Positions 1 through 43,676 of a DNA stretch of 43,676 nt are shown here, one piece after another. Under the pieces are notes generated by a model. The model saw nothing but the letters and a program-made list of their open reading frames with translations, had not been told where the DNA came from and searched no databases. The stretch comes from Candidatus Uhrbacteria bacterium (GTDB lineage: Bacteria; Patescibacteriota; Patescibacteriia; UBA9934; CAZDDW01). Both the position numbers and the translations under genes were made by a program. Location of the stretch: contig JBDRNK010000087.1 in NCBI GenBank assembly GCA_043811105.1, forward strand, positions 1 to 43,676, in the 5' to 3' direction. Numbering within the stretch: position 1 is the stretch's first letter; each line of letters opens with the position of its first letter.

Positions 1-117
1 GATGATTGCGGTTCAAAAAAAGATAAAAAAGAAGTAAAAAAATACTTAGAAATAACTAATAGTTATTACAAAAAATTTTTATTAAATCCAAGCAGTTATG
101 AAAAACAGGAAAATTAA
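1..117 (+). CDS. 3' end of an ORF entering from upstream (partial, hypothetical)
   Basis: Frame 1 is open from base 1 to TAA at 115-117. No recognisable domain. Confidence 0.25.
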   Translation, partial: DDCGSKKDKKEVKKYLEITNSYYKKFLLNPSSYEKQEN

Positions 118-535
118 AAAATTTAATATTGATCCTCTCGCGGAAATTAAAAAAAGTAAAAATTATTCTTTATATGCTAAAGATGCCGATGACCGCATAA
201 GATTAGCCACCGCGGTTTATAATAAAAGGGTGGAATTAGGGTTGAGCCAGCAGAAATTGGCCAAGTTAGCAAAAACTACGCAAAAAGTTGTATCAAATAT
301 TGAAAACGCGGATATGAATCCGGGATTTAATTTATTAAATAGAATAGAAGAAGCTTTGCAATTTCAAGCAAAAGATTGGGCGAAAGTGCATAGTTTTATA
401 ATACCAAGTCTTGTCATTCCGGTGAGCTTATCGTCCAGAAATACCGGGACTGCCGGAGATAAACAACTTTCCAGTGAAAAAGGACTAGATAAACAAAACA
501 TTTTGAACGTAAAAAATGATTTTATAAGTAATTAA
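98..535 (+). CDS. XRE-family helix-turn-helix transcriptional regulator
   Basis: 145-aa ORF with the HTH-like segment LGLSQQKLAKLAKTTQKVVSNIENADMNP. Confidence 0.7.
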   Translation: MKNRKIKKFNIDPLAEIKKSKNYSLYAKDADDRIRLATAVYNKRVELGLSQQKLAKLAKTTQKVVSNIENADMNPGFNLLNRIEEALQFQAKDWAKVHSFIIPSLVIPVSLSSRNTGTAGDKQLSSEKGLDKQNILNVKNDFISN

Positions 536-542
536 TAAAAAT

Positions 543-998
543 ATGAAACATATTTGGTCAATCATTTGTCAGCGGTCTTCCATCGATTTTGAAACTAATT
601 CTTTAAGTTTATTTGATTGTGTAGAAGAAGTTAGCGCGGTGGTTGATAAGACAAAATTAGCCCAAAATGATAAAATAATTATACCTGTTGAGTTTCAATT
701 AGTTAGTTTTTGGGCAGTTAAAGACTCCGAGAAAGATAATGACTTGAAAATTAAAGGAGAATTTGTGGATTCTAAAAATAAAATATTAAACAGCTTTGAA
801 AATTCTTTTAATATTAAAAAAGGAATAAAGAGGTTTAGAAATAGAACTAATATCAAGGGACTGCCGATTACCGAGGATGGAAGATATTATCTAAAAGTTT
901 GGCAATGGACAGAAAACAAAAATAAATTTGAAATGGTGGCTGAATTGCCTTTAGATGTTAAATTGTCTTATCAATTATTACCAAATAATAGAAAATAG
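543..998 (+). CDS. hypothetical protein, probably co-transcribed with the HTH gene
   Basis: 151-aa ORF starting 8 nt after the previous stop. No motif recognised. Confidence 0.5.
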   Translation: MKHIWSIICQRSSIDFETNSLSLFDCVEEVSAVVDKTKLAQNDKIIIPVEFQLVSFWAVKDSEKDNDLKIKGEFVDSKNKILNSFENSFNIKKGIKRFRNRTNIKGLPITEDGRYYLKVWQWTENKNKFEMVAELPLDVKLSYQLLPNNRK

Positions 999-1095
999 CA
1001 TAATAATAAAAGGTAATTTTGCAAAATAAAAAACAGTCTTTCTTTTGGATTGACTGTTTTGTTTTTTTGGTGATTATTTTGCAATCACTTTGTGA

Positions 1096-1452
1096 TCATT
1101 TAATCAGATCCGCCGCAGTTTTAGCGGCGCCGCTTTGAATGAGACCAGTGTTGATAATTAGTTTTATTTCACTAGCTAGGGCTTTTTCGCTTAATTCTTT
1201 ATAATTTTTTTCTCCAAATATTTCAAGAGCCATGCAGAAGAACAGACCGCCGACACATAAAACACAAAGTATGAGAGAAAAAAGGATATTAACTATTTTT
1301 TCAATCATTTCTCCGGGTCGTCCTAGTGTTTCCGTTAGTGAAAGACCAAAGCAAGTAATCCCGATTACCAGGCCAATAATTAAAGCGGAAGTTTCAGGAT
1401 ATTTTTGGATAACATCCTTTAATTTTTTAACAGAGTTCATTACTTTTTTCAT
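1096..1452 (-). CDS. small membrane protein (two predicted hydrophobic helices)
   Basis: 118-aa ORF with the hydrophobic stretches ALIIGLVIGITCFGLSL and ILFSLILCVLCVGGLFFCMAL. Confidence 0.55.
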   Translation of the reverse strand: MKKVMNSVKKLKDVIQKYPETSALIIGLVIGITCFGLSLTETLGRPGEMIEKIVNILFSLILCVLCVGGLFFCMALEIFGEKNYKELSEKALASEIKLIINTGLIQSGAAKTAADLIK

Positions 1453-1625
1453 TATTATATTTTTTTGGTAAATAACTAATTTATTTTTACTGAAGATATT
1501 ATATCATATAATTTGTTCTTTGTCAATAGGTATAAATGATTTATTGTAAAATTAGTTAAATTATGAACGATAATTTCATGAATAAAAAGCTCATTTTTTG
1601 CTATTTTTTCAACAATTTATCCCCC

Positions 1626-1653
1626 TTGACATTATTTTTAAAACAGCTATAAT
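1626..1653 (+). promoter_or_regulatory. sigma70-type promoter, probable 23S-5S operon promoter
   Basis: TTGACA (1626-1631), 16-nt spacer, TATAAT (1648-1653). A boxA-like TTTTAACA follows at 1663-1670. About 300 nt upstream of the 23S 5' end. Confidence 0.5.
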
Positions 1654-1761
1654 TATTATCAGTTTTAACAGGGCTGAAAAAGCCAGAAAAAATATGCAAA
1701 AGAAGCTTATAAACCATATTAAGCAGCGATTCTAAAAATCAGCTATTTTGCGATTACTTAG

Positions 1762-1784
1762 AACCGCTTGTCAGCGGTTTTTTT
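1762..1784 (+). terminator. hairpin plus T-run inside the rRNA leader (terminator-like, function unclear)
   Basis: Stem aaccgct (1762-1768) / agcggtt (1773-1779), loop tgtc, then a T-run. Confidence 0.35.
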
Positions 1785-2510
1785 GCGCCCTGCTAAAAGT
1801 CCCTTAACAATTCAGTTAGAGTAAAGACATCAAAAATTAAAATAAGATCGGCATTTGGATCCCTTGTTTCGAATTTTTCGTCCGAAACCAAGGGGCTGTA
1901 ATCGGAATGTCGAAAAACACGCTTTTGTAGCTTTAAAATAAAAGTGTGGGAAAATCTCAATAAGAGTATATCGGTGGATGCCTTGACATAAGAAGACGAT
2001 GAAGGACGTAGCAGCCTGCGATAAGCCGCGGTGAGGTGGCAAGCAACCTTTGACCCGCGGATCTCCGAATGGGGAAACCCCCTCTCTTGAAGAGAGAGGA
2101 AGCTCAGCCTTTAAGGCGAGCTGGAAGACCCGGCGAACTGAAACATCTTAGTAGCTGGAGGAAAATAAAATAATAATCATTCCCTGAGTAGTGGCGAGCG
2201 AAAGGGGAGGAGTCTAAACCCAAATGACTGAGAAATTAGTCCGGTTCGCCGGATTGATTTCAGAAGGCTCTGGAGCCATATGTTTTTTCGGTGTTGCAAG
2301 AAATTAGTGCCTGTTGCCAGACCAACGGGGCGAAGTAAAAAAAGATAATTCTTAGTTGAATGAGCTGGAAAGCTCAGCCAGAGACGGTGATAGCCCGGTA
2401 AGCGAAAAGAATTGACTCTTCGTGGCTAGTTCTCTTAAGTAGGGCGGGACTCGTGAAATCCCGTTTGAAGCCAGGTCGACTATGACCTAAGACTAAATAC
2501 TTCTTATGAT

Positions 2511-2547
<37 letters not shown>

Positions 2548-3303
2548 CATCCCGTTTAGGGAGGTGAAATAGTATCTGAAACCATATACTTACAAAGAGT
2601 CGGAGCCCCGCAAGGGGTGACGGCGTGCCTATTGAAGAATGAGCCAACGAGTTTGTTCTATGTGGCTGGCATAATCTCCTTTGGAGAGCATGCAGAGTGA
2701 AAGCGAGGGTTAATAGCCCGTTTGTGCTTCGCTTTCGTCCAACGTTTAGCTGGGTCGCAAGACTTAGATATTCGCTAGCGGGACGGAAGCGTAGCATTTG
2801 TCGCATGGACAAGACCCGAAGCCGAGTGATCTAACCATGAGCAGGTTGAAGTTCGTCGAAAGACGGATGGAGGACCGAACCCGTTAGTCGTGCAACACTA
2901 TGGGATGACTTGTGGTTAGCGCAGAAATTGTAATCGAACTCGGCAATAGCTGGTTCTCCTCGAAATAGCTTTTGGGCTAGCCTCGGATGTTGACCTCAGG
3001 GGGTAGAGCACTGGATGAGGGCGGGTCGCAAGATACCGTCTTCAATCAAACTCCGAATACCTGGGGGTAGAGTCCGGGAGTCAGACTATGGGCGCTAAGG
3101 TTCATCAGTCGAAAGGGAAACAGCCCTGATCACAATCTAAGGTCCCTAAATCTATGCTAAGTGTCAAAGGTGGTGTTGCGACTACGACAGTTAGGAGGTT
3201 GGCTTAGAAGCAGCCATCCTTTAAAGATAGCGTAATAGCTCACTAATCAAGTTGTTTCGCGCCGAAAATTTATCGGGGCTAAGCATAGTACCGAAGATGT
3301 GAA

Positions 3304-3404
3304 CTGTCTAGATTTTTGTTTTTTATCGAACGAACCCTAAATTTTGCTAGGGGTTCGTGAAACGTAGTATCTATGTGATAGATAGAAGTCAAAAATCTAG
3401 ACAG
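3304..3404 (+). other. ~100-nt expansion segment within 23S (branched hairpin)
   Basis: ctgtctagattttt (3304-3317) pairs with aaaaatctagacag (3391-3404). It sits between the conserved ccgaag and ggtagaggagcgttc, where E. coli has a short helix. Confidence 0.6.
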
Positions 3405-4137
3405 TGGTAGAGGAGCGTTCCCTTCAGCGTTGAAGTCGTGTCGTGAGGCACGGTGAAGCGGAGGGAAGAGAGAATGTTGGCATGAGTAGCAAAAAGGCGG
3501 GTAAAAACCCCGCCCATCGAAAACCTAAGGTTTCCTGGGCAACGAAAATCGACCCAGGGTTAGTCGATCCTAAGGCGCATCCCGTGTAGTGCGGGAGCTA
3601 GCCGATGGATGAGCCGGTTAATATTCCGGCACTACTGTTATTTTCCGATGGGGAGACGCAGTTCTAAAGTTTAAGCGCGCTATGGTATGTGCGTTTGCGG
3701 TCTCAAGAAACGGCTTAGGTAAATCCGGGCCACCAGTTTCAAGGGATTGAGAAGAGATGAAGCCGCAAGGCGGAATCAATTTAAGCGGCAGAACTGACTA
3801 GAAAAACCTCTAGGGCTAAAGTAACAGTAATCGTACCGTAAACCGACACAGGTAGGTGAGGCGAGAAGCCTCAGATGTACGAGAGAAACTTCGTTAAGGA
3901 ACTCGGCAAAACAGCGGCCGTAATTTAGAGATAAGGCCTGCCCTCGCAAGAGGGCCGCAGCTAAAGAGCCCAAGGGACTGTTTATCAAAAACATAGCTCT
4001 CTGCTAACTCGCAAGAGGATGTATAGAGGGTGATGCCTGGCCAGTGTCCGAACGTTAAGAGGAGAGGTTAGCCGCAAGGCGAAGCTTTGAATCGAAGCGC
4101 GGATGAACGCCGGCGATAACTATAATCGTCCTAAGGT

Positions 4138-5009
4138 TTTGCAATTTATAATTAGATTGCAAAAGGACTGGGACGATTATAAGATAAAACAGTTTAACAT
4201 TAATATTAGTAAGTCATTAAAAAATTCGCTGCCTAGCCATAGCGAAAACTATGGTGTGTCACAATATTTGACTATATGCTGGAAACTCTGTGGGTAAAAC
4301 CCTGTAGTATCGAGCGCTACTTAATGGTATAATGACAAGGTGTAATTATTCCTTGTCTATATGTTAGTAAGTAATAATGCGTCTCGCGCAGACAATCAGC
4401 AGGAAAGACTAATGATGATCGGTTGGATAGTCGGTTTTGTAGATGGTGAAGGATGTTTTTCAATTAATTTTGTAAAACAGGCCGATAAAAAGGAAAAAAC
4501 CAGAGTTCGTAAAGGATACAAAATTGGCTTCCAAATTATTCATAGATTCGCGGTAGTGCAAAGTGAAAAGAGTATTGATACTTTAAAGAAATTGCATAAA
4601 TTTTTTGGAGTCGGCAACGTATATATTAATCGTCGCCATGACAATCATAAAGAAAATTTATACAGGTACTCAGTATCTAAAAAGGAAGATTTAATAAGAG
4701 TAATTATTCCTTTTTTCCAAAAGAATATTCTAAAAACCTCAAAGAAAAAAGATTTTTCTTTATTCGTTGAATGTATAAAATTAATAGACAAAGGAAAACA
4801 TTTAACCGGAGAAGGAGCTATAAAAATTGCTCAACTTTGCGAAAAAATGAATCAACAAAAACCGAAAACAGAAATCATTAGAATCCTCAGAAACCAAACG
4901 TCAAACTCCGTCATTCGCCATTTAGCGGATCGGAGAAGATAGAGTTCTATCTGCATAGCGATATGCAGCCACGAAAGTGGGTTTAGTAAATAACTAAATA
5001 AAATGAATT
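4138..5009 (+). mobile_element. group-I-like intron/insertion in 23S domain IV, carrying a homing endonuclease
   Basis: It splits the conserved cgtcctaaggt|agcgaaattcc, which is the I-CeuI recognition sequence region. The 3' boundary base is T rather than the canonical G, so the exact splice site is uncertain. Confidence 0.7.
4361..4942 (+). CDS. LAGLIDADG homing endonuclease (single-motif type)
   Basis: 193-aa ORF inside the 23S insertion, with the motif GWIVGFVDGEGCFSI. Confidence 0.85.
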   Translation: MLVSNNASRADNQQERLMMIGWIVGFVDGEGCFSINFVKQADKKEKTRVRKGYKIGFQIIHRFAVVQSEKSIDTLKKLHKFFGVGNVYINRRHDNHKENLYRYSVSKKEDLIRVIIPFFQKNILKTSKKKDFSLFVECIKLIDKGKHLTGEGAIKIAQLCEKMNQQKPKTEIIRILRNQTSNSVIRHLADRRR

Positions 5010-5540
5010 AGCGAAATTCCTTGTCAGGTAAGTTCTGACCTGCACGAATGGCTTAACCACTTGGGCACTGTCTCAACGAAGTACTCGGTGAAATTGCAAT
5101 ACGAGTAAAGATGCTCGTTAACCACAGTTGGACGAAAAGACCCCGTGAAGCTTTACTACAACTTGATATTGAATTAGGGATATGCTTGTTCAGAATAGGT
5201 GGGAGCCTTCGGGCGCCAGTGAGATACCACCCTTGTTTATTTTTAATTCTCACCTCGCAATAGCGGGGGACAGTGTCTGGCGGGTAGTTTGTCTGGGGCG
5301 GATGCCTCCCAAAAGGTAACGGAGGCGTTTACCAAGGTCGGCTATCCCGGAATGGAAACCCGGGAGATAGTGTAAAGGCAAAAGCCGGCTTTACTGCGAG
5401 ACCTACAAGTCAAGCAGTCGCGAAAGCGGAACTTAGTGATCCGACCATTCAATATAGGATGGTGGAAGCTCATCGGATAAAAGCTACTCCGGGGATAACA
5501 GGCTAGTCAGGTCCAAGAGTCCACATCGACGACCTGGTTC

Positions 5541-5573
<33 letters not shown>

Positions 5574-5583
5574 GTGGAGAAGC

Positions 5584-5651
<68 letters not shown>

Positions 5652-6088
5652 AAAGATAATCGACGTATCTGATGTTATAAAACTTTTCGTCTGCACAATC
5701 CAGTTTTAAACTGGACGACCGTGCTGTCATTAAATTTGGCTAAATGCTGGAAAGTCTGAGTTGGTTTGTTTTGGAGAATAAACCAAAAGTATCTCACACT
5801 ACTCGTTTTAATATATTTGTTAAAGCAGTGATAATGTGTTGAGTGCAGATAATCAGCAGGAAAGACCCTGAGCGAAGCTCGCAAGAGCTGAGTCAAAGGG
5901 AATCCTCAGAGACTATACGCCAAACCCCCCTTCGCCAACCTCCGTCGCCCTTCGGGCTATGGAGGTCAGGAGGTTTCGGGGGGAAGATATAGTCCGAACT
6001 GTATGGCGACATACAGAGTCAGAGTGAAATCTCTGGCCGCCACAAGCAAGTCAGATTCAGGATGTGGTTTTGCAAAGTAACAGAATTG
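5652..6088 (+). mobile_element. ORF-less group-I-like intron in 23S at the I-CreI-type site
   Basis: It splits gtcgtgagacagt|tcggtc. The 5' exon ends in T and the intron ends in G. It shares core blocks with the first insertion (tgctggaaa.tctg, gcaga.aatcagcaggaaagac, gaatcctcaga). Confidence 0.7.
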
Positions 6089-6132
6089 TCGGTCTCCTAT
6101 CCGCCACGGGCGTCGAAAGTTGCGGGAACCTA

Positions 6133-6173
<41 letters not shown>

Positions 6174-6397
6174 ACCGGTTGTTCTGCCAAGGGCATTGCC
6201 GGGTAGCTACGTTCGGTTTGGATAAGCGCTGAAAGCATATAAGCGCGAAGCCGATCCCAAGATTAACTTTCATTATGAGATCCCTCCGAGATGAGGAGGT
6301 TGATAGGCTCTAGGTGTAAGCGTGGTAACACGTTCAGCCGAGGAGTACTAATAGATCCAGACTCTACAATTACTTAATAAGAATGTTTCGTTCTAGA

Positions 6398-6490
6398 GAA
6401 AGTTTCAAGTTACAAGTTTCAGGTTTCAAGTATGGAGAATAGTAAATATCTTCCTAACTTGATACTTGTTACTTGATACTTGATACTTTC
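6398..6490 (+). repeat. long hairpin built from tcaagt / acttga short tandem repeats in the 23S-5S spacer
   Basis: The 5' arm gaaagtttcaagttacaagtttcaggtttcaagta is complementary to the 3' arm aacttgatacttgttacttgatacttgatactttc. Confidence 0.7.
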
Positions 6491-6503
6491 CAAAAAACCC
6501 CCA

Positions 6504-6618
6504 ATGTTCTGGTGGTTCTTCCAGGAGGGCCACACCCGTTCCCATCTCGAACACGGCAGTTAAGCCTCCTAGGGCCGATGGTAGTCCTTCGGGCGAGAGT
6601 AGGTAGCCGCCAGAACAT
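6504..6618 (+). rRNA. rrf: 5S rRNA
   Basis: cccgttcccatctcgaacacggcagttaagcc...gatggtag...gagagtaggt. Terminal helix atgttctgg/ccagaacat, extended by aaaaaccccc/gggggttttt. Confidence 0.9.
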
Positions 6619-6641
6619 TGGGGGTTTTTGAATTGGGTCAC
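6605..6641 (+). repeat. direct repeat copy A (3' end of 5S plus flank)
   Basis: agccgccagaacattgggggtttttgaattgggtcac matches 8021-8057 at 34 of 37 positions. Confidence 0.8.
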
Positions 6642-6772
6642 GAATTTACTGATTGTTACGAATTACGAATGTAACGGAATGCCTTAAGCCTTCTATTTTA
6701 AGATCCCCCGGATGTTAGTTCGGGGGATCTTCGTTGAGTTGCTGGTGGGTGAGGTGAGATCACCAGCTGGAT

Positions 6773-7069
6773 CTAGAGAGTTGAGAGTATGGTGTGCAGA
6801 CAGACGAACAAAAGGAATTCGACCAGGGCGACCACTATGAGAAACGCCGAGGTCGTTAAAAGAAGGCAGATGACAAGCAGTATTTCTTCGTATTTCTCCA
6901 ATCTTTGTTCTGGTCCTTTTTCCGGCAGATGCCACCCTCCTTTTCCTTTGCCGAATATGCATTCTTCGGCAGGCATACGGCGCACATCTTTCCGAAGTCG
7001 ACCTTGCTCGTCGAATGGATACTCTTCATACGCATACTCGTAATGATCATCATCTATGAACCAGGGCAT
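6773..7069 (-). CDS. small acidic tail-anchored protein (hypothetical), GC-rich
   Basis: 98-aa ORF with a strong SD (aaggaggg, 4-nt spacer) before ATG 7069. C-terminal TM segment LLVICLLLTTSAFLIVVALVEFLLFV. Three overlapping ORFs in the track are treated as shadows. Confidence 0.55.
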   Translation of the reverse strand: MPWFIDDDHYEYAYEEYPFDEQGRLRKDVRRMPAEECIFGKGKGGWHLPEKGPEQRLEKYEEILLVICLLLTTSAFLIVVALVEFLLFVCLHTILSTL

Positions 7070-7191
7070 ATTACCCTCCTTTTGTGTTGATAATAGTCAA
7101 GAGTTGATAAGATTCAAAATTATGAACGAACAACTGAACATGATAGCGTACTCTGTTTTTTACAAAACGTCAATCCATCGAGTCAATAATA

Positions 7192-7220
7192 TTGACAAAC
7201 GATAGATATTATACTAAACT
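7192..7220 (+). promoter_or_regulatory. candidate promoter for the TrmB-like gene
   Basis: TTGACA (7192-7197), 17-nt spacer, TAAACT (7215-7220). Confidence 0.35.
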
Positions 7221-7256
7221 AACAGCAGAGAATGTCGAAATCAGATCCACAACATT

Positions 7257-8018
7257 ATGAAAAAAGAAGACTTTAAGTTTCTTGGTTTCCCTGATAAAGA
7301 GATTGATGTCTATTTAGCCTTAATGGAGCTAGGTTCAGCCAAGCCTTCACAGATAGCAAAAAAGACCGAGATTAATCGGACCACTGTTTATGATTTACTT
7401 GAATCACTGCTTAAGAAGGGGTTAGCTAGCAAATATAAGAAAGGTTCTTTTATTTTTTATAACGCTCTAGACCCCAAACGTTTGATTCCATACTTGGAGC
7501 GAGAAAAAGAGGAACAAATAAAAAAGATTGAAAAGCAGCAAGAAAAAGCTGAAAGCCTGATTCCACAATTAATTTCAATTCAGGACATAACTTCAGAAAA
7601 ACCTAAGGTGCAGTTTTTTGAAGGTGAAAAAGGGATGCGCGAAGCATACGAAGATACATTAACTTCGCGCGAAACAATCTTAGCTTACGCTAATGTCCAG
7701 ACCATGCACGAGGGTTTGCCAAATTTTTTTCCGACCTATTATAAGCGTCGGGCCAAGAAGAAGATTTTTATCAAAGCCATTCTGCCCAAGAATGAATTGT
7801 CGATTGAGCGATCAAAATATGATCAAGAGGAAATGCGTGAGACACGATTTTTGTCAGGAGACCAGGAAACTTTTTCGCCAGAGGTTAATCTATACAACAA
7901 CAAGATGCTCGTGGCATCTTGGAAGGAAAAAATGGCTGTGATCATTGAGTCAAAAGAATTAGTTGATTTACAGAAGTTGATTTTCAATATAGTCTGGAAA
8001 TCCTTACCACGAAAATAA
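7257..8018 (+). CDS. TrmB-family transcriptional regulator
   Basis: N-terminal winged-helix segment FLGFPDKEIDVYLALMELGSAKPSQIAKKTEINRTTVYDLLESLLKKGL is typical of TrmB. Confidence 0.75.
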   Translation: MKKEDFKFLGFPDKEIDVYLALMELGSAKPSQIAKKTEINRTTVYDLLESLLKKGLASKYKKGSFIFYNALDPKRLIPYLEREKEEQIKKIEKQQEKAESLIPQLISIQDITSEKPKVQFFEGEKGMREAYEDTLTSRETILAYANVQTMHEGLPNFFPTYYKRRAKKKIFIKAILPKNELSIERSKYDQEEMRETRFLSGDQETFSPEVNLYNNKMLVASWKEKMAVIIESKELVDLQKLIFNIVWKSLPRK

Positions 8019-8020
8019 AA

Positions 8021-8057
8021 AGCCGCCAGAACATTAGGGGTTTTTGAATTGGTTGAC
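8021..8057 (+). repeat. direct repeat copy B (orphan copy of the 5S 3' end)
   Basis: agccgccagaacattaggggtttttgaattggttgac. No complementary 5' strand lies upstream, so it is not a second 5S gene. Confidence 0.8.
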
Positions 8058-8129
8058 AAGTAAGATAATTCATGGCATATTACTTTGTCTGTTTCGTAGG
8101 CATCAACCCTTACAATTGGAGGCAAAATT

Positions 8130-9050
8130 GTGACTAGGTCGGGCACGACATTCCTGGGGCATGCCAGTGGACGCGTTAGAGAGCGTTTGCATATGGACAC
8201 CCTAGAAATTATTCGCTTGATTGATCATGGCCTGGTTGTCCAACTTGGTCGTGACGGTAAAAGCAACCGTTATCACCTGTTATTCTATTCGGAACCGGAT
8301 CGACAGTGCTACGTGGCTGTGCGTGATGGACAAACTCGGGAAGTGATAACAATCCTTCCCCTTGATTATCACAACAAGTGGGTGGTTTCTGATCAGGCAC
8401 AAGCCCAGGCTAAAGATTTGGCCATGGGTCGAATAAGAGATAAAAAGGTAATTGTTACCGGCTCAACGCTGGAAGCAAACTTGGTAGATAAAATACCACA
8501 AGGCCAAACCATATTTCGGTTTATTCTGCTTATCAAAGACCGGCGAACAGGAAAGATGGAATCTCGCTACTTGGGTGAGATGGCCTTAATTGGGGCCGAG
8601 CGTAAAGGAACCGAAGCCTTTGCTGATGATTTGTTCAGGATCGAGCTTTATCGAAAGATCAGTGGGTTGAGGCTTCCGGCACATAAAATTCCGGAAGAAA
8701 TGATCCTAAAGCTCGATTCAGGCCGGAGTTATCGCAAATGTGTTCCTGACAATCTACGACCTAAACAAAAAAAAGGACCACAGTTGATCTGCAGTTGCAT
8801 TTTGCAGACCAGTGGTGACCCACCAGAGAAAATTGTCAGCCTTGACATGCTTTCGGTGGCAGATGTGGGCATGGAGCCGGCTGATGTCTTGAAGAATTCT
8901 ACTGCTATGGCTGAACTGAAGAGTCGCCTAGTTTGTCAAATTGCCCTCGGTCAGCGACCAATTGTCCTGAAAATAAAACTCGGACCACATGGTCCGGAAT
9001 CGCTCTTTGCTGTGCCAGACGATTGGAAACGTCTCTATCATCGTGGATGA
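8130..9050 (+). CDS. hypothetical protein (moderately GC-rich)
   Basis: 306-aa ORF. GTG start at 8130 preceded by ggagg with a 7-nt spacer. No domain recognised. Confidence 0.55.
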   Translation: MTRSGTTFLGHASGRVRERLHMDTLEIIRLIDHGLVVQLGRDGKSNRYHLLFYSEPDRQCYVAVRDGQTREVITILPLDYHNKWVVSDQAQAQAKDLAMGRIRDKKVIVTGSTLEANLVDKIPQGQTIFRFILLIKDRRTGKMESRYLGEMALIGAERKGTEAFADDLFRIELYRKISGLRLPAHKIPEEMILKLDSGRSYRKCVPDNLRPKQKKGPQLICSCILQTSGDPPEKIVSLDMLSVADVGMEPADVLKNSTAMAELKSRLVCQIALGQRPIVLKIKLGPHGPESLFAVPDDWKRLYHRG

Positions 9051-9051
9051 A

Positions 9052-9076
9052 CTCGAGGTAACTCCTCGGGTTTTTT
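9052..9076. terminator. intrinsic terminator between convergent genes
   Basis: cgagg-taact-cctcg hairpin followed by TTTTTT (9071-9076). Confidence 0.55.
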
Positions 9077-9791
9077 ATATTGTCTTAACCTTCGGATATT
9101 TGTCTAACAGCTTCCAATAAATATCGCAGGTATTAAAGTTGATATAGTCGTGTGAGTTTGTGTTTGTGTTAAAAACCAGTGAATATAACTGATCCATGCT
9201 TGGAGAAAATAGAAAAAGTGAATTATTTTTGTGCCAAGCTTTGATTACCTGGGTGCGGCGAGGTTTGCGAAAAGCAGAAACTGGTCGTTTTTTTAATTGT
9301 CCGGTTTCTAATCTTTTCAACAGTCGATCAACCACCCAAACCAGAGTCTCACTTTCTGCTTCAGAAAGATCTTCTAGTTCTGAAACATGTTCCGGTGACA
9401 AATAAGTCTCAACTAGCTTTTCATGTTTGTTTTGAGTCGGATCAATCAAACGACTGATCTTTTCCGGCAAAGAAGTTTTACCAGGCTCACTGGCCCCTTC
9501 TCCTAAAAAAACAGAAAGGAACCGCACTTCTTCGGTTCCGCTTTCAAAACTATGTGGGGTATTGGCCGGAATAATTACCGGAATATTTACTTGCAACATT
9601 TTTCGACCTTGATCAGTAATAATGTTCATTTCTCCCTGAGCAATACAGATACACTGATCGTGCTGTGAATGAACATGGAGTGGCGACTTGACTCCGGGAA
9701 GATAACAAATAGCACTTACTCGAACATCAGGTCGAGTAATCAAATGTTGAGTTGCATATCCTCCATGCTCAATTTTTGGCCACATGGACAT
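9075..9791 (-). CDS. cupin-domain protein with an uncharacterised C-terminal half
   Basis: Cupin motifs PGVKSPLHVHSQHDQCICIAQGE and PANTPHSF. Confidence 0.65.
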   Translation of the reverse strand: MSMWPKIEHGGYATQHLITRPDVRVSAICYLPGVKSPLHVHSQHDQCICIAQGEMNIITDQGRKMLQVNIPVIIPANTPHSFESGTEEVRFLSVFLGEGASEPGKTSLPEKISRLIDPTQNKHEKLVETYLSPEHVSELEDLSEAESETLVWVVDRLLKRLETGQLKKRPVSAFRKPRRTQVIKAWHKNNSLFLFSPSMDQLYSLVFNTNTNSHDYINFNTCDIYWKLLDKYPKVKTI

Positions 9792-9801
9792 AGCTTAAGT
9801 C

Positions 9802-9993
9802 TTACCAGCACTCAAGCTCGTATGCTAGGGAATCAAGAGCGGTACTCAGTTCTTTGATCGCTTGGCGGCGCATTTCCTGATCAGCTTGAATATCAAGAAG
9901 TGTGCTAATGATTTCTCTGCCACCTTGGACCGGAAGGCCTTCCTTCGAAAAACCGCTCGCCGTCCCCACTAAGCGATTCGGTTTAGTAAACAT
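9802..9993 (-). CDS. small hypothetical protein
   Basis: 63-aa ORF lying 10 nt upstream of the cupin gene on the same strand. Confidence 0.35.
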   Translation of the reverse strand: MFTKPNRLVGTASGFSKEGLPVQGGREIISTLLDIQADQEMRRQAIKELSTALDSLAYELECW

Positions 9994-10067
9994 AGAGATT
10001 ATATTTATCTCCTATGTATACATCAGATCACGCCCTGGTTTTTTTGTCAACTATTAAATACACACCT

Positions 10068-10096
10068 TTGAACAATTTTAGGGAACAAGGTACAAT
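10068..10096 (+). promoter_or_regulatory. candidate sigma70-type promoter
   Basis: TTGAAC (10068-10073), 17-nt spacer, TACAAT (10091-10096), 25 nt before the ATG at 10122. Confidence 0.45.
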
Positions 10097-10121
10097 GGTT
10101 GCGTAAAAATAAACTTGAAAT

Positions 10122-10883
10122 ATGAATATCAAAGTTATTATATTGGCTGCTGGTAAGGGGAAACGCATGGGAGCCGAAATTCAAAAGGCCATGTTGCCTT
10201 TGGCTGAAAAGCCACTGATTGGGCATTTGCTCGACGCTGTAGATTCTAGTTCGATCGATTCAACATCTATTGTTGTTTATGGATATGGTGGTGAAGATTT
10301 GGTCGAGTATGTGCAAGATCGTGCTGATGTTGCTTTGCAAGAGCACCAGCTTGGAACAGCTCATGCAGTCATGTCGGCTCGTGACCAAGTTGTTGATTCA
10401 GAAGCTGTTCTTGTTTTGTATGGAGACTGTGCCCTGGTTTCTTCAGAAACAATTCAGCGCTTAATCGATCATCATCAACAAAGCCCAGCAGCGATTACTA
10501 TGGCTGTTGGTTGTGTTACTGATTACGAAGGGTGGCGATCTTGTTTCTCACGTTTTGGCCGTATCTTACGTGATCAGTCAGGAAATGTAACTGCTATCCG
10601 TGAAGCCAAGGACTGTACTGGTAAGGAGTTGAAGATTCGTGAGGTCAATCCCGGTTTTTATGTTTTTGATAATAACTGGCTTTGGGATCATATTGATTCA
10701 ATTGGTTCTGATAACGCTCAAGGCGAGATGTATCTGACCGACCTGGTCGAGATCGCCATTGCCAATGACGACAAAGTAAACACCGTAGAAATCCCGATTG
10801 AAGAATGTGTAGGTTGCAATACTCCGGAGGAACTTGTATTCGCTGAGCAAATTTATTCTAAAAAAAGTAGCGGAACCCTTTAG
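10122..10883 (+). CDS. sugar-1-phosphate nucleotidyltransferase (GlmU N-terminal-domain-like)
   Basis: The N-terminus VIILAAGKGKRM matches the LAAGKGTRM signature. The protein has only the nucleotidyltransferase domain length (253 aa). Confidence 0.7.
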   Translation: MNIKVIILAAGKGKRMGAEIQKAMLPLAEKPLIGHLLDAVDSSSIDSTSIVVYGYGGEDLVEYVQDRADVALQEHQLGTAHAVMSARDQVVDSEAVLVLYGDCALVSSETIQRLIDHHQQSPAAITMAVGCVTDYEGWRSCFSRFGRILRDQSGNVTAIREAKDCTGKELKIREVNPGFYVFDNNWLWDHIDSIGSDNAQGEMYLTDLVEIAIANDDKVNTVEIPIEECVGCNTPEELVFAEQIYSKKSSGTL

Positions 10884-10921
10884 GGTTTCATTTGTAGGGA
10901 CCGACAGGCGTAAGCCTGTCA
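10867..10921 (+). repeat. REP-like repeats R2 (gtagcggaaccctttagggtt) and R1 (gtagggaccgacaggcgtaagcctgtca)
   Basis: Both have a GTAG head followed by a palindrome. R2 supplies the last codons and the TAG stop of the upstream gene. R1 recurs at 12214, 13660(-), 24212(-) and 39738(-). Confidence 0.75.
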
Positions 10922-10962
10922 TTAATTGACAAGCTGATGCTTTTCGATCCCATTAATTTTTT

Positions 10963-12216
10963 ATGAGACTAATTACTGATTGGCATATTCATTCCGGATA
11001 TTCACGAGCTTGTTCCAAAGAACTCACACTTCCGAATATAGCCAAGGCTTGCGAGCGCAAGGGGATTAATATCGTAGCCGCACCGGACTGGACTCACCCA
11101 GCTGTGTTTTCTGATATTAAAGAATTGTTGGTTGAAGATCGCCCGGGAATGTATCGCTTGAAAGATGGGTCAAGTAAGACTTGGTTTATGTTATCAACCG
11201 AAGTTGCTCAGATTTACAAGAAAGGAGATCGTTGTCGACGGATTCATAACAATATTATGTCTCCTTCGATTGAGGTGTCTGAGAAGATAAACACCGAGTT
11301 AGAACGTCGCGAGTTTAATTTAAAATCTGACGGACGCCCGATTCTTGGAATCGATTCTGAAGAGTTATACAAGATTGTAAAAGATATTGACGAGCGTGTA
11401 ATCATGATCCCGGCTCATGCCTGGACCCCGTGGTACGCTATCTTTGGGTCCAAATCCGGATTCGATAGTATCGAAGAGTGTTTTGGCGAAATGACTCAGT
11501 ATATCTATGCAGTCGAAACTGGACTATCGAGCGATCCACCAATGAACTGGCATTTATCTGGCTTGGACAAGGTGGTCTTGGTGTCTAACTCAGACGCTCA
11601 TTCATTACCAAAGCTTGGTCGCGAAGCTAATGTGTTTGAAGTTGGGGATCCAAGTTATGATGAGTTTGTTCGGATCATGAAAGAACAGGATCACGAAAGT
11701 TTCTTACATACAATCGAGTTTTATCCTGAAGAAGGTATGTATCACGCTGACGGTTGTCGTAACTGTGATTTTTCTTGTGAGCCTAATCAGACACGTAAGT
11801 TGGATGGCAGATGTCCGACCTGTAAGAAACCAATGACGATTGGTGTTTGGAATCGGGTGATCGAAATCGCAGATCGTAAGTCAGATCAACTGCCAACAGA
11901 CCGAATTCCTTACAAATCAATCGTGCCGTTAGATGTAATCATGGCCGAGGTCAATGGAGTTAAGTCTACCAGTTCGAAGAAGGTGCAAGAGATGTATCAA
12001 AAGGCAACAGACGAACTTGGTACTGAATTTGATATCCTACTCGATACTCCGATTTCGGAAATAAAAAAGTTCGACGAAAGACTCGCCGAAGCTATCAAGC
12101 GCATGAGATCCGGAAACATCCACATCAAACCTGGCTACGACGGCGTCTACGGCGAAGTTTCAATTTGGGCGGATAAGGAGCGGCCAAAGGGGTCCGAACA
12201 AAAAATTCTGTTGTAG
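10963..12216 (+). CDS. PHP-domain protein with a Zn-ribbon (EndoQ-like / COG1379-type)
   Basis: N-terminal DWHIHSGYSRACS (PHP), SDAHS, and CRNCDF...CPTCKK cysteine pairs. 417 aa. Confidence 0.6.
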   Translation: MRLITDWHIHSGYSRACSKELTLPNIAKACERKGINIVAAPDWTHPAVFSDIKELLVEDRPGMYRLKDGSSKTWFMLSTEVAQIYKKGDRCRRIHNNIMSPSIEVSEKINTELERREFNLKSDGRPILGIDSEELYKIVKDIDERVIMIPAHAWTPWYAIFGSKSGFDSIEECFGEMTQYIYAVETGLSSDPPMNWHLSGLDKVVLVSNSDAHSLPKLGREANVFEVGDPSYDEFVRIMKEQDHESFLHTIEFYPEEGMYHADGCRNCDFSCEPNQTRKLDGRCPTCKKPMTIGVWNRVIEIADRKSDQLPTDRIPYKSIVPLDVIMAEVNGVKSTSSKKVQEMYQKATDELGTEFDILLDTPISEIKKFDERLAEAIKRMRSGNIHIKPGYDGVYGEVSIWADKERPKGSEQKILL

Positions 12217-12241
12217 GGACCGACAGGCGTAAGCCTGTCAA
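12214..12241 (+). repeat. REP-like repeat R1
   Basis: gtagggaccgacaggcgtaagcctgtca. Its TAG is the stop codon of the PHP gene. Confidence 0.75.
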
Positions 12242-12269
12242 AATTGTGTTATATGTCATGAAATGTAGT

Positions 12270-12631
12270 CTATTTAGATTGTTCTGGTTCTTTTAGAGAT
12301 CGTATCCATCCACCTAACATCCGGCCGATCTCATCTATTTGTTGTTGCAAGTTAAGATATCTTTTGTTGTTTATTTTCTTACAGTCTTTCATTAATCGAA
12401 TAAATACTCGGAACATGTTAAGTTGTGTACTTGTTTTTTCAAGCACAGGAAGTTTTTCTTGCTTGTATAGTTCACTGGCCTGTAACAAGCCTTCCAGAAT
12501 GTTCAGATTACAATTTTCGACCTTTTGCCAAAGTGTGTATCGATCTTGTTTTGGTATGGTCAGGCGAAAAGAATAAATGTTTTGGTATAATTCGTAGGTT
12601 TTTTAAAGATAGGAATTTTAAATTCATCCAT
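12270..12631 (-). pseudogene. avd: Avd-like four-helix-bundle protein (DGR accessory), frameshifted
   Basis: The C-terminal 72 aa (...QQQIDEIGRMLGGWIRSLK) continue upstream as KTYELYQNIYSFRLTIPKQDRYTLWQKVENCNLNILEGL. The ATG-containing N-terminus MDEFKIPIFKK is in another frame. The frame switch falls at a 6-nt homopolymer (12599-12604). Confidence 0.6.
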
Positions 12632-12641
12632 AATACTGTTT

Positions 12642-13623
12642 ATGAAGGTTTATAAGAATGTTTTTAATGCAATAACCAAGCCGGAATCCCTTTTCCTGGC
12701 TTGGCAACGGTTTCGTAAGGGTAAAAGTAAACGCAAAGACGTAGCTCGGTTTGAGTGGAGTCTGGAGCAGAATATTTTTGAGTTACACCAAGATTTGGTC
12801 AGTGAAACATATCGACATGGCTCATACAGCGACTTTTTTATTGCTGATCCTAAATTACGCCACATCCACAAATCCATGGTTTGTGATCGGGTGGTTCATC
12901 ATGCTGTGTATCAGGTCTTGTATCCTATGTTTGATCAATCGTTCATCTTCGACAGCTATTCCTGTCGTCTAGGTAAAGGCACTCATGCTTCGGTGAATCG
13001 ACTCAAGGTCTTTGTTCGAAAAGTCAGCAGGAATTATACTGCTCCATGTTTTGCTCTTAAGTTTGACATTAAGAAGTTTTTTGATTCTGTAGATCATGAA
13101 ACTTTGTTGGATATCTTGAACCAAAAAATCTTCTGTACCAAAACAAATTGTTTGTTGGTGGAGATCGTGGAAAGTTTTTCAAAATTTCAGACCGTCGGGG
13201 GGGGGGTCGTTACTTGAAAAAACCAGACCTTGCGGTTTACCGATCGGGAATCTGACTTCTCAGTTGTTTGCCAATGTTTACATGAATGCATTTGATCATT
13301 TTGTTAAAGAAGAGTTGAGAATAAAGTATTATCTGCGATATACAGATGATGCCTTAATTATACACAAAGACCCAAGATATCTTAGTTTATTAGTTCCGTT
13401 TATTCAGGATTGGCTTTGGCAGAATCGGCGACTCTTACTGCATCCGAACAAGGTATCAATTTGTAAGCTTTCTCAAGGTATTGACTGGCTCGGGTACGTG
13501 GTTTTGCCACATTATCGAGTGTTGAGAACAAAGACGAAAAGAAGGATGTAAAGACAGTTGAATGAAGAAAACCTACCATCATATTTGGGAGTTCTGTCTC
13601 ATGCTAATACTTATAAATTATAA
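12642..13623 (+). pseudogene. DGR-type reverse transcriptase, disrupted by a frameshift and an in-frame stop
   Basis: Motifs CDRVVHHA, DSYSCRLGKGTH, FDIKKFFDSVDH, GLPIGNLTSQLFANVY (the DGR-type I/LGxxxSQ motif) and RYTDD. The frame breaks at G10 (13197-13206). An in-frame TAA at 13549-13551 is followed by ...SYLGVLSHANTYKL. Confidence 0.7.
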
Positions 13624-13659
13624 GAAAGTTTATTGAATGATTTGTGGTTTAAAACAAAA

Positions 13660-13686
13660 TGACAAGCTTACGCTTGTCGATCCCAC
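13660..13686 (-). repeat. REP-like repeat R1 (GTGG-headed variant)
   Basis: The reverse complement reads gtgggatcgacaagcgtaagcttgtca. Confidence 0.55.
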
Positions 13687-13696
13687 ACAAACCAAA

Positions 13697-13724
13697 ATCC
13701 CCCACAAGCATGCGGGGGATTTTT
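13697..13724. terminator. bidirectional intrinsic terminator
   Basis: atccccc / gggggat stem flanked by an A-run and a T-run. Confidence 0.6.
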
Positions 13725-13729
13725 CTCTA

Positions 13730-13864
13730 CTATTTCTTTCGGCGCTTTGCTACTTTCTTTTTTGGAGCAGCTTTCTTCTTAGCTACTTTTCGCTTTGCCG
13801 GCTTCTTAGCAACTTTCTTCTTAGTTACTTTCCTTTTTGCCGGTTTCTTTTTCTTTGCAGGCAT
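13730..13864 (-). CDS. 44-aa lysine-rich basic protein (histone-H1/Hc1-like composition)
   Basis: MPAKKKKPAKRKVTKKKVAKKPAKRKVAKKKAAPKKKVAKRRKK, read from the minus strand. Below the ORF-track size cutoff. A terminator follows directly. Confidence 0.5.
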   Translation of the reverse strand: MPAKKKKPAKRKVTKKKVAKKPAKRKVAKKKAAPKKKVAKRRKK

Positions 13865-13983
13865 AATATTTTTTTTGGAAGTAATTAAATTCCTCCCGGG
13901 AAAAATTTAAAAATATTTATTTCTCGACCTTTGTATTTATTATAAAAGAAAAAAAGAAAAAAAGAAACAAAAAAATGAGCAAA

Positions 13984-14011
13984 ACTCATAACTCATAACT
14001 CATAACTCAAA
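13984..14011 (+). repeat. heptamer tandem repeat (actcata x4)
   Basis: actcata actcata actcata actcaaa, immediately downstream of the stop of the 14013-15275 gene. Confidence 0.7.
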
Positions 14012-14012
14012 A

Positions 14013-15275
14013 CTATTCAACAATATCGACCGGAGTATTTACATCAGCAAAGTTATATATCCATTCCGCATTCTCGGTCGAAGCATTAACACAACCATGA
14101 CTCATGCGTTCACCAAAATTATTATGCCACGGAGCAGAGTGAATGTAATAATGATTTTTAAACATCAGATTCCAGGGGATTAAACCCATAGAATAATTAT
14201 TAGGATTATCAGCCCCGTAACTCCAAGTGTAATCAACCCATGGTTTTTTGGCTAAAACTGAGTGATTTCCCAGCGGTGTTGGGAACCACCAAGTACCCGA
14301 GCTAATAAAGAAAGACGTGTTCAGTAAACCATTTTCATAGGCAAATAAACGCTGGTCAGAAATGTCAACAATAATATGTTTGTTATTATCCGGACCTTCA
14401 AGATGACCGGCTGGTACTGTGATGATTTCTTGACTACTATCACTATCAAGATCAGCAACAACAAAATTATTTTCGTTTTCATTGATAAAAGAAACAGTTA
14501 ATTCGTTAACAACTTTATCCACAGTTGTGATTTCAGAAACGATGTAAAAAACTTTCTCTTTGTTGTTTTTAGTTAAATGTTCTGTAATTAATTTATTTAT
14601 TCCGTTTTCATTTTCAATTGAAATTTTAACACCAGCTGTGTCATTGGCATCAAAAGAAAAGAATTCATAATCTAACAACCAATTGTTATTTCGATATTCC
14701 CAAACCCGAATGTGCGGTCCACCGGTTGGTCCGGGTGCAGTAATGATTTCGGACACACCGTCATTGTCCACATCACCACAAGCAATATTAACACCACCGC
14801 GAAAATCCTCAGCGTAGGCAAAAAAGCCATTTGTAAATTTTACATTTCCATAACTATCAAAAACGCGAACTTGCGGCCCGCCTCCATACTGTGTTCCAGT
14901 TATCACTTCGGCAGGACCATCACCGTCAAGATCACAAGCAGCCACAGTAATTCCACGACCAAAGTCAGGGGCATAGGCCAAGAAGCCAAGAATTTCAGAC
15001 CCATCTTGTCGCAGATAACGAACTCGCGGTTCATTTCCAAAACCATTACCAACGATCAATTCTGGTGTTCCATCATTTCCAAGATCAGCCGCAGCAATTG
15101 TTGCCCCGCCAGTATCATTGGTCAGCAAGATTCCAGATGTTCGAATCACTTCGCCACTGTTCGAATAAGTGGTGATCGGCAGTGAACGAACCTGAACAGC
15201 CAGTGAAGCCTGGACATAAAAAAACAGACCAGAAGTAATACAGATTGTTAAAATGAAAGTCTTCATATTAAGCAT
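14013..15275 (-). CDS. secreted FG-GAP/VCBS-repeat protein with a C-terminal L,D-transpeptidase (YkuD) domain
   Basis: Signal-like N-terminus. Repeated DLDGDG/DVDNDG...E motifs. C-terminal HSAPWHNNFGERMSHGCVNAS catalytic motif. Confidence 0.75.
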   Translation of the reverse strand: MLNMKTFILTICITSGLFFYVQASLAVQVRSLPITTYSNSGEVIRTSGILLTNDTGGATIAAADLGNDGTPELIVGNGFGNEPRVRYLRQDGSEILGFLAYAPDFGRGITVAACDLDGDGPAEVITGTQYGGGPQVRVFDSYGNVKFTNGFFAYAEDFRGGVNIACGDVDNDGVSEIITAPGPTGGPHIRVWEYRNNNWLLDYEFFSFDANDTAGVKISIENENGINKLITEHLTKNNKEKVFYIVSEITTVDKVVNELTVSFINENENNFVVADLDSDSSQEIITVPAGHLEGPDNNKHIIVDISDQRLFAYENGLLNTSFFISSGTWWFPTPLGNHSVLAKKPWVDYTWSYGADNPNNYSMGLIPWNLMFKNHYYIHSAPWHNNFGERMSHGCVNASTENAEWIYNFADVNTPVDIVE

Positions 15276-15450
15276 AGTTTACCAAATTTTTTAGATCTCG
15301 TCTAAGTTGTTGACATCAATATATTTTCAAGGTACTATATTGGCACTTAAGTTAAGTATAGGCCCGTAGCTTCCACCTACGCTCCTTCGGAGCTTCGGCG
15401 GACAGGCAGTTGGAATCACCAACTTCGCTATAGGCCTATCAAAATAACGT

Positions 15451-15526
15451 GGGCCCGTAGCTCAGTTGGTAGAGCACCTGCTTTGCAAGCAGGGGGTCAG
15501 GAGTTCGAGCCTCCTCGGGTCCACCA
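15451..15526 (+). tRNA. tRNA-Ala (UGC), CCA encoded
   Basis: gggcccg acceptor with G3:U70. Anticodon loop tttgcaa. T-arm ggagttcgagcctcc. 3' cca present. Confidence 0.95.
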
Positions 15527-15671
15527 AGTTTCAGTATTAATAACAAGCTAGATAATTCGGTCTAATAACCGAGTTTTTATTTTATACTGAATGGGTTGAC
15601 AACGTGGTATAATTATGCTATATTGAGCTGTTTTGAAACTGATTTCAGAACGAACCTGAAGCACGCGTTTC

Positions 15672-17201
15672 GTGCGCAAATACACGAAAGCTGAGGAGAG
15701 TACATTGCGAAATCTTCAAATTCTATTTGGACTGCTCGTGGCTGTGATTGCCGTCTGGTTGATGATCTGGATGCGAAGCCTGGGTCAGTTCGGTTTCAGC
15801 GGTATCATGCTGTTGCTCTGTACAGCCGGATTCGGCGCTGGTGTTCTCTGTTTCTATCGTTGGCTTGACCAGCTCGAGCCCGGTCGGACTCAATTGGTCA
15901 TGACTGTTATCCTTCTGATTCTGGTTGTGCCCATCTGGAGCGTTTGGTCCAAGACCGGTGACTCTACAGACAAGCCGGTTGATACCAGTGATGATCAGGA
16001 TGAGGATACCGATGTGGCGGCTGCTCGTCAGACCATTACGGTTGGCGACATGACTTTGTTCGTGCCACCCGGTCCTGATCCTGTGGACACTCCGTCGGGA
16101 CTGATGGACTTGATCGAGCAGGGTCAGCAGTTGTTGCACAACACCCCACTGTATGAGCGCAATGCTCCTGAGTGTGGTGGTAGCAAGGATCGTTGTCGTG
16201 ACCTGTTGCTGGCCGTTGCTTCGACCGCTGGTGAGCTTAGAGTGGTTACGGCCAAGGAAATTGGTCTGCAAAACAACCACCGCAAGTGGCCGATCTGGGA
16301 TTGTGACACTGACGGATTTGAAGTCCAGGCCTTGGTTGCTTTCAACGGCGTCAATACCAATCTGGAGATCACGGTACCTGACGGTTGGGCGGTGGTTGGA
16401 AATCAGTACAATGTGTATCAGAACAACCAACGAGTACCAGGCATCTACGTGCCTTACAACCGAGGTTTGGATACTCCGGAGGTACGTCAGGCTGGTTTGC
16501 AACATCTGGCTGAGGTCAGCTGGAATGTCTGGACTGATTTCCGTGATCGTAAGGTTCCTTCCAAGCATGTGCCTGGAGCCTTGATCACGGACATTATTCC
16601 TCCGGAGATGTTGGTCACCATCGTCCTGGTCGAGAACACTGATGCTGACAAGTTCGAATGGTGTGAAGAGGATAATGCTTGTCAGCTTGAGTCCTTGAAC
16701 AATGCCTTGACTCTGATCGGGGCAAATGGAGCCGATGCTTTCAAGTACCGGTTCAGTTCAGCAGGAGCTGGTGGACTGGCTCAGATCTGGAGCAAGACTT
16801 ACGGTGGACTGCGGAATCAGTATCCTCGGGCCGGGCTTCCCAAGGACTTCTCTGGGGTCATTAGACATGAAGTAGCGATTGCAACCGCACTCTGCCACTT
16901 CGACGCTGAACTGCAGAAGGTTTCAGATCAGAGGATTGTCTTTTACCGTGATCATCCGGAAGCTTTGCGGCAGTACCTTGCCGCAGCCTACAACGGTAAC
17001 GCTGCTCGGATCAATCGGGTGATCAACAAACACGGTGCTCAATGGCGTGATGGTCGTAATCTTTGCACTCCGAAGAACTGTGAAACCAGAACGTACCTGG
17101 AGAAGTACGACTTTGTCTGGCGTGTCGTTTTCGAGGAGGGGCTTGATCCGTCCGTTCTCGAAACTGGTTTTTACGCCAGCGGTGACGACTCAGCGAACTA
17201 A
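15672..17201 (+). CDS. membrane-anchored protein with a C-terminal lytic-transglycosylase (SLT)-like domain; GC-rich
   Basis: N-terminal TM helices. SSAGAGGLAQIW and AAYNGN resemble the SLT motifs. A likelier start is TTG 15705 after gaggag. The line 16081-16140 hand-counts to 57% GC. Confidence 0.6.
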   Translation: MRKYTKAEESTLRNLQILFGLLVAVIAVWLMIWMRSLGQFGFSGIMLLLCTAGFGAGVLCFYRWLDQLEPGRTQLVMTVILLILVVPIWSVWSKTGDSTDKPVDTSDDQDEDTDVAAARQTITVGDMTLFVPPGPDPVDTPSGLMDLIEQGQQLLHNTPLYERNAPECGGSKDRCRDLLLAVASTAGELRVVTAKEIGLQNNHRKWPIWDCDTDGFEVQALVAFNGVNTNLEITVPDGWAVVGNQYNVYQNNQRVPGIYVPYNRGLDTPEVRQAGLQHLAEVSWNVWTDFRDRKVPSKHVPGALITDIIPPEMLVTIVLVENTDADKFEWCEEDNACQLESLNNALTLIGANGADAFKYRFSSAGAGGLAQIWSKTYGGLRNQYPRAGLPKDFSGVIRHEVAIATALCHFDAELQKVSDQRIVFYRDHPEALRQYLAAAYNGNAARINRVINKHGAQWRDGRNLCTPKNCETRTYLEKYDFVWRVVFEEGLDPSVLETGFYASGDDSAN

Positions 17202-17205
17202 AAAA

Positions 17206-17240
17206 GGCGGGAGCTCTATGCTCCCGCCATTTATTTTTTT
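17206..17240. terminator. bidirectional intrinsic terminator
   Basis: ggcgggagc-tctat-gctcccgcc hairpin with an A-run before and a T-run after. Confidence 0.7.
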
Positions 17241-18054
17241 ATTCAGTTACTTCTCCCTGACATTCAGCCATAACCGCTTCAGCCTGAGTAATTGTAGCTT
17301 CAGATGCAGTATATTCTTCAAATCCAGCGTACGGATCCTCGAGATCCATACTTAGTAAATTAAAAGACTGGCGGTCTCCACTTCCTAACAAAACCGGTTG
17401 TGTGCACGATCCGGGCGAGGCACCGATAACATGAGCAAGCAAAATGAGTTTTCCATTGTCATAACCATAAGTGTTTAGACCGGGCACACCACCGACTAAG
17501 TATGAAAACTCATCAACTGCGTATTCGGCTCGAAAGATCCGTTCGAAATTATTATTGGAAAGATAATATTTGTAAATTCCCACCTGACTACTTTCCGGGT
17601 CAGCGGTATAAATCAAAGAAGCAAAGTAAACAACATCGTTATCGTTTGGATCAGAAACTATGCCTCCGGAGATAACCTGTCCTTGTCCCAATAAGCCAAT
17701 GTTAATTGTGGCGATCTCTGTGTCTTCCCATTCCGACGCCAGCTGATAGTTGAACACCCCGTCGCTTGTAATGTGTGCGTTTTCATCAAAGGTTTGTTCA
17801 TCGGTTTCCATGATCTCATCTGCTTCATTTACCTGATCAATATTTTTACTGTCACGTAAACCAAAGATAATCGCTAAGACAACCATAATGATAATAATTC
17901 CGACCAAGATTTTTTGATTTAATCGTGGATCAGGCTTTTTGTCTTCAGGTTTTTGTATTTCTATTTCTAAATTATTTTGTCTTTGTTGATCCGGTTGGTT
18001 CTGTTGAGCCGGCGGATTTGGCTCTATATTGGGCAGGTCGTAATATTCAGACAT
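17239..18054 (-). CDS. hypothetical membrane-anchored exported protein
   Basis: 271 aa. Q/P-rich N-terminus, then a single TM segment ILVGIIIIMVVLAIIFGL. Confidence 0.55.
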   Translation of the reverse strand: MSEYYDLPNIEPNPPAQQNQPDQQRQNNLEIEIQKPEDKKPDPRLNQKILVGIIIIMVVLAIIFGLRDSKNIDQVNEADEIMETDEQTFDENAHITSDGVFNYQLASEWEDTEIATINIGLLGQGQVISGGIVSDPNDNDVVYFASLIYTADPESSQVGIYKYYLSNNNFERIFRAEYAVDEFSYLVGGVPGLNTYGYDNGKLILLAHVIGASPGSCTQPVLLGSGDRQSFNLLSMDLEDPYAGFEEYTASEATITQAEAVMAECQGEVTE

Positions 18055-18059
18055 AAAAC

Positions 18060-19046
18060 TTAATTAACTTGATTAGGTATTTTTTTCTTGTTTAGGAAAG
18101 CAATGATGTTATCGGCCGTGACAATGGACATGGCTTGTCTGGCTTCAATTGTGGCCGAAGCGGTATGTGGAGTAAGAATGACATTGTCGAGCTTGCGGAG
18201 TTCATGAGTGTCTGAGAGGTCACAGTCAATTGCCGGCTCGCATTCATAGACATCAAGTCCGGCTCCGGCTATCTGACCATTTTCTAAGGCTTTTGTCAAA
18301 GCCAGTTCATCAATTACTGGGCCGCGGGCAGTGTTGATCAGGAACGCGGTTTTTTTCATGGCCTTGAGTTCTGCAGTAGATATTAGGTGGTAGGTGGTAG
18401 GTAGTAGGGGTACGTGCAGAGAGACAAAATCAGATTGTTTAAGCAGCTGCATTTTGCTGCGATATTGGGCATTATATTTTTTTTCAAGTTCTGGATTTTG
18501 TTTGATGTCGTTGTACAAAATTTTCAATCCAAAACCATCATGCATTCGACGTATAAGGTTTGTTCCGATTAGGCCCCCACCAATTACACCCAAAGTTTTT
18601 CCAACAACATCAGTTCCCAAAAACATCTTAGGTCCCCAACCATGATATTTGCCAGCTCGGGTAAATTTATCAACCTCGATCAAACGGTGGGACAGAGCAA
18701 AAATTAGAGCCACAGCATGTTCGGCAACAGTTTCCGCCACTTCAACACTGGGAGTATTTGTAACCACAAGACCACGTTTTTTGGCTTCCTCAACATCAAC
18801 ATTATTAAAACCCACAGCATAGTTGGCCACCATTTTTAGTTTTGGTCCGGCTGCATCAAAAACTTGTTTATCCATTCGTTCGGTTAAAAGAGACAGAATT
18901 ATATCAACTCCTTTGACTCGATGCAACAACTCTTTTCGAGGAATTTTTTTGTTTTCCTTGTAAACACTTAAGCGAACATCTTTTCGTTTGCGTAGCATTT
19001 TTAGTCCGGCATCCGGAATGTCGCGGGTAACAAATATTTTAGTCAT
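18060..19046 (-). CDS. D-isomer-specific 2-hydroxyacid dehydrogenase (glyoxylate/hydroxypyruvate reductase-like)
   Basis: NAD-binding GVIGGGLIGTNL. Family-typical ...NTARGPVIDE...LDVYE.EP...TPH. Confidence 0.8.
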   Translation of the reverse strand: MTKIFVTRDIPDAGLKMLRKRKDVRLSVYKENKKIPRKELLHRVKGVDIILSLLTERMDKQVFDAAGPKLKMVANYAVGFNNVDVEEAKKRGLVVTNTPSVEVAETVAEHAVALIFALSHRLIEVDKFTRAGKYHGWGPKMFLGTDVVGKTLGVIGGGLIGTNLIRRMHDGFGLKILYNDIKQNPELEKKYNAQYRSKMQLLKQSDFVSLHVPLLPTTYHLISTAELKAMKKTAFLINTARGPVIDELALTKALENGQIAGAGLDVYECEPAIDCDLSDTHELRKLDNVILTPHTASATIEARQAMSIVTADNIIAFLNKKKIPNQVN

Positions 19047-20017
19047 ATCTTGGTGACTTTAATCTTTTTTAATTCTTTATTCGCTGGAATGTGTTTTAAG
19101 ATTCCGTTCTTTGCTCCGATTGAACCGATTACAGATTGAGCATTTAAAGTCGCTACCCGCATCGCTTCCGGAATGTTTTTACCTTTGATCAAAGCAGAAA
19201 CAAATCCGGAACCGTAAGCATCACCGGCTCCGGTTCGTGAAACGACTTTTGATTTGCTTGCCTTGGCAAACCAATGTTCATCTCCCAAGCAAGCATAGCT
19301 ACCGTTGGCTCCGTCGGTGATAAGTAAAATCAGATTATATTTGGTAAAGGCACGAGCGATTTCTTTGATCTCTTTTTTGCCGGTCAGAGTCGAGGCTTCT
19401 TCCAGATTCATGTTAAGAATCGACAACATTGGCAAAAGCGGAATAAAGGCGCGCCAGCCTTTAGCAATTTCTTTCATTCCTGGGTTGTAAGCAACCTGAA
19501 TATTTTTTTTGTATGCTTCTTTGATTATTTTTTTTGCCAAAGTCAAGTTGCCGCCCAAAGAAGTTAGATACAACCAGTTGGCCTTGAGTTTGTTCCAGGG
19601 AATATCTTTGGCAGAGAAAGTGGCTGAGACTCCACGGTGAACCAGAACAGTGCGCTGACCAGTTGGTGCGGTTAGTAAAACAGAATAAGCCGTGTCGCCA
19701 CCTTTGACTGTTCGGATTAAATCAGTCTTAATTTTATATTTAGTTAGTTCTTCGATCAGGCCGCGGCCTGGAGAATCATCTCCGACACGAGCGATTGTAG
19801 CTGTATCAAAACCAAGTGAAGCAAAAGTTGCTGCCGCATTGGTCGCTCCGCCGCCCGTGGTTAAAACTTTTTGATCAATCTCAATTTTTGAACCAAGATT
19901 AACACACTCTAGAGCACCGGTTTTAGATTTGTCCGAGCGAATTATTTTAATATCTTTGGATATTAGGAAAACATCGCGAGTTGCGGATCCAATAGTGATT
20001 ACATCGGGCATACACAA
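19043..20017 (-). CDS. PfkB-family carbohydrate kinase
   Basis: GGGATNAA and the C-terminal TGAGDAYGSGFVSAL motif. Confidence 0.8.
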   Translation of the reverse strand: MCMPDVITIGSATRDVFLISKDIKIIRSDKSKTGALECVNLGSKIEIDQKVLTTGGGATNAAATFASLGFDTATIARVGDDSPGRGLIEELTKYKIKTDLIRTVKGGDTAYSVLLTAPTGQRTVLVHRGVSATFSAKDIPWNKLKANWLYLTSLGGNLTLAKKIIKEAYKKNIQVAYNPGMKEIAKGWRAFIPLLPMLSILNMNLEEASTLTGKKEIKEIARAFTKYNLILLITDGANGSYACLGDEHWFAKASKSKVVSRTGAGDAYGSGFVSALIKGKNIPEAMRVATLNAQSVIGSIGAKNGILKHIPANKELKKIKVTKI

Positions 20018-20937
20018 GTATCTTTTTTATTCTTAGCATTTTCCCGCCAGAGATTAATAAAACGTAGATAGTTCTGAGAGATCTGTTCAACTGCTTCAGC
20101 TCTTTTTATTTTTTTGTCCCGATAATCTTCAAGTGGTTTGAAAAAGATGGTTCGTCCGATGGCAAAGCCATTAACTAGTCCGGTCGAGGCCGCGGTCTTA
20201 ATCCAAAGATCAACCTGTTCTTTATCACCACCACGACCAAGGACAATGATACTAACCGCACGACGTTTCCGTTCTCCCCTGATGGCTTTTGATATCATCT
20301 CCCAATCTTTTTTGGTTTCCACACCTGTAATTTTCCAAACGTCTGGCTCGATTCCAGCCTGGTGCATTTCTTGAACTATTTTTACCATCAGGCCGGGTCT
20401 GGTCTTTTGGTCAAATCGATGTTGATCTCCTTTGGCTTTTTTGAGTTGACTTTCTGTGGGCGGTATTAAAACTTCCAGCATAAAGCGCTGGGCATTCTTT
20501 TCACAGAAGTCACTCAGTCTTTTAAGTCGTTTTAGTTGAACAACATTATCGGCCTTATTTGCTGGATTGTATCGAACCAAAGCTTTGGCGAAAGTTGGCT
20601 CGTACTTAATAAGTTCGTGGCCAAACTGATTTCCAAACTGAAAATTAAAAATCTTTTTTCCACTTGCCTCTACCGGCATGGCAAAATTATATTGTTTCTT
20701 TTTTACATCCTTTAGAATTGAACTTCCGAATTCTTGGTCAACTAACAACCCTAAACAAGAAGAGCAATGAGCCTGTTTCATTGCCAGTTCGTATGCATCA
20801 AAGACTATTTTTTTGTACCTTGTTACTTGTACCTTGTCCTTTTCCTTCACTGGATATCCAAAATCCAACAATTTTTGAGCAAAAGTCGAACGATGATCAA
20901 AAGGCAAGATATAAAGTGGGCAAACGTATCCTTTCAT
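19999..20937 (-). CDS. class I aldolase-like protein (LacD/DUF2090 family)
   Basis: ILPFDHRSTF, MLEVLIPP and PDVWKITG resemble the tagatose-bisphosphate-aldolase/DUF2090 family. Function not certain. Confidence 0.5.
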   Translation of the reverse strand: MKGYVCPLYILPFDHRSTFAQKLLDFGYPVKEKDKVQVTRYKKIVFDAYELAMKQAHCSSCLGLLVDQEFGSSILKDVKKKQYNFAMPVEASGKKIFNFQFGNQFGHELIKYEPTFAKALVRYNPANKADNVVQLKRLKRLSDFCEKNAQRFMLEVLIPPTESQLKKAKGDQHRFDQKTRPGLMVKIVQEMHQAGIEPDVWKITGVETKKDWEMISKAIRGERKRRAVSIIVLGRGGDKEQVDLWIKTAASTGLVNGFAIGRTIFFKPLEDYRDKKIKRAEAVEQISQNYLRFINLWRENAKNKKDTCVCPM

Positions 20938-20938
20938 A

Positions 20939-21907
20939 TTATAATTGTTTCGGTATTATTGTTTTATGTTTTTTCAAACGAGTATTGATTTTACCTCGTG
21001 TCAGTAGGCCGGGTTGTGGTCCAACATATTGAATTACTGAAGCTGAATTAGCGTTACCCCAACGCACAGCTTCACCGACCTCCTTGTTGGCTAAAAGTGC
21101 CCCTAAGAAACCGGCAGCAAAAGAGTCACCGGCCCCGGTCATTTCCTTGACCTTGGCTGGAAAAACCTGGCAATGAGTGGTGTGAATTCCGTTGAAAACA
21201 TAAGTTCCATTAGCCCCATCGGTAATGACCACGATTTCTGGACCAAGTTTCCATAATCGGTGGATCAGGTATTCAATTCCATCTTTGCGAGTGTTATTGG
21301 CCAAGGCCTTGGCTTCATTTTTATTAACAATCAGCAGGTCGGTTTCGGAAATCAAATCAAAAAGGATTTGTTTCTTTTCACTTAGTTGTATTGCCCCGGG
21401 ATTAATTGCCAATTTTACCCCATCTTTTTTAATGTAATCAATAACTTGTTGATACATTTCTTCATAACGGTTCCCTAATTCACCGATGTATATCCATTCA
21501 GGTTTTTGTATTTTCGGTAGATGATAATGAAAAGGCTGGTGGCTGGCCAGGATTGTTCGTTCACCTTGATAATTAATTACCGCTGAGTAACTTGAGGGCA
21601 TACCTGGTTTGGTTTCAATATACTGTGTATCTACTTTTTCATCTTGAAGTTTTGCATATGCCAAGACAGTGGTATCATCTCCACCCATTACACTATAGAT
21701 TGCTGTTTTGTATCCTAAACGAGAAACACCAACAGCCACATTCGGAGCACTGCCGGCGATTTGTTCTTCAAAATCTGTAACTGGGATTTTGGCGCCATAA
21801 GCCAAACTTAGCCAGCCTTCGCGTTTTAGAAGTTTGGTTTTTTTGCTTGGAGGAAGGGTGACGAAAGTATCAAGTTTGATATCGCCGATGGTGATTAGAT
21901 CGTACAT
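20939..21907 (-). CDS. PfkB-family carbohydrate kinase
   Basis: C-terminal TGAGDSFAAGFLGALL motif. Confidence 0.8.
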   Translation of the reverse strand: MYDLITIGDIKLDTFVTLPPSKKTKLLKREGWLSLAYGAKIPVTDFEEQIAGSAPNVAVGVSRLGYKTAIYSVMGGDDTTVLAYAKLQDEKVDTQYIETKPGMPSSYSAVINYQGERTILASHQPFHYHLPKIQKPEWIYIGELGNRYEEMYQQVIDYIKKDGVKLAINPGAIQLSEKKQILFDLISETDLLIVNKNEAKALANNTRKDGIEYLIHRLWKLGPEIVVITDGANGTYVFNGIHTTHCQVFPAKVKEMTGAGDSFAAGFLGALLANKEVGEAVRWGNANSASVIQYVGPQPGLLTRGKINTRLKKHKTIIPKQL

Positions 21908-21942
21908 AAGAAACTAAGAAATTAAGAAAATATGTTCAGTGC

Positions 21943-23028
21943 TTATTTTATTATTTTTTTATTTTTTGATTTTTTTATTAATACTCGGTGCACCGCTTTT
22001 ACAATATGCGGTGCGGTTAGTCCAAAATAGTTAAGTAATTTTTCAGGCGATCCGGATTGTCCAAAGCTGTCATCGATACCGATTCGTTCAAAAGGGGTGG
22101 GGCAGCAGTCACAAAGCACTTCAGCTACTGCACTACCAAGCCCTCCAGCAATCATATGTTCTTCTGCGGTAACAATTGCTCCAGTTTCGCTAGCGGCTTT
22201 AATAATTGCTTTGGTATCAATCGGTTTGATCGTATGCAAGTTGATTACCCGAGCATCTATGTTTTCGCTTCGAAGTTGTTCTGCTGCTTTCAGTGCTTCG
22301 TAAACGATCGGGCCACAGGCGATGATGGTTACATCTTTGCCTTTTCGTAAAGTTTCTGCGCGTCCGATTTTGAATGGGGTGGCTTTGGTTGTAAAAACCG
22401 GAGAAGCAGCTCGAGTAAATCTGATATAAACCGGACCTTTGATTTTAGCCGCAGCGACGGTTGCTTTCTTTGTTTCAATGGCGTCGCAAGGAACCAAGAC
22501 AGTCATGTTTGGTAGGGTTCGCATTAAGGCGATGTCTTCTAGCATTTGGTGAGTTGCACCATCAGGTCCAACTGATACTCCGGCATGTGCTCCCGCAATC
22601 TTAACATTTGTTTCAGACAAAGCAATACAAGTACGAATTTGTTCATAATTTCGTCCAGGACTAAATGCGGCATAGCTTGAGATAAATGGTACTTTGCCAG
22701 CTAATGCCATTCCAGCACCCATGGCTGCTAGTAATTGCTCATGAACTCCCAGTTGTACAAAGCGGTCCGGAAAAGCTACTTTAAAATCTTCGCAACGAGT
22801 GGACTCAGTTAGATCAGCACAAAGGACAACTACATTTTTATCGCGTCGTCCAGCCTCAACCAACCCTTCGCCATATCCGTTGCGGGTTGGAACCATTTTG
22901 ATTTTTGGATCAAATAATTTAGATTTCAATTTTGCTTGTGGGTTTATAGACATATTTCCTAGCCGCTTTAGCGGCGTTTGAGTTTCAGACCGGATCAGAT
23001 ATCCGTTAGAAGAATTTTTCCCAGCCAT
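21943..23028 (-). CDS. transketolase, C-terminal (pyrimidine-binding) subunit
   Basis: TRNGYGEGL...FVQLGVHEQLLAAMGAGMALAG...HAGVSVGPDGATHQ. The true start may be an internal Met (MSINPQ...). Confidence 0.85.
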   Translation of the reverse strand: MAGKNSSNGYLIRSETQTPLKRLGNMSINPQAKLKSKLFDPKIKMVPTRNGYGEGLVEAGRRDKNVVVLCADLTESTRCEDFKVAFPDRFVQLGVHEQLLAAMGAGMALAGKVPFISSYAAFSPGRNYEQIRTCIALSETNVKIAGAHAGVSVGPDGATHQMLEDIALMRTLPNMTVLVPCDAIETKKATVAAAKIKGPVYIRFTRAASPVFTTKATPFKIGRAETLRKGKDVTIIACGPIVYEALKAAEQLRSENIDARVINLHTIKPIDTKAIIKAASETGAIVTAEEHMIAGGLGSAVAEVLCDCCPTPFERIGIDDSFGQSGSPEKLLNYFGLTAPHIVKAVHRVLIKKSKNKKIIK

Positions 23029-23057
23029 CTCTGATGGCGTCTGATATCAGTACGGGA

Positions 23058-23954
23058 CTAAAGTCCCTGAGAATTCAGTGACTTCAAGGCCTTTTTCAAC
23101 TCCTCACCCTCCCTTGGTGGCTTACCGTGCCAGAGATGATCGTTTTCCATAAAATCAACACCTTTGCCTGGAATGGTGTGGCAGATAATAATTGTCGGAC
23201 GTTCCTGAATAGATTTGGCTTCACCTACCGCGTCAACAAATTCACGAATGTTGTGCCCATCGACTTCAATCACGTGCCAGTTAAAGGCTTCGAACTTATC
23301 GCGCAATGGTTCTAACGGACAAACATCCTCAGTGTTGCCATCGATCTGAATGTTGTTGCGATCTAGAACCACTGTCAGATTGTTCAGTCCGAATTTTGGT
23401 GCAACCAAGAAAGCCTCCCAATCGATCCCGCACTCAAGCTCTCCATCGCTGATAAAACAATAAGTGTGCCAGCGAGCTTTGTCCATCTTGGCCACCAAGG
23501 CACAGCCAACCGCTTGAGCGATTCCATCACCAAGAGGGCCTGAGGTGTTTTCAATTCCAGGTAAACGAGTTCGTTCAGGATGTCCCTGCAGTCGAGATCC
23601 GAACTGGCGAAGAGTGTCGAGTTCTTTGATCGGAAAATATCCAGCATGAGCCATGCATACGTATTGAACCGGGCAGTAGTGTCCGGCAGACAAGAACAAG
23701 CGGTCACGCTTTTTCCAATCAGGGTTCTTTGGATCATGTTTAAGGACATGAAAATAAAAAGCAGTCCAGATGTCAGCTGAGCCCAAAGGACCAGCCGAAT
23801 GACCGCTTCCAGCCTTGGCCAGCATTTTCATCATATCAATCCGAATTTCATGTGCTTTAGCCTCAAGTTGTTTTAGCTTGTTGTCGTGCATACCCGGCAG
23901 TAAAACTTTAAACTTTTTATATGTGGCTTGTTTACGAACCAAGCTAAAAACCAA
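23058..23954 (-). CDS. transketolase, N-terminal (TPP-binding) subunit
   Basis: GSGHSAGPLGSADIW, GHPE and FISDGELECG motifs. The likelier start is ATG at 23891 (MHDNKLKQ...). Confidence 0.85.
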   Translation of the reverse strand: MVFSLVRKQATYKKFKVLLPGMHDNKLKQLEAKAHEIRIDMMKMLAKAGSGHSAGPLGSADIWTAFYFHVLKHDPKNPDWKKRDRLFLSAGHYCPVQYVCMAHAGYFPIKELDTLRQFGSRLQGHPERTRLPGIENTSGPLGDGIAQAVGCALVAKMDKARWHTYCFISDGELECGIDWEAFLVAPKFGLNNLTVVLDRNNIQIDGNTEDVCPLEPLRDKFEAFNWHVIEVDGHNIREFVDAVGEAKSIQERPTIIICHTIPGKGVDFMENDHLWHGKPPREGEELKKALKSLNSQGL

Positions 23955-24137
23955 CAGCGGTTGGTGTGCTTAGCAGCCTTTCCAAACTACACCCGACAAC
24001 TAAATATTTAAAGTTTTCCTGCCGGGCATAACATTCCTATTTTAGCACAAATCGTGAATTTTTCTAAGCCAGTTTATCTGGCGTCCGAATTCACTCCGGA
24101 CATAAAGTCCGTTTGAAGTATATTAAAGAACTAAAAA

Positions 24138-24239
24138 GCGGGGTCATCCCCCTACGCTCCTATCGGAGCTTCGGAGGACAGGAGTGACCCCGCTTATATT
24201 TTGTCTGACCATGACAAGCTTACGCTTGTCGGTCCCTAC
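24138..24239. repeat. REP-like cluster: R3 nested in a hairpin, plus R1
   Basis: gcggggtca[ccccctacgctcctatcggagcttcggaggacagg]tgaccccgc at 24138-24193. R1 (minus orientation) at 24212-24239 abuts the stop of the adjacent gene. Confidence 0.65.
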
Positions 24240-25045
24240 TATTCAACAATAATCGTTCCGGTGTTGCTTGGATCGTAACTGTCAAAGTAAGTATATGTTC
24301 CAGCTTCGTTGAATCTCTTAATATATTTTACACCTTCAGCCATAGTTCCGGATCCCCAAGTTAAATCATCAGAAGTTACTGTATGGCTTTCGCTATCCAG
24401 ATTGTCCCAACGAACATTGCTACCAGCACTAATGGTTACTTCAATATCAGAATATCCAGCACTGGAAACATCAATATCAGCTGGGGCAACTAAACTCTTG
24501 TCAGTATTGATAGTTGGTGAAGCAGTGGCAACAGCCTCCATATTATAATCAGCAGTTGAATTTACAGTTTGACCACTGACTGAATAGTTAGCCCAGAAAC
24601 CATCAGGAATATCATCAATATGAGTATTCCAGTCACTGCCGTATAGTGCTACTGCTGCAGATTCAGAACCAACATGATGGAGACTGCCACCCTTATCAAT
24701 TACATAAGTGTCTGGTGCACTATTTACTTTAACCATGCGTGAACCTGGTTTGTAGGTTACATTACCACCGATCTGAATTGTTGTTAGATCAGCATCAGAA
24801 ACCCATTTAACATCATCGAAATTGTCATACCAAGTGAAATAAGCTTTGTCATTTGGAAAGACGTATCGAGTTCCGTCAACGGAATAGTAATAAACAGCCG
24901 GGAAAGTTTCGCCTCGAATTAAGTCTCCTGATGAAAGAGAGTCAACCGAGACCATACTATTAGCGCGTACTGCATTAAGATTGTAGGCACCAAAACCGAA
25001 GGCGATGCCTAGAACGAGAAGAGCGATAAAAAGTCGCTTTGTCAT
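24239..25045 (-). CDS. secreted protein with a C-terminal cupredoxin-like segment (no obvious Cu ligands)
   Basis: Signal peptide MTKRLFIALLVLGIAFGFGAY. C-terminal SHTVTSDD...GTYTYFDSYDPSNTGTIIVE. Confidence 0.5.
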   Translation of the reverse strand: MTKRLFIALLVLGIAFGFGAYNLNAVRANSMVSVDSLSSGDLIRGETFPAVYYYSVDGTRYVFPNDKAYFTWYDNFDDVKWVSDADLTTIQIGGNVTYKPGSRMVKVNSAPDTYVIDKGGSLHHVGSESAAVALYGSDWNTHIDDIPDGFWANYSVSGQTVNSTADYNMEAVATASPTINTDKSLVAPADIDVSSAGYSDIEVTISAGSNVRWDNLDSESHTVTSDDLTWGSGTMAEGVKYIKRFNEAGTYTYFDSYDPSNTGTIIVE

Positions 25046-25113
25046 ATAACCTTTTTTTAATTTTGAATATAAATTTACTCGATGGCTATTATACCACAGA
25101 AGGTTTTTTTGAT

Positions 25114-25800
25114 CTAGATCACATTTATTGCTAACTCTTGCAACTTTCTGATTGAGTCCACAGGGTCGTTCGTTTCAAAAATAGCGCTACCAATATTTAA
25201 TCGACCGACACCGTGGCGCACAAATTCAGGCAAAGTTTCAAGATCAACACCGCCGTCAGCCCCTAAAATGATATTTGGATATCGGTCGTGGATGCGTTGA
25301 ATTTTTTCAAAAATCACTGTGTCGCTGATTCCACACCTGGAATCACCCAACCCTTGTCCACTAACCCCTGGATGAACGCCCATGACTAATATTTCATCAA
25401 GATGTTCAATAATATGATGGATTTCGTCGATCGGTGTTTCCGGATTCAAAGCAATTCCTGCCTCCAGTTTGGCGTTTTGGTGAATCAGCTCAATCAGCGT
25501 CCCAAGCGGTCGATCAAGTTCAGCGTGAATTATTGCTCGAACAGTGCCGGGAACATGCTTTGCCCAAGCATCAATAATCGGTAAAGGGTTTTCAACCATT
25601 AAATGAAGTTCGAAACGAAGATTAGTTTTGTATGAACCAACAACCTCTGGATCAAACCAGCTTGATTGGTTAAACATTGAACCATCAAGAATATCCACCT
25701 GAACAGTATGGACATGTTGTTCAACTAAAGCCAAACGTTGCTCAAATTCGCTTTGAGTATTAACCAAGATTGTTGGAATGATTTCAATGTTTGCAATCAT
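25114..25800 (-). CDS. rpe: ribulose-phosphate 3-epimerase-like
   Basis: VDILDGSMF, LHLMVENP and GADGGV motifs. Confidence 0.7.
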   Translation of the reverse strand: MIANIEIIPTILVNTQSEFEQRLALVEQHVHTVQVDILDGSMFNQSSWFDPEVVGSYKTNLRFELHLMVENPLPIIDAWAKHVPGTVRAIIHAELDRPLGTLIELIHQNAKLEAGIALNPETPIDEIHHIIEHLDEILVMGVHPGVSGQGLGDSRCGISDTVIFEKIQRIHDRYPNIILGADGGVDLETLPEFVRHGVGRLNIGSAIFETNDPVDSIRKLQELAINVI

Positions 25801-26257
25801 ATTCTTCGTTTTCTATTTCTTTCACTTTTTCCAAACGACGCTTATGTCGATCTGCACCGCTAAATTCCGTTTCCAACCACTTGAGGACAATTTCCTCAAC
25901 CTCTTTTTCAGACAGTATTCTTCCGGGCAAACACAGAACATTGGCATCATCATCGGTCTTGCTGGTTTCTGCAGCATATTCGGAAAAGCCGACCGCGGCT
26001 CGAATTCCTTTGACTTTGTTGGTCACAATACAAATTCCTTGAGCATTGCCACAGGAAACAATTCCAACACTGCCCGGGTCAGATACTACTCGTTTGGCTA
26101 CAGCATGGCCGAAATCCGGGTAATCATCATCATCAACCAGATTTTGGTTACCCATATCTACTACCGGATATTTCTTTTTTTCCAGAACTTTTTTGACTTT
26201 TTCCTTGGCTTCCCAGCCTGCATGATCGGCTCCAAGATAAATAGTTGGTTTTTTCAT
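25784..26257 (-). CDS. rpiB: ribose-5-phosphate isomerase B (RpiB/LacAB family)
   Basis: IYLGADHAGWEAK...GIVSCGNAQGICIVTNKVKGIRAA. Confidence 0.85.
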   Translation of the reverse strand: MKKPTIYLGADHAGWEAKEKVKKVLEKKKYPVVDMGNQNLVDDDDYPDFGHAVAKRVVSDPGSVGIVSCGNAQGICIVTNKVKGIRAAVGFSEYAAETSKTDDDANVLCLPGRILSEKEVEEIVLKWLETEFSGADRHKRRLEKVKEIENEEYDCKH

Positions 26258-26335
26258 ATGATATTATTATAACAAATCTAGCTTGATTTAGCTTGCTAAT
26301 CCTGGTAGCATGTCAATCATAACTATATATATCAT

Positions 26336-29218
26336 ATGTCAGACGGAAGATCTAATTTTCCCAAAATGGAAGAGGAAATACTCAAGTTTTGGGAAGCAGA
26401 AAAGATTTTTGAAAAAACTTTATCTAAGGATTCGCCTCAGGGTGAATTTGTTTTTTATGAAGGGCCACCAACAGCTAACGGTAAGCCAGGAATTCATCAT
26501 GTTGAGGCTCGGGCGTTTAAAGACATTATTCCTCGCTACAAAACTATGTGTGGCTATCACGTCGGACGCAAGGGTGGTTGGGATACTCAAGGGTTGCCGG
26601 TTGAATTGGAAGTGGAAAAGCAGTTAGGTTTGTCTTGTCGGAAAGAGGTTGAGGAGTATGGGATAAAGGAATACAACGAAAAGTGTAAAGAAAGTGTTTG
26701 GAAATATTTAGATCAATGGATTGGTATGACCAAACGAATTGCTTATTGGTTGGATATTGATAATGCATACATTACTTATAAACCAGAATACATTGAGAGT
26801 TTGTGGTGGATTATTAAGCAGGTATGGGAACGTGATCTGTTGTATCAAGATTATAAAGTCTTGCCATACTGTACACGTTGTGGAACTTCTTTGTCTTCGC
26901 ACGAAGTTGCACAAGGATATAAAGAAGTTGAGGATCCTGCTGTCTACATTAAATTCAAAGTAAAGGATCATGCCGACACTTTTTTGGTGGCTTGGACAAC
27001 AACACCTTGGACCTTGATTTCAAATACTGCTTTGGCTGTTGGTCAAGATGTTGATTACGTAAAAGTCAAACAAGGTAATGAATTTTTGTGGCTGGCGCGT
27101 TCGCGAGCTGAAGCAGCTCTTGGTGCTGATTTTGAAATTATTGAAGAAGTGAAAGGGTCTGAATTGTTAGGAGTTGAGTACGAGCCGTTGTTTCCGTATT
27201 GGGAAGAAGCACGACAAGCAGCCGGGATTGAAGGTAAGGCACATTATGTGGTGGCTGCGGATTTTGTTTCTACAGAAGATGGTTCGGGAATCGTTCATAC
27301 AGCCGTGATGTATGGTGCTGAAGACTTTGAACTTGGAAATGAGATCGGCTTGCCGAAATTTCACATGATTGCTCCTGACGGGAAGTTTATTGAAGGTTCA
27401 GGGCCATTTACTGGGGTTTATGTAAAAAAAGCTGATGCTGGTATCACTGAAGACCTTCGAACTCGCGGTCTGTTACTCAAAGAAGAAAAAATTACACACA
27501 CATATCCATTTTGCTGGCGTTGTAAGTCTCCGTTGATTTATTACGCCATGGATTCTTGGTATATTCGCATGTCTTCTTTGCGCGACAAATTATTAACTGA
27601 GAATGACAAGATCCATTGGGAGCCGGATCATATTAAAGACGGCCGATTTGGTGAATGGTTACGAGAGGTTAAGGATTGGGCTTTTTCACGTTCACGTTAC
27701 TGGGGTACACCATTGCCGGTTTGGTGTTGTGAGTGTGGTCACATGGACTGTATCGGATCCTACGAGGAACTCAAGGACAAAGCCAAACAAGATCTTGATT
27801 TGGAAAATTTTGATCCGCATCGACCTTTTGTTGATGACTACACTATTGAATGTCCAAAGTGTCAGAAAGAAATGCATCGAGTCGAAGATGTGTGTGACGT
27901 TTGGTTTGATTCCGGTTGCATGCCTTTTGCCCAATGGCACTATCCATTTGAAAATAAAGAGTTGATTGATTCTGGTCAGCAGTTTCCTGGTGATTATATT
28001 TCAGAAGCGATTGATCAGACTCGTGGATGGTTCTACACTTTGCACGCTGTAGGTATTCTTCTTGATAAGGGCTTGGTTTACAAAAATTGTATTTGTCTTG
28101 GACATTTACTCGATGCTAAGGGCAAGAAGATGTCTAAGTCAATTGGTAATGTGGTTGAACCAATGGAGCAAATTGATAAGTATGGAGCTGATGCTGTGCG
28201 TTGGTGGATGTATACAGTTAATCAGCCGGGTGAATCTAAGAATTATGATGAGCGCGATGTTGATACGATTGTGAAAAAAGTATTTAACATTCTTTGGAAC
28301 GTTAAGACTTTTTATCAGATGTATGAACAGAAGTATGGTGTTTCGGATGGGAATGACACCCGCAAGTGTGTCAACATTCTTGACCAATGGATTTTATCTC
28401 GACTGAATAGCCTTATTGCTGATTCAACCAAATGGTTGGATGGTTACAAAGTAACTGAACCGGCTCGGGCAATTGCTGATTTTGTTACGGACCTATCAAC
28501 CTGGTATGTTCGTCGCAGTCGTGATCGATTTAAGAGTGAGAATGAGCGGGTTCGGACAGAAGCCATGGTTACCTTGCGGCATTGTTTGATTGAAGTAACA
28601 AAATTAATGGCTCCGTTTACTCCGTTTATTTCTGAGGATATTTATCGACAAATCGGTGGAGAAAAACAATCGGTTCATCTTGAAGATTGGCCAGTGGCTG
28701 ATGAAAAGTTGATTAACCAGGATCTGCTTGATCAAATGGATCAAGTGCGTCGAGTGGTTTCTGAAGCTTTAAAACAGCGTGAAGAAAAACAGTTGGCGGT
28801 TAAGCAACCGTTGGCAAAAGCAACTGTTCGTGGCATGAAAGCTCTCGACGATAGTTTACTTGAGTTGATCAAAGACGAAGTTAATATCAAAGAAGTTGTT
28901 TTTGCCACTGCTGGAGATTTTGCTGTTGAACTTGATACAGAGTTGACTCCGGAACTAAAACGCGAAGGCTATGTGCGAGAAATTGTGCGCAAGGTCAATG
29001 GGTTGCGCAAAGAAGCCGGTCTGACTATTGAAGATTCGATTGAGTTGTATGTTGTTAGCGATGCTGAACAGGTTCAGCTGACTTTACAAGAGCACCAAGA
29101 AGCAATCTTGTCCGGCACTTTGGCCAAAGAATTAAAAACAGAAAAAACCAATCTTGAACATTCGACAGATCTGAAATTGGGAGACGAACCTGTTTGGATA
29201 GCTATCAAAAAAATGTAG
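26336..29218 (+). CDS. ileS: isoleucine--tRNA ligase
   Basis: 960 aa. PPTANGKPGIHH (HIGH region), KMSKS, and a CP1 editing-domain-sized insertion. Confidence 0.95.
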   Translation: MSDGRSNFPKMEEEILKFWEAEKIFEKTLSKDSPQGEFVFYEGPPTANGKPGIHHVEARAFKDIIPRYKTMCGYHVGRKGGWDTQGLPVELEVEKQLGLSCRKEVEEYGIKEYNEKCKESVWKYLDQWIGMTKRIAYWLDIDNAYITYKPEYIESLWWIIKQVWERDLLYQDYKVLPYCTRCGTSLSSHEVAQGYKEVEDPAVYIKFKVKDHADTFLVAWTTTPWTLISNTALAVGQDVDYVKVKQGNEFLWLARSRAEAALGADFEIIEEVKGSELLGVEYEPLFPYWEEARQAAGIEGKAHYVVAADFVSTEDGSGIVHTAVMYGAEDFELGNEIGLPKFHMIAPDGKFIEGSGPFTGVYVKKADAGITEDLRTRGLLLKEEKITHTYPFCWRCKSPLIYYAMDSWYIRMSSLRDKLLTENDKIHWEPDHIKDGRFGEWLREVKDWAFSRSRYWGTPLPVWCCECGHMDCIGSYEELKDKAKQDLDLENFDPHRPFVDDYTIECPKCQKEMHRVEDVCDVWFDSGCMPFAQWHYPFENKELIDSGQQFPGDYISEAIDQTRGWFYTLHAVGILLDKGLVYKNCICLGHLLDAKGKKMSKSIGNVVEPMEQIDKYGADAVRWWMYTVNQPGESKNYDERDVDTIVKKVFNILWNVKTFYQMYEQKYGVSDGNDTRKCVNILDQWILSRLNSLIADSTKWLDGYKVTEPARAIADFVTDLSTWYVRRSRDRFKSENERVRTEAMVTLRHCLIEVTKLMAPFTPFISEDIYRQIGGEKQSVHLEDWPVADEKLINQDLLDQMDQVRRVVSEALKQREEKQLAVKQPLAKATVRGMKALDDSLLELIKDEVNIKEVVFATAGDFAVELDTELTPELKREGYVREIVRKVNGLRKEAGLTIEDSIELYVVSDAEQVQLTLQEHQEAILSGTLAKELKTEKTNLEHSTDLKLGDEPVWIAIKKM

Positions 29219-29271
29219 CGGAACCCTTTAGGGTTCCATTTCAAAATGGAAGGCTAAAGCCTTCCTCTACA
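29215..29271 (+). repeat. REP-like repeat R2 (double hairpin)
   Basis: gtagcggaaccctttagggttccat ttc aaaatggaaggctaaagccttcc tctaca. Its TAG is the ileS stop codon. Confidence 0.75.
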
Positions 29272-29273
29272 TT

Positions 29274-30137
29274 ATGGAAAAGATTAAAAGAACAAACACC
29301 CTCCTCATCGTGCCAGTAAATGATGAAGAGGCTTACACGATTGCTGAGCTTGGTGATGCGATCAAGATGCAAGTGCATCGCTCCAAGCAACCACATGGTG
29401 CTCGACTTGAAGACGAGTCTGGGGTGTTGGATTTGGTTAAGAAATCAGATTGCTCAACAGTAATTGTTGTCGAAATGCCAGGACCTGAAATCGAAGAGCA
29501 AATTCGCAATCTTGGCAAAGAATTAATTATCATTGATCATCATCGTTACACAGATCTAGATCGCGCCCACGACTCTGAAGGTCATGTGTTGCCTAGTTCG
29601 TTAGAGCAGTTTTTGAATTTGGTCGAACTGTCAGATCAGGAACTGGATGATCTTGGATACAATGCAAAAATGGTTCGAGCAACAGGGTTGTGGGATGAGG
29701 GCTATATCTGGGCCTTGATCGAGAACGGATATTCAACTAAAGAAATAGAACAGTTTGAAGAGCACAAGGAAATAATTGAGAACAAACTAGGGTTGCCAAC
29801 AGAAACTGAAGAATCGCGCCAAGCTGCTGAGCGAGCTTGGAAAGATCGTCAAGAATGGAACGGTTTTCAAATAATGCATTCTGCTGATGACCAAGCGCAT
29901 ATTCGATCTTTGGTTTCACGAATGGCTGCTAAGCATTACAAGAAGCGCACGCCAGTAATTATTTCTGAACGGGCGGGCAAACGCATTTACGTTCAAGAGT
30001 CAGACCGGGCTGTTGATCTGTACAAAGAATTCGGCGGCTTCATGTATGGGGGAGATTGGAATTGGGGGTATGATAATAATGAGAGAAAAAAACAACTGAA
30101 GTTGGATGAAGTAAAAAAAATTTTGAATAAAAAATAG
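29274..30137 (+). CDS. hypothetical protein with a DHH-like motif
   Basis: LIIIDHHRY. C-terminal FGGFMYGGDWNWGYDN motif shared with 31185-31285. Confidence 0.55.
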   Translation: MEKIKRTNTLLIVPVNDEEAYTIAELGDAIKMQVHRSKQPHGARLEDESGVLDLVKKSDCSTVIVVEMPGPEIEEQIRNLGKELIIIDHHRYTDLDRAHDSEGHVLPSSLEQFLNLVELSDQELDDLGYNAKMVRATGLWDEGYIWALIENGYSTKEIEQFEEHKEIIENKLGLPTETEESRQAAERAWKDRQEWNGFQIMHSADDQAHIRSLVSRMAAKHYKKRTPVIISERAGKRIYVQESDRAVDLYKEFGGFMYGGDWNWGYDNNERKKQLKLDEVKKILNKK

Positions 30138-30141
30138 AATT

Positions 30142-31182
30142 ATGGATCGACGAGAAGTGAGACCAATGGCGGAAGTTTGCGAACGTTCGTTTGCTGAGCG
30201 ATTATTGGAAGTTTGGAAAAAAATGCATCCGGAAGTGGTAAATGTTTCTGTTGAACAGCAGGAACAGATGCGGAATCAGGTTGAACAGCGCGAAAACGTG
30301 ATTCGTGATCAAGAGGTACTCGAGGTTTTAAATGAATATGGAATCGATACTTCAAAAATTATCGAAGATGCAGATGGAAATTATCGAATCACGGTAAATA
30401 ATCATTTTAGTCAAAAACGACTCCCTGCTGGTTATGGGTATAAAGGCGGAGCAGCCAGATCGCTTCTTTTGCGAAGTTTGGGAATCGATCCGGCTTATCA
30501 GCCCCGTGATGTTGATCTGATTCGGTTTTCTGAAGAAGAACCGGAACCAGGGATGGATGACTATTTGGCACAAGAATATTCACCTGAAGATTTTTCCGCT
30601 GTTATTGAAGGGCAAGGCCGAGATTCAGTAGAAAAAATGAAAGATGTCGATCGATATTTACAAACTCGTGACTTTACTTTAAATGAATTATACGCGACCG
30701 ATGACGAGGTTGTTGCCACGCGTGAATGTCTTTTAGATAGTGTCCGACGGATCATTCATTTAACGGAATACGAATATAATATGTTCCCTGACCGAATCGG
30801 TTCAAAGATGCTGGCTAAAGCGGTTTTTCTTTATGCCGAAGCGATTGAACGTTGGGGTGAGGCAGAGATTACTCATGATTTGGCATATGAGTATCAATTC
30901 GTTCCACCTTTTTATTTGGCCGTACATCTTGATAAGGCTTTTGAAAGAGGGCCTGAAGTTGCCAAAAGATATGTACAAGAATTAATGAAACGAGAGCAAC
31001 TTCCAGATGACATAATAACTCCAGAAGACGCAGCTGATTATTTGCTGTCATTAATTCGCGATAAAAATTTTTATTATCGTCATGCCCCGATTGGACAATT
31101 TGAAATCGAGGAAGAGTGGATGGAACAATATGATCAGCAACCCAGGTTTCGTGGTCACGGCCGATCAAGGGGGGAAAAATGA
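30142..31182 (+). CDS. nucleotidyltransferase-fold-like protein (hypothetical)
   Basis: YKGGAARSLLLRSLGIDPAYQPRDVDLIRF resembles the GG..R...D.D NTase signature. A possible frameshifted C-terminus continues to 31285. Confidence 0.5.
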   Translation: MDRREVRPMAEVCERSFAERLLEVWKKMHPEVVNVSVEQQEQMRNQVEQRENVIRDQEVLEVLNEYGIDTSKIIEDADGNYRITVNNHFSQKRLPAGYGYKGGAARSLLLRSLGIDPAYQPRDVDLIRFSEEEPEPGMDDYLAQEYSPEDFSAVIEGQGRDSVEKMKDVDRYLQTRDFTLNELYATDDEVVATRECLLDSVRRIIHLTEYEYNMFPDRIGSKMLAKAVFLYAEAIERWGEAEITHDLAYEYQFVPPFYLAVHLDKAFERGPEVAKRYVQELMKREQLPDDIITPEDAADYLLSLIRDKNFYYRHAPIGQFEIEEEWMEQYDQQPRFRGHGRSRGEK

Positions 31183-31310
31183 ACACTTCGGCGGCTTCAC
31201 TTTTAGCAAGGAGCATAACTGGGGGTATGATAATGAGGGGGAGGCAAGGGAACTAGGTATTAAAGATATTCAGAATTTTTTGTAAGATTTGACCAAGTTA
31301 AGTCAAAATT

Positions 31311-31335
31311 AAGCCCTGATTTTGGGCTTATTTTA
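31311..31335 (+). terminator. intrinsic terminator
   Basis: aagccc-tgatttt-gggctt followed by attttag. Confidence 0.5.
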
Positions 31336-31359
31336 GTAAATAGTGTTGTTTGTCAGGTC

Positions 31360-31388
31360 TTGACAAAACTATATTTTGGTGCTATACT
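31360..31388 (+). promoter_or_regulatory. strong sigma70-type promoter for the downstream ncRNA
   Basis: TTGACA (31360-31365), 17-nt spacer, TATACT (31383-31388). Confidence 0.6.
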
Positions 31389-31394
31389 AGTAAA

Positions 31395-31878
31395 AGATGA
31401 TTCAAAAATAATCTTGTGAGAGAGCCCTGGCCGGGGATAAGGCAAAGAGTAGAGAGTAGAAAGTAGAAGGTAGAAAGGAATAAGCTTATATAAGCTCCTT
31501 TCTACTCTCTACTATCTACTTTCTACCCAAAACGGATGTGTAGATCTCTTTCCGAGGTAAACAGGTCTGTTTATTTTTTTCACTCAGAAACCTGGGGGGA
31601 GAGTCCCCCTTCGCTCCTGAAGGAGCTACGGGGGATAGATAAACCGTTACCAGTAGGGCTTATGCCTGAGAGGTGCGGTGAGCTTAACAGGCTTAATCAG
31701 ACCAGGCTTAGGCTTGCTCTATAGTCATAGTTAAGCTCACGAGCTTATATCTGCTGCTTGCAGCGTTCACTAAGTTCACATCACTCCCAGATTTCTGAGT
31801 GAAAACTCAGCTTAAGGCCCTGTAATATTCTAGTAAACTAGATATAGGACAAAGGTGGTTCGAATCCACTCGGGGCCA
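31395..31878 (+). ncRNA. unclassified ~480-nt structured RNA with a tRNA-like 3' end (tmRNA-like, not confirmed)
   Basis: Own promoter and no credible ORF. Long-range pairs: cactcagaaa (31580) with tttctgagtg (31793); gtgagcttaac (31676) with gttaagctcac (31730). 3' end: GGAC-aaa-ggtgg-TTCGAAT-ccact-cggggcc-A. A candidate 5' acceptor strand ggccctg lies at 31816. No G3:U70. Confidence 0.45.
31447..31527 (+). repeat. REP-like long hairpin R4 (GTAGA-repeat arms) inserted in the ncRNA
   Basis: gagtagagagtagaaagtagaaggtagaaagga ... tcctttctactctctactatctactttctac. A second copy lies at 42555-42630. Confidence 0.75.
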
Positions 31879-31955
31879 GCAAAGAAAATACATCACCAGC
31901 GTTGTTGCTGGTGGTGAAGATCTATAAAAACATGTATTGCTGAAGGAGATGTTTG

Positions 31956-33290
31956 ATGACAGCGACACCGGGTTACGCAAGCGCTCTGGGAGCAGCGCCG
32001 CATTCGACGGCGATGTTCAACCTGTTGACCTTCAACCAGGTCGTGGCCACCCACGGCGGAACAGAGGATTGGATCGAGGCCTGCAAGGCGATTGGCTTCG
32101 ACGAGATGCCACCGCTGGCCGGGCGTGAGGTCCCCAAGGGCCTCTGTCGGGTCTGTGGTCCGAGGGTCGACGTCGAGCAGATCGCTGACGGCGAAGGTCT
32201 GTGGCAGGACGGTGAGTTGCCCGACCTGATCGACGCCGCAGACGAGTACCTGCTCGATCACGGCTACGACATCAACGGCAACCTGATCGACGACCTGGAC
32301 GACGACGAGGACGACGACGAGTTCGACCAGGACCTGGAAGTCCAGGAGAGGTTCGAACTGGCCGAGTTGAAGTCTGCGGAAGATCATCTGCGGACGATCG
32401 CCTATAACGACTTCGGTCACGGTGAGGTGACCTGCTGGAAGGCGTATTATCGCACCCAGTATCGGCCGAGCGTCATCGCCGCACAGTCCAAGGCGCAAGT
32501 GGCCAAGCAGTGGTCGTTTGACGTGCCCTATGGCTGGTACGGCATGTTCGATCGAGACGAGATCGAGCGACCCGAGACCGACGGTCTCGAAGATGTCGAA
32601 GCCTGGATGGCCTGGCACGAAGCAGGTCTGCCCTTCGACGTCCTGTTCGAGCAGGAGATGCTCGAGTTCAACGAGCCCTTCGTTGACGTGTCCGATCCGG
32701 ACTTCGACCATGACTGGGACTGGCACTACCGTGACCGGTCCATGGCCTGGGAGGATTTCGACGAGTACGATGATGACGACGATGATCTGGACGACTGGGA
32801 TCGCATGGACGACGACTGGGGTGATCCCTACGCCGACGGCCTCAACGATGAGTGGTCGATCGACGACAACTCCTGGGAGGACAATGATCCTTACGGCTTC
32901 TGGGACGAGGAAGACGGCTGGAACGAGTACGACATCCGTCGCTCCTGGGGTTTTGGCAAAGGCAGTGGTCGTGAACAGCTTTCACTGGAGTACTTCCGGC
33001 AGAAGCACCCTCGGGTTGAGGATCTCCAGGAAGAGTTCGAGCTGGAGGAGATCAGGGTCAGGGTTCGTGAGAGCCACGACTCGTATCGCCTCTGGCAGGA
33101 AGAGTACGGGAAAGATAACCAGGCCTGGAATAGCTGGAAGCGCTATCGGTGTGCACAACGCTGGCCAGTGGTTCACTCGGTTCCATGGGGTGAGGCTACT
33201 CGACATTTGGCCGCAATCCCAATCAGTCTGGAAGACGACTTCCAGGATCTGCTTCTCGAGGATCTGATGGATCTCGAGGACGCCGCCTAG
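31956..33290 (+). CDS. highly acidic Asp/Glu/Trp-rich protein (hypothetical)
   Basis: 444 aa. gaaggag SD 7 nt before ATG 31956. Runs such as DDLDDDEDDDEFD and DDDDDDLDDWDRMDDDWGDPY. Confidence 0.65.
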   Translation: MTATPGYASALGAAPHSTAMFNLLTFNQVVATHGGTEDWIEACKAIGFDEMPPLAGREVPKGLCRVCGPRVDVEQIADGEGLWQDGELPDLIDAADEYLLDHGYDINGNLIDDLDDDEDDDEFDQDLEVQERFELAELKSAEDHLRTIAYNDFGHGEVTCWKAYYRTQYRPSVIAAQSKAQVAKQWSFDVPYGWYGMFDRDEIERPETDGLEDVEAWMAWHEAGLPFDVLFEQEMLEFNEPFVDVSDPDFDHDWDWHYRDRSMAWEDFDEYDDDDDDLDDWDRMDDDWGDPYADGLNDEWSIDDNSWEDNDPYGFWDEEDGWNEYDIRRSWGFGKGSGREQLSLEYFRQKHPRVEDLQEEFELEEIRVRVRESHDSYRLWQEEYGKDNQAWNSWKRYRCAQRWPVVHSVPWGEATRHLAAIPISLEDDFQDLLLEDLMDLEDAA

Positions 33291-33310
33291 TTCATTCAAC
33301 TCAACAAAGT

Positions 33311-33438
33311 CCAGCAGTCCTTGCTGGCACGTGCCTCGAACACTGTTCGAGGCCTCCACCCTGTACCAGACGTCTCTAACGAGCCGTCGGTACAGGGCCC
33401 TACCAGAGTTTCTGAAGTAATTCAGAAACTCTGGTGGG
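33311..33438 (+). repeat. island junction J1: hairpins Ha, Hb, Hc and a short inverted-core element
   Basis: Ha 33311-33327, Hb 33333-33353, Hc 33359-33397 (ccctgTAcc/ggTAcaggg variant). ccctaccagagtttctgaa-gtaa-ttcagaaactctggtggg at 33398-33438. Confidence 0.75.
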
Positions 33439-33479
33439 AGTAGTTTCCAGATTTTTAAAATGTCCAACAAGGAGGATTC

Positions 33480-34364
33480 ATGGGCAACATTCGTTTCTTT
33501 ATCTGTTCCAACCCGGACACCCTCAAGGAGTGTCTTGAGGGAAATCCTTCAGCCACAGTCGAGGCTGAGTATGGCAACCGTGTGGTCGAAGGGTCGCTGT
33601 TGACTCTGGCCCATCATGGGCTACGGTCGAACAACCCGGCGCCTTGTCTGGCCGAGAACGGCTGTGGTCAGGGGGTCGACCTGGTCGGCTTGAGCCATTT
33701 CGACCTGGACACCCTGGGTGGCTGCATGGCCATCCTGGGCAACAAGTCCGAGGCTGATGGCTTCTGGAACCTGGCTGCGTTCGTGGACGTCAATGGCGCC
33801 CACAAGCTTGGTCAGTCCAAGGCCAGTGTCGAGGACGTCGTCCGGCTCTACGCCTTCTGGGCCTGGAGCAAGGATCACCGGCTGTTCGCCCCACGGGGTG
33901 GTGCGGTACTCGACGTGACCACGGAGATCAAGGCAGCTGCGGCTGCGATCATGGCTATCCTGAACGGTGACCATGATCTGATCGAGGCTGGGATGGAGTT
34001 CCAGGGTGAGGAGACTCACCTGAACAGCTCCTCTTTCGTCGAATTGGTCGACGGGGTGGTCGTCCGGATTGTTCGGAATCAGACGGACTTCGTCAACCAC
34101 CTCTACGTCACTCCTGACGGTCAGGTGGCCCAGGCAGTGGTTTCGCTCAACCTGGGACATGGCGGCTGCACGATCAGTCTGGCTGATCCGGTCGAGGGTG
34201 TGTCCTGTCGGGAGATCGTCCAGTCCGTCTGGACGGACACCGACGACGATGGCAATCTTTTGGCTGGTGGCCATGATGGTATCGCTGGTTCGCCACGCGG
34301 CCAACGGCTCGGTCTGGATGACCTGGTCGCCGTTCGCGACGTCATGGTCAAGGCCCTGACCTGA
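33480..34364 (+). CDS. divergent DHH/DHHA1-like phosphoesterase (tentative)
   Basis: SHFDLDTLGG (motif I-like DxD), NGDHDL (DHH-like), AGGHDGIAGSPRG (GGGH..AAG-like). aaggagg SD. Confidence 0.6.
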   Translation: MGNIRFFICSNPDTLKECLEGNPSATVEAEYGNRVVEGSLLTLAHHGLRSNNPAPCLAENGCGQGVDLVGLSHFDLDTLGGCMAILGNKSEADGFWNLAAFVDVNGAHKLGQSKASVEDVVRLYAFWAWSKDHRLFAPRGGAVLDVTTEIKAAAAAIMAILNGDHDLIEAGMEFQGEETHLNSSSFVELVDGVVVRIVRNQTDFVNHLYVTPDGQVAQAVVSLNLGHGGCTISLADPVEGVSCREIVQSVWTDTDDDGNLLAGGHDGIAGSPRGQRLGLDDLVAVRDVMVKALT

Positions 34365-34376
34365 TCCTTTCAAAGC

Positions 34377-34580
34377 CCAGCAGTCCTTGCTGGCACGTGC
34401 CTCGAACCCTGTTCGAGGCTCCACCAGAGTTATTCAAACAAGTATCATGTCTCAAGTAACCCACCTTCGCCAAGGCTTCGGTGGGCAGGCAAGTATCAAG
34501 TTAGGAAGATATCGCGATATTTTCCATCCTTGATCCTTGAACCTTGTTACTTGAAACTTTCCTTGGATACCCCTGGTGGG
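34377..34580 (+). repeat. island junction J2: Ha, Hb, empty Hc site, inverted-core element invaded by host repeats
   Basis: Ha 34377-34393, Hb 34399-34419. ctccacc|agag has no Hc. ccaccagag (34421) pairs with ccctggtggg (34571). The interior 34440-34557 consists of host-type caagt-arm and ccaccttcgccaaggcttcggtgggcagg repeats. Confidence 0.7.
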
Positions 34581-34602
34581 ATACAATCTAAACGGAGGAA
34601 AG

Positions 34603-34749
34603 ATGAGCAAGATCCTGTCTGTCTGTGTCGAAATCGTGATCTACTGCATGGCATTTGCCATGTATCAGATCTACGAGCGCCGCTACTCGTGCGGCAACCT
34701 GAACAACACCTTGGGCAAGGTCGCCAGCTCCACAGGCTACCACCCGTAG
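34603..34749 (+). CDS. 48-aa small hydrophobic protein
   Basis: ggagga SD 5 nt upstream. MSKILSVCVEIVIYCMAFAMYQIYERRYSCGNLNNTLGKVASSTGYHP. Below the ORF-track cutoff. Confidence 0.5.
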   Translation: MSKILSVCVEIVIYCMAFAMYQIYERRYSCGNLNNTLGKVASSTGYHP

Positions 34750-34767
34750 GAATTGAAAGGAGCCGAC

Positions 34768-35037
34768 GTGAGTATTCGTCAACAGTTGGTTTGCTTCGGG
34801 ATCGTGGCAAAAGTCATGTGCACGATCGTTGGTCTTTGCATCTTGGGTACAGTGCTGCTCGTAGCCAACGTGGCTGCCGTTGCTATCTGGATCGGATGTC
34901 TGCTGGATTGGGACTTTCCGATCTTGTACGCCTTTGTCCCAGCTTTGGTAATGTTTCTGGACGTCTGTGTCAGTCTACTGATTTCCAGGCTCTGGCCAGG
35001 GTTCAGTGACTGGCTTTGCCTCGGGTTCAGGAAGTAG
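34768..35037 (+). CDS. small membrane protein (two or three TM)
   Basis: aaggag SD 5 nt before GTG 34768. Hydrophobic throughout. Confidence 0.55.
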   Translation: MSIRQQLVCFGIVAKVMCTIVGLCILGTVLLVANVAAVAIWIGCLLDWDFPILYAFVPALVMFLDVCVSLLISRLWPGFSDWLCLGFRK

Positions 35038-35214
35038 AAGAAGTATATTGCGTGGGCTGGTTCTTACCAGCTCTAACTGCGAACGCCGCGTATGTTCGCA
35101 GACCCTCTCTAGTTTAGAAATAGCGATCCTAATGAAATTCGAATGGCATTCGAATGATCCGAATATTTGTAAATTAAAGAGGGGGAAACAATTTTCAAAC
35201 AACAAGGAGTGGTC

Positions 35215-35298
35215 ATGACCATCGATTTGATCAGAATCTACAACCGCGTCTATTACCGGATTTTCCGGATTCGACGCTGGTTTCGATCCGCGAAGTAA
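35215..35298 (+). CDS. 27-aa highly basic peptide (speculative)
   Basis: aaggag SD 4 nt before the ATG. MTIDLIRIYNRVYYRIFRIRRWFRSAK. Confidence 0.25.
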   Translation: MTIDLIRIYNRVYYRIFRIRRWFRSAK

Positions 35299-35336
35299 AC
35301 CAAGCCGTTAACGCAGAAGTAGAGGAGGAAGTTGAA

Positions 35337-35699
35337 ATGAGCACGAAAATGCTGATTGCTGCCGTGGTGGTGGTGTTGAACTTCTGGCTGGTGTTCGGCT
35401 GTGTCATGCCAGTGCCGGAGATGGTCTCTGACATCTGTGCCATGATGCTTCGAGCCGAAGCCTGGACGATCGGGCTGTGCCTGGTTTTCAGCGTCTTGTT
35501 CTTCTACGATCAGATGGTTCTGGTCGTGGAGCAACACAAGCTTCGCTGTGGTCAGGTCTGTCGGATCTGGTCCAGAGTGACGGTGCCAGACCCCAAGGAG
35601 CTGGGTGTTCGCGAAATGGTTTGCGAGGCCTGGATCATCAGCATGGAAAAGGTTGTACACGCACAACAGCGCGTGCACCGTTTCCTACAAAACGTGTAG
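35337..35699 (+). CDS. hypothetical membrane protein
   Basis: gaggagga SD. 120 aa with N-terminal TM helices. Confidence 0.55.
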   Translation: MSTKMLIAAVVVVLNFWLVFGCVMPVPEMVSDICAMMLRAEAWTIGLCLVFSVLFFYDQMVLVVEQHKLRCGQVCRIWSRVTVPDPKELGVREMVCEAWIISMEKVVHAQQRVHRFLQNV

Positions 35700-35743
35700 C
35701 TTACACGTACGACACCGGAGTCGCACTCGCGATTCCAAATTTA

Positions 35744-35890
35744 CCCTGAACCAGACATCTCTAACGAGCCGTCGGTTCAGGGCCCCACCTGAGATGTTAA
35801 GAGATTTTTCTAACGGGGTTTATCCCCGGTCTGACTGTCAGACGCCAGATGAACTGGCTAAGAAAAATTTCTTAAATCCTCTGGTAGGGG
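35744..35890 (+). repeat. island junction J3: Hc plus element II (copy 1)
   Basis: Hc 35744-35782. Element II 35783-35890: closing stem ttaagagatttttct/agaaaaatttcttaa around three small hairpins (gggg..cccc, tctga..tcaga, gccag..ctggc). Confidence 0.75.
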
Positions 35891-35898
35891 ATCAAAAA

Positions 35899-35925
35899 AC
35901 CGCCATGTAGGCGGTGGTTCGAATC
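35899..35925. terminator. hairpin between convergent genes, overlapping a T-arm-like 13-mer
   Basis: aaaaaaccgcc-atgt-aggcggt. ggtggttcgaatc (35913-35925) is identical to 31854-31866. Confidence 0.45.
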
Positions 35926-35936
35926 TTTACAAATAT

Positions 35937-36287
35937 TTATCGTAACTCTAGCTGGACATGTTGAGCTATCTGTTGTAACTGTGATTCGAGTCGTTCATAT
36001 TTAGATTGCAAAGCAATAAGTTCAGTCTCGAGTTTATTGTGTAAACTAATGAAACCGTCGACTTGGGTAATGATTTCAGATTTTGCTTCATTTACTACTT
36101 CCTTAATTTCAGTACCCAGCTCACCTTTTAAGTTAGAGATTTCAAAAGAGAGATCATCCTTCGAGGTCATGTGAGATTCTAACTCATGCAGATCATCCTT
36201 TGAAGCCGCATTATCTTTAATAAATTCAACAGTATCAAGTACTTGTTGTAGAGCGTTATCTTGATCCATACAAATGTAATTTAACAT
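35937..36287 (-). CDS. coiled-coil protein, AT-rich (paralog of 39116-39613)
   Basis: Start chosen at MLNYICMDQ by homology with the paralog. Shared C-terminus LETEL.ALQSKYERLESQLQQIAQH.QLELR. The line 36001-36060 hand-counts to 35% GC. Confidence 0.6.
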   Translation of the reverse strand: MLNYICMDQDNALQQVLDTVEFIKDNAASKDDLHELESHMTSKDDLSFEISNLKGELGTEIKEVVNEAKSEIITQVDGFISLHNKLETELIALQSKYERLESQLQQIAQHVQLELR

Positions 36288-36310
36288 ATTGTCGAGTAGA
36301 TGACAATGTT

Positions 36311-36409
36311 CTACCAGAGATGAATATTTCTTACCCAACTTGTTGGGGTTTTAAATCAAGACGGGAATAAATTCCCTGAGAAGTATTAAGAAATATCGTT
36401 TCTGGTGGG
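36311..36409 (+). repeat. island element I, copy 1 (structured leader candidate)
   Basis: ctaccagag...tctggtggg bracket. Inner hairpins cccaa-cttg-ttggg and gggaat-aa-attccc. 33 nt upstream of ATG 36443. Confidence 0.7.
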
Positions 36410-36442
36410 AGAAAAATTACATTCAATAAGAAAGGAAACGAG

Positions 36443-36700
36443 ATGACTGAGAAACAGCAGGAAAAGATGCTGACCGAGCTGAACTGGCTCAAGCGCTGGT
36501 TGGTTCGCCAGCCGCGCTGGTTGCAGATGGGCTTCTTGCTCATCTCAGGCCTTTTGCTCGGAGCTGACCTGATTCTGGTCGACCCGATTCCGCTGATCGA
36601 TGAAGCCTTGCTCATCTGGTCCACTTGGACCGGGTTCAAGGTGGCGGTCAACGATGGTCCACGGTATCGGCGTTTGGAAGCGCCGCAGGAGGAGTCATGA
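36443..36700 (+). CDS. small membrane protein, DUF1232/YkvA-like (tentative); paralog of 39855-40115
   Basis: 85 aa. ADLILVDPIPLIDEALLIWS resembles the DUF1232 D.IPD.IP..G..DD motif. Confidence 0.6.
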   Translation: MTEKQQEKMLTELNWLKRWLVRQPRWLQMGFLLISGLLLGADLILVDPIPLIDEALLIWSTWTGFKVAVNDGPRYRRLEAPQEES

Positions 36701-36939
36701 AGTATTGGCTCTTCGAACAGATTCCGCGGGTCTGGGTAACGGTCGTTCTGATCGCTGTCTGGTCAATTCTGGCCACGGCCACGCTAGCTGCCTGGCCCTT
36801 ACCCACCAGTTATGATGTCTGGGTCGGGCGTGGTCTTGGCTGTATACTCCTGACCTCCATTCCGGCCTTGTTGACCGAGCCGATTATTTTCGCACTCTGG
36901 TGGCCAGGCAAGCCCTTCGAGCTTCGGCCACGAAGCTGA
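36697..36939 (+). CDS. small membrane protein
   Basis: ATGA overlap with the upstream stop. aggaggag SD. 80 aa. The C-terminal KPFELRPRS is encoded by the shared repeat. Confidence 0.55.
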   Translation: MKYWLFEQIPRVWVTVVLIAVWSILATATLAAWPLPTSYDVWVGRGLGCILLTSIPALLTEPIIFALWWPGKPFELRPRS

Positions 36940-37119
36940 ACCTTCCCCACTCGCCCGGAACCATTCACGGTTCCGGGCCCTACCCTGAACCAGACGTCTC
37001 TAGCGAGTCGTCGGTTCAGGGCCCTACCAGAGATGAATATTTCTTACCCAACTTGTTGGGGTCAAGACGGGAACAAGTTCCCTGAGAAATATTATTTCTG
37101 GTGGGGGACGAAGTTTTTT
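36911..37119 (+). repeat. island junction J5: He, Hf, Hc, element I (copy 2)
   Basis: He gcttcg-gcca-cgaagc 36921-36936. Hf 36954-36977. Hc 36983-37021. Element I 37024-37105. 36983-37119 is identical to 37903-38039. Confidence 0.8.
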
Positions 37120-37185
37120 ACAACACGGCTTTACAGAGCCAAGGTCCGTCGAACGGGCCGAGCAATAAAGAAAGATAGGAAAGAC

Positions 37186-37491
37186 ATGCCATATTTGCAA
37201 TTGGTACATACCACGGGTAGCGACTTCATCATGGGATGGCACGGTTTTGGTGACACATCAATGCCTGACGGTGTGAATTTGCACTGTCTGTGCGATACGG
37301 GCACCACAATCGTATTTCCAAGTCTGGTCAGTGTGGCCGGTCTTGCCCTGACCGTGAGCAACATCAAAGCTTTGCTCAAGGCTTGGTTGAACGAGCAGGA
37401 AAGCCTGCCGGTTCATGTCTGCCCGAAGTGTGGTATCGATGGTAGTTCTGACAAGGATAAGGTCTTGGCTTGGTTACAAGCCCTTCGGTAA
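37186..37491 (+). CDS. hypothetical protein
   Basis: 101 aa from ATG 37186. Contains CPKC. The upstream part of the track ORF is element I sequence. Confidence 0.45.
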   Translation: MPYLQLVHTTGSDFIMGWHGFGDTSMPDGVNLHCLCDTGTTIVFPSLVSVAGLALTVSNIKALLKAWLNEQESLPVHVCPKCGIDGSSDKDKVLAWLQALR

Positions 37492-37593
37492 TTTAACAGT
37501 CCACCAGGGAAGATGGGCTTTCGCCCAATCCTGGCGTCCTTAGTCGGACGTAGAAGATGGACCCTGTCCACTAGGGCAGGAATTCGGAAAGAT

Positions 37594-37893
37594 ATGAAGA
37601 GATTTCTGAAGACGGTATCGTCCTACACGTTCACGGCCGCAGTCTACACGGTTCTGGCAGTACTGGTCCTGGCTATCGTGATTCCGATCGTGACCTTTGT
37701 TGGTGGACATGTCTGCCTGGTCGTTTGCGCCCTGGTCTGGGAGTTTTTTCCAGCCTGGGATCTGGGAGTGATCGGTGTGATCGGCGCTGCCACCTTCATC
37801 TTCGATGCAGTATTTCTACCATTCCTGATTCCGATCTTTCTGATCGTAGCAACCTGGCTGCTCACCCCGAGCAAGAAGCGGCAATGTTGCTAA
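37594..37893 (+). CDS. small polytopic membrane protein
   Basis: 99 aa from ATG 37594 (alternative start 37513). Hydrophobic throughout and ends in CC. Confidence 0.5.
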   Translation: MKRFLKTVSSYTFTAAVYTVLAVLVLAIVIPIVTFVGGHVCLVVCALVWEFFPAWDLGVIGVIGAATFIFDAVFLPFLIPIFLIVATWLLTPSKKRQCC

Positions 37894-37902
37894 ACTCTTT
37901 CG

Positions 37903-38039
37903 CCCTGAACCAGACGTCTCTAGCGAGTCGTCGGTTCAGGGCCCTACCAGAGATGAATATTTCTTACCCAACTTGTTGGGGTCAAGACGGGAACAAGTTC
38001 CCTGAGAAATATTATTTCTGGTGGGGGACGAAGTTTTTT
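37903..38039 (+). repeat. island junction J6: Hc plus element I (copy 3)
   Basis: 137-bp perfect copy of 36983-37119. Confidence 0.85.
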
Positions 38040-38064
38040 CAAACAACAAATGAAGGAGAGAACG

Positions 38065-38469
38065 ATGTTGAATACAGAAAGAACCTTGCGCGATTTCGTC
38101 TTTCTGGTGTACCAGTTGGCAGTGAACGATAACGATCAGTTGCCGCCAACACCGTGGACCGACATCAAGATCACGCCGGCCAAGTACGCTGTTCTGCTGC
38201 GTCAGGGCTGGCAACGGGCTCAGAAGGGTCGAATGCAGATGTGTCTGCGCTTTGATCTTCCGGATGGGTCTGTGGCCTATCTCGGTAACGGTGACCCTCA
38301 GGGTCATAACAACGATATCTGGCACGGTCGGATCGAGGGTCCGATCGCCGAAAGCCTCGGCTGCCGCTGGATCGAGTTTGGTGTCATGGCCGATGCCGAA
38401 GTCGACACCAAGGGTCTGTTGGCTGCAACCAAACGTAGCCGGCCCTTCGAGCTTCGGCCACGAAGCTGA
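38065..38469 (+). CDS. hypothetical protein
   Basis: gaaggag SD 6 nt before ATG 38065. 134 aa. The C-terminal RPFELRPRS is encoded by the shared repeat. Confidence 0.55.
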   Translation: MLNTERTLRDFVFLVYQLAVNDNDQLPPTPWTDIKITPAKYAVLLRQGWQRAQKGRMQMCLRFDLPDGSVAYLGNGDPQGHNNDIWHGRIEGPIAESLGCRWIEFGVMADAEVDTKGLLAATKRSRPFELRPRS

Positions 38470-38615
38470 ACCTTCCCCACTCGCCCGGAACCATTCACGG
38501 TTCCGGGCCCTACCAGAGTTGTTCAATAATTTTTCTAACGGATCTCTGATCCGGTTCTGAATTCGAACGCCATCAGAGATGGCTAAGAAGAACTTCTGAA
38601 CATATCTGGTAGGGG
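38441..38615 (+). repeat. island junction J7: He, Hf, empty Hc site, element II variant
   Basis: 38442-38514 is identical to 36912-36984. gggccctacc|agag has no Hc. Element 38510-38615 is bracketed by ctaccagag / atctggtagggg. Confidence 0.8.
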
Positions 38616-38640
38616 ACAATTACAAACAGAGGAGGTACAA

Positions 38641-38883
38641 ATGTACCGCGTGATCATTGCGATTTTTTGGGCCATGGTGGCCTTTGGAATGTTCTGGGGT
38701 TTTGTTTTCGGCCACCTGCACGTGGTCGGATTCATCGAGTGTCTGATTCGTCAGGACTTCAGTTCGGATCCAGGTTACTTGATGAGCATCGTGGCGATCT
38801 TGACCGTACTGCTCGACATCTTTGCATTCCTCGCTTTCATACTTGGAATGCACTGCCGCATCTTTCTGTGGTGCCGCAGTTGA
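38641..38883 (+). CDS. small membrane protein
   Basis: gaggagg SD. 80 aa with two hydrophobic helices. Confidence 0.55.
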   Translation: MYRVIIAIFWAMVAFGMFWGFVFGHLHVVGFIECLIRQDFSSDPGYLMSIVAILTVLLDIFAFLAFILGMHCRIFLWCRS

Positions 38884-38890
38884 AATATTT

Positions 38891-39071
38891 CACTCGCCCG
38901 GAACCATTCACGGTTCCGGGCCCCACCCTGAACCAGACGTCTCTAACGAGTCGTCGGTTCAGGGCCCCACCTGAGATGTTAAGAGATTTTTCTAACGGGG
39001 TTTATCCCCGGTTTGTAAGTCAGACGCCAGATAAACTGGCTAAGAAAAACAGCTTAACACATCAGGTTGGG
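38891..39071 (+). repeat. island junction J8: Hf, Hc, element II (copy 2)
   Basis: Hf 38897-38920, Hc 38926-38964, element II 38965-39071 (closely similar to 35783-35890 over its first ~50 nt). Confidence 0.8.
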
Positions 39072-39115
39072 TCAATCAAAAAACCGCTTTGTCAGCAGTT
39101 TTGTTCTTAAAAGGA

Positions 39116-39613
39116 TTATCGCAGTTCCAATTGAATATGTTGAGCTATCTGTTGTAATTGCGATTCAAGACGTTCGTACTTGGATTGAAGAGCCACAAGT
39201 TCAGTTTCAAGTTTGTTGTGTAGATTGATAAAGCCATCGATTTGAGTGACTATTTCAGATTTTGCACCAGAAATTATTTGTTCAACATCGGCTTTGACTA
39301 CTGCGTTATCTTTGACAAATTCAACTGTTTCTTGCACCCCAGCCATATCCTCTCTGAGAGAACTAACGTCTGTTTTTACTCCAGACATATCTTCTTTGAG
39401 AGAACCAACGTCTGTTTTAAGAGAACCAACATCTGTTTTTACCCCAGCCATATCCTCTTTAAGGGAGCTGACATCTGTTTTAAGAGAACCAACATCTGTT
39501 CGAACTGAACCAACCGCCACTTCCAATCCTTTGATTGCTTCCCGGTTTGAGGTGGTGGTATCTAGAATTTTTTCAAGTAGTGATTGTTGATCCATACAAA
39601 AGTAATTTAACAT
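39116..39613 (-). CDS. coiled-coil protein with an internal 21-nt tandem repeat expansion (paralog of 35937-36287)
   Basis: 165 aa. Heptad-like repeats DVGSLKT/DVSSLKE/DMAGVKT. Same N- and C-termini as the paralog. Confidence 0.65.
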   Translation of the reverse strand: MLNYFCMDQQSLLEKILDTTTSNREAIKGLEVAVGSVRTDVGSLKTDVSSLKEDMAGVKTDVGSLKTDVGSLKEDMSGVKTDVSSLREDMAGVQETVEFVKDNAVVKADVEQIISGAKSEIVTQIDGFINLHNKLETELVALQSKYERLESQLQQIAQHIQLELR

Positions 39614-39636
39614 ATTGTCGAGTAGATGACAATGTT

Positions 39637-39818
39637 CTACCAGAGATTAGTATTTCTTACCCAATTTACCTGGCCGCCGAAGCTTTAGCGAAGGCGGGTT
39701 GGGGTTGTGATGGGAACGACAAACTTTAGTTTGTCAAATGACAGACTAACGTCTGTCAGTCCCTACAAGACGGGAATAAATTCCCTGAGAAGTATTAAGA
39801 AATATAATTTCTGGTGGG
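39637..39818 (+). repeat. island element I, copy 4, interrupted by host REP-like repeats
   Basis: Same ends as copy 1. About 100 nt are inserted (39668-39767), containing cctggccgccgaagctttagcgaaggcgggttgggg and tgacagactaacgtctgtcagtccctac. Confidence 0.75.
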
Positions 39819-39854
39819 AGAAAAGGTTTTACAATCAATACGAAAGGGAACAAA

Positions 39855-40115
39855 ATGACTGAGAAACAGCAAGAGCAAATGCTGACTGAGCTGAACTGGC
39901 TCAAGCGCTGGTTGATTCGTCAGCCTCGCTGGTTGCAGGTGAGCTTCTTGTTCATCTCAGCCGCGCTGTTCGGTGTCGACATGATCGCGCTCGACCCGCT
40001 GCCCTTCATCGACGAAGCCATTCTGGCCTGGTCCACCTGGACCGGGTTCAAGGTGGCGGTCAACGACGGTCCGCGGTATCGGCGCTTGGATGCACCCGAG
40101 TCCAAATCTACCTAA
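39855..40115 (+). CDS. small membrane protein, DUF1232/YkvA-like (tentative)
   Basis: 86 aa. Closely similar to the 36443-36700 product (MTEKQQE.MLTELNWLKRWL.RQPRWLQ...). Confidence 0.6.
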   Translation: MTEKQQEQMLTELNWLKRWLIRQPRWLQVSFLFISAALFGVDMIALDPLPFIDEAILAWSTWTGFKVAVNDGPRYRRLDAPESKST

Positions 40116-40141
40116 ACCTCTCAAACATCTGAGGAGAAAAA

Positions 40142-40441
40142 ATGCAGACGGTTCTGGTAATATTGATGTTGATGGCTATGATTCTGGGCGGAGTGGCTAC
40201 TGCCCTTCGTATCTGGACTAAGAGCCAATGGACTGGTCGTCTGGCACTAGCCAGCCTGGTCAGTTTGATTCTGGGAACGGCCTGGGCCATTGGTTCTGGC
40301 CACTGGGTAATGGTGATCATGGAGCCGGTGATGTGGTTCCTGACCCTGGCCAGTGTCTGGCTGTTCAGCTACAGCCTTTGGCATCTGAACAATCCGGTCA
40401 AGCTGGCCTATGCGCGGTTGCGGTTGCGACTGCACAACTGA
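40142..40441 (+). CDS. small polytopic membrane protein
   Basis: gaggag SD. 99 aa with three hydrophobic helices. Confidence 0.55.
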   Translation: MQTVLVILMLMAMILGGVATALRIWTKSQWTGRLALASLVSLILGTAWAIGSGHWVMVIMEPVMWFLTLASVWLFSYSLWHLNNPVKLAYARLRLRLHN

Positions 40442-40449
40442 ATATCTTG

Positions 40450-40608
40450 CCCCGGAACCTATCGTGGTTCCGGGGCCCTACCCTGAACCAGACGTCTCTA
40501 ACGAGCCGTCGGTTCCGGGCCCCACTTAAGCACAGCAGTTTGATGAATATCGAAACTCTCTCTCAATATTCATTAAACCAGCAATGCTGTGCTTAGGTGG
40601 GGTTTTTT
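40450..40608 (+). repeat. island junction J10 / right end: Hf variant, hybrid Hc, terminal hairpin plus T-run
   Basis: ccccggaacc-tatcgt-ggttccgggg 40450-40475. Hc with an Hf-type 3' arm at 40481-40519. cccacttaagcacagca...tgctgtgcttaggtgggg followed by TTTTTT (40603-40608). Confidence 0.7.
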
Positions 40609-40643
40609 GTTTTATCTGACTTTATGTTAAACTGGTTTCAGTT

Positions 40644-42560
40644 ATGTGTGGAATCGTTGGCTATATAGGTAAAAAACAGGCCCTGCCGATCTTAATTGAT
40701 GGGTTAAAGCGTTTGGAATACCGTGGTTATGATTCGGCTGGGGTGGCGTTGTTGGGTGAGGGGGGTTGTCAGATTATTAAGAGTCCGGGGAAGATAGTAG
40801 GATTAGAAGAGAAAGTCTCAAGTTTCAAGTCTCAAGTCTCAAGTGCTGGAATCGCTCATACTCGCTGGGCGACTCATGGGCCTCCGACTGAGGCCAATGC
40901 TCATCCGCATACTGATTGCTCTGGCAAAATTGCCTTAGTTCATAACGGAATTGTTGAGAACTATCAGGAATTGAAACAAGAATTACAGGAGAAGGGACAT
41001 CAGTTTCGTTCAGAAACGGATACTGAAGTGTTGGTGCATTTGATTGAAGATTGTTTAAATAATGTAGCGGAAGGCTTTAGCCTTCCATGTCAGCAAAATG
41101 GAACCCTCCCACCTTCGCCAAGGCTTCGGCGGGCAGGAAAGGGTTCCTCTACATTAGAAATGGCAACCAGAAAGGCATTAGAACAAGTGCGCGGCACTTA
41201 CGGTATTGCTGTAGTTTCATCTGATCATCCAGATCAAATCGTGATTGCTCGCATGGGCAGCCCGATTGTTATTGGTGTGGGCACTGATGATTTTTTTGTT
41301 GCTTCAGATGCTTCAGCTTTGTTAAGTCATACCCGCAATGTAATTTATCTTGACGATGGCGAGATGTGTGTTTTACGACCGGACGGTTATTCGATTAAGA
41401 CTTTGGGTAATCGATCAGTGGCTAAAGAACCAGAAGTTATTGAGTGGTCAGCTGAAGATGTTAAAAAAGGTGGACATCCGCATTTCATGAAAAAGGAAAT
41501 GATGGAACAGCCAAAAGTTTTGGTTGATTCTATTCGCGGTCGTTTAAAACCAAAAGATGGAAAAGCCGTGCTTGGTGGTTTAAGCGATGTTGCCGATCGT
41601 CTGCGTCAAATTGATCGACTAATTATTGTTGCCTGCGGTAGTGCCTACTATTCCGGCCTGGTCGGCGAGTATATGTTGGAAGAATATGCTGGTATTCCAG
41701 TGGAAGTAGATCTGGCTTCAGAGTTTCGTTATCGCAAACCGATTATTACAGATCGCACAGCCGTGCTTGCAGTTAGTCAATCCGGAGAAACCGCAGACAC
41801 ACTAGCAGCGATCCGTGAGGCAAAAGAAAAAGGTGCTTTAACCTTGGGAATCGTTAATACGGTTGGATCGACCATAGCTCGGGAAACCGATGCCGGTATT
41901 TACAATCATGCCGGCCCGGAAATTGGAGTGGCTTCAACTAAGGCTTTTTTATCGCAAGCAACAGTCTTTGCTTTATTAACCATGTTTCTTGGTCGACAGC
42001 GATCAATGTCAATGGTCATGGGTAAGCGTATAGCTGATGAGATTCAGATGCTTCCAGACAAGTTGCAATCAATCATTAACCAGTTTGATCAGATCTCGCT
42101 TCTGGCTCAGAAATACAAAGACATGCAAAATTGTTTGTACTTGGGACGAAAATACTGTAGTCCAATTGCTTACGAAGGAGCTTTGAAACTTAAAGAGATT
42201 TCTTATATTCACGCTGAAGGTTATGCAGCTGGAGAAATGAAACACGGTCCGATCGCTTTGATTGATTCAAACTTTGTTTCCGTTGTGCTATGTCCAAAAG
42301 ACTCGGTTTATGAAAAAACTATATCTAACATCGAAGAACTTAAGGCTCGTGGTGGTTCGATCATCGCCGTGACAACTGAAGGCAACGATTCGATTAAACA
42401 AGTCGCAGATGATATAATCTATATACCAAAAACTTTAGAAATGTTAACTCCAATTTTGGCTGTGGTTCCGTTGCAAATTTTTGCTTACGCAATTGCTACA
42501 GCTCGTGGTTATGATCCGGACATGCCCAGGAATCTGGCTAAAGCCGTGACCGTGGAGTAG
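40644..42560 (+). CDS. glmS: glutamine--fructose-6-phosphate aminotransferase
   Basis: MCGIVGYIG N-terminal nucleophile. GIAHTRWATHG. Two SIS domains. C-terminal ...AKAVTVE. Confidence 0.95.
   Translation: MCGIVGYIGKKQALPILIDGLKRLEYRGYDSAGVALLGEGGCQIIKSPGKIVGLEEKVSSFKSQVSSAGIAHTRWATHGPPTEANAHPHTDCSGKIALVHNGIVENYQELKQELQEKGHQFRSETDTEVLVHLIEDCLNNVAEGFSLPCQQNGTLPPSPRLRRAGKGSSTLEMATRKALEQVRGTYGIAVVSSDHPDQIVIARMGSPIVIGVGTDDFFVASDASALLSHTRNVIYLDDGEMCVLRPDGYSIKTLGNRSVAKEPEVIEWSAEDVKKGGHPHFMKKEMMEQPKVLVDSIRGRLKPKDGKAVLGGLSDVADRLRQIDRLIIVACGSAYYSGLVGEYMLEEYAGIPVEVDLASEFRYRKPIITDRTAVLAVSQSGETADTLAAIREAKEKGALTLGIVNTVGSTIARETDAGIYNHAGPEIGVASTKAFLSQATVFALLTMFLGRQRSMSMVMGKRIADEIQMLPDKLQSIINQFDQISLLAQKYKDMQNCLYLGRKYCSPIAYEGALKLKEISYIHAEGYAAGEMKHGPIALIDSNFVSVVLCPKDSVYEKTISNIEELKARGGSIIAVTTEGNDSIKQVADDIIYIPKTLEMLTPILAVVPLQIFAYAIATARGYDPDMPRNLAKAVTVE
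41064..41153 (+). repeat. 90-nt nested REP-like insertion (R3 inside R2), in frame within glmS
   Basis: gtagcggaaggctttagccttccat gtcagc aaaatggaaccct[cccaccttcgccaaggcttcggcgggcagg]aaagggttcc tctaca. Encodes VAEGFSLPCQQNGTLPPSPRLRRAGKGSST. Confidence 0.75.
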
Positions 42561-42630
42561 AGAGTAGAAGGTAGAAGGTAGAAAGGAATAAATTTAACTC
42601 CTTTCTACTCTCTACTTTCTACCTTCTACT
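42555..42630 (+). repeat. REP-like long hairpin R4 filling the glmS to HD-gene spacer
   Basis: gagtagagagtagaaggtagaaggtagaaagga...tcctttctactctctactttctaccttctac. Its first TAG is the glmS stop, and the ATG of the next gene follows at 42631. Confidence 0.8.
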
Positions 42631-43676
42631 ATGTGGTTATCAGGAAAACGAAAACTAACCCTTCACGCACGTGACCTGGATGAAGTCTTGGGGAATTTTG
42701 AGCAAGACCGTTTTTTAATTGAATGGACCGATCAGGTGATCAAAGAGACAACTAAAAATTTCCCGATTCTAACTGATATATTTGCCAGTCCGCAATCAGC
42801 CAACAAACACGCCGAAGGTCCGTTGTTGGAAGATCATGTTCGTAAGATATTAATGACTCTTTACGCTTTGGTTGAGGGTCGGTTTAGTTTGTTGGAGGTT
42901 GAGGAGTTTCGACGAATGAAAGGGTATGAGGGTGAATTTGAAGAATTAGAGGAAACAATAAAAGAACGGGCTGGTATGTTTAAGGTCTATGCTCTGATTC
43001 ATGATATTGGAAAAGCGGCAACAATTTCATTTTCCGCTCCTGAAGGAAGTAAAGGTGCGGAATATGGTTTTGCCCAGTCAGTGGCGATTGGTTGGGACGA
43101 CTTTGCCGGTGATCAACGTTTTTCAGCTAGAAAAAAATATGATGACCTTTATGCTACTTTTGCCGTAAATCGATCCGGACAAGATCAAAAAGTAATTCAG
43201 GCGGAGTTTTTCCGTGAGTTCCAGATATCGATTTCCAATCATGGTCATGCTAGGTTGATTTTTGCCCCTGAGTTAAATAAGGTTGTGCGTGCATTAGCTA
43301 AAGAAAACAGACTACCTGAAAATGATATTGATTTGCTCGAAGAATTAATTGCTGTTCATATGGATACAGCTCATTATTTTTGGGGCAAAGCTGATCCTCA
43401 AGACTATGCACATTTTGTTGAATATTCAGCCGGTATCGGTCAGGACGCTGATGATTTTTTGGACTTGCTTCAGGCTGCTGCATTTTTAGATAAGGTTTGT
43501 GGTTCATGGAAATTGTCAGCCGGTGGCTATTGGCACAGTTGTGAAATATTAACTAATTTTTTGCAGGCTGAACATGATTACGCACCTTGGCGACGAGAGG
43601 CTGCTGAAGAGCGTCGGGCTAAGCGAGAGTTGGAAAAGCGACGAGAGATATATCGTCAGGTTGGTTTGGATGGTGA
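42631..43676 (+). CDS. HD-domain protein (3'-partial, runs off the window)
   Basis: Open frame from ATG 42631 to the window end, so not in the track (no stop). HAEGPLLEDHVRKIL ... YALIHDIGKA (H...HD). Confidence 0.65.
   Translation, partial: MWLSGKRKLTLHARDLDEVLGNFEQDRFLIEWTDQVIKETTKNFPILTDIFASPQSANKHAEGPLLEDHVRKILMTLYALVEGRFSLLEVEEFRRMKGYEGEFEELEETIKERAGMFKVYALIHDIGKAATISFSAPEGSKGAEYGFAQSVAIGWDDFAGDQRFSARKKYDDLYATFAVNRSGQDQKVIQAEFFREFQISISNHGHARLIFAPELNKVVRALAKENRLPENDIDLLEELIAVHMDTAHYFWGKADPQDYAHFVEYSAGIGQDADDFLDLLQAAAFLDKVCGSWKLSAGGYWHSCEILTNFLQAEHDYAPWRREAAEERRAKRELEKRREIYRQVGLDG

Follow-up and report, generated by a model that had tools for sequence, protein, structure and literature searches.

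One of the closest described systems to the locus analysed here is the diversity-generating retroelement (DGR) of the Bordetella phage BPP-1, with the reverse transcriptase (RT) and accessory protein bRT-Avd, a template repeat (TR) and a variable repeat (VR) in mtd. The DNA under study, referred to below as the window, is one stretch of 43.7 kb. Its RT belongs to the same clade as bRT and has the same [I/L]GxxxSQ motif and an Avd partner, and its relatives share with BPP-1 the adenine-biased (A-biased) TR/VR pair and a VR at the 3' end of the target gene. On the other hand, in the family of the window avd lies on the strand opposite to RT with the start codons 0-30 nt apart, and the TR is placed past avd, not between avd and RT. 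In the RT of the family, motif 3 is moreover preceded by an additional loop of about 16 aa, which carries a simple repeat (the G tract in the window) and is absent from bRT according to the alignment of both proteins. The window copy itself further differs from BPP-1 in that the TR, VR and target are missing and the genes are broken. The DGRs described in CPR/Patescibacteria (Wu et al. 2018, PMC5758913; Paul et al. 2017) are similar to the family in their host groups, chromosomal sites and domain-less targets.

According to the Discussion of a preprint (bioRxiv 10.1101/2024.11.15.621889), the regulation of mutagenic retrohoming is said to "await discovery". In PMC5758913 the word frameshift occurs once, and a frame-shift mention in a figure legend concerns a VR and not an RT; in Roux et al. 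2021 none of the words frameshift, truncated and homopolymer occurs. Full-text literature searches, whose coverage did not extend to the CPR survey of Paul et al. 2017, returned no repeat tract in a DGR RT or in the gap between avd and RT. The searchable literature likewise yielded no case of a DGR RT under the control of a repeat-based switch, and no report of phase variation in Patescibacteria/CPR was found by full-text search.

Poly-G tracts gate contingency genes in Campylobacter, Neisseria and Helicobacter stochastically. The family of the window resembles such SSR contingency loci (poly-G loci of Campylobacter, Neisseria, Haemophilus and Helicobacter, and phage loci, bioRxiv 10.1101/2025.10.21.683753) in its intragenic G8-G11 or dinucleotide repeat, in the presence of both on and off frames among otherwise intact alleles, in the maintenance of the repeat against synonymous interruption, and possibly in length differences between near-identical strains, although in the DGR strain pairs the allele tracks the dataset. 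It differs in its Patescibacteria hosts, in that the gene encodes a hypermutation enzyme instead of a surface or restriction-modification function, and in that switching would be a prediction from sequence. In our judgement the window probably holds the avd/RT core of a Patescibacteria-type DGR that recently stopped working, and the G tract in its RT corresponds to the site of an inferred on/off switch in its relatives. The features of the locus are collected in Table 1.

Table 1. Features of the avd/RT locus and its immediate surroundings; positions are those of the window.
Feature	Position	Strand	Remarks
Upstream neighbour gene, 417 aa, no Pfam match	10963..12216	+	Synteny anchor and dN/dS control
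Left bracket of the avd-RT module, a hairpin repeat of REP-like type (GGGACCGACAGGCGTAAGCCTGTCA)	12216..12240	+	Overlaps the stop codon of the upstream gene (ending 12216)
avd pseudogene (DGR accessory four-helix-bundle protein)	12270..12631	-	ATG at 12631, stop at 12270; frameshifted after codon 11
A6 run (T6 on the + strand)	12599..12604		Site of the avd frame break; the frame would be restored with A7
10-nt spacer separating the start codons of avd and RT, which diverge	12632..12641		Spacers of relatives 0-30 nt
DGR-type reverse transcriptase pseudogene	12642..13662	+	ATG at 12642, ancestral stop TGA 13660-13662; frame 1 to 13205, frame 2 from 13207
G10 tract, +1 relative to the in-frame G9	13197..13206	+	In the loop just before RT motif 3 (GLPIGNLTSQ)
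Nonsense codon TAA	13549..13551	+	Leu in orthologue L094; L/F/M in homologues (KRRM[L/F/M])
Second nonsense codon TAA	13621..13623	+	Gln in orthologue L094; Lys in P0018
Inverted copy of the REP-like hairpin, right bracket	13660..13684	-	Overlaps the ancestral RT stop; also present after RT in L094

A first-pass annotation of the same DNA had reported a DGR-type RT broken at the G10 tract, with the frame restored by removal of one G, an in-frame TAA at 13549, and an Avd-like gene broken at a 6-nt A/T run; all of these were seen at the positions in Table 1. With one G deleted from G10, the RT reads ...TVGGGSLLEKTRPCGLPIGNLTSQ..., a pattern identical to that of intact homologues (P0002: VGGGSLFE). 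The motifs CDRVVHHA, DSYSCRLGKGTH, GLPIGNLTSQ and RYTDD are all present; GLPIGNLTSQ, which had been taken as diagnostic, is an instance of the DGR-clade motif-4 signature [I/L/V]GxxxSQ. Among solved structures in the PDB, the best match of the repaired RT is Bordetella bRT (8ub7, E 3.9e-41), compared with 9e-14 for the best group II intron RT, and all group II and retron-type chains have values of 9e-14 or weaker. The RT is therefore not nearer to the group II intron or retron enzymes, the outcome that would have refuted the DGR assignment according to the first-pass annotation. Its scores are 120 bits against the group II model TIGR04416 (cutoff 300) and 51 bits against the retron model (cutoff 235). 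No DGR-RT family was among the matches of the NCBIfam search, where the top match was a group II intron maturase far under its cutoff, and this result was left out of the classification.

When one A is added to the A6 run of avd, the product begins MDEFKIPIFKK-TYELYQ... and fits the homologue motif F[QK]K[ST]Y. The repaired protein scores 67 bits against Pfam bAvd (cutoff 40) and 87.2 bits against NCBIfam DivGenRetAVD (NF033474), above the cutoff of 80, which bears out the Avd-like assignment, and in tblastn the Avd proteins of relatives match 12602-12294 in a single frame. By sequence comparison, the interpretation of the window Avd and RT as a DGR-type pair is supported. Thousands of RT homologues were found in genomes and metagenomes of Patescibacteria/CPR (Parcubacteria, Uhrbacteria, Saccharimonadia and similar groups), and the nearest of them all belong to loci with avd and a TR/VR pair. 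A scan of a viral contig collection with the RT motif pattern gave no matches, and as far as that collection goes the clade is not one of phages.

The arrangement of the two genes, with start codons 10 nt apart, had been regarded as unusual, a view that does not hold. A head-to-head avd and RT at the spacing given above is seen in each of the three intact relatives that are closest to the window (59-68% aa identity), and in 76 of 80 further loci from species-representative genomes avd is the immediate upstream neighbour of RT and has the opposite orientation. Head-to-head avd/RT is the standard layout of a large Patescibacteria DGR family. In the three closest relatives the TR is located past avd, with 5-40 nt between its end and the avd stop. 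Next comes a gene of 240-300 aa that has no known domain and carries the VR as its 3' end; TR and VR mismatch nearly always at TR adenines. An A-biased TR/VR pair was found in 60 of the 66 loci with enough flank, the end of the TR being located, at the median, 408 nt upstream of the RT start and thus just past avd. The relatives' DGRs are chromosomal and lie among housekeeping genes, with targets without known domains. In a working relative the order is the target gene with the VR at its 3' end, the TR, avd on the opposite strand, and RT. By analogy with the Bordetella paradigm, the RT-Avd complex would make cDNA from TR RNA, introducing errors at adenines, and this cDNA would take the place of the VR.

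The first-pass annotation had found no TR/VR pair or target near the genes, in agreement with our results. A scan of all strand combinations within the 43.7-kb window, which is a single contig, found no A-biased TR/VR pair, although the same method recovers the pairs in relatives; a pair may still lie elsewhere in the genome. With relaxed settings (40-nt windows) the sole matches were in an A-rich stretch at 13935-13985, and these were rejected as false matches of low complexity. The targets of three relatives gave no tblastn match in the window, and the relatives' TR regions are likewise absent. The gene at 10963..12216 is unrelated to these components and occupies the place where relatives have target, VR and TR. 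Only 53 nt separate it from the avd stop, and most of these belong to the REP-like hairpin.

Compared with a working element, the window copy is missing target, VR and TR; avd has lost one A of an A7 run, and RT has acquired two nonsense substitutions near its 3' end and an extra G in the G tract. The first usable start codon 3' of the avd break is a TTG that gives a product of just 72 aa. Both RT nonsense codons fall within the last 12% of the gene and cut off the conserved C-terminal block SYLGxLxH (S313, Y314 and G316 invariant; H320 nearly invariant). Their position so close to the 3' end speaks against a dead core, since a truncated enzyme may keep some activity. Given a frameshifted Avd and an RT with two nonsense codons, however, this is not a working DGR; judged from its coding sequence, the window copy as encoded would be unable to perform mutagenic retrohoming. 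Two other interpretations of these lesions were considered. A reassigned TAA codon was rejected, since TAA is the stop of 9 of the 26 genes in the window. The A run of avd as a second conserved switch was also rejected, since relatives have A5-A6 or no run and none is broken there.

The time of inactivation can be approached with L094, a 1.5-kb metagenome contig that shares with the window the 3' end of the upstream gene (81% nt identity). In L094 the remaining part of RT, from about codon 95 onwards, comes directly after this gene, and both its TGA stop and the REP hairpin are those of the window (76.8% identity). Missing from L094 are avd and the first RT codons up to about codon 95, which represents a separate net deletion of 694 nt. 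The RT alignment of L094 and the window contains a single gap, the tract itself, which is G9 in L094 (in frame, with the same flanks) and G10 in the window. As L094 has sense codons at both TAA positions (Table 1), both window TAAs are nonsense mutations. With pS values of 0.65-0.71, synonymous differences between the two sequences are almost saturated, and the RT dN/dS is 0.051, compared with 0.044 for the housekeeping-like neighbour gene. An RT dN/dS of 0.05 implies strong purifying selection on RT for almost all the time since the window and L094 split. The RT was needed until recently, which counts against reading the locus as a dead core, and an old relic was rejected on the same value, so similar to that of the neighbour gene. 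Because of this low value against a syntenic orthologue, we consider the inactivation recent; the window and L094 copies were inactivated recently and independently of each other.

The same observations may also be accommodated by a working DGR in an off phase, in which the homopolymer breaks are reversible, RT functions in spite of its C-terminal stops, and another part of the genome carries the TR and target. The dN/dS of 0.05 against the orthologue would fit, as would the position of the Avd break at an A run and the fact that the window RT keeps all invariant columns of the RT family alignment, which includes the window's own RT. G10 is moreover the commonest off state among intact relatives, and use in trans is conceivable, as one relative with a 1.0-Mb genome has two DGRs. 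This explanation is nevertheless unlikely: two independent nonsense substitutions delete the SYLGxLxH block, the A runs of avd are neither conserved nor broken in any relative, the TR abuts avd in 60 of 66 relatives, and the orthologous L094 locus has decayed further, by deletion. A DGR core that recently stopped working is therefore preferred for the window, and it is the other lesions, not G10, that mark this copy as dead. The earlier description of a decayed DGR is right for the window copy; the decay is recent, the layout is normal, and the G10 break does not count among its grounds, as set out below.

The tract at this site is conserved as DNA, is the specific point of frame breakage and appears to vary in length between close strains, and its off alleles are found within DGRs that are otherwise intact and look recently active. 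In the window, G10 is the only G or C run of at least 8 nt. GGG makes up 12% of Gly codons in the window genes, and other Gly-Gly-Gly tripeptides use mixed codons, so G10 is not a chance feature. In L001, L002 and L004 the three Gly codons are GGG GGG GGG, within an in-frame run of G9 or G10, although aa identity is about 60%, and the tract is kept as DNA in about 15 further lineages too. For a sample independent of the tract, metagenome contigs were scanned with a DNA pattern for TSQLFAN...AFDH, which lies downstream of it, and 53 loci were obtained. A G7-G11 tract (C9 in one case) was located 15-50 nt before GLPIGNLTSQ in 14 of the 53, and apart from the tract no G or C run of at least 8 nt was found in the 165 kb of RT loci scanned. 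Elsewhere in the RTs of the tract family, GGG accounts for 29% of Gly codons. In one lineage (L117) the tract is interrupted, GGC GGC GGC GGG, and in frame.

The repeat is not always poly-G. A sister group (L012, L014, L138 and L139) has (GA)10-12, encoding RERERE, in the same RT loop, and L129 has poly-C there. Altogether G7-G11 (once C9) or (GA)10-12 was found at this loop in more than 20 lineages, and a more distant clade has a G8-G12 tract in the gap of about 30 nt between avd and RT. The RT of the window subclade keeps an uninterrupted poly-G in a permissive loop that holds (GA)n in the sister group. As poly-G, poly-C and (GA)n share the loop, repeat instability is indicated as the selected property, not a particular sequence. 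A role of poly-G as a sequence-specific RNA or DNA element of the DGR is for the same reason less likely at the site within RT, and may still apply to the intergenic tract of the distant clade.

We now consider the states of the tract. In the unbiased metagenome sample, 9 of the 13 scorable tract-bearing RTs are out of frame exactly at the tract and 4 are on, while among the 35 RTs that lack a tract 8 have a break at any position (Fisher p = 0.0055). A frame switch was scored from two tblastn segments that meet at the tract; the overlap of the two open frames is confined to its surroundings. All the off loci with enough flank have a full-length uninterrupted Avd, an open downstream RT half and an A-biased TR/VR pair, with the mismatches at adenines amounting to 26/27 in L085, 18/19 in L110, 17/19 in L115, 24/26 in L122, 10/13 in L134, 30/32 in L140, 17/18 in L138 and 15/17 in L139. 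Among the poly-G off alleles, 8 of 12 are of the same +1 type, and -1, +2 and -2 states occur too. In-frame alleles are found in intact elements as well (L001, L002, L004 and L093). Both states are present in one complete relative genome of 1.0 Mb, where L001 is on and L140 is off. The off:on ratio of about 2:1 is the value that random drift of tract length would give.

Two pairs of close strains were compared. L141/L142 (G8, off) and L093 (G10, on) differ by one SNP and the tract over 5,377 aligned nt, and between L120 (G8) and L134 (G10) the tract is the sole difference, with no SNPs over 972 aligned nt; the G8 allele of each pair is from Ga0187827 (also ERZ27232244) and the G10 allele from PVBE01, so the allele tracks the dataset and a technical cause is possible. 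A dataset effect on tract length would itself imply mixed reads. The lineage of L120 and L134 has a second frame change upstream and may itself be a pseudogene.

The off product has about 190-230 aa and is without motifs 3-7, including the catalytic YxDD (RYTDD in the window). A database search with the N-terminal half of RT gave about 89 ORFs, 180-235 aa long, which stop within a few residues downstream of ...VGGG or ...RERERE, as against 5 read-through ORFs; this count is biased to short proteins, the full-length P0002-P0006 being unlisted, and is used qualitatively. Many of these truncated ORFs sit on contigs of 30-630 kb. Among representatives at 50% identity, about 10 are truncated at GGG or RERE and one with the repeat reads through, a comparison given little weight because it is coarse and the motif patterns fail on distant sequences.

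The first-pass annotation had listed the G10 break among the features of a decayed DGR, and had left error, decay and phase variation side by side for the homopolymer breaks. As intact relatives with fresh A-biased TR/VR pairs are mostly out of frame at the same conserved tract, the G10 break is an off state and not evidence of decay; at G10, phase variation is the best fit of the three. Slipped-strand mispairing at the repeat would toggle RT between the full-length enzyme and an N-terminal fragment, and in intact relatives this toggling would gate hypermutation stochastically as a reversible phase-variation switch. The G10 of the window would correspond to the common "+1 off" state. The tract switch would be reversible and may confer a fitness benefit.

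A different account of the off lengths is that they are the normal expressed form, and that programmed recoding (RNA polymerase slippage or ribosomal +1/-1 frameshifting on GGG) yields full-length RT at low levels, which would make the tract a gene-expression device and not a switch at the DNA level. The predominance of off alleles, with 8 of 12 poly-G alleles of one type, would be expected in this case, and the downstream RT halves are still open reading frames. A tRNA-Gly can also re-pair perfectly in any frame on a G run. We regard this account as improbable, because in-frame alleles exist in intact elements too, the -1, +2 and -2 states are present, (GA)n would need a 2-nt shift, which is rare for ribosomes, and the tract length appears to vary at the DNA level between near-identical strains. 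Least credible of all is that the frame breaks are sequencing or assembly errors in genes that are truly intact: two of the four lesions are at homopolymers and poly-G is troublesome on some platforms, but general sequencing error is unlikely because 75 homopolymers of 6-8 nt within 26 kb of intact ORFs on the same contig show no frame break, base substitutions account for two of the lesions and TAA is in ordinary use as a stop; moreover, numerous assemblies made independently in different projects have this tract out of frame, among them cases with the (GA)12 repeat, which is not error-prone, and errors would not delete TR, VR and target. Assembly error or population heterogeneity may still affect single lesions among the four. 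Neither recoding nor a technical artefact would rescue the window copy, which has further lesions.

We return to the tract as a phase-variation switch. On balance, and with only slightly more confidence than doubt, we favour the general statement that Patescibacteria DGR RTs carry a selected hypermutable repeat, in the RT loop or in the avd-RT gap of the distant clade, which acts as a contingency switch that is mostly off. The window locus taken alone is an ordinary dead DGR, and its value is that it exposes a feature of the whole family. A broken RT should not be equated with a decayed DGR, and many such elements will be overlooked or wrongly scored by DGR finders and gene callers for which the RT ORF has to be intact. 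How the cost of DGR mutagenesis is limited is an open question, which the repeat switch, if true, would answer for Patescibacteria. One mutational device would then gate another, with most cells and populations off, and the DGR activity of Patescibacteria would be stochastic and heritable, and readable from tract length in metagenomic reads.

The window holds a six-member family of REP-like hairpin repeats (GGGACCGACAGGCGTAAGCCTGTCA), whose members are sited at gene ends and whose stems show compensatory changes. The module formed by the divergent avd and reverse transcriptase (RT) genes of the diversity-generating retroelement (DGR) is flanked on both sides by an inverted pair of these hairpins, and the same hairpin is found 3' of the RT in the syntenic orthologue L094. 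The positions of all six copies are listed in the table, together with those of the other features described here.

Just 3' of the RT there is a 44-aa ORF that consists almost entirely of Lys, Ala, Pro and Arg, a histone-H1-like composition. The downstream neighbour of the RT, an FG-GAP repeat protein gene, encodes an L,D-transpeptidase (YkuD) domain at the C-terminus of its product, and no repeat resembling the variable repeat (VR) was found in this gene.

Elsewhere in the window, the 23S rRNA gene (1950-6615 region) reaches a length of 4.4 kb owing to insertions, among which are a group I intron and a low-GC insert that carries a LAGLIDADG endonuclease ORF; there is no 16S rRNA gene on the contig. 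The stretch 31900-41000 is dense in repeats and GC-rich (0.5-0.6). A 58-nt hairpin element occurs in it six times, at intervals of 0.9-2.4 kb, alongside several duplicated segments of 60-270 nt with identities of 78-100%, and its small ORFs gave no match in Pfam. In these respects the stretch resembles a cassette array. The 165-aa coiled-coil ORF listed in the table is based on 21-nt (7-aa) tandem repeats, located at 39315-39514.

Positions of features in the window and of example G tracts in distant DGR loci
Feature	Locus	Position	Strand
LAGLIDADG endonuclease ORF	window	4361-4942	
Group I intron	window	5697-6016	
5S rRNA gene	window	6508-6615	
REP-like hairpin	window	10897-10921	
REP-like hairpin	window	10927-10951	
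REP-like hairpin	window	12216-12240	
REP-like hairpin	window	13660-13684	
REP-like hairpin	window	24212-24236	
REP-like hairpin	window	39739-39763	
44-aa ORF	window	13730-13864	minus
FG-GAP repeat protein gene	window	14013-15275	minus
Coiled-coil ORF, 165 aa	window	39116-39613	minus
Intergenic G tract	L028	2962-2972	
Intergenic G tract	L075	1863-1873	
Intergenic G tract	L048	2425-2436	

Other relatives are decayed or changed in frame. L089 (FLOH01000056.1, about 1-700) is a further decayed relative in which the 3' end of a target gene, carrying the VR (...WEWVKNSYDSRDCLLVGRRADGGLASVGARWRGDRYDAIGFRALV), lies almost immediately before an RT beginning near residue 100, the template repeat, avd and the RT 5' end having been lost by deletion. 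The near-identical strains L120 and L134, which differ in the G tract preceding RT motif 3, have in common a second frame change about 60-160 nt upstream of that tract. It sits within a variable insert that separates RT motif 2a from the tract, passing from the frame ...SSQ* to the frame ...PRNDEIKTINLLERIISSFS, with no obvious repeat where it occurs. In another relative, L128, the tract is G7 and in frame, and the RT frame changes further downstream, at residues about 259-271, again with no obvious repeat nearby.

A G tract is also found between the two genes in many of the more distant loci of the Candidate Phyla Radiation (CPR). In about 40 of these 80 DGR loci (L005-L084), a tract of G8-G12 occupies most of the gap of about 30 nt between the divergent avd and RT. 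The tract is upstream of both genes, at a distance of about 5 nt from the avd start and 13-25 nt from the RT ATG. In the avd orientation it is a poly-C tract, sometimes read as PPP, and it is adjoined by a conserved palindrome in the N-terminal codons of avd (CTTTTGCCA...TGGCAAAAG). The intergenic tract of these distant loci could be a repeat switch in the promoter or the 5'-UTR, or else an RNA element of the DGR.

Follow-up and report, generated by a model that had tools for sequence, protein, structure and literature searches.

An uncatalogued structured RNA family, often beside GC-rich gene arrays, in one order of Patescibacteria

Several described systems place a structured or otherwise conserved element at the head of a long gene series or within its transcript. 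Processive-antitermination leaders (HK022 put; Bacillus EAR/epsC) are structured RNAs of ~70–150 nt that are located within a long, hairpin-rich operon or at its head, act in cis, and have no terminator directly 3' of them. The RNase III stems of rRNA operons and T7 early mRNA are duplexes of 20–30 bp that flank structured RNA within a polycistronic transcript. Riboswitch aptamers, including the tandem glycine aptamers, display three-way junctions, invariant nucleotides, covarying stems, a position in the 5' UTR, and occasional tandem copies. The integron platform (Pc plus attI) is a conserved promoter-bearing element that heads an array varying between strains; the arrayed genes are small orphans devoid of promoters and have hairpins between them. 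tmRNA (ssrA), normally a single copy per genome, is a promoter-driven RNA of several hundred nucleotides with a T-arm and an acceptor-like 3' part. mascRNA/MALAT1-type signals are composed of an acceptor stem, a single hairpin replacing the D and anticodon arms, and a T-arm, and this composition is also the minimal shape of an RNase P substrate. Genomic islands gather beside tRNA and tmRNA genes. To our knowledge, almost no non-coding RNA biology is known for the CPR bacteria, which are uncultured. The locus presented below belongs to a structured RNA family that was uncatalogued until now and is confined, as far as searched, to one Patescibacteria order.

Parts of the RNA locus

The stretch of DNA analysed (the window) was the whole 43,676-nt contig C87 (accession number JBDRNK010000087.1) of the Candidatus Uhrbacteria genome G000 (assembly GCA_043811105.1; 1.08 Mb, 111 contigs, 95.7% complete). 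The other RNA genes in the window were those for 23S rRNA, which contained a group I intron, for 5S rRNA, and for tRNA-Ala, the last of which was the single call made by ARAGORN across the window (at 15451). A sequence-only reading had described positions 31395 to 31878 as a promoter-driven, ~480-nt structured RNA that it could not classify, with a tRNA-like 3' end, lying at the apparent insertion point of an island. The strong promoter, the structure, and the unclassified status (no Rfam family match) were all borne out, but the single unit was not: it resolved into a 5' domain, a conserved module, and a tRNA-like piece. The features, with positions in the window, were as follows:

31310–31330, plus strand: hairpin and T-run forming the intrinsic terminator of the upstream gene, kept in contig 13 of the same-genus genome G002
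31360–31388, plus strand: sigma-70-type promoter TTGACA–17 nt–TATACT with an extended −10 TG (11/12 matches)
31396–31580, plus strand: 5' domain, recognised by visual inspection in several f1 and f2 family members
31447–31527, no strand assigned: host repeat present as an insertion, its hairpin built of GTAGARR heptamers, with many copies in G000 and its relatives
31574–31603, plus strand: 5' strand of closing helix P1, composed of a U-run, CACUCAGAAACCUGGGGGG, and then the unpaired junction AGAG
~31601–31636, no strand assigned: small palindromic host repeat, the second insertion, separating P1 from the junction, with copies on contigs C89, C15, C55, and C45
31637–31781, plus strand: three-way-junction core (128.4 bits with covariance model R2, see below), the only module in the window
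31644–31678, plus strand: arm P2
31680–31738, plus strand: arm P3, with apical GAC-N-GGC/GCU-N-CUC, an invariant G-U pair, and a C-C mismatch
31741–31777, plus strand: arm P4, with the conserved asymmetric loop AYAYC...GRUCACUG
31782–31805, plus strand: 3' strand of P1, composed of CACUCCCAGAUUUCUGAGUG and an A-run pairing with the U-run
31816–31878, plus strand: tRNA-like 63-mer (acceptor stem, one hairpin, and T-arm), specific to this genome
31894–31913, plus strand: GC-rich hairpin of 7 bp in the interval from the tRNA-like piece to the first island gene, read from the sequence
31943–31959, plus strand: Shine-Dalgarno sequence GAAGGAGA and start codon (TTG at 31953 or ATG at 31957) of the first GC-rich island gene

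The terminator of the upstream gene sets the RNA off as its own transcription unit. The promoter that follows, which had been claimed as near-consensus and was found as such, would place the transcription start near 31395; a CTTGACAAA...TATAMT promoter was kept in all four same-genus copies of the RNA (see below), and a promoter-like site was present ahead of 23 of 54 family members. The ~560 nt 3' of the promoter contained no conserved ORF. The sole ORF of at least 40 aa lying fully within the stretch was a 62-aa frame (31536–31724) that overlay helices covarying as RNA, which agrees with the earlier claim that a credible ORF was lacking; a 57-aa minus-strand frame (31807–31980) overlapped the 3' end of the stretch. 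The hairpin at 31894–31913 had no T-run on the plus strand and was terminator-like on the minus strand only, and no terminator was found ahead of the first island gene. The GC content climbed from 0.43 to 0.60 at 32001. In this genome, the RNA was located after ileS and two genes of unknown function, and glmS lay past the island, 9 kb downstream of the RNA locus.

The 5' domain contained a terminator-like hairpin (31533–31569) followed by a U-run (31570–31580), and the loop of this hairpin (AGAUCUCUUU, 31542–31551) can pair with an upstream purine box (GUGAGAGAG, 31416–31424), a pairing read by eye. In several members of f1 and f2, visual inspection likewise showed a purine box able to pair with the hairpin loop. 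Among 54 loci, a strong hairpin with a T-run was present between promoter and module in 27, and a GAGAG/UCUCUC pair upstream of the module in 10; in the f5-type members examined, the promoter was 45–80 nt from P1. The terminator-like hairpin is a possible attenuator candidate in this genome. The two insertions of host repeats that had been proposed were confirmed, both being multi-copy in the genome and both missing from the orthologous RNA on G002 contig 13. Copies of the heptamer repeat, the source of spurious miRNA-precursor matches in the Rfam scan (see below), were located on C6, C111, C33, C12, and C71 and at 42555–42629 of the window. The small palindrome was additionally absent from the RNA on contig 3 of G001, while a related insert was found at its site on G002 contig 1. 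We propose that the fold tolerates both insertions in this genome.

The 63-mer had an acceptor stem of 7 bp, a T-arm formed by GGUGG and CCACU around the loop UUCGAAU, and the discriminator A, with a minimum free energy of −22.1 kcal/mol (z = −2.9). Its score with the Rfam tRNA model (RF00005) was 25.3 bits, short of the gathering score (29); it had neither a D nor an anticodon arm (both deleted in the RF00005 alignment), and ARAGORN made no call on it. With the mascRNA-menRNA model, it scored 20.8 bits against a threshold of 42.5 bits. No other copy was present in this genome, and none was present in the same-genus orthologs or in any other family member examined; the 63-mer is thus not the defining 3' end of this RNA, so that the tRNA-like shape noticed in the sequence-only reading is real while the status given to it is not. 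A derivation from one of the genome's own tRNAs was also considered and found no BLAST match, and the T-arm resembled a relative's tRNA-Val generically only. The 63-mer is best read as a lineage-specific add-on or a relic outside the family; it may plausibly, by analogy of shape, provide an RNase P cleavage site between the module and the mRNA.

The same piece had given rise to the idea of a divergent tmRNA, or of another RNA defined by a tRNA-like end. It draws on the acceptor-plus-T-arm shape at 31816–31878, and the global fold also lets the 3' strand pair with GCCCUG at 31425. A canonical tmRNA (RF00023, 436 nt, 124.8 bits) was, however, identified at positions 7272–7707 of contig C97 of the same genome, where the presence of another ssrA gene had been named beforehand as the finding that would defeat the idea. 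Neither ARAGORN nor any of the tmRNA families (RF00023 and the permuted alpha, beta, and cyano forms; 31250–32000, E ≤ 10) matched the locus, and the Rfam scan of the same interval at the same cutoff yielded only the spurious miRNA-precursor matches and sub-threshold tRNA and mascRNA-menRNA matches. No tag reading frame was identified by ARAGORN and the tmRNA models, and no tmRNA-type pseudoknots were identified at the locus; as had been noted from the sequence, G3:U70 was missing, and the acceptor partner was just 63 nt upstream. The tRNA-like piece was moreover missing from all other members examined. The canonical tmRNA on C97 refutes the claim of a divergent tmRNA, and next to no likelihood is left to any RNA defined by such an end.

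The conserved module and its family

The conserved module (31574–31805) was composed of the closing helix P1 (20–30 bp) around the three-way junction (31637–31781). In P1, CACUCAGAAACCUGGGGGGAG (31581–31601) paired with CUCCCAGAUUUCUGAGUG (31784–31801), and compensatory changes in relatives kept this pairing, so that the long-range helices suspected earlier are real; in the same-genus copies, the helix took the form of U-run/CUCAGAAAYCUGGGGGGAG pairing with CUCCCAGWUUCUGAG/A-run. As P1 lay outside the covariance model, it was assessed separately on 46 nt at each side of the core: the duplex had a mean energy of −33 kcal/mol compared to −17 kcal/mol for shuffles, with a median of 28 pairs, and z was below −2 in 47 of 57 members; those that failed carried insertions, as does the copy in this genome. 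The inner part of P1 (GGAGG/CCUCC type) was kept in ~90% of members, while the outer part covaried freely.

Within the core, conserved nucleotides were grouped in three clusters, namely, the apical part of P3, the asymmetric internal loop of P4 (both near-invariant patches), and the purine junction GGAGGAGAGAG after P1, while the stem tips carried GNRA, UNCG, or CUUG tetraloops that were interchangeable among members. Comparative folding, which had been suggested as a check, supported P1 and the three-way junction by compensatory changes: (i) RNAalifold on the four same-genus copies recovered P1 and arms P2 to P4 with 15 compensated pairs; (ii) in an alignment of 59 sequences fitted to the covariance model, 92.4% of cells paired, compared to 31–42% when the partners were slid by one to three columns, and double-sided changes occurred in 41 of 45 base pairs, as counted from this model-fitted alignment and not by an R-scape test; (iii) none of 500 shuffles attained the observed pairing values, and a 22-sequence alignment agreed; and (iv) a model-free MAFFT alignment of 15 diverse members, once folded, again yielded apical P3 and P4, and compensatory changes were present at 13 of its 17 pairs. 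The covariation counts thus derive mostly from alignments fitted to the covariance model and were evaluated with statistics other than R-scape. The module is an RNA-level fold.

A BLAST search against 60 relatives recovered four same-genus copies, which shared the promoter, the 5' domain (terminator-like hairpin plus U-run), P1, and a ~145-nt core of high identity. A covariance model of the core (R1) then found distant members, including second tandem copies, and a model built from 22 sequences (R2) matched 110 of 151 genomes of the same order (100 of the 129 high-quality ones), mostly with one copy per genome and in some with two or three, the copy being usually single in family f5. No match to R2 was obtained in 147 sampled genomes of sister orders of the same class. 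When 185,579 species genomes were scanned with a degenerate pattern, 29 loci emerged, and 20 of the 26 re-tested ones matched the model; all of these were Uhrbacteria or Patescibacteria records or mislabelled MAGs, while the non-CPR loci failed the model. The named carriers were Candidatus Uhrbacteria or Patescibacteria MAGs, several of them mislabelled as 'uncultured Gammaproteobacteria'. Statements of absence refer to the sampled genomes of the order, class, and phylum. Viral contigs gave no pattern match, and collections of phages and plasmids gave no blastn match, and a phage or plasmid origin of the RNA was accordingly rejected. No family of Rfam 15 matched the module or any of five further members, and a limited literature search found no description of this RNA or of GC-rich arrays in Uhrbacteria.

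Several known RNA classes were also considered and rejected. The likeness of GAGAGAGCCC...GGGCUUAU to CR-I and CR-IV had suggested RNase P RNA, and RF00010 found nothing in G000, at the locus or elsewhere; this class was ruled out because relatives held an RNase P RNA elsewhere in addition to the RNA described here, and because the topology differed. SRP RNA had come into view with an undetectable SRP RNA and an adjoining DnaX-like gene in many loci, and it was ruled out by the lack of a helix-8 motif, of any match to RF00169 or RF01854, and of Ffh and FtsY, no SRP54 or SRP_SPB domain being found in the genome; the tip of P3 was fully paired and its tetraloop varied freely. A complementary distribution of this RNA and SRP loss was likewise dismissed, the RNA being order-specific while SRP54 domains were found nowhere in the class and phylum samples. 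For 6S RNA (RF00013), there was no model match, and three stable arms met at a junction instead of forming a rod. Likenesses to the glycine riboswitch (GGAGAG starts), ZTP and cobalamin riboswitches, P7-like motifs of group I introns, the glmS ribozyme, retrons, and type III antitoxin repeats obtained no support from Rfam.

Downstream gene arrays and readings of function

A GC content of at least 0.55 (0.55–0.67) was observed 3' of the module in 34 of 47 loci, with same-strand ORFs of GC3 0.7–0.95 beginning 10–340 nt past the core; the GC3 of the array genes was around 0.8–0.9, compared to ~0.4 for the ordinary genes of the related genome G003. No Pfam family and no evident common function were found among the cargo proteins; the cargo genes were variable orphans, an unusual set of targets for a regulon and a point against a leader role of the module. 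Further modules were present within arrays at a spacing of 1–2.5 kb, and four such internal copies that were checked all had no promoter-like site upstream; tandem second copies, devoid of P2, also occurred. The window carried a single module, as determined by an R2 scan. In 13–19 loci, the module occupied one syntenic site, flanked on one side by a divergent gene of the DNA polymerase III delta'/DnaX-like type and on the other by a convergent gene for a TrmB-like regulator, while in genus g1, which includes this genome, the module-plus-array unit was found in other neighbourhoods. A few of the loci at the syntenic site had stand-alone modules without cargo (L036/L058, L047, L069, and L078), with a convergent host gene 35–200 nt downstream, and at least one stand-alone locus had its own terminator. 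In G127, a real tRNA-Arg gene was located 150 nt past the module and was followed by a terminator; the combination resembles a stable-RNA operon, which likewise speaks against a leader. The claimed insertion point of an island was retained in so far as the RNA lay at the 5' edge of the GC-rich block, but not as a one-off insertion into an RNA gene: the same RNA was found at this edge in most related genomes, and this recurrence is more readily explained by a conserved unit of RNA plus cargo. Within the island, the search for an att-like direct repeat of the 3' end of the RNA found none; an att-type duplication was considered for a 13-nt match at 35913 and dismissed, the match being just this long and its flanks dissimilar.

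The reading that we tentatively prefer, at a little less than even chances, is that the module is a cis-acting leader of the GC3-rich orphan gene array. It is favoured by the 5' position on the strand of the genes, the scarcity of terminators 3' of the module (just 5 of 56 loci showed a terminator-like site in the 260 nt that follow it), its recurrence inside arrays and in tandem, and the GGAGG/CCUCC identity that inner P1 retains. The strong sigma-70 promoter would drive the RNA and, without a terminator, the downstream same-strand genes. Because P1 is too long and stable for riboswitch-style switching, the junction is probably a constitutively folded platform, predicted to bind a protein, RNA polymerase, or a ligand. 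This platform might license or tune the downstream genes via processive antitermination through the intergenic hairpins; alternatively, RNase III, which is encoded in this genome, might cleave P1 and thereby process and stabilise the mRNA. Such a constitutive platform is favoured over a metabolite riboswitch as P1 is too stable and an expression platform is lacking. The stand-alone copies count against a leader, since a pure cis-regulator without a target should decay, and no likeness to known antitermination RNAs was found in Rfam.

Those same stand-alone copies, in which the fold is kept, are what would be expected of a stable, trans-acting, housekeeping-type RNA, its core being cut from the transcript at P1 by RNase III (with the tRNA-like piece adding an RNase P cut in this genome) and the GC-rich genes merely riding a strong unterminated promoter. 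Its near-universal presence across the order, usually as a single copy in f5, agrees with such a role, as do the conserved syntenic site from the delta'/DnaX-like to the TrmB-like gene, a 20–30-bp P1 that resembles rRNA processing stems in an organism encoding RNase III, and the order module, tRNA-Arg, terminator in G127. This role, the main rival to a leader, is nevertheless rather unlikely: 51 of 56 loci had no terminator after the module, copies occurred inside arrays and the four checked lacked a promoter-like site, the link to same-strand GC3-rich ORFs was tight, and no known housekeeping RNA fits, tmRNA being found on another contig, RNase P RNA elsewhere in relatives, and the fold being neither 6S-like nor SRP-like.

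A ligand-sensing riboswitch aptamer, sometimes tandem, would instead control translation of the first gene by competition of the SD-like GGAGG with the anti-SD-like CCUCC, both conserved in P1, a competition that is possible in principle. The three-way junction with invariant junction and loop nucleotides, the freely varying stems capped by tetraloops, the covariation-backed aptamer-like fold in a 5' UTR on the strand of the genes, and the tandem copies would all suit an aptamer, while a P1 of ~−33 kcal/mol and ~28 pairs is far too stable to switch, terminator-type expression platforms were lacking (5 of 56 loci with a terminator-like site), the spacing to the start codon varied (here 170 nt with intervening elements), and the cargo genes had no evident common function; an aptamer is therefore improbable. 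Still less probable is a recombination landmark, i.e., a landing pad or an attI/attC-like boundary for the exchange of GC-rich cassettes. Modules did recur between cargo blocks, cargo behind the same module differed among close relatives, and the unit lay in different neighbourhoods within g1; against this, no integrase or recombinase adjoined the module in the window or was among the named conserved neighbours, the 3' end of the module was not directly repeated in the island, the window had just one module, and an invariant G-U pair together with RNA-type tetraloops indicates that selection acts on the RNA.

A new functional RNA class, which would either license the hypervariable pool of GC3-rich orphan genes (by a novel form of processive antitermination or a novel processing device) or act as a new ribozyme or protein-scaffold RNA freed at P1, is conceivable though somewhat unlikely; under either class, a tie between an RNA and foreign-looking cargo would be conserved order-wide. 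The family itself is a well-supported, order-wide structured RNA of ~150–250 nt, absent from Rfam 15, with clear boundaries and a working covariance model. If the RNA controls or processes the arrays, it would provide a handle on how ultra-small symbionts express fast-changing accessory genes; if it is a stable RNA, it would represent a new lineage-specific housekeeping RNA.

Comparison with known systems

The resemblance to tmRNA was confined to a promoter-driven RNA of several hundred nucleotides and, in this genome alone, a T-arm and an acceptor-like 3' part; the real ssrA was located elsewhere, neither tag ORF nor pseudoknots were identified, G3:U70 was lacking, and the tRNA-like part was unconserved. 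That part, present in one genome, shared all three elements of mascRNA/MALAT1-type signals, a family that is eukaryotic, so that at 20.8 bits (below the 42.5-bit threshold) the likeness is one of resemblance only.

Compared to the integron platform, the module likewise formed a conserved promoter-bearing element at the head of a variable series of small orphan genes that lack promoters and have hairpins between them, but it had no integrase and no attC signature, and it was selected as an RNA fold. It shared with riboswitch aptamers the junction architecture, invariant nucleotides, covarying stems, 5'-UTR position, and occasional tandems, while it differed from them in an over-long and over-stable P1, the lack of an expression platform, unrelated orphan genes downstream, and no match to any Rfam riboswitch.

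Compared to the RNase III stems of rRNA operons and T7 early mRNA, the enclosed element was not rRNA but a conserved 145-nt three-way junction; the duplex of 20–30 bp flanking a structured RNA in a polycistronic transcript was the same, and the organism encodes the RNase III whose cleavage of P1 is predicted only. Compared to HK022 put and Bacillus EAR/epsC, the module had no sequence or model similarity (epsC/EAR), its closing helix was very long, and it can be repeated several times within an array, but it likewise was a structured RNA that heads, or lies within, a long operon rich in hairpins, with no terminator directly 3' of it and in a position that fits the cis action proposed for it.

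Repeats and flanking elements of the RNA module

Small related palindromic repeats were located at one shared site between closing helix P1 and the three-way junction of the RNA module, namely, at 31601-31636 of the window and at locus L020 (contig 1 of related genome G002). The two RNAs that carry these P1/junction palindrome insertions belong to separate subfamilies, and the shared site suggests a preferred target or a tolerated position. GTAGARR heptamer-repeat hairpins constituted a family dispersed through source genome G000 and related genomes, and they gave false plant miRNA-precursor matches in Rfam:

Window 31447-31527, GTAGARR heptamer hairpin
Window 42555-42629, GTAGARR heptamer hairpin
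Contigs C6, C111, C33, C12, and C71, GTAGARR heptamer hairpins
Related genomes G002, G023, and G039, GTAGARR heptamer hairpins

The T-arm sequence GGTGGTTCGAATC of the tRNA-like element had an exact 13-nt copy inside the island (window 35913-35925), which adjoined a CCGCC/GGCGG hairpin and displayed no similarity to the tRNA-like element in its flanks; this copy is probably due to chance (expected count ~0.001). Another hairpin, at 31894-31913, separates the first gene of the island from the tRNA-like element; it had an intrinsic-terminator score on the minus strand only, and no credible gene on that strand runs into it.

The cargo behind the RNA module was also delimited in the complete related genome G003:

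G003 contig C1, ~3300-5000 of the reverse complement of locus L073, cargo

This cargo covered only ~1.7 kb and was composed of a small peptide gene plus a 401-aa gene (GC3 0.80); the array size behind the module therefore varies from zero to >8 kb.

Housekeeping RNAs and SRP components

The source genome carried a canonical 436-nt tmRNA at C97:7272-7707 (positions 1501-1936 of locus L001; Rfam score 124.8 bits), which was not called by ARAGORN run on the whole genome. RNase P RNA (RF00010) had no match anywhere in the source genome and was detected in G001, G002, G003, G005, and G016; its lack in the source genome likely represents an assembly gap. The 23S rRNA gene of the window contained a group I intron plus further long insertions, a pattern common among CPR bacteria:

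Window 1950-6366, 23S rRNA gene (span 4.4 kb)
Window 5697-6016, group I intron in the 23S rRNA gene

SRP RNA (models RF00169 and RF01854) had no match in five genomes of the order (G000, G001-G003, and G016), and the Ffh M-domain (PF02978) had none in the three genomes searched. The SRP54-type GTPase domain (PF00448) gave nothing except weak P-loop hits in G000 and G003 as well as in samples of 81 order, 81 class, and 61 phylum genomes; all 14 control genomes gave a match; a six-frame motif search of G000 (DTAGR, TKxD, and GxxGxGKTT) yielded no FtsY- or Ffh-like sequence. RNase III was detected in these genomes with the same tool. Either SRP is missing from Patescibacteria on a surprising scale, or the first look of the search tool overlooks it.

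An RNA module followed by a tRNA gene

One genome, G127 (family f2 within the same order), harbored the module upstream of a tRNA gene at locus L033 (contig C36):

L033 71-210, RNA module
L033 361-437, tRNA-Arg(CCG)

The gene order was RNA module, 150 nt, genuine tRNA-Arg(CCG), and terminator, and this arrangement looks like a stable-RNA operon.

Follow-up and report, generated by a model that had tools for sequence, protein, structure and literature searches.

Does the GC-rich block directly upstream of glmS in this Uhrbacteria-like genome represent a mobile element integrated behind a tRNA-like gene, or does it belong to the chromosome in which it lies? We analysed the block within its window, that is, the whole stretch of 43,676 nt, and compared it with related loci. 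On balance, we consider it probable that the block is a native, long-resident, leader-driven and RNA-processed small-gene array of an ultra-small, Uhrbacteria-like CPR (Patescibacteria) bacterium, and not an integrated mobile element.

Composition and borders of the island

The island occupied positions 31880-40608 (8.7 kb) and had a GC content of 51.8%, compared with 41.6% in the host sequence, in agreement with a sequence-only reading that had described a GC-rich island of this size. The sliding-window GC and tetranucleotide analyses both set it apart from the host: 1-kb windows gave a GC of 0.54-0.60 across 31.5-35 kb versus 0.39-0.45 in the flanking genes, and the tetranucleotide distance to the host was 0.45-0.71 at 31-35 kb versus approximately 0.2 elsewhere. 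The same reading had proposed an abrupt change at both borders. The left border was indeed sharp, since 200-nt windows had a GC of 0.47 at 31800 and already 0.64 at 32000, but the right border was softer and only moderate (0.53 at 40400 to 0.41 at 40500). The interior was a compositional mosaic; GC3 was 0.55-0.79 in the 14 plus-strand ORFs, the two AT-rich coiled-coil cassettes on the minus strand (GC 0.34-0.41) had a GC3 of 0.27-0.29, and host genes one of 0.29-0.45. The features of the locus are collected in Table 1.

Table 1. Annotated and predicted features of the array and its borders (window coordinates; TM, transmembrane segment).
Feature	Position	Strand	Details
Upstream host gene, 346-aa ORF	30142-31182		preceding transcription unit, ended by the terminator at 31310-31336
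Intrinsic terminator of upstream host gene	31310-31336	+	terminator scan, sequence
Near-consensus sigma-70 promoter	31360-31388	+	TTGACA, 17-nt spacer, TATACT, TG extension
Conserved 5' leader module (model R1)	31416-31585	+	covariance model, 110 bits
Structured middle domain of leader	31577-31805	+	inverted repeat I12, MFE fold
tRNA-like module	31816-31878	+	Rfam tRNA 25.3 bits, below gathering score 29
5' UTR hairpin of first cistron	31894-31913	+	CACCAGC..GCTGGTG, sequence
ORF1, 444 aa	31956-33290	+	GC3 0.76; very acidic (116 Asp+Glu); no TM
Intercistronic module 1	33291-33479	+	GC hairpins 33311-33327, 33333-33353; hairpin C 33359-33398; bracket hairpin 33398-33440; then Shine-Dalgarno sequence
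ORF2, 294 aa	33480-34364	+	predicted DHH/DHHA1-fold phosphoesterase (NrnA/GdpP/PggH/RecJ-like); GC3 0.73
Intercistronic module 2	34365-34602	+	GC hairpins and long bracket CCACCAGAG ... CCCCTGGTGGG, ~34420-34582
48-aa cistron	34603-34749	+	1 TM
94-aa cistron	34753-35037	+	2 TM
27-aa cistron	35215-35298	+	basic
120-aa cistron	35337-35699	+	2-3 TM
Hairpin C and bracket hairpin	35736-35890	+	bracket hairpin 35783-35890
AT-rich coiled-coil gene 1 unit	35899-36306	-	ORF 35937-36287; GC3 0.29; own terminator 35915-35899, own promoter 36306-36278
Module D, three-way-junction form of bracket hairpin	36309-36411	+	repeat families D7, D13, D14
Translationally coupled pair, 85 aa + 80 aa	36443-36939	+	85 aa: 1 TM, weak DUF6116 similarity; 80 aa: 2-3 TM
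Recently copied intercistronic block	36912-37125	+	hairpin B (36953-36978), hairpin C, module D; D7, D10
101-aa cistron	37186-37491	+
126-aa cistron	37513-37893	+	3 TM
139/134-aa cistron	38050/38065-38469	+	soluble orphan
Hairpin B and long bracket hairpin	38483-38614	+	bracket 38508-38614; inverted repeat I1
80-aa cistron	38641-38883	+	2-3 TM
Hairpin B, hairpin C, bracket	38896-39071	+	copy of 35743-35889, 90% identical (repeat D8)
AT-rich coiled-coil gene 2 unit	39075-39632	-	ORF 39116-39613; GC3 0.27; 21-nt internal repeats; promoter 39632-39604
Second copy of coupled pair, 86 aa + 99 aa	39855-40441	+	99 aa: 3 TM
Terminal module	40451-40615	+	hairpin B, hairpin C, bracket-type hairpin 40520-40603, then TTTTTTGTTTT
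glmS, host gene	40644-42560	+	GC3 0.36; borders the locus on the right in every relative

Predicted promoter and leader RNA

The promoter was the best match within 31000-40800, agreeing with the consensus at 11 of 12 positions, and the leaders of L010, L001 and L003 were preceded by a matching promoter context. This single strong promoter would start a structured leader RNA of approximately 480 nt, in which a conserved, attenuator-like 5' module that ends with a hairpin and T run is followed by a structured middle domain and then by a 3' module resembling a tRNA. From 5' to 3', the R1 module showed GAGAGAG and a short hairpin, then AWAAGG and a long hairpin of variable type (31433-31528), and finally a hairpin with CUCU in its loop and a T run, a layout that looks like that of an attenuator or a small RNA; it matched no Rfam family. 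The covariance model identified R1 in the window, L010 (two copies), L011, L001/L027 and L003. In particular, one L010 copy outside the seed alignment (70.6 bits, E 1.6e-10) directly preceded the GC 0.58-0.74 island of that locus, and the GC jump likewise started after the leader in L001/L002/L027 and L011; other CPR lineages also have R1 in front of GC-rich genes. The covariance-model search did not detect it ahead of most ORF2 homologues. The middle domain was closed by a 20-bp helix (31577-31596 with 31786-31805; I12 is 95% complementary), and the minimum-free-energy fold of 31425-31882 reached -201 kcal/mol (z = -11).

In the tRNA-like module, the acceptor stem formed 7 bp without a mismatch, the T arm (GGTTCGAATCC) carried a UUCGAAU loop, and the place of the anticodon arm was taken by a 4-bp hairpin whose loop was 4 nt long; ARAGORN called no tRNA at 31816-31878. 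Model R2 found this module in two copies only, one in the window and one in L010 (7434-7508), where 16 of 16 pairs were retained, six of them changed on both sides, and the T loop was non-canonical. The module ended at 31878 and the island began at 31880, so the earlier claim that it starts just after a T-arm/acceptor structure was correct, and the cassette boundary fell exactly at the 3' end of this structure. Segment 31881-31955 accompanied ORF1 in L006, where it followed a hairpin and not a tRNA-like element. Judging from this pattern of conservation, the tRNA-like element is most plausibly a conserved 3' module of the promoter-driven leader RNA, neither a tRNA gene nor an att site. It is presumed to be a processing signal separating the leader from the mRNA, at which RNase P and RNase Z would cut. 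A type III hammerhead was located in the leader of L003, upstream of the ORF2 homologue, whereas in L025 and L028 it occupied the interval separating the ORF2 homologue from an ORF further upstream; together, the three hammerheads were 98% paired with six compensatory pairs and an invariant core. These related lineages may use a hammerhead for RNA cleavage in the corresponding upstream region.

Genes of the array

The island contained 16 ORFs (in order, 444, 294, 48, 94, 27, 120, 116(-), 85, 80, 101, 126, 139, 80, 165(-), 86 and 99 aa), of which nine had one to three hydrophobic segments, and GGAGG-like Shine-Dalgarno sequences were present at most of them. The sequence-only description of about 16 ORFs, mostly small membrane proteins encoded on the plus strand apart from two AT-rich coiled-coil genes, was therefore accurate. 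Searches of the island ORFs against Pfam, PHROGs, NCBIfam and PADLOC matched no family of integrases, replication proteins, capsids or defence systems, and no phage or plasmid domain was present, which upholds the absence of mobility genes and of such domains claimed before, and the island gave no DNA match to phage records. Read-through transcripts would carry 14 plus-strand cistrons: one for an acidic protein, one for the DHH/DHHA1 phosphoesterase and 12 for small orphan proteins, most of them membrane proteins. Among these 14 products, ORF2 was the one to which a function could be assigned. The two coiled-coil genes would form separate opposite-strand transcription units embedded in the array.

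ORF1 matched no family in profile searches; an ORF1-like gene of 487 aa was found in L006, and window 31881-32233 was homologous to L006:135-488. ORF2 had no Pfam match. Its AlphaFold2 model had a pLDDT of 97, and in a Foldseek search of the PDB, DHH-family enzymes made up 28 of the 30 matches at E<=0.001, including the leading ones. The alignment showed invariant HH, DxD and GGH columns. Among the 120 listed of its 839 homologues, the source names were all Patescibacteria. As modelled, ORF2 is a predicted enzyme of a conserved CPR family of DHH/DHHA1 phosphoesterases, and because of this fold and these homologues, with CPR names only among those listed, we regard it as a cellular gene. The other genes appear to be orphans restricted to the Uhrbacteria-like CPR lineage. 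A search of 1.84 billion representatives gave just two genuine homologue clusters for the 139-aa protein; the 86-aa protein matched DUF6116 (E 7e-7) and had only three matches among 5.8 billion proteins. The two coupled pairs (36443-36939 and 39855-40441) were 82% identical duplicates (repeat D2).

Intercistronic hairpins

Every cistron would have a 'bracket' stem-loop (CCYACCAGAG, a variable interior and CUCUGGURGGG) on its 5' side and GC-rich hairpins on its 3' side; the hairpin at 31894-31913 was a minimal version of the bracket. Of nine CCYACCWGAG matches in the window, eight lay inside the island and one at 8819. The hairpin motifs, with 9 and 8 matches versus 0.16 and 0.53 expected, were essentially confined to the island. 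Further copies of module D were found at 37022-37107, 37942-38027 and 39635-39820, with folds of -41 to -78 kcal/mol. The same hairpin architecture was common to L006, L008 and L009, and L010 and L001 carried different repeated hairpins. The stems stayed paired through sequence changes (CCAGAG/CTCTGG, CCAAAG/CTTTGG, CCTAAG/CTTAGG), and stem U.G wobbles, which would become A.C mismatches on the opposite strand, fitted plus-strand RNA. We infer that the long stems between cistrons serve in processing or stabilisation, in which case the polycistronic RNA would be cut into protected single-gene units. The terminal bracket-type hairpin folded at -46 kcal/mol and its module was kept in L006 (6254-6366) with compensatory CCAAAG/CTTTGG changes; this module is predicted to be a strong terminator at which the array would end, 40 nt ahead of glmS.

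Several of these elements were near-identical copies. Segment 36912-36984 was 100% identical to 38442-38514, and 36983-37125 was 99% identical to 37903-38045, a block that on sequence evidence marks ongoing recombination within the locus. Module 2 was 90-92% identical to L008:484-673 and L008:937-1097. The array would change over time as the repeated intercistronic elements recombine with one another, so that cistron units are duplicated, lost or reordered.

Comparison with related genomes

The sequence-only reading had suggested looking in relatives for an arrangement lacking the island. We found none: all five nearest relatives, with glmS 73-86% identical (the P0124 contig, L006/L007 and L008, 84-86%; L009, 76%; L010, 73%), had a GC-rich, same-strand array of small ORFs directly upstream of glmS. 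Orthologues of eight window cassettes occurred in relatives at 77-93% protein identity and in changed order. L006 and L008 carried orthologues of the four small cistrons of 34603-35699 (in a different order), the pair at 36443-36939 (81-93% identical) and the cistrons of 37186-38469 (78-83%); coiled-coil gene 1 had an orthologue in L008. Relatives with the same genes at host-like composition and no empty site had been named as evidence that would overturn the earlier claim. The relatives did share these genes, and none showed an empty site, but the genes were GC-rich and not host-like. The dS of the shared cassettes was 0.29-0.88 (dN/dS 0.07-0.47) versus 0.83-1.10 for glmS, and the AT-rich coiled-coil cassettes had a dS of 1.2. 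The shared cassettes seem to have diverged roughly in step with the host; the somewhat lower island dS fits either GC3 constraint or later exchange between relatives.

Apparent maintenance of the GC bias

As evident from an equilibrium test (217 codons, parsimony at dS ~0.5-1), third-position changes in the island genes were balanced, with 37 W to S and 31 S to W, and those of glmS were also balanced (109 against 113). Decay toward a GC3 of 0.36 would predict, by our calculation, an approximately 4:1 excess of S to W. A GC3 of about 0.7 thus persists in a genome of GC3 0.36, and the GC-rich codon usage of the plus-strand cistrons appears to be at equilibrium, with no sign of decay, which implies that something specific to these cistrons maintains it. 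The embedded minus-strand genes remained AT-rich inside the array. We favour selection on the RNA or its translation as the cause. Large GC3 offsets were confined to the ORF2 subclade closest to the window's ORF2, which would also fit a module moving between CPR lineages.

Alternative explanations

The start of the island 2-3 nt after an acceptor/T-arm structure, its atypical composition and the lack of housekeeping annotation from sequence profiles could point to an integrative element that entered a tRNA-like or tmRNA-like gene at its 3' end and later lost its integrase. This is largely refuted and now very improbable. The implied integration at a tRNA-type attachment site was not borne out: the tRNA-like 3' end had no second copy or direct repeat elsewhere in the window, five relatives carried orthologous cassettes and no empty site, the tRNA-like structure was part of a leader RNA that other lineages also have in front of GC-rich genes, and ORF2 is a conserved cellular enzyme. 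The recombinase reported missing was indeed absent, as a search of the contig found none in 43.7 kb. An origin of the GC-rich genes outside the lineage, by an old unameliorated transfer or by repeated arrivals from a GC-rich donor pool (other CPR, the hosts of CPR or an episome not seen here) into a recombination hotspot upstream of glmS, is unlikely but deserves the most weight of the alternatives. The island GC3 was about twice that of the host, the window and L010 had completely different gene content in GC-rich blocks at matching places, the closest ORF2 homologues exceeded their hosts by 0.2-0.47 in GC3 while host GC varied widely, many ORF2 homologues lay on short contigs or contig ends, and genomic islands are reported to be common in Patescibacteria (preprint, bioRxiv 10.1101/2022.10.05.510940). 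However, no donor was visible: the listed ORF2 matches bore CPR names only, and the other ORFs had no relatives outside the lineage in 1.8-5.8 billion proteins. The balanced substitutions also argue against it, as do the coexistence of AT-rich coiled-coil and GC-rich cassettes and the ancient, conserved leader and promoter of host-like composition.

We regard as distinctly doubtful an integron-like platform in which promoter and leader correspond to Pc and attI, the palindromes are recombination sites, the recombinase is encoded elsewhere, and promoterless cassettes are inserted, excised and shuffled from a GC-rich CPR gene pool. Such a platform would account for short ORFs in one orientation behind a single strong promoter, for recurrent imperfect palindromes between the ORFs whose stem bases are conserved and whose interiors vary, for relatives that differ in the presence, order and copy number of cassettes, for embedded cassettes of opposite orientation, for the first cassette beginning exactly at the tRNA-like 3' end, and for a composition unlike the chromosome. 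Yet no IntI or other recombinase was found within 43.7 kb, nor any recombinase among the called genes adjoining the arrays of L006, L007, L008, L009 and L010, and RYYYAAC ... GTTRRRY pairs occurred at chance (2 per strand vs 0.7 +/- 0.9) and not at cassette borders. Homology breakpoints varied among Shine-Dalgarno sequences, either bracket arm and ORF 3' ends (the last with 11-nt microhomology) and shared no one core site; the U.G wobbles indicated plus-strand RNA, and cassette divergence roughly matched that of the host. An assembly chimera joining a GC-rich organism to one of 42% GC has almost no chance of being correct, the sharp change at 31.9 kb being the sole point in its favour. Host-like sequence lay on both sides of the block, the array-to-glmS junction with its terminator hairpin recurred in L006 (JGI), L007 (Logan) and L008 (ENA), and the junction of leader and GC-rich genes recurred in L001 (JGI/NCBI), L002 (ENA), L027 and L010, so that the junctions were repeated across independent assemblies from JGI, ENA, Logan and NCBI.

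Composition and gene content of the GC-rich block

The sequence-only reading had described the DNA between a tRNA-like RNA and glmS as a GC-rich island, and sliding-window GC and tetranucleotide deviation both confirmed that the compositional shift is real. The GC content in 1-kb windows was 0.54–0.60 at 31.5–35 kb versus 0.39–0.45 in the flanking genes, and the tetranucleotide distance to the host was 0.45–0.71 at 31–35 kb versus approximately 0.2 elsewhere. In 200-nt windows, GC was 0.47 at 31800 and 0.64 at 32000 across the left border, and 0.53 at 40400 and 0.41 at 40500 across the right one; overall, 31881–40608 contained 51.8% GC versus 41.6% for the non-rRNA host sequence. The interior was a mosaic that included two tracts of AT-rich DNA, one near 36.0 kb and one at 39.0–39.7 kb.

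The gene content also agreed with the earlier description of about 16 mostly small ORFs, many of them encoding membrane proteins, with two AT-rich coiled-coil genes on the minus strand. We counted 16 ORFs (14 on the plus strand and two on the minus strand), only two of which encoded more than 165 aa; one to three hydrophobic segments were present in nine of the products, and a GGAGG-like Shine-Dalgarno sequence preceded most of the ORFs. GC3 was 0.55–0.79 in the plus-strand ORFs, 0.27–0.29 in the two coiled-coil genes and 0.29–0.45 in host genes. Profile searches of the block ORFs (Pfam, PHROGs, NCBIfam and PADLOC) matched no family of integrase, replication, capsid or defence proteins, in keeping with the sequence-only reading, and produced nothing beyond coiled-coil noise and a weak match to DUF6116. 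In particular, PHROGs gave weak coiled-coil matches only, and the anti-phage defence models of PADLOC yielded nothing but low-scoring coiled-coil matches (JetC and LmuB) to a coiled-coil gene. A prophage or phage satellite was rejected, as PHROGs revealed no structural, packaging, replication or lysis families and the block DNA had no megablast match among 50,697 phage records.

Features of the array and of other parts of the window, with leader copies and predicted hammerheads in related contigs (L numbers)
Feature	Sequence	Position	Remark
HTH_3 regulator	window	98–535	
23S rRNA gene	window	1950–6366	4.4 kb, contains a group I intron and an AT-rich insert
LAGLIDADG endonuclease ORF in 23S insert	window	4361–4942	Pfam E 5e-19
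Group I intron in 23S	window	5697–6016	Rfam 68.9 bits
Reverse-transcriptase remnant	window	12642–13551	12642–13217 matches RVT_1 (E 6.6e-8), continued out of frame in 13264–13551
tRNA-Ala	window	15451–15526	
Second GC-rich gene	window	15672–17201	509 aa, GC3 0.57
Array promoter	window	31360–31388	TTGACA-17-TATACT
5' leader module	window	31416–31585	GAGAGAG, short hairpin, AWAAGG, long variable hairpin, CUCU-loop hairpin, T run
tRNA-like module	window	31816–31878	
GC-rich block	window	31880–40608	
ORF1	window	31956–33290	444 aa, acidic
ORF2	window	33480–34364	294 aa, predicted DHH/DHHA1 fold
Coiled-coil gene promoters	window	36278–36306 and 39604–39632	minus strand, sigma-70-like
73-nt intercistronic repeat	window	36912–36984 and 38442–38514	100% identity
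Second repeat pair	window	36983–37125 and 37903–38045	99% identity
Tandem repeats in second coiled-coil gene	window	39315–39514	21-nt (7-residue) units
Last hairpin, array terminator	window	40520–40603	followed by a T run
glmS	window	40644–42560	638 aa
Leader module copies	L010	20–153 and 7076–7232	
Type III hammerhead	L003	9595–9648	within leader
Type III hammerhead	L025	2777–2826	between upstream ORF and ORF2 homologue
Type III hammerhead	L028	1201–1250	between upstream ORF and ORF2 homologue

Occupancy of the locus in relatives

Relatives were ranked by glmS identity, and their contigs were then inspected upstream of glmS; most of the source names given for glmS homologues were Patescibacteria, including Candidatus Uhrbacteria. 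From these names and those of the ORF2 homologues, we conclude that the host is a CPR bacterium with a probable relationship to Uhrbacteria. The P0124 contig (glmS 84% identical) contained 14 small plus-strand ORFs without a Pfam match in the 10 kb before glmS. The contigs L006 and L007 (85%) contained 13 and 10 small Pfam-less plus-strand ORFs before glmS, and L008 (86%) contained nine, eight of them on the plus strand. The contig L009 (76%) breaks 1.5 kb before glmS, within sequence of 0.63–0.66 GC, and L010 (73%), a 1.0-Mb chromosome, carries a block of 0.58–0.74 GC upstream of glmS. These arrays were GC-rich compared with their own flanks. An empty-site allele was sought in these five relatives at 73–86% glmS identity, and every site was occupied. 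The record of L010 (OZ246408.1) is labelled 'uncultured Gammaproteobacteria', but glmS and the genes next to it on this chromosome resemble those of CPR. The 346-aa upstream host protein of the window had no relative in the genome-contig collection, and exact-protein look-ups of GlmS and ORF2 gave no match.

Orthologues of eight window cassettes, the cistron units of the array, were found in L006/L007 and L008 at 77–93% protein identity, in different order and with varying presence and absence. The dN/dS values of 0.07–0.47 indicated that the shared cassettes are real genes under constraint, and their dS of 0.29–0.88, set against 0.83–1.10 for glmS between the same genomes, indicated that the array diverged roughly with the chromosome. 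The junction between array and glmS, including the terminator hairpin, was identical across the JGI, Logan and ENA assemblies; this recurrence in independent assemblies rules out a chimera, to which we assign practically no probability.

Promoter and leader RNA

The best sigma-70 match in 31000–40800 was found just past the terminator of the preceding gene, and the other plus-strand promoter-like matches inside the array (36300, 39626 and 39828) agreed at only 9 of 12 positions. Behind this promoter, the 14 plus-strand ORFs form a layout of same-orientation, promoterless cassettes. A conserved leader module begins 30 nt downstream of the promoter; both elements were present in the related contigs L010, L001/L002/L027 and L003, and the module was found without the promoter in L011, an Uhrbacteria MAG. 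A covariance model of the module (R1) recovered it in L010, L001/L027, L003 and L011. The first of the two copies in L010 was not in the seed (70.6 bits, E 1.6e-10) and lies directly ahead of the GC-rich block of that chromosome, and the GC jump likewise starts behind the leader in L001/L027 and L011.

The leader module has no Rfam family, and permissive Rfam searches over the island and the leaders of L001 and L010 returned just chance microRNA-like matches to hairpins. Alignments between leaders by BLAST were limited to the 5' module. As a 20-mer, the 5' leader motif gave 14 matches in the genome-contig collection, three of them in CPR, where approximately 17 were expected by chance according to our estimate; the 11 non-CPR matches were discarded as chance-level. 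The middle domain of the leader is closed by a 20-bp helix, and the predicted fold of 31425–31882 had a z-score of -11. The tRNA-like module forms the 3' end of the leader.

tRNA-like module and hammerhead ribozymes

The T-arm/acceptor-like structure described in the sequence-only reading was located directly before the block start. It has a perfect 7-bp acceptor stem (GGCCCUG paired with CGGGGCC) and a canonical T arm with a UUCRANY-type loop (GGUGG-UUCGAAU-CCACU). In place of the expected anticodon loop, the central hairpin carries a loop of 4 nt, and just 31 nt separate the acceptor 5' strand from the T arm. A tRNA gene was rejected in spite of the acceptor stem and T arm, given this 4-nt loop, the Rfam tRNA score of 25.3 bits (gathering score 29) and the lack of an ARAGORN call at the module. 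A tmRNA was also rejected, as ARAGORN and Rfam (E ≤ 1) revealed none and no ALAA-like tag reading frame was seen by eye, and so was a one-piece RNA with a long-range acceptor stem, since the local acceptor pairs at 7 of 7 positions and the long-range alternative at 5 of 7. The second leader of L010 ends in the same module, with 16 of 16 pairs kept and six changed on both sides; a covariance model of the module (R2), run over 0.8 Mb of related loci, detected no copy beyond these two, so that two genomes are known to carry it. Searches with 25-nt and 16-nt queries from its 3' end, allowing up to three mismatches, found no second copy in the window. We read the upstream RNA as a leader and not as an attachment site.

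Type III hammerheads occur inside bacterial operons or prophages. We found candidate elements of this type upstream of the ORF2 homologue in the related contigs L003/L004/L005, L025 and L028; like the known bacterial ones, they are canonical, and those of L025 and L028 lie between cistrons. The three elements in the table contain the CUGANGA and GAAA core, three stems, an A15.1-U16.1 pair and C17, and are predicted to self-cleave. The core was invariant except at N7, where the consensus permits variation, 98% of cells were paired and six pairs were compensatory; with the Rfam Hammerhead_3 model the score was 23.6 bits, short of the 48.5-bit gathering score. The window has no hammerhead and carries the tRNA-like module and long hairpins at comparable positions. 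A hammerhead in module D, the three-way-junction form of the intercistronic bracket stem-loop, was rejected, as its junction reads CAAGAC and not CUGANGA.

In mitochondrial 'tRNA punctuation', tRNA-shaped modules lie at the boundaries of RNA segments, whose ends are made by RNase P and RNase Z. The module in the window resembles these and MALAT1/mascRNA in being a non-decoding tRNA-shaped element at the boundary of two functional RNA segments; unlike them, it is bacterial and has a leader RNA on one side and a polycistronic mRNA on the other, and its cleavage is a prediction. By analogy, we presume that it is a processing site between leader and mRNA, because the hammerhead and the tRNA-like module are both RNA-cleavage signals and MALAT1/mascRNA provides a precedent (PMC8457004). 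The published cases of MALAT1 (PMC8457004) and GUT15 (PMC6152437) serve as precedents for a tRNA-shaped module of this kind.

Intercistronic hairpins and rearrangement of the array

The elements between the cistrons were of three types: GC-rich 3' hairpins, a bracket hairpin and a Shine-Dalgarno sequence. Several findings suggest that they are functional and locus-specific. The bracket hairpin consists of CCYACCAGAG, a variable interior of 20–160 nt and CUCUGGURGGG, with a Shine-Dalgarno sequence 15–35 nt beyond it; hairpin B (CCGGAACC..GGTTCCGG, four copies) and hairpin C (six copies with a conserved UCUCUAACGAG loop) are GC-rich 3' hairpins. The intercistronic motifs had 9, 8 and 4 matches in the window versus 0.16, 0.53 and 0 expected, and eight of the nine matches to CCYACCWGAG were inside the island, the sole outside one being at 8819. 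The same architecture was present in L006, L008 and L009, and L010 and L001 had repeated intercistronic hairpins of their own; the hairpin C pattern had no match in the viral and metagenome collections. The stems were kept through compensatory changes (CCAGAG/CTCTGG, CCAAAG/CTTTGG and CCTAAG/CTTAGG), and their recurrent U.G pairs, which would read A.C on the opposite strand, favour a structure in the plus-strand transcript. A T run follows only the last hairpin, which is the array terminator.

The presence of 100% and 99% identical copies within the locus (table) shows that recombination is ongoing there. Homology breakpoints among the window, L006 and L008 were found at Shine-Dalgarno sequences, at either bracket arm and at ORF 3' ends with the 11-nt microhomology CAAGCCCTTCG; recombination between repeats fits these positions better than site-specific recombination. 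Two unrelated ORFs share their last nine residues, KPFELRPRS (36912–36939 and 38442–38469), because the 73-nt repeat extends into both 3' ends, and the F-x-LRPR tail is kept in all homologues of the 139-aa array protein.

Intercistronic stem-loops are also found in operons as REP/BIME elements, phage T7 RNase III sites and plastid 3' inverted repeats. The window stems are similar in that GC-rich hairpins follow ORFs, long stems lie between cistrons and the motifs are repeated within the genome, and they could plausibly govern how the RNA is processed and how stable it is. The differences are that the window motifs are almost confined to one locus within 43.7 kb, combine constant stem bases with hypervariable interiors and occur together with a leader of their own. 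The 43.7-kb window contained no recognisable RAYT/TnpA or other HUH/Y1 enzyme.

Maintenance of GC-rich codon usage

Third-position singletons were scored by parsimony at dS 0.5–1 in two island genes common to the window, L006 and L008 (217 codons). We found 37 W to S and 31 S to W changes, with GC3 of 0.62–0.76 in all three genomes; the corresponding changes in glmS were 109 versus 113 at GC3 0.36. According to our calculation, relaxation from GC3 0.7 to 0.36 predicts S to W over W to S changes at approximately 4:1, from which the observed 31 of 68 lies about seven standard deviations away. With the caveats of a 217-codon sample and of parsimony at this divergence, these counts indicate that the island composition is maintained and not decaying.

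The coiled-coil genes still have GC3 of 0.27–0.29 at a dS of 1.2 to L008; their persistence as AT-rich genes makes it unlikely that biased gene conversion or a similar regional process acts on the whole locus. Regional GC-biased gene conversion was rejected as the sole cause, as module D stays AT-rich along with the minus-strand genes embedded in the array. High expression alone was also rejected, as the ribosomal protein and EF-P genes of L001 have just 0.45–0.51 GC. GC3 of the ORF2 homologue exceeded the local background in 26 of 33 distinct loci, with offsets of 0.16–0.47 at only four, where ORF2 is 50–55% identical to that of the window; plus-strand ORFs adjoining the homologue were also GC3-rich in the contigs L072, L042 and L092.

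Proteins of the array

ORF2 had 839 homologues, and every source name among the 120 listed was CPR. Its AlphaFold2 model (pLDDT 97) has a two-domain DHH/DHHA1 fold, and 28 of 30 Foldseek PDB matches at E ≤ 0.001 were DHH-family proteins (NrnA, GdpP, PggH, RecJ and others; probabilities 0.90–1.00). The residues H45-H46, D75-x-D77 and G263-G264-H265 were invariant in 41 sequences and were assigned by eye to the DHH, DxD and GGGH motifs. ORF2 resembles NrnA, GdpP and PggH in its fold and, by this tentative assignment, in its invariant His-His, Asp-x-Asp and Gly-Gly-His columns; unlike them, it falls below the Pfam DHH threshold, has just 8–17% identity to solved DHH-family structures and gave no match in a sequence-profile search of the PDB, where fold comparison alone succeeded. 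ORF2 is a conserved cellular gene encoding a predicted phosphoesterase, not a mobility gene. Homologues were also encoded on 44 contigs of the IMG/VR viral collection (L105–L148), many of which are 100–300 kb and CPR chromosome-like rather than viral.

The 86-aa DUF6116-like protein had three matches among 5.8 billion proteins, and among 1.84 billion representatives just two clusters contained true homologues of the 139-aa protein; from this scarcity, we regard the rest of the array as lineage-restricted orphans. The AlphaFold2 model of the 139-aa protein was poor (pLDDT 62) and had no PDB fold match, and its match to a Kelch/BNR propeller, through one short blade-like motif, was judged spurious. 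The coiled-coil products probably start at an internal MDQ methionine on leaderless mRNAs, because the -10 box falls inside the longest ORF. A palindrome, ATTGTC..GACAAT, overlaps the coiled-coil gene start, and the tandem repeats of the second coiled-coil gene (SLKTDVG / SLKEDMAGVKTDV units) are lacking in the first gene copy.

Comparison with integrons and integrative islands

The sequence-only reading had proposed an integrative element at a tRNA-type site. Like tRNA- and tmRNA-site islands, the block has atypical composition, starts 3' of an acceptor/T-arm structure and carries many hypothetical genes. That claim nevertheless falls, and such an element is now very improbable: the window contains no integrase and no distal flanking repeat, the five relatives have no empty site, the content is vertically conserved, and the 'tRNA' is neither a tRNA nor a tmRNA gene. 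Pfam searches of all ORFs of at least 110 aa in the 43.7-kb window revealed no integrase or recombinase, either in the island or beside it. Insertion of a Tn7/CAST-type element was rejected, as such elements insert downstream of glmS and the block lies upstream. We consider it rather unlikely that the block derives from a foreign pool of GC-rich genes, whether persistent or recurrent.

Integrons, and the clusters of attC sites without an integrase known as CALINs, share a single upstream promoter with the array, many short same-orientation ORFs that often encode membrane proteins, imperfect palindromes between ORFs, occasional reverse-oriented cassettes, and cassettes that are duplicated, reordered, or present or absent across relatives. 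In contrast to these, the block has no IntI: the tyrosine recombinase was found neither in the window nor among the genes called beside the arrays of L006, L007, L008, L009 and L010. The R'' (RYYYAAC) and R' (GTTRRRY) boxes of attC formed two pairs per strand versus 0.7 ± 0.9 in shuffles, none at cassette borders, and the breakpoints are not at one core site. The block also differs in that its wobble polarity points to RNA structure, a conserved structured leader heads it and its cassettes have diverged together with the chromosome. We regard as improbable an integron-like platform whose recombinase has escaped detection. We lean, by a little more than even chances, towards a native, leader-driven polycistronic array. 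Several RNA elements would punctuate its transcript: bracket stems, 3' hairpins, a 5' module resembling an attenuator, and either a tRNA-like module or a hammerhead; the array would evolve through recombination between repeated RNA elements, and its GC-rich coding would be held by a cistron-specific force. We infer co-transcription, cleavage and the cause of the GC bias from sequence. The layout of the locus is integron-array-like, and its presumed processing is like that of tRNA- or ribozyme-punctuated transcripts.

Significance of the array

The reading that replaces the mobile element is unusual and testable. Compositional islands this strong are usually taken as recent horizontal transfer; such an island can mark a resident, conserved expression unit, which GC-based island callers would mislabel. 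The locus offers a testable case of two codon-composition equilibria within one small genome, and bears on the debate over selection, biased gene conversion and mutation in bacterial GC content. It also presents an uncatalogued leader RNA, a tRNA-like module that may be a processing signal and, in relatives, hammerheads upstream of the same gene, making it a natural system for how polycistronic RNAs become stable units where the RNA-decay machinery is minimal. The CPR/Patescibacteria are a large share of bacterial diversity, most of whose lineage-specific genes are unexplained, and the small membrane proteins of the array may belong to the cell-surface interface of an episymbiont.

More tentatively, the array may represent a previously undescribed CPR gene-expression platform, a possibility that we consider doubtful, in which orphan cistrons at GC3 of approximately 0.7 in a genome of GC3 0.36 are headed by a promoter and leader. 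The leader module of approximately 150 nt would head lineage-restricted orphan arrays, each cistron would be packaged by conserved RNA stem-loops, and a tRNA-like module or type III hammerhead, depending on lineage, would lie in the leader or between cistrons. If so, the RNA-processing unit would also be the unit of evolutionary shuffling, and the GC-rich coding would be adaptive, for example by protecting mRNA from AU-directed RNases or, alternatively, because the products or RNAs are used in a GC-rich partner cell. No description of the leader, CPR hammerheads, such arrays or DUF6116 was found in the searchable literature, whose incomplete coverage makes this a weak negative.

Other features of the window

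The first 2000 nt of the window have 30% GC and contain the HTH_3 regulator gene and two family-less ORFs, upstream of the 23S rRNA gene. Insertions such as those in this 23S gene are typical of CPR rRNA genes. The remnant matching RVT_1 reads as a frameshifted reverse transcriptase, with DGR, retron and group II as candidate types. GlmS is longer than its closest relatives (597–631 aa), and an extra segment of approximately 25 residues lies between its glutaminase and isomerase parts. The second GC-rich gene, directly 3' of tRNA-Ala, encodes N-terminal TM segments and belongs to no family; neither the R1 leader nor bracket hairpins were found at this gene, which has promoter-like and terminator sequences of its own (region 15451–17240).

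Follow-up and report, generated by a model that had tools for sequence, protein, structure and literature searches.

A strain-variable gene array between ssrA and glmS in a Candidatus Uhrbacteria bacterium, possibly punctuated by REP/BIME-like hairpin mosaics

Sedentary chromosomal integrons (e.g. the VCR/attC arrays of Vibrio) and CALINs, the latter being integrase-less clusters of attC sites, hold small, co-oriented, promoter-less orphan genes at a fixed site. Hairpins within polycistronic units are found in the form of the RNase III processing hairpins of phage T7 and of intercistronic self-cleaving ribozymes. The nested small dispersed repeats of cyanobacteria and the Rickettsia palindromic elements are inserted in the loops of other repeats and in frame into genes. 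REP/BIME elements and REPIN-RAYT systems occur in Enterobacteria, Pseudomonas and Stenotrophomonas. In the published definition a REP element combines a GT(A/G)G head with a GC-rich palindrome behind it, and BIMEs are head-to-tail clusters of such units; a survey of RAYTs found these proteins in gammaproteobacteria only (PMC2817692). PeSLs are intergenic stem-loop motifs flanking small orphan genes and provide the homology for modular shuffling (PMC2839356, PMC4122927).

We compared these systems with a locus in a stretch of 43,676 nucleotides, referred to as the window. Small, mostly orphan genes fill the interval between ssrA and glmS, forming an array that is long-standing in a clade of Patescibacteria (CPR) and varies from strain to strain. 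Fourteen genes of the array (31956..40608, + strand) point the same way on the + strand, two AT-rich genes lie on the reverse strand, and array GC content is 0.52 compared to 0.42 in the backbone. On the left the array is bordered by ssrA (tmRNA, 31423..31880, +), which has a strong promoter (TTGACA-17-TATACT, 31360-31388) and a weak tRNA-like match at 31816-31878. The gene is split by a palindromic heptamer-type repeat (31443-31532), and ARAGORN detects the tmRNA solely if this inserted repeat is taken out. The right border is glmS (40644..42560, +), which is kept in all relatives and here carries a palindromic repeat inserted in frame.

The + strand genes, with strong ribosome-binding sites, are o444 (31956-33290), o294 (33480-34364), o48 (34603-34749), o89 (34768-35037), o27 (35215-35298), o120 (35337-35699), o85 (36443-36700), o80 (36697-36939), o101 (37186-37491), o99 (37594-37893), o134 (38065-38469), o80b (38641-38883), o86 (39855-40115) and o99b (40142-40441). 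Apart from DUF6116 in o85 and o86, passing the threshold in o86 only, the array genes have no Pfam or PHROGs family match. The reverse-strand genes are r133 (35937..36287, GC 0.35), encoding a coiled coil, and its paralogue r165 (39116-39613), which contains 21-nt tandem repeats; both have their own promoter and terminator, and an orthologue of r133 is located at 4226-4579 in relative L174.

A sequence-only reading had described the junctions between these genes as ordered stacks of hairpins. This observation is real: Hf, the Ha+Hb pairs and six copies of Hc (33359..33397, 35744-35782, 36983-37021, 37903-37941, 38926-38964 and 40481-40519) were all recovered, the Hc copies with at most two mismatches each and none in shuffled sequences. 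Hf occurs four times, as three exact copies (36954..36977, 38484-38507 and 38897-38920) and one variant (40450-40475), and Ha (33311-33327) with Hb (33333-33353) occurs twice, the second pair being located at 34377-34419. Together with the longer element L these modules keep a fixed order, all on the + strand, and no copy of any of them exists elsewhere in the window. The proposed 5'-to-3' order holds at 10 out of about 14 junctions, while some junctions are devoid of any module. The joint GGGCCCYACCWGAG was found in seven exact copies, all on the + strand between 33.3 and 40.6 kb, and a further module, Hg (35717-35736), had been overlooked. Hb, Hf and Hc each possess a stem of 9 bp. Hf and Hc stand in direct orientation within the stacks and belong to a common stem family (CCCKGAACC/GGTTCMGGG); the stem of the first Hc copy shows a compensatory change from A-T to T-A. 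The Ha+Hb pair also occurs in relative L172 (39-81), Hf variants with other loops occur in L172, L174 and L175, and the apical part of Hc is replaced in L174. The predicted junction folds are extreme, with z-scores from -6 to -12 and none of 200 shuffles being equally stable.

The long elements at the end of the stacks had been taken for one array-specific unit. All belong to a single family, L, in which a common basal stem carries nested apical inserts, and one inner component is also found outside the array. The simple form, CCYACCAGAG…CTCTGGTRGGG, is present at 33398..33439, and copies with apical inserts at 34420-34583, 35783-35890, 36311-36410, 37022-37106, 37942-38026, 38508-38615, 38965-39072 and 39637-39819 (all +). 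Degenerate L (e.g. 37501-37536, +), overlooked before, is found in junction J7 and possibly in J3. As had been reported, the element ends 20-80 nt before the next ribosome-binding site, and this is true of L throughout. Its basal stem covaries across four genomes (AGAG/CTCT, AAAG/CTTT, CAAG/CTTG, TAAG/CTTA), and among the window, L172 and L174 the apical loop of the L upstream of o85 is filled in four different ways.

Two types of insert recur. Type B is a three-hairpin core (35803..35878, 38528-38603 and 38985-39060, +) with the layout UCUAACGG-hairpin-CCGG-hairpin-CGCC-hairpin-GGCUAAGAA; with the covariance models R1 and R2 the scores are 87-123 bits, and the three in-array copies differ by compensatory changes at seven base pairs. 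The same core occurs outside the array at 24048-24122 and 22942-23016 and partially at 23018-23073 (- strand; 73.1, 71.5 and 31.8 bits with R2), in the orientation of the transketolase operon. Type A (37036..37093, +) is a two-hairpin insert in which CAAGACGGGAAYAARTTCCCTGAGAA is conserved, and is also located within L at 36311-36410, 37942-38026 and 39637-39819. Its + strand folds better than the - strand by 11-13 kcal/mol, with four G-U pairs on the + compared to 0-1 on the - strand in three of the four copies and five on either strand in the fourth. The backbone has a GTAG-headed REP family of its own (10894-10920 and 12213-12239, +; 24213-24239 and about 13659-13684, -), and one copy of it, GTAGGGAC-TGACAGAC…GTCTGTCA, is inserted in the type A element of junction J11 (39739..39766, -) and is missing from the paralogous J5.

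The module He (36921..36936 and 38451-38466, +) was rejected. This sequence codes for PFELRPRS at the C-terminus of o134; in L172 and L174 as in the window, the protein ends in PFELRPR(S/P/T). In the window the tail has been copied onto o80, which ends in GKPFELRPRS* compared to GKP* in L172; the copied part comprises 73 nt at 100% identity (36912-36984 and 38442-38514), joined at the short homology AAGCCCT.

Further segments are repeated in the array. Positions 36983-37125 and 37903-38045 are 99% identical, and the block 35743-36700 is about 80-97% identical to 38925-40100. Several junctions are thus recent copies of each other, leaving just 5-6 independent junction types, approximately, and the combinatorial look owes much to recent duplications within the array. 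Segmental duplication and recombination at short homologies account in part for the presence or absence of modules, which had been proposed to be independent. Copies inside this genome are 99-100% identical, compared to 77-86% for orthologous genes between strains (DNA).

The comparison with relatives bears out the cassette-like character of the array. An array is located at the same locus, directly upstream of glmS, in five relatives (glmS 76-86% identical), and array GC exceeds that of the backbone in 4 out of 4 genomes compared. Two relatives could be compared gene by gene (L172 and L174; array orthologues 62-93% identical at the protein level, glmS 84-86% identical), and in both of them gene content and order are shuffled, with gains, losses and reordering of shared genes. 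Modules also differ in presence: the window has an Hc at junction J13, and the orthologous junction in L172 has none. Some breakpoints have no fixed site and fall on short homologies within coding ends (e.g. AAGCCCT), others on boundaries of stop codon and ribosome-binding site without any hairpin (o48|o89, o85|o134, X142|o134), and several homology breakpoints match the 5' edge of L, e.g. upstream of o85 and o99. The GC-rich hairpins were confined to arrays in all sequence available: the L motif occurs about 23 times in 21.9 kb of arrays and once in 74.4 kb of backbone, and the joint motif 16 times and once, respectively.

The GTAG head, said to be lacking, is present on the complementary strand. 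GGT(A/G)GG precedes 12 out of 12 scanned copies of Hb, Hf and Hc; on the bottom strand Hc reads GGT(A/G)GGG followed by CCCTGAACC…GGTTCAGGG, and Hb has a GTGG head. The extended head GGT(A/G)GGGCC occurs nine times compared to 0.3 expected, always on the bottom strand and in the array. The REP/BIME family, judged by sequence features, therefore appears to be a close fit for the array hairpins, for which the sequence-only reading had named no described family. The head motif is also the complement of the 5' arm of L, and the likeness to REP heads could thus be incidental.

We give an even chance to the explanation that array-specific, REP/BIME-like mosaics punctuate a polycistronic gene array shuffled by recombination. 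The Hb, Hf and Hc units, GT(A/G)G-headed on the bottom strand, would be stacked head-to-tail just upstream of the basal hairpin L, the apical loop of which would repeatedly have taken up nested palindromic repeats, some of them also resident in the backbone. At the DNA level, units may be gained, lost and copied locally, and together with the short homologies at gene ends could offer shared sequence for duplication, deletion and reordering of genes; such recombination would yield the combinatorial junctions. At the RNA level, the + strand genes, r133 and r165 being apart, are apparently transcribed in long polycistronic transcripts. The stacks would fold into very stable, non-terminating hairpins that mark the 3' ends of cistrons and precede each ribosome-binding site. 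By analogy to enterobacterial REP/BIME they would most likely serve as exonuclease barriers and processing sites, and transcription would end only at the last L with its U-tract. This terminal L (40520..40603, +; J13) is the only array hairpin directly followed by a T-run, GGTGGGGTTTTTTG, which makes it the likely intrinsic terminator of the array; its orthologues in L172 and L174 show covariation.

The stacks could also be operon-internal RNA structures under selection (sites for RNase III or other processing, 5'/3' stabilisers), conserved for function and not as mobile DNA, so that their repetition results from duplication and gene conversion only. This is rather unlikely in our view. The covariation of the type B core and the L stem, the favoured + strand fold, the position of L, always 20-80 nt before a ribosome-binding site, and its retention in L175 (glmS 76% identical) are arguments for such a role, and no U-tract follows any internal array hairpin. 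A further hint is given by distant relatives of o294, where well-formed minimal type III hammerhead ribozymes with a covarying stem I occur at the same relative position (L001 9596-9650 and 11330-11385; L046); against this, no match to a known ribozyme or RNA family was found in the array. The presence or absence of Hc at J13 and the nesting of unrelated repeats in L also speak against it. The stems of Hb, Hf and Hc are perfect palindromes and therefore uninformative on the strand, and a promoter predicted in J5 and J11 would start inside L, so that the full stem is not transcribed there.

An integron-like, site-specific cassette platform, in which either L or the hairpins with GT(A/G)G heads are folded single-strand recombination sites for a putative recombinase, HUH/RAYT-like or of another type, with its gene elsewhere in the genome, is improbable. 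It would agree with the fixed site in five relatives, the co-oriented, promoter-less orphan genes, the array-restricted palindromes, the gain, loss and reordering of genes, the GC deviation and the breakpoints at the 5' edge of L. However, no recombinase of any kind was found in or beside the array; an integrase was not found in the 31 kb upstream, the 3 kb downstream or the flanks of the relatives, and no RAYT or other Y1/HUH transposase was seen in the window or any flank. No L starts with RYYYAAC or ends with GTTRRRY, in line with the earlier statement that the hairpins are neither attC sites nor part of an integron. The other breakpoints are hairpin-free or within coding 3' ends, and some junctions have no module.

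We consider it very improbable that the junctions are PeSL-like regulatory cassettes of the kind known from hyperplastic regions of T4-type phages, each a terminator plus promoter that moves along with its gene. The architecture is similar, with a conserved stem-loop mediating the shuffling of small orphan genes, and type A elements give an AATATT box resembling a -10 element in J5 and J11. Against this, internal hairpins have no U-tracts and no junction contains a consensus-quality promoter, the two matches being weak (9/12; J5 and J11, downstream of the reverse genes). No phage genes or PHROG matches and no DNA similarity to phages or plasmids were found for the array. Least probable of all are ordinary genome-wide REPs that only look array-like where many small genes make many junctions: GT(A/G)G heads, a genome rich in dispersed palindromes and the three-hairpin core outside the array agree with this, but the 35 kb of window backbone contain no copy of Hf, Hc or L, the 74 kb of backbone across relatives yield one match at most, at chance level, and the GC-rich composition of the units is that of the array and not of the backbone.

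Compared to known systems, the array resembles integron arrays in its fixed chromosomal site, its many small, co-oriented, promoter-less orphan genes, the array-specific imperfect palindromes of 40-180 nt between them, and strain-variable content with a base composition unlike the backbone. It differs in the absence of IntI and of RYYYAAC/GTTRRRY ends, and its cassette boundaries have no fixed point, with hairpin-less junctions and breakpoints in coding ends. With PeSLs it shares conserved intergenic stem-loops beside small orphan genes that offer homology for shuffling, whereas a PeSL combines a terminator with an early promoter in a phage genome, and the array lacks U-tracts, consensus-quality promoters and phage genes. 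Long conserved intercistronic hairpins in a (putative) polycistronic unit are common to the array, the T7 RNase III hairpins and intercistronic ribozymes; the likeness to ribozymes stems from the hammerheads at the equivalent position in distant o294 relatives, the array itself having no ribozyme motif. As in the cyanobacterial and Rickettsia repeats, palindromes reside within repeat loops and in frame in genes (here glmS), but the sequences differ, and the loop that receives the nested repeats here is the apical one of a single array-specific hairpin. Classical REPs are dispersed over the whole genome and REPIN/BIME cores are inverted pairs, whereas the array units are confined to one gene array and directly oriented; the REPIN-RAYT system has a RAYT, none being seen in the window and flanks here, and the host is a CPR bacterium, outside the gammaproteobacteria to which the surveyed RAYTs belong. 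In both the array and REP/BIME, a GT(A/G)G head precedes a GC-rich palindrome, 20-40 nt, outside genes and at gene 3' ends within operons. Both are clustered as ordered mosaics with units gained and lost locally, and in both the expected effect on RNA is a 3' hairpin stabilising the upstream mRNA.

The array between 31956 and 40608 has a GC content of 0.52 within a complete 43.7-kb Patescibacteria (CPR) contig whose backbone lies at about 0.42, and it is bordered by the tmRNA gene on the left and by glmS on the right. Housekeeping genes of the contig include IleRS, the transketolase operon and glmS, accompanied by 5S rRNA and tRNA-Ala genes, and the closest named relatives of this glmS are Patescibacteria, Ca. 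Uhrbacteria among them. The short junction hairpins are present in six copies (Hc), three exact copies and one variant (Hf) and two copies (Ha with Hb), all of them on the + strand between 33.3 and 40.6 kb, and the folding energies of the array hairpins correspond to z-scores of −6 to −12. The sequence-only reading had described a hairpin vocabulary used in a fixed order; the vocabulary is real and far beyond chance, shuffled sequences containing no copies, and approximately 10 of 14 junctions conform to the order. Part of this regularity results from recent copying inside the array: the stretches 36983-37125 and 37903-38045 agree at 99%, 36912-36984 and 38442-38514 at 100%, and the blocks 35743-36700 and 38925-40100 at 80-97%.

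Hb, Hf and Hc possess 9-bp stems, each followed by C(C/T)CYACC on the + strand. On the bottom strand GGT(A/G)GG directly precedes the palindrome in all 12 copies of Hb, Hf and Hc that were scanned, and GGTRGGGCC occurs nine times compared to 0.3 expected occurrences. According to the published definition a REP opens with a GT(A/G)G head that leads into a GC-rich palindrome, and BIMEs are head-to-tail clusters (PMC2817692). Because the bottom-strand heads match this definition, the earlier statement that the hairpins lack a GTAG head is valid for the + strand only.

Hf and Hc share a single stem type (CCCKGAACC/GGTTCMGGG) on which the apical parts are interchangeable, and further apical variants are present in the relatives. 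The clusters of Hb, Hf, Hc and L, the long inverted-repeat hairpin, lie outside genes and combine several motifs in ordered mosaics. He does not follow this pattern: it had been listed as a junction module and turns out to encode the native C-terminus PFELRPR(S/P/T) of the array gene o134 in all three genomes compared. In the window the o134 tail, together with Hf, was copied onto the gene o80 via the short homology AAGCCCT. MITEs have terminal inverted repeats between target-site duplications; Hc is flanked by a direct repeat, GGGCCCYACC, which could represent such a duplication or, equally, a homologous-recombination site.

All L copies start with CCYACC and end with GGTRGG. Their basal stem CCYACCAGAG…CTCTGGTRGGG is conserved and covaries in four genomes (AGAG/CTCT, AAAG/CTTT, CAAG/CTTG and TAAG/CTTA), and the apical loop is either a tetraloop, as in the first junction, or occupied by further structured repeats. 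Four forms were observed of the L that precedes the gene o85: a simple hairpin in the relative L174, a heptamer-type palindrome in the relative L172, a nested two-hairpin insert (type A) in the fifth junction of the window, and type A combined with a backbone-type REP and another hairpin in the eleventh. No consistent duplication was found in the flanks of the L copies as judged by reading. A REPIN consists of two inverted REPs forming one long hairpin; in L two CTCTGGT(A/G)GGG arms are inverted relative to each other but do not each hold a palindrome, and Hf and Hc are arranged in direct orientation.

A second insert (type B) consists of a three-hairpin core, UCUAACGG-hairpin-CCGG-hairpin-CGCC-hairpin-GGCUAAGAA, with compensatory changes at seven base pairs among the three array copies. 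Covariance models of this core detected three copies beyond the array, two full (22942-23016 and 24048-24122) and one partial, all on the − strand at 22.9-24.1 kb and co-oriented with the transketolase operon. These copies indicate that the long elements are nested composites of which at least one component is not array-specific. The long elements of the sequence-only reading stand as one basal family, L, and not as units restricted to the array throughout, the nested core being scattered. We further report that the core is cloverleaf-shaped and that the closing stem of the copy at 22.9 kb overlaps the likely translation start (ribosome binding site and start codon, GGCUAGGAAAUAUG) of the second transketolase subunit. 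The motif in the transketolase operon had no match in Rfam; a cis-regulatory RNA and a dispersed repeat are both conceivable.

Scans of genome and metagenome collections, which had been proposed along with the sequence-only reading, and of viral collections retrieved no copies of the elements by DNA pattern; the clade was found by a search with glmS. In all five relatives obtained this way (glmS 76-86% identical) small + strand genes, none with a Pfam hit, are lined up directly upstream of glmS. In the four relatives with DNA upstream of glmS the GC content of the array is 0.49-0.59 compared to 0.42-0.46 in the backbone. As it is seen across relatives, this contrast is a standing property of the locus and not the result of recent transfer into one strain. 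The left-flank relative L177 differs in gene order and lacks the array.

The postulated variability between strains is borne out in order, content and module presence. L172 and L174 share o48, o89, o27, o85, o80, o99, o134 and a reverse-strand coiled-coil gene with the window at 51-93% protein identity. The order o48-o89 of the window is replaced by o89-X69-o48 in L172, which also lacks o294, o120, o101, o80b, o86 and o99b; in L174 o85 is joined directly to o134, and the gene adjacent to glmS is different in each genome. The orthologous last junction contains Hf, Hc and L in the window and in L174 and only Hf and L in L172. Some breakpoints fall on the 5' border of L, as upstream of o85 and of o99; others are located at hairpin-free boundaries between stop codon and RBS or at short homologies inside coding ends. 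Copies inside this genome resemble one another much more closely than orthologues from different strains do. The contigs of the relatives L175 and L176 break off upstream of glmS, at distances of 1.5 and 0.16 kb, consistent with a repetitive or population-heterogeneous array.

With respect to confinement, 21.9 kb of arrays contain 23 occurrences of the L motif and 16 of a short motif shared by the junctions (joint), compared to one each in 74.4 kb of backbone. The GC-rich array hairpins were absent from the 35 kb of window backbone, and approximately one chance-level match was found in the 74 kb across relatives, so that the GC-rich modules are not scattered over the backbone covered. The Hc pattern, exact or degenerate, had no match in genome, viral or metagenome collections. 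A looser stem pattern gave three viral and 120 metagenome matches, which are lone hairpins consistent with chance and without other shared junction sequence. The type A core had no match in viral contigs, nor did the array match phages or plasmids in blastn, and by blastn and PHROG search the array is not recognisably phage or plasmid. Rfam 15 reported nothing in the array at gathering score and, up to E = 10, only spurious miRNA-like hairpin matches; a search of the array for hammerheads was negative.

The backbone has a REP family of its own, GTAGGGACCGACAGGCGTAAGCCTGTC, with copies in both orientations at 10894-10920, 12213-12239, about 13659-13684 (−), 24213-24239 (−) and, inside the array, 39739-39766 (−). 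It combines a GTAG head, GTAGGGACC, with GACAGGC…GCCTGTC, and its stems show compensatory changes. Three of the four backbone copies directly follow the stop codon of the upstream gene. We know of no report of REP elements in a CPR genome.

On its sequence features the array fits REP/BIME elements, although the sequence-only reading could not place it in a described family; unusual are the confinement to one array, in the sequence covered, and the direct stacking. The most likely mechanism would be that the palindromes multiply and decay locally and, together with short homologies, serve as substrates for homologous or illegitimate recombination by which genes are shuffled. On the mRNA the stacks would represent stable, non-terminating hairpins after each stop codon and before each RBS, which may contribute to 3' protection and processing, as for REP/BIME elements. 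A role of the sense-strand RNA is supported by the fold of the type A elements, by stem covariation and by promoter-poor junctions: the + strand of type A folds better by 11-13 kcal/mol, with four G-U pairs compared to 0-1 in three of four copies, and no consensus-quality promoters were found in the junctions.

Among the array genes, o294 (33480-34364) is an orphan protein without a Pfam hit. Its structure prediction (pLDDT 96.5) assigns it with high confidence to the DHH/DHHA1 phosphoesterase fold, like NrnA, RecJ and GdpP. It has 839 homologues, of which the few named ones are Patescibacteria, and the genome scan adds Clostridia-type MAGs. The 41 genome loci with o294 homologues have no other array gene in common and no copy of the three-hairpin core, the sole element modelled and searched there. 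Several of these loci possess unrelated repeated junction hairpins of their own. By eye only, the repeats of locus L009 carry TTGACG and a possible −10 box. In other CPR genomes repeated intergenic regions lie beside the homologues (L014 8793-9846, L016 9718-11256, L047 485-2782, and L048), with repeats of 175-500 nt, several hairpins each and a sequence unrelated to the window array. Well-formed minimal type III hammerhead ribozymes occur between genes beside o294 homologues on other CPR contigs (L001 9596-9650 and 11330-11385; L046 about 1150-1225). Their core is intact (CUGAUGA…GAAA) and stem I covaries, at 23.6 bits, below the Rfam gathering threshold. These intercistronic hammerheads of distant o294 relatives occupy an equivalent position to the array stacks, by analogy only. 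The 27-codon ORF o27 (35215-35298), MTIDLIRIYNRVYYRIFRIRRWF…, is likely a real micro-protein gene, with 77% protein identity in L172 and L173, where the upstream neighbour is different. The reverse-strand coiled-coil genes r133 and r165 are AT-rich like the backbone inside the GC-rich array; r165 contains approximately eight tandem 21-nt (7-aa) repeats (39347-39514), which are absent from its paralogue r133.

Further repeats and insertions were observed in the contig. The 23S rRNA gene (1950-6366) measures 4.4 kb compared to the 2.9-kb model and holds a group I intron (5697-6016) and, in a second insertion, a LAGLIDADG homing-endonuclease ORF (4361-4942). A short ORF with a partial reverse-transcriptase domain (RVT_1) at 12642-13217 may be a group II intron or retron remnant. 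The tmRNA gene (31423-31880) was missed by ARAGORN and Rfam until its insert, a palindrome of approximately 90 nt made of heptamer-like repeats (31443-31532), was removed; near-copies of the insert lie after glmS (42555-42629) and in L172 (5221-5300). In glmS an in-frame insertion of approximately 25 aa (41060-41150, residues about 139-170), absent in an 84%-identical orthologue, coincides with a palindromic repeat also present in the second array junction (34460-34493), and a second heptamer-repeat patch (40816-40850) alters residues 59-68. The glmS insertions resemble the in-frame insertions by Rickettsia palindromic elements.

As an alternative, the array could be an integrase-independent CPR gene-cassette platform, in which a HUH/RAYT-like or other recombinase encoded elsewhere in the genome recognises L and the array-specific GT(A/G)G-headed hairpins as folded single strands and captures, excises and reorders small genes. 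If true it would do the work of an integron by a different chemistry; we consider it improbable. The cassettes are co-oriented, promoter-less and variable in content between strains, as is typical of integrons. A search of the ORFs in the 43.7-kb window revealed neither a Phage_integrase nor another recombinase domain; no recombinase was found among the called genes flanking the arrays of the five relatives, and no transposase or RAYT (Y1/HUH) domain in the window or the flanks seen. In all relatives a conserved 405-aa protein (42672-43676; L172 8274-9491) is encoded in the interval from glmS to ruvA; regarded as a recombinase candidate, it had no domain or PDB sequence match. An integron proper was rejected, since an integrase is missing from the window and the flanks seen and L has no attC end motifs: the R'' (RYYYAAC) and R' (GTTRRRY) ends gave one match in the array compared to a shuffle mean of 0.16 and maximum of 2, and not on any L, in agreement with the earlier view that neither IntI nor attC is involved. 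The array was also rejected as a set of terminators: the terminal L (40520-40603) is the sole array hairpin followed by T6, and the internal hairpins lack U-tracts and continue with, e.g., CCCTACC, GACGAAG or AGTAG. An island inserted at ssrA would have left its 3' end directly repeated at the far border; the one match to it, 13 nt at 35913 (E = 0.06), was rejected as evidence.

Gene turnover in a whole clade has a hotspot between ssrA and glmS, which possesses its own REP-like palindrome family unseen in the surrounding backbone. CPR/Patescibacteria genomes are small, and we know of no report of their being repeat-rich. REP/BIME-type elements would hereby be extended to a new phylum, from which to our knowledge none have been described. 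The locus could be useful for studying how episymbionts gain and lose small membrane and orphan genes, and it raises the question whether array-confined palindromes can organise cassette exchange without an integron integrase. Annotators should keep in mind that assemblies break here, as in the two relatives whose contigs stop just upstream of glmS.

Integron arrays share with this locus the fixed site, orphan cassettes, array-specific palindromes and strain variability, and differ from it in the integrase and attC ends. REP/BIME elements are expected in tens to hundreds of copies over the whole chromosome and accompanied by a matching RAYT (Y1/HUH transposase), which in most cases has REPs on its flanks. 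They share with the units described here the GT(A/G)G head with its GC-rich palindrome, the location outside genes and the organization in clustered, ordered mosaics; the units here differ in being confined, in the sequence covered, to one array and in being stacked directly.

What the first reader, a model, noticed from the sequence alone, without database searches (positions are those of the whole stretch)
33398..39818. An 11-nt inverted core (CCCTACCAGAG ... CTCTGGTGGG) brackets otherwise unrelated inserts, with mixed halves
Nine elements share these termini but have different interiors.
- A 41-nt perfect hairpin at 33398.
- Element I at 36311, 37024, 37944 and 39637.
- Element II at 35783 and 38965.
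- A variant at 38510.
- A host-repeat-filled copy at 34421.

The left neighbour of the core can be Hc, Hf, Hb or the coiled-coil gene upstream region. Copy 35783-35890 combines a cccacctgag-type 5' end with a ctctggtagggg-type 3' end, whereas 38965-39071 pairs cccacctgagatg with catcaggttggg. This suggests exchange at or within the core. A related hairpin caccagc-gttgtt-gctggtg opens the island at 31894-31913, and gctggtggg...caccagc occurs at 6741-6767.
Basis: seen in the sequence. Interest (0 to 1): 0.7.

Follow-up and report, generated by a model that had tools for sequence, protein, structure and literature searches.

The report
Shared-stem modular hairpins between island genes
Between the small genes of a variable island in a Patescibacteria (candidate phyla radiation, CPR) genome sits a family of hairpin elements that share one conserved closing stem but carry interchangeable interiors, most likely mRNA "punctuation" hairpins that also act as points where gene cassettes and hairpin interiors are swapped.

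Summary
The window holds ten, not nine, co-oriented elements closed by one helix, here called P1 (5'-YYCYACCAGAG...YYCTGGTRGG-3'). The tenth (40520-40602) is the intrinsic terminator that ends the island. Homologues of two island proteins led to four or five more related CPR genomes with the same helix (29 copies tabulated in four genomes).

- **Minimal form.** It is a 40-42-nt hairpin. Larger forms are the same stem with other hairpin modules, including host-wide palindromic repeats, nested at the apex.
- **P1 is a genuine helix.** It is 91% paired, and 6 of 11 pairs show changes on both sides. In the minimal hairpins the 5' strand is invariant and the 3' strand drifts through G·U pairs that exist only on the gene-sense strand.
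- **Position.** Copies abut the preceding hairpin and lie 15-116 nt before the next start codon.
- **Interior exchange.** Between genomes, arms and flanks stay homologous while interiors are exchanged.

Best reading (0.55): REP/BIME-like (repetitive extragenic palindrome / mosaic element) or PeSL-like intercistronic RNA hairpins that also serve as recombination junctions. They are not known ribozymes, integron attC sites or classical MITEs. No function has been shown. Novelty: new variant of a known kind. Interest 0.5.

The parts
31894..40613 (+). High-GC (about 49-60%, versus about 42% in the backbone) variable island of about 16 small ORFan genes. It lies between a tRNA-like sequence and glmS, and all P1 elements of the window lie inside it.
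   Evidence: Composition; no Pfam or PHROG families; syntenic but rearranged island upstream of glmS in L091 and L098.
33398..33438 (+). E1: minimal P1 hairpin (18 bp), 41 nt upstream of the start of the 294-aa gene.
   Evidence: (68 bits on +, 47.6 on -).
34419..34581 (+). E2: P1 frame with a 141-nt branched interior that contains host-backbone hairpins. The same unit occurs twice in L098 at other genes.
35783..35890 (+). E3: Element II (P1, P2 and a junction of three hairpins) at the end of a + operon. The left arm is the variant type and the right arm the consensus type, giving two mismatches.
36309..36410 (+). E4: Element I (P1, P2 and two hairpins), 32 nt upstream of the 85-aa gene H.
   Evidence: Folding energy is -40.0 kcal/mol on + and -26.2 on -.
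37022..37106 (+). E5: Element I, preceded by hairpins Hb and Hc.
   Evidence: (repeat family D7).
37942..38026 (+). E6: Element I, identical to E5. At the orthologous site L091 carries a different interior.
38508..38615 (+). E7: Element II variant with compensatory changes in P2 and in two apical hairpins, 25 nt before a start codon.
38965..39071 (+). E8: Element II. Position 8 of P1 is compensated (U-A).
39635..39818 (+). E9: Element I with two nested hairpin insertions. One is a host hairpin of the type that carries a GTAGGG tag.
40520..40613 (+). A P1 variant closes a long hairpin followed by TTTTTTGTTTT, forming an intrinsic terminator before glmS.
   Evidence: Orthologues in L091 and L098 carry compensatory changes.
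33359..33397 (+). Hc hairpin copy 1 (CCCTGTACC...GGTACAGGG). It abuts E1 with no spacer, and the stem has an A/T to T/A compensatory change relative to the other copies.
   Evidence: (family D1).
35744..35782 (+). Hc copy 2, abutting E3.
36983..37021 (+). Hc copy 3, abutting E5.
37903..37941 (+). Hc copy 4, abutting E6.
38926..38964 (+). Hc copy 5, abutting E8.
40481..40519 (+). Hc copy 6, abutting E10.
36912..36984 (+). Ha/Hb module plus the GGGCCCTACC linker. It is 100% identical to 38442-38514 and overlaps the last 8 codons of an otherwise unrelated gene.
   Evidence: family D10.
38442..38514 (+). Second copy of the Ha/Hb module, here joined directly to E7.
   Evidence: family D10.
38896..38921 (+). 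Hb hairpin copy 3.
40451..40474 (+). Hb hairpin copy 4.
33311..33353 (+). Hf double hairpin, copy 1.
   Evidence: (family D15). Conserved in L091 at 25-93.
34377..34419 (+). Hf double hairpin, copy 2, abutting E2.

Best explanation
**What it is.** The '11-nt inverted core' is the two strands of one closing helix, P1, belonging to a lineage-specific family of modular intergenic stem-loops. The basic unit is a 40-42-nt hairpin (CYACCAGAG-UUUCUGA-loop-UCAGAAA-CUCUGGUGG). The larger 'elements' are the same stem with other hairpin modules nested at its apex: Element I, Element II, the E2 type, and palindromic repeats found across the host genome.

**How it most likely works on RNA.** The elements are co-transcribed with the island's small genes and fold in the mRNA sense strand. 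Each sits directly against the 3' hairpin of the preceding cistron (Hb, Hc, Hf, which resemble REPs carrying a GTAG tag). Each lies 15-116 nt upstream of the next Shine-Dalgarno sequence and start codon. The most likely role is intercistronic punctuation. That could mean a 5' hairpin that insulates or stabilises the downstream cistron, and possibly a site for a double-strand- or junction-specific endoribonuclease. The role would be analogous to the type III hammerheads at the same position in sister lineages. A copy followed by a U-run terminates the island.

**How it most likely works on DNA.** The conserved arms and adjacent hairpins are the junctions at which interiors and gene cassettes are exchanged between sites. 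This explains why identical arms bracket unrelated interiors.

**Shown versus inferred.**
- Shown: the family, its helix, strand asymmetry, position, nesting, and interior exchange between genomes.
- Inferred: transcription, RNA processing or stabilisation, and the recombination mechanism.
For: - **Enrichment and single orientation.**
- **Same helix in related genomes.** It occurs in L091, L094, L098 and L102, and more weakly in L101. These contigs were reached through homologues of two island proteins.
- **P1 is a helix.** Across 27 distinct arm pairs, 90.9% of cells pair (34-61% when the partner is slid). Six of 11 pairs change on both sides, and 0 of 500 shuffles reach the covariation score.
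- **Terminator orthologues covary.** CCCCACUUAAG/CUUAGGUGGGG, CCCUACCAAAG/CUUUGGUAGGG and CUCCGCCUAAG/CUUUGGUGGGG.
- **Strand asymmetry in the minimal hairpins.** They are 95% paired and the 5' strand is invariant. There are 19 wobble cells at 7 positions, against 7 unpaired cells at three positions. All eight fold better on the + strand.
- **Position.** Of 29 copies, 26 follow a stable hairpin with a gap of 0-2 nt. Twenty-three are followed by a Shine-Dalgarno sequence and start codon at 15-116 nt. Three carry a U-run, and three precede a bidirectional terminator.
- **Interior exchange.** Arms and flanks stay conserved while interiors differ. The same interior types occur at non-orthologous sites in different genomes.
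- **Nesting of mobile palindromes.** The 'gagtagag' palindrome is a clean insertion/deletion difference after glmS and also sits inside P1 frames in L091, L094 and L102.
- **Hammerheads at the equivalent position** in L001, L006 and L009.
Against: - No expression data exist, so transcription of the left arm is not shown. At E4 and E9 a weak promoter-like match (ATGACA-17-AATATT) would start transcription inside the element.
- Within P1 itself the asymmetry is modest: 27 wobble cells against 10 A·C cells at position 10, in the 'CCCTGG' frame type.
- Ten of the 29 copies, most of them carrying nested repeats, fold as well or better on the - strand.
- The invariant 5' arm and the GTAG-like tag (CCCTAC is the reverse complement of GTAGGG) fit recognition at the DNA level just as well.
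- The arms (9-11 nt) are short for RecA-type homologous exchange.
- No RNase or recombinase partner was identified.
Confidence: 0.55

Rival explanations
1. The elements are non-autonomous mobile DNA of the MITE or REPIN type. The P1 arms would be terminal inverted repeats, or inverted GTAG-type tags, recognised on DNA by a transposase encoded elsewhere, for example a RAYT (REP-associated tyrosine transposase) or Y1 enzyme. Any RNA folding would be a by-product.
For: - Whole P1-bounded units (the E2 type, the Ld type, and the frame carrying the palindrome) occur at non-orthologous sites in different genomes.
- Arm sequence is conserved beyond what pairing requires, and the 5' strand is invariant.
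- CCCTAC is the reverse complement of GTAGGG. Ten of the 19 GTAGGG sites in the window lie next to a strong hairpin, including sites in the backbone.
- Other small palindromes in this genome are demonstrably mobile.
Against: - No target-site duplication flanks any copy.
- All 29 copies have one orientation and a fixed position relative to the ribosome-binding site and the preceding hairpin.
- There are no copies in the 35 kb of backbone.
- At orthologous sites the arms persist while the interior changes, rather than the whole element being present or absent.
- No transposase is encoded in the window.
- Half of the arms read CCACC/GGTGG rather than CTAC/GTAG.
Confidence: 0.2
2. The island is an integron-like cassette array. 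P1 elements would be attC-like folded single-stranded DNA recombination sites, with conserved outer boxes and a variable terminal structure, used by an unidentified recombinase to shuffle cassettes.
For: - The architecture resembles attC: imperfect inverted repeats with conserved ends, a variable and sometimes branched centre, and conserved small mismatches next to the outer helix in the frame type.
- The island is an array of small, co-oriented ORFan genes whose order differs between related genomes.
Against: - There is no RYYYAAC/GTTRRRY consensus.
- No integrase, attI site or any recombinase is encoded in the window or the fetched flanks.
- Breakpoints do not fall at one precise nucleotide.
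- The interior alone can be swapped while both flanks are kept, which single-site attC recombination does not produce.
- One member is plainly an RNA terminator.
Confidence: 0.07
3. The elements are independent RNA stems that merely share a GC-rich base, and the shared core reflects recent duplication only.
For: - P1 covaries and no inverted copies exist.
- Several copies within a genome are near-identical duplicates (families D7, D8 and D10).
Against: - The same core, with an invariant 5' strand, is kept in at least five genomes whose orthologous proteins are 66-84% identical.
- It persists around structurally unrelated interiors.
- It persists at orthologous sites whose interiors have been replaced.
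Confidence: 0.06
4. Elements I and II are self-cleaving ribozymes, either divergent members of known classes or a new class. They would replace the hammerheads seen in sister lineages.
For: - Type III hammerheads occupy the same pre-RBS position in related CPR islands.
- Elements I and II are multi-stem junctions with compensatory changes in their hairpins.
Against: - No ribozyme family matches at E <= 10 over 6.6 kb. The same scan does recover the L001 hammerheads, at 22-24 bits.
- Conservation lies in the closing stem, not in junction loops.
- A plain 42-nt hairpin substitutes for Elements I and II at orthologous sites.
Confidence: 0.04
5. The elements act on DNA as regulatory palindromes. 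They would be an operator for an island regulator, or a hairpin-type promoter recognised at the stem base, with transcription starting just downstream.
For: - The palindrome is conserved and nearly perfect, lies 15-116 nt upstream of start codons, and keeps its sequence.
- No sigma-70-like promoter is evident for most genes.
Against: - The distance between half-sites varies from 20 to 160 nt.
- Wobble-only drift on one strand argues for single-strand folding.
- Three copies sit at operon ends and three are terminators.
- No DNA-binding protein is encoded in the island.
Confidence: 0.04

Closest known systems
REP / BIME elements of enterobacteria and pseudomonads, and REPIN-RAYT systems
   Same: - Both are short, GC-rich imperfect palindromes in extragenic spacers.
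- Both are combined as mosaics of several hairpin types.
- Both carry a conserved GTAG-type tag next to the stem (Hb, Hc and the backbone hairpins).
- Both are co-transcribed with operons, where they can stabilise or terminate mRNA. This last point rests on established knowledge of REPs and on PMC2817692 and PMC3733652.
   Different: - P1 is a long-range closing helix around interiors of 20-160 nt.
- All copies are co-oriented, rather than alternating as in BIMEs.
- The position just before a ribosome-binding site is fixed.
- In the window the family is confined to one island.
- No RAYT was seen.
- Half of the arms lack GTAG.
PeSL (promoter-early stem-loop) cassettes of T4-type phage hyperplastic regions (PMC2839356, PMC4122927)
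   Same: - Both are repeated stem-loop cassettes between small ORFan genes in a hypervariable region.
- In both, insertion, deletion and replacement junctions between related genomes coincide with the repeats. This suggests they mediate modular shuffling.
   Different: - PeSLs are composite terminator-plus-early-promoter motifs in phage genomes.
- Here no promoter consensus is found.
- The host is a CPR chromosome with no phage genes.
- The interiors of the stem-loops are themselves exchanged.
Integron attC sites and cassette arrays
   Same: - Both have conserved inverted outer boxes and a variable central or terminal structure.
- Both occur in arrays of small co-oriented ORFan cassettes.
   Different: - There is no R-box consensus and no integrase or attI site.
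- One member is a transcription terminator.
- The interior can be swapped while both flanks are kept.
Co-transcribed MITEs such as Neisseria Correia elements and enterobacterial ERIC, and nested MITEs
   Same: - Both are units bounded by inverted repeats.
- Both fold into long hairpins in mRNA.
- Both can be nested.
- RNase III processing of Correia transcripts is known from the literature (stated from my own knowledge, not tested here).
   Different: - There is no target-site duplication.
- Copies have a single orientation.
- No whole-element presence/absence difference was seen at orthologous sites.
Type III hammerhead ribozymes in 5' UTRs of related CPR islands, and phage T7 intercistronic RNase III sites
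   Same: - The position matches: after the upstream cistron's hairpins and before the ribosome-binding site.
- Both would leave the downstream cistron starting with a stable hairpin.
   Different: - P1 elements have no hammerhead core and match no ribozyme family.
- Any cleavage would need a protein, and none is shown.

Membership tests
REP/BIME (REPIN-RAYT) | Short (about 20-40 nt) imperfect palindromes in extragenic DNA | tested here: met
   Hb (24-26 nt), Hc (39 nt), the backbone hairpins and the 40-42-nt minimal P1 fit this description. The larger P1 elements are composites.
REP/BIME (REPIN-RAYT) | Conserved GTAG (or CGTC) tetranucleotide at one end of the palindrome | tested here: inconclusive
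   Ten of the 19 GTAGGG sites abut a strong hairpin, and the P1 left arm CCCTACC overlaps that tag. However, 14 of 27 left arms read CCACC, and only 6 right arms read GTAG.
REP/BIME (REPIN-RAYT) | REPs in alternating orientation within mosaics, with copies in both orientations genome-wide | tested here: not met
   All 29 P1 copies in four genomes are on the gene-sense strand.
REP/BIME (REPIN-RAYT) | High copy number dispersed over the chromosome | tested here: not met
   The covariance model R1 finds P1 only inside the island and none in the other 35 kb of the window. The whole genome is not available.
REP/BIME (REPIN-RAYT) | Cognate RAYT (Y1 transposase) gene in the genome | not testable with these tools
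   None is present in the window or the fetched loci. No complete genome is accessible.
PeSL cassettes (T4-type phages) | Repeats lie between small ORFan genes of a hypervariable region, and junctions between related genomes coincide with them | tested here: met
PeSL cassettes (T4-type phages) | Composite of a sigma-70-type early promoter and a stem-loop terminator | tested here: not met
   No promoter-like site is consistently associated with the elements. Only weak 9/12 matches occur at E4 and E9. Only E10 has a U-run.
PeSL cassettes (T4-type phages) | Resident in a T4-type phage genome | tested here: not met
   The context is chromosomal (rRNA, ileS, glmS). There is no PHROG structural or replication gene and no phage DNA match.
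Integron attC | R''/R' boxes RYYYAAC ... GTTRRRY | tested here: not met
   The arms are YYCYACCAGAG ... YYCTGGTRGG.
Integron attC | Adjacent intI integrase with attI and the Pc promoter | tested here: not met
   No integrase or recombinase domain appears in the window or in the flanks of L091, L094 and L098.
Integron attC | Imperfect inverted repeat with variable central structure and extrahelical bases | tested here: inconclusive
   The variable centre is met. Conserved A·C and U·U/U·C mismatches sit next to P1 in the frame type. Their role is unknown.
MITE | Terminal inverted repeats flanked by a target-site duplication | tested here: not met
   Inverted arms are present, but no direct repeats flank any of the copies.
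MITE | Whole-element presence/absence at orthologous sites | tested here: not met
   At orthologous sites the arms persist and only the interior differs. The nested 'gagtagag' palindrome does show a filled versus an empty site.
Known RNA families, including self-cleaving ribozymes (Rfam 15) | Match to a curated covariance model | tested here: not met
   There is no relevant hit at gathering thresholds or at E <= 10. As a positive control, the hammerheads in L001 are found at 22-24 bits.
Intrinsic (Rho-independent) terminator | GC-rich hairpin immediately followed by a U-run | tested here: inconclusive
   The feature is met for E10 and its orthologues in L091, L098 and L103. It is not met for the other nine window copies.
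RNase III-type intercistronic processing site | About 20 bp or more of double-stranded RNA between cistrons, cleaved by RNase III | not testable with these tools
   The helices are long enough: 18 bp in the minimal form and about 25 bp of P1 plus P2 in Elements I and II. Cleavage cannot be tested, nor can the presence of rnc in the genome.

The most novel reading that the evidence does not exclude
The conserved base of P1 has an invariant 5' strand (CYACCAGAGUUUCUGA) and is always butted against the preceding hairpin. It could be the recognition site of a dedicated, still unidentified sequence- and structure-specific enzyme. Two versions are possible.
- An endoribonuclease cuts polycistronic island transcripts at the junction between the upstream hairpin and P1. 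This would be a protein-dependent counterpart of the hammerhead 'punctuation' used by sister CPR lineages.
- A hairpin-specific recombinase exchanges apical inserts and gene cassettes. This would be a REP-based analogue of integrons that lacks a classical integrase.
Probability: 0.15. Interest if true: 0.75.

Novelty: new variant of a known kind. Interest (0 to 1): 0.5.

Why it matters
CPR/Patescibacteria are uncultured and their gene regulation is almost unknown. This family shows several things.

- A clade of them organises a hypervariable island of small, mostly membrane-type ORFan genes with interchangeable hairpin modules.
- Sister lineages place hammerhead ribozymes at the same position.
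- The same short conserved stem marks the points where interiors and gene cassettes are reshuffled between genomes.

The result is a concrete, testable system for two open questions. One is how polycistronic transcripts are punctuated in CPR. The other is how small-gene islands diversify without recognisable integrases or transposases. It also supplies a covariance model and several loci for follow-up.

Tried and rejected
- **Known RNA families.** Rfam scans at gathering thresholds and at permissive E-values found no riboswitch, ribozyme or leader. A control on L001 shows that the scan does detect hammerheads.
- **Direct hammerhead core search.** None is present in the window. The only hits are in L001-L004, L006 and L009.
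- **Core in other collections.** All of the following were negative:
  - the GTDB genome collection;
  - viral contigs;
  - phage and plasmid records;
  - 80 metagenome loci around homologues of the 294-aa protein.

  That protein is therefore not linked to the core.
- **First metagenome scan.** The scan with the single protein found nothing.
- **Protein domains.** Pfam and PHROG searches on the island and backbone proteins found no integrase, transposase or RNase.
- **Promoters.** The promoter scan found no consistent promoter in or after the elements.
- **Hc as an insertion with a 9-nt target duplication (GGCCCYACC).** This holds in only 2-3 of 6 copies. It is better explained by the tag that follows both Hb and Hc, so I rejected it.
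- **tmRNA reading of 31540-31880.** There is no Rfam or ARAGORN support.
- **Similarity of the P1 5' strand to the 16S 3' tail (anti-Shine-Dalgarno).** I noted this from memory only. The 16S rRNA is not in the window, so I did not pursue it.

Full report
**Context**

The window is a stretch of a Patescibacteria/CPR-type chromosome. It carries:
- a 23S rRNA with a group I intron, a 5S rRNA and tRNA-Ala;
- ileS, split transketolase genes and glmS.

The finding lies in an island at 31894-40613. Its GC content is about 49-60%, against about 42% in the backbone. The island sits between a sub-threshold tRNA-like sequence (31816-31878, 25 bits) and glmS (40644-42560). It encodes about 16 small proteins, all but two on the + strand, and none matches a Pfam or PHROG family.

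**Check of the observation**

CCCTACCAGAG with up to 2 mismatches occurs 22 times in the window, against 6.5 +/- 2.5 in shuffles. Fifteen of these hits lie at 33398-39771. They are the left arms on the + strand, the right arms read on the - strand, and one site inside E9.

The nine elements exist as described. Each folds into a long closing stem around a simple loop or a junction of two or three hairpins. Folding z-scores range from -5.5 to -8.5.

I found a tenth member outside the stated coordinates, at 40520-40602. Its arms are CCCCACTTAAG...CTTAGGTGGGG, and it is followed by TTTTTTGTTTT. This is an intrinsic terminator at the end of the island.

**Relatives**

- The core is absent from species-representative genomes, viral contigs, phage and plasmid records.
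- It is also absent from 80 metagenome loci around homologues of the island's 294-aa protein.
- Homologues of two small island proteins, of 85 aa and 134 aa, exist in only a handful of contigs.
- Those contigs (L091, L094, L098, L102; L101 more weakly) carry the same helix in syntenic but rearranged islands.
- I tabulated 29 copies in four genomes.
- A covariance model of the minimal hairpin finds the family only in these genomes and, within the window, only inside the island.

**Anatomy**

The minimal form is a 40-42-nt hairpin present in all four tabulated genomes. Larger forms keep the same closing helix P1, and often the next helix UUUCUGAG/CUCGGA. They carry other modules at the apex:
- Element I (window four times, L091);
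- Element II (window three times, L098, L102);
- a 163-nt type (window E2, L098 twice);
- an 'Ld' type (L091, L098);
- a frame filled with an approximately 80-nt 'gagtagag' palindrome (L091, L094 three times, L102).

That palindrome is mobile. It sits at the glmS stop codon in the window (42552-42630), whereas the orthologous site in L091 is empty. Other hairpins nested in E2, E9 and Element II recur in the backbone, one of them as an in-frame insert in glmS. Many of the 'unrelated interiors' are therefore nested palindromic modules.

Position of the 29 copies:
- 26 begin 0-2 nt after a stable upstream hairpin;
- 23 are followed by a Shine-Dalgarno sequence and start codon at 15-116 nt;
- 3 carry a U-run before glmS;
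- 3 (Element II) precede a bidirectional terminator at a convergent gene junction.

**Helix or DNA repeat?**

*P1 across all copies.* On 27 distinct arm pairs, P1 is 90.9% paired, against 34-61% when the partner is slid by 1-3 columns. Six of 11 pairs change on both sides. None of 500 shuffles reaches the observed covariation score. The three orthologous terminators differ by compensatory changes.

*Minimal hairpins.* In the eight minimal hairpins the 5' strand is invariant. The 3' strand drifts almost only through U·G or G·U pairs: 19 wobble cells at 7 positions, against 7 unpaired cells at three positions. All eight fold better on the + strand. This points to folding of the sense strand, most simply as RNA.

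*Caveats.* In P1 itself there are 10 A·C cells in the frame type. Copies with nested repeats mostly fold as well or better on the - strand. No copy is inverted relative to the genes.

**Exchange at the core**

- Homology blocks between the window and L091 end inside P1 arms.
- After gene K, the left flank, left arm (11/11), right arm (8/11) and about 20 nt of right flank are homologous. The interior is not.
- Upstream of gene H, the window has Element I, L091 the Ld type and L098 the minimal hairpin. All three share the same right arm and 5' UTR.
- Identical modules are joined to different partners within the window. For example, a 73-nt Ha/Hb unit is 100% identical at 36912 and 38442 and even supplies the last 8 codons of two unrelated genes.

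The mechanism is not established.

**What it is most like**

Hb, Hc and several backbone hairpins look like REPs carrying a GTAG tag when read on the opposite strand. Ten of the 19 GTAGGG sites abut a hairpin, and the P1 left arm overlaps that tag. The mosaic of hairpins resembles BIMEs. The role as junctions between small ORFan genes resembles the PeSL cassettes of T4-type phages (PMC2839356, PMC4122927).

Defining features of each family fail:
- there is no alternating orientation and no RAYT;
- there is no promoter;
- there are no attC boxes and no integrase;
- there is no target-site duplication;
- there is no Rfam or ribozyme match (with a positive control).

In related CPR islands, type III hammerheads occupy the same position before the ribosome-binding site. 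This suggests a shared role in processing or insulating cistrons.

**Verdict**

This is a genuine, lineage-specific family of modular intercistronic hairpins whose conserved closing helix also marks recombination junctions. The anatomy, the helix, the strand bias, the nesting and the interior exchange between genomes are shown. Transcription, RNA processing or stabilisation, and the exchange mechanism are inferred.

Confidence in this reading is 0.55. The main rival, a REPIN- or MITE-like mobile DNA, stands at 0.2.

Noticed in passing
window 1950-6366: The 23S rRNA gene spans 4.4 kb, against a 2.9-kb model. It contains a group I intron (5697-6016) and a LAGLIDADG-like ORF (4361-4942) in a second insertion.
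   Followed up: no
window 41054-41180: glmS carries an in-frame insert of about 72 nt that is absent from the L091 orthologue. The insert contains the hairpin CCCACCTTCGCCAAGGCTTCGGCGGG, which is also nested in element E2. This is reminiscent of Rickettsia palindromic elements inside genes.
   Followed up: partly
window 42552-42630 and 31445-31531; L091 8265-8275: An approximately 80-nt 'gagtagag...' palindrome sits exactly at the glmS stop codon and supplies a new stop. The orthologous site in L091 is empty. The same palindrome is nested inside P1 frames in L091, L094 and L102.
   Followed up: yes
window 31816-31878 and 35913-35925: A sub-threshold tRNA-like sequence (25 bits, not called by ARAGORN) bounds the island. 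Its T-arm 13-mer GGTGGTTCGAATC (31854-31866) recurs after Element II at 35913-35925. This may be a remnant of an integration site.
   Followed up: partly
L001 about 9590-9650 and 11325-11375; L006 about 2760-2830; L009 about 1185-1255: Canonical type III hammerhead cores (CUGAUGA-stem-GAAA) lie upstream of ribosome-binding sites in related CPR islands. They score only 22-24 bits against Rfam Hammerhead_3, below its gathering cut-off.
   Followed up: partly
window 33480-34364: The 294-aa island protein has more than 800 CPR homologues and no Pfam domain. Its AlphaFold2 model (pLDDT 96) matches the DHH/DHHA1 phosphoesterase fold of NrnA, GdpP and RecJ in Foldseek. A second protein with a DHH motif is encoded at 29274-30137.
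   Followed up: partly
window 36912-36984 and 38442-38514: Two unrelated genes end with the same eight codons (...PFELRPRS*). A 73-nt hairpin module, 100% identical at both sites, overlaps their 3' ends.
   Followed up: partly
window 10894(+), 12213(+), 24239(-): REP-like units in the backbone have the form GTAGGGACC followed by the hairpin GACAGGCGTAAGCCTGTC. At 12213 the TAG of the tag is the stop codon of the upstream gene.
   Followed up: partly
L023 2200-13200: Another CPR island around a homologue of the 294-aa protein has 24 copies of the hairpin GCCCCATCGAACGATGGGG directly before ribosome-binding sites. Fragments of tRNA-like 3' halves lie between the genes.
   Followed up: no
window 37497-37594; L091 4775-4872: A structured spacer without P1 upstream of gene K (GUCCACCAGGGAAGAUGGGC...) is conserved at about 86% between the two genomes. 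Its nature is unknown.
   Followed up: no
window 12642-13217: A 191-aa ORF has a reverse-transcriptase domain (RVT_1). It may be part of a retroelement.
   Followed up: no
window 39347-39514: The coiled-coil gene on the - strand (39116-39613) contains tandem repeats of 21 nt (7 aa). Its paralogue at 35937-36269 lacks them.
   Followed up: no

Follow-up and report, generated by a model that had tools for sequence, protein, structure and literature searches.

Element I, described in an earlier note as a conserved multi-hairpin leader in four copies, belongs to a much larger repeat family, and as judged from its sequence is best read as a new family of nested repeats resembling MITE, REP and ERIC elements. 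We give about an even chance to the full interpretation, according to which Element I consists of two nested palindromic repeats, i.e., an outer stem (the "bracket") that putatively acts in the mRNA, and an inner, dispersed cloverleaf core that travels as a passenger. Comparison of the copies and of related genomes establishes which elements belong to the family, how both layers are predicted to fold, that the bracket has a sense-strand wobble signature, and that the core is polymorphic in insertion and inversion. On the same comparisons, the bracket is an oriented and maintained structure of the sense strand which delimits the predicted expression units of a GC-rich accessory island, and the core is a dispersed module that related genomes have gained, lost and inverted at the DNA level.

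The window (the whole stretch of DNA analysed, 43.7 kb) has a GC content of about 40% and includes a 23S rRNA gene that contains a group I intron, genes for 5S rRNA and tRNA-Ala, ileS, transketolase genes and glmS, the last with its best match among GTDB representative genomes in a Candidatus Uhrbacteria (66% identical). The island lies at roughly 31.9-40.6 kb with a GC content of 50-62%, and is flanked by ileS, a non-coding RNA region and glmS, with a tRNA-like element at its border. Its ORFs, most of them small, are all on the sense (+) strand, and its first gene product is very acidic. A tmRNA identity for the region left of the island was considered and rejected with Rfam and ARAGORN. Homologues of island proteins, together with one pattern scan of metagenomes, led to related islands; these loci (L001, L004-L006, L007, L089/L090 from two NCBI Patescibacteria MAGs, L093 from TARA, and L094) are syntenic, with a non-coding RNA with a tRNA-like end followed by the island and then glmS, and carry the same bracket ahead of their expression units.

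All four copies of Element I reported earlier were recovered (Table 1). Copies 1 and 2 are 93% identical, copies 1 and 4 are 94% identical outside two insertions totalling 83 nt, and copies 2 and 3 are completely identical over 143 nt with their flanks counted (repeat family D6). Every copy folds far below its shuffled controls (z-scores of -5.88, -5.40, -5.40 and -7.80 for copies 1-4, with 0 of 200 shuffles as good), and both the closing stem and the two hairpins named in the earlier note are present, as is the duplicated 3' arm of copies 1 and 4 (GAGAAGTATTAAGAAATAT, found in both). The earlier description had missed two parts of the structure: the stem runs on outward as CCYACCAGAG/YUCUGGUGGG, and copies 1 and 4 contain a third (middle) hairpin, which turns the fold into a 4-way junction. 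Of this middle hairpin, copies 2 and 3 retain only GUCAAGAC, and copy 4 has gained a GC hairpin in the loop of hairpin 1 (hp1) as well as a twin hairpin in hp2. Because indels of 7 and 10 nt separate the copies, Element I is non-coding, and together with the z-scores this upholds the view of a structured multi-hairpin element in leaders and intercistronic spacers. A small peptide within the element (ATG at 37033) was also considered and set aside, as it has no RBS, lies inside the stem, and has its frame broken by the inter-copy indels.

The differences between copies 1 and 4 keep the pairing. At one pair of the closing stem, copy 1 has G-C, copies 2 and 3 have G.U and copy 4 has U-A, and the hp3 stem occurs in three compensatory variants (GGGAA/UUCCC, GGGGC/GCCCC and GGGAC/GUCCC). 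The double change that the earlier note had singled out (C..G vs. T..A) is present in the sequence, all 10 copies of the sub-motif described below reading either C-AA-G or U-AA-A, but ViennaRNA predicts no pair at this position because it would close a 2-nt loop; with two states only, the change may go back to one inherited event. The start codon lies 33, 80, 39 and 36 nt from the 3' end of copies 1-4, respectively, which places the RBS about 20-70 nt 3' of the fold and outside the structure. A promoter predicted at copies 1 and 4 (ATGACA-17-AATATT) has its -10 box within the 5' arm of the element, so that transcription from it would start inside the element and omit the 5' arm. No equivalent of this sense promoter was found in the relatives with plain brackets, nor a consistent sense-strand promoter at the brackets behind the coiled-coil gene.

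Table 1. Repeat elements and associated features of the window (positions from its first nucleotide; hpA and hpB are hairpins upstream of brackets).
Feature	Position	Strand	Description
Tandem cloverleaf modules	23015-23077 and 22953-23014	-	between the transketolase-N and transketolase-C genes
Cloverleaf module	24059-24120	-	spacer upstream of the transketolase operon; outside the island; without bracket; 70.6 bits
Plain bracket hairpin	33401-33438	+	18 bp with tetraloop; ORF294 41 nt downstream; simplest form in the family; 68 bits
Bracket with complex apex	34422-34580	+	apex contains other host repeats; 48-aa ORF 22 nt downstream
Element II copy a	35786-35888	+	same bracket; cloverleaf core 35805-35867; convergent coiled-coil gene next
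Divergent promoter spacer	36270-36308		palindrome TTGTC-N8-GACAA; between antisense coiled-coil gene and Element I copy 1
Element I copy 1	36312-36409	+	bracket stem and cloverleaf core; R1 model 28 bits, R2 model 67.7 bits; divergent promoter region on 5' side, ORF85 (ATG 36443) on 3' side
Element I copy 1, parts	core 36325-36385; hp1 36334-36347; hp2 36348-36362; hp3 36363-36376	+	
hpA copies	36954-36977; 38484-38507; 38897-38920		
hpB hairpin	36982-37020	+	CCCTGAACC...GGTTCAGGG; with hpA upstream of most brackets
Further hpB copies	33358-33396; 35743-35781; 37903-37940; 38925-38963; 40480-40515		
Element I copy 2	37025-37105	+	core 37038-37091, middle hairpin shrunk; intercistronic; hpA and hpB upstream; ORF101 80 nt downstream
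Element I copy 3	37945-38025	+	core 37958-38011; same as copy 2; ORF134 39 nt downstream
Element II copy b	38511-38613	+	core 38530-38592; hp1 and hp3 stems covary with copies a and c; 80-aa ORF 27 nt downstream
Element II copy c	38968-39070	+	core 38987-39049; one bracket pair A-U -> U-A relative to other copies
Duplicate of divergent promoter spacer	39596-39634		97% identical
Element I copy 4	39638-39818	+	core 39651-39794; ORF86, a paralogue of ORF85, downstream
Bracket-like terminal stem	40519-40604	+	compensatory changes; U-run behind; ahead of the glmS promoter

The core shared by Elements I and II measures 55-63 nt, and is predicted to form a 4-way junction from a closing stem (UUUCUnA/UnAGAAA) and three hairpins that abut each other without linkers. 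Its terminal inverted repeats read TTTTTCT/AGAAAAA or TATTTCT/AGAAATA and are paired in 89.8% of the alignment cells. When seven sequences were aligned on this 4-way junction structure, 93.5% of the cells were paired (79.7% in shuffles, and at most 59% with slid partners), nine pairs were altered on both sides, and the covariation score reached 0.408, as compared to 0.170 in shuffles (0 of 500 shuffles reach 0.408). Covariation backs this fold. Loop and junction nucleotides are not conserved.

A covariance model of the core matches the 43.7-kb window 10 times (seven matches in the island and three in housekeeping spacers) and also L094, L006 and L093, the match in L006 being a copy of Element I before an ORF445 homologue; no match was obtained in other CPR loci. 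For all 10 copies in the window the sense strand scores 10-29 bits above the antisense strand, and the wobbles of the core (6 G.U vs. 3 A.C) give no clear strand signature. A sub-motif, AAGAC-GGGNN-NNNN-NNCCC-UGAGAA, occurs in 10 copies in 5 genomes, with eight copies in sense and two in antisense orientation, and has 0 matches in 2.8 Mb of unrelated loci. The modules in housekeeping spacers, found by blast of the cores, lie on the minus strand, which is the direction of the host genes there. The tandem pair encodes the last codons and the stop of transketolase-N and provides the RBS of transketolase-C, with the RBS placed within the 3' arm of the module at 22953-23014, an exception to the rule of an RBS outside the fold. 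Module orientation tracks gene direction on both DNA strands of the window. This favours a constraint at the transcript level, but only as long as the stretch from 24 to 33 kb contains no replication origin, a point that GC skew, which follows gene direction in the window, cannot decide.

The outer layer has the sequence CCYACCAGAG...YUCUGGURGG, continued inward by UUUCUnA/UnAGAAA, and closes apices ranging from a 4-nt loop to a branched structure of more than 100 nt. The stem comprises 18-20 bp in plain brackets, and the closing stem 13+10 bp in Element I and 10+15 bp in Element II. The window contains nine such elements on the sense strand plus one terminal variant, all of them within the GC-rich island, and each bracket stands either ahead of the first RBS of a unit, at a distance of 20-80 nt, or where a unit ends opposite a convergent gene. 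Its position relative to the RBS is constant across at least five genomes. In plain brackets we counted 21 G.U and 0 A.C mismatches, with wobbles at eight positions, a bias which points to pairing of the sense strand, and the sense strand is also the better-folding one in 18 of 22 elements. A bracket covariance model, for which nine plain hairpins from 5 genomes were used, gives these hairpins 54-71 bits in sense and 23-45 bits in antisense orientation; Element I copies 1-3 obtain 27-28 bits, being read as a hairpin with an apical insertion, and no match was found in the window outside the island. The outer stem is conserved in sequence as well as in structure, and distant relatives show double changes in it (CCACCUAAGC/GCUUGGGUGG; CCACCCAAGAUUUUGA/UCAAAAUCUUAGGUGG in L089; CCCACU.../...AGUGGG in L093). 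The terminal variant is likely the terminator of the island. A terminator identity was rejected for the internal brackets, which are without a U-run, whereas the terminal variant and the host terminators have one.

The spacer between transketolase-N and transketolase-C is 105 nt long in the window, where it holds two modules, and 1 nt long in L089 (TAG-t-ATG). The leader of ORF85 contains Element I twice in the window (i.e., before ORF85 and its paralogue), a plain bracket in L094, a bracket enclosing an unrelated insert in L001, and a bracket enclosing the inverted Element I core in L093, with the 3' spacer and the RBS homologous among genomes despite these different apices. In L093, a marine relative (TARA) with an ORF85 protein 58% identical to that of the window, the core before the ORF85 orthologue aligns to the reverse complement with a score of 58, as compared to 26 when both have the same orientation. 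Similarly, the twin-hairpin insert of copy 4 is present inverted in L105, and other host repeats are nested in the bracket apices of L001, L093 and L094. No direct repeats indicative of a target-site duplication were seen at the flanks of host or island core copies, the orthologous empty sites being too diverged for base-by-base alignment. The earlier note had held that its claim would fail if the copies turned out to be DNA-level transposon ends; this holds in part, in that the core acts like a palindromic repeat which inserts and inverts in the DNA, but no transposase was found among the larger ORFs of the window scanned against Pfam.

Within the window, a segmental duplication (35743-36700 vs. 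38925-40115) allows conservation to be compared side by side: between the two segments, identity amounts to 94% in Element I and 97% in the promoter spacer, vs. 83.5% in the ORF85 coding sequence (28% of third codon positions changed) and 81% in the coiled-coil gene. Together with the pair-preserving differences between copies 1 and 4, this suggests constraint or gene conversion. Elsewhere, identical 143-nt modules flank unrelated ORFs, the module of the coiled-coil gene has a bracket on each side, and the island content is mosaic between genomes. Homology breakpoints also occur without a bracket, as in the ORF85-ORF132 fusion of L094 and the gene-order change of L001.

Our best guess is that the bracket is probably a processing, 5'-protective or insulating stem, and that the core is probably a tolerated passenger. 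In the transcript, the bracket would work as a stable duplex over a length of 18-28 bp or more, and could be a substrate for RNase III-type processing: the predicted stems have the length of double-stranded RNA (about 20 bp or more) that marks an RNase III site, and an RNase III gene is located in L007, a related contig with the bracket. Or else the bracket may be a 5' protective or insulating hairpin, shielding the A-rich RBS region of its unit from the GC-rich mRNA upstream. The core of Element I would have no gene-specific regulatory role, its hairpins persisting as palindromes whose bulky, stable apices are possibly harmless or useful, and the repeats would supply homology for shuffling in the island. 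RNase III has little sequence preference, and the sequence-conserved outer stem therefore fits a sequence-specific protein or recombinase partner better than RNase III; the sense bias of the core (10 of 10 copies, and 8:2 for the sub-motif) is likewise unexpected of a pure passenger. Template switching from one arm of a palindrome to the other can give the look of compensatory evolution even when the RNA is under no selection. Against the preferred explanation it can further be said that the G.T wobbles stabilise a sense-strand hairpin of single-stranded DNA equally.

Several other readings have to be weighed against that of a transcript-acting bracket with a passenger core. Both layers might be selfish or neutral palindromes, functionless in RNA and DNA alike and kept by recent spread and self-correction. 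Such repeats would be expected to insert, invert and nest, all of which is seen, to have near-identical copies, and to share their apices with other repeat families of the genome, as they do here. We nevertheless consider this reading unlikely: a neutral palindrome does not account for the ratio of 21 G.U to 0 A.C in the brackets, for a position relative to the RBS that is constant in at least five genomes, for compensatory changes that preserve the bracket in divergent relatives, or for conservation above that of neighbouring third codon positions.

Alternatively, the brackets could be DNA recombination sites, folding as single-stranded hairpins in the manner of attC or REP and used by a recombinase or HUH enzyme encoded elsewhere to build and shuffle the cassettes of the island. 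Their conserved ends and highly variable apex are reminiscent of attC sites, they lie in a single orientation next to unrelated ORFs of foreign GC content, and the sequence conservation of the outer stem, the 143-nt modules beside unrelated ORFs, the coiled-coil module bracketed on both sides and the mosaic content of the island would all be at home in such a system. However, neither the 43.7 kb of this genome, of which the larger ORFs were scanned against Pfam, nor the related loci revealed an integrase, recombinase or transposase; a tyrosine recombinase domain was absent from the scanned ORFs of the window and the syntenic loci, and a Y1/HUH transposase domain from the scanned ORFs of the window. 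The brackets also have no RYYYAAC/GTTRRRY cores, breakpoints are found without them, the better-folding strand is the sense strand although it is the bottom strand that recombines in integrons, and the modules of the host region switch DNA strand along with gene direction. Taken together, we judge recombination sites improbable.

Quite improbable, too, is a variant in which the bracket is the recognition site of an as yet undescribed machinery specific for both sequence and structure, either an endoribonuclease cutting the transcripts of the island into unit mRNAs or a recombinase acting on folded single strands, and defines portable gene cassettes in CPR bacteria. Under such a reading the brackets would be punctuation of an integron-like or CRISPR-repeat-like kind, and the core a structured mobile element targeting hairpin apices.

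The idea put forward in the earlier note, that of an RNA dedicated to cis-regulation, be it a riboregulator or a leader controlling translation (for instance by occluding the RBS), in which the multi-hairpin fold is what matters, has itself become doubtful, and we grant it only a small chance. To its credit, the fold is kept by covariation, Element I is more conserved than the adjoining coding sequence in the duplication, the sub-motif is in sense orientation at 8:2, and AAGAC-hairpin-UGAGAA, in which three stems covary, is conserved among 5 genomes. Its difficulties are that the RBS lies outside the fold, that the loop sequences are unconserved, that the leaders of ORF85 orthologues have a plain, inverted or unrelated apex, that the same core stands before unrelated genes and inside the coding end of a housekeeping gene, that the core tolerates insertions of 30-50 nt, and that there is no Rfam match. 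A leader like that of type I toxin loci fares no better, given that the downstream ORFs are unrelated, that ORF134 is not a small membrane peptide, and that the RBS is 20-70 nt 3' of the fold. For motif hunting this is a caution, since covariation combined with repetition before unrelated genes can stem from nested palindromic repeats rather than from a riboregulator. Finally, a catalytic or tRNA-like punctuation (a self-cleaving ribozyme, or a substrate of RNase P/Z) that cuts a polycistronic RNA would suit the four-way junction with its long closing stem, the intercistronic position and the tRNA-like element at the island border, but is highly improbable with no match to a ribozyme or tRNA family even at E <= 10, no tRNA reported by ARAGORN at the element, unconserved loop and junction nucleotides, and a core that can be missing or inverted.

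Hammerhead, twister, hairpin-ribozyme and tRNA-like identities were also rejected by eye and with Rfam and ARAGORN. Rfam returned no match in the island at gathering thresholds, in agreement with the earlier statement that the motif is not a recognised one, and at E <= 10 gave only chance miRNA-like hairpins. Searches of the island ORFs against Pfam and PHROGs yielded nothing significant (only sub-threshold or coiled-coil-type matches). There was no match by blastn against phages and plasmids, by a scan of GTDB representative genomes, or by exact-protein contig look-ups for two proteins of the window; DNA pattern scans of viral contigs found nothing, except that one further scan had 7 matches, all failing the covariance model. 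Overall, no matching repeat family was found in the literature searched, in Rfam, or in the phage and plasmid collections.

Mobile elements are considered scarce in CPR bacteria (Patescibacteria), whose gene regulation has received almost no study. The GC-rich island described here keeps a syntenic position between a tRNA-like non-coding RNA and glmS, yet its very small, uncharacterised genes are rapidly reshuffled; a conserved stem of the sense strand splits it into units, and the apices of these stems gather nested, flipping palindromic modules. If the bracket is a signal for RNA processing or insulation, it would explain the portable expression of cassettes of foreign composition; if it is a recombination site, it would represent a new cassette system. 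By its kind the family ranks among the nested palindromic repeats of intergenic regions, from which it is set apart by being organised in two layers, by a core that forms a 4-way junction, by an outer layer confined to a cassette-like island, and by its CPR host.

The closest parallels are the Correia elements (CREE) of Neisseria and the ERIC/IRU elements of enterobacteria, which likewise are short, non-coding intergenic or intercistronic repeats with terminal inverted repeats. Both are co-transcribed, form long RNA hairpins and exist in size variants produced by internal insertion, as would the present family. Correia hairpins are RNase III substrates, and ERIC copies alter mRNA stability. 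In contrast to these elements, the present family is built of two layers, one nested in the other, and its core branches as a 4-way junction; a target-site duplication (TA or other) was not seen, its outer layer is limited to one island and one orientation, its host belongs to the CPR, and there is no sequence similarity. REP/BIME elements and the palindromic elements of Rickettsia (RPE) are similar in being dispersed, nestable palindromes of conserved structure at gene ends or within coding sequence, and the C-terminus of transketolase-N, encoded by a cloverleaf module, is RPE-like. Unlike REP, neither bracket nor core has a GTAG-type head at its 5' side, no RAYT gene turned up in the available sequence, and the core is a three-hairpin cloverleaf instead of a single hairpin.

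Integron attC sites, also imperfect palindromes with a conserved base and a variable or branched terminal structure, separate unrelated small ORFs of atypical composition in uniform orientation. The brackets differ from them in their ends (CCYACCAGAG...YTCTGGTRGG, not the R''/R' pair RYYYAAC...GTTRRRY), in having no IntI by the array, in lying upstream of the RBS and not at a place set by the 3' end of a cassette, in the better folding of the sense strand, and in recombination breakpoints that are not confined to them. Lastly, the early RNase III sites of phage T7 are, like the brackets, stable stems of roughly 20-30 bp between small, fast-evolving, co-directional genes, and the product of T7 gene 0.3 is very acidic, like that of the first gene of the island. 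Compared with T7, the island is without phage genes (PHROGs negative), its stems are conserved in sequence and have mobile apices, and cleavage is here only proposed.

Overall, the island (31900-40600) stands out from the ~40% GC genome by its GC content of 50-62%, carries mostly small ORFs of unknown nature, and keeps its synteny across at least five related metagenomic genomes, with a mosaic content. Its left border is a conserved non-coding stretch in all relatives whose sequence covers that border. This stretch has a strong promoter of its own (TTGACA-17-TATACT, 31360-31388) and terminates in an acceptor stem and T-arm resembling those of a tRNA (31816-31881). The score against the Rfam tRNA model is 25.3 bits, which is under the cutoff, and no tRNA or tmRNA was called in the stretch by either ARAGORN or Rfam.

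Among the island genes, the first encodes a 445-aa product in which Asp and Glu are very abundant, and ORF294, which follows a plain copy of the bracket (the island stem with a variable apex), includes a GGH/DHHA1-like motif. Each of the two antisense coiled-coil genes lies between two brackets and is equipped with a promoter and terminator of its own; the second contains expanded 21-nt tandem repeats (39347-39514). Their homologues occupy an unchanged position in relatives, and in two further loci (L105 and L106) the coiled-coil gene adjoins a gene for a 292-aa protein with a PF03690 (MYG1 exonuclease) domain. In the more distant contig L007 (~50% GC), a highly structured non-coding stretch lies 3' of the Ro60/TROVE-vWA gene and is followed by a plain bracket hairpin, ~60 nt downstream of which a small ORF starts.

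Features of the window and of related loci
Feature	Sequence	Positions	Remarks
23S rRNA gene	window	1950-6366	4.4 kb
Avd-like small ORF	window	12270-12488	four-helix-bundle-like; strand opposite to reverse transcriptase
Reverse transcriptase, two ORFs	window	12642-13217; 13264-13551	RVT_1 match; YTDD motif
Conserved non-coding stretch	window	31400-31890	~450 nt
	L004	780-1330
	L089	11520-10930	minus strand
Coiled-coil genes	window	35937-36269; 39116-39595	paralogous, AT-rich; minus strand, antisense
GC-rich hairpin repeat CCCACCTTCGCCAAGGCTTCGGTGGGCAGG	window	41108-41141; 34460-34493	variant at 39670-39700
Long AT-rich hairpin repeat (GAGTAGAGAGTAGAAAG...)	window	31447-31526; 42555-42643
	L001	5221-5300
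	L093	12690-12620
RNase III gene	L007	8414-9256
Ro60/TROVE-vWA gene	L007	11299-12978
Plain bracket hairpin	L007	13834-13866

The GC-rich hairpin repeat is a separate small repeat family, inserting into coding and non-coding sequence alike: the glmS coding sequence contains it in frame, its second site is inside a bracket apex, and its variant occupies the loop of the first core hairpin in copy 4 of Element I. In the window, the long AT-rich hairpin repeat is free-standing within the host genome; in relatives, it sits nested within bracket apices. Further, a 73-nt block identical at 36912-36984 and 38442-38514 is a recombination footprint within coding sequence: through it, two ORFs with no relation to each other both have PFELRPRS, directly before the stop codon, as their C-terminal tail, together with hpA, a hairpin that along with hairpin hpB precedes most brackets; the L001 orthologue of the first of these ORFs stops earlier.

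Outside the island, in the housekeeping copy of the cloverleaf module at the transketolase junction, the ribosome-binding site and start codon of transketolase-C fall in the 3' closing arm UAGGAAAUAUG (22953-22961). In this case alone, the module could either occlude or supply a ribosome-binding site.

Elsewhere in the window, the 23S rRNA gene harbors a group I intron (5697-6016) and further large insertions, such as an AT-rich block at ~4400-4800. Finally, the split reverse transcriptase and the Avd-like ORF together resemble what is left of a diversity-generating retroelement.
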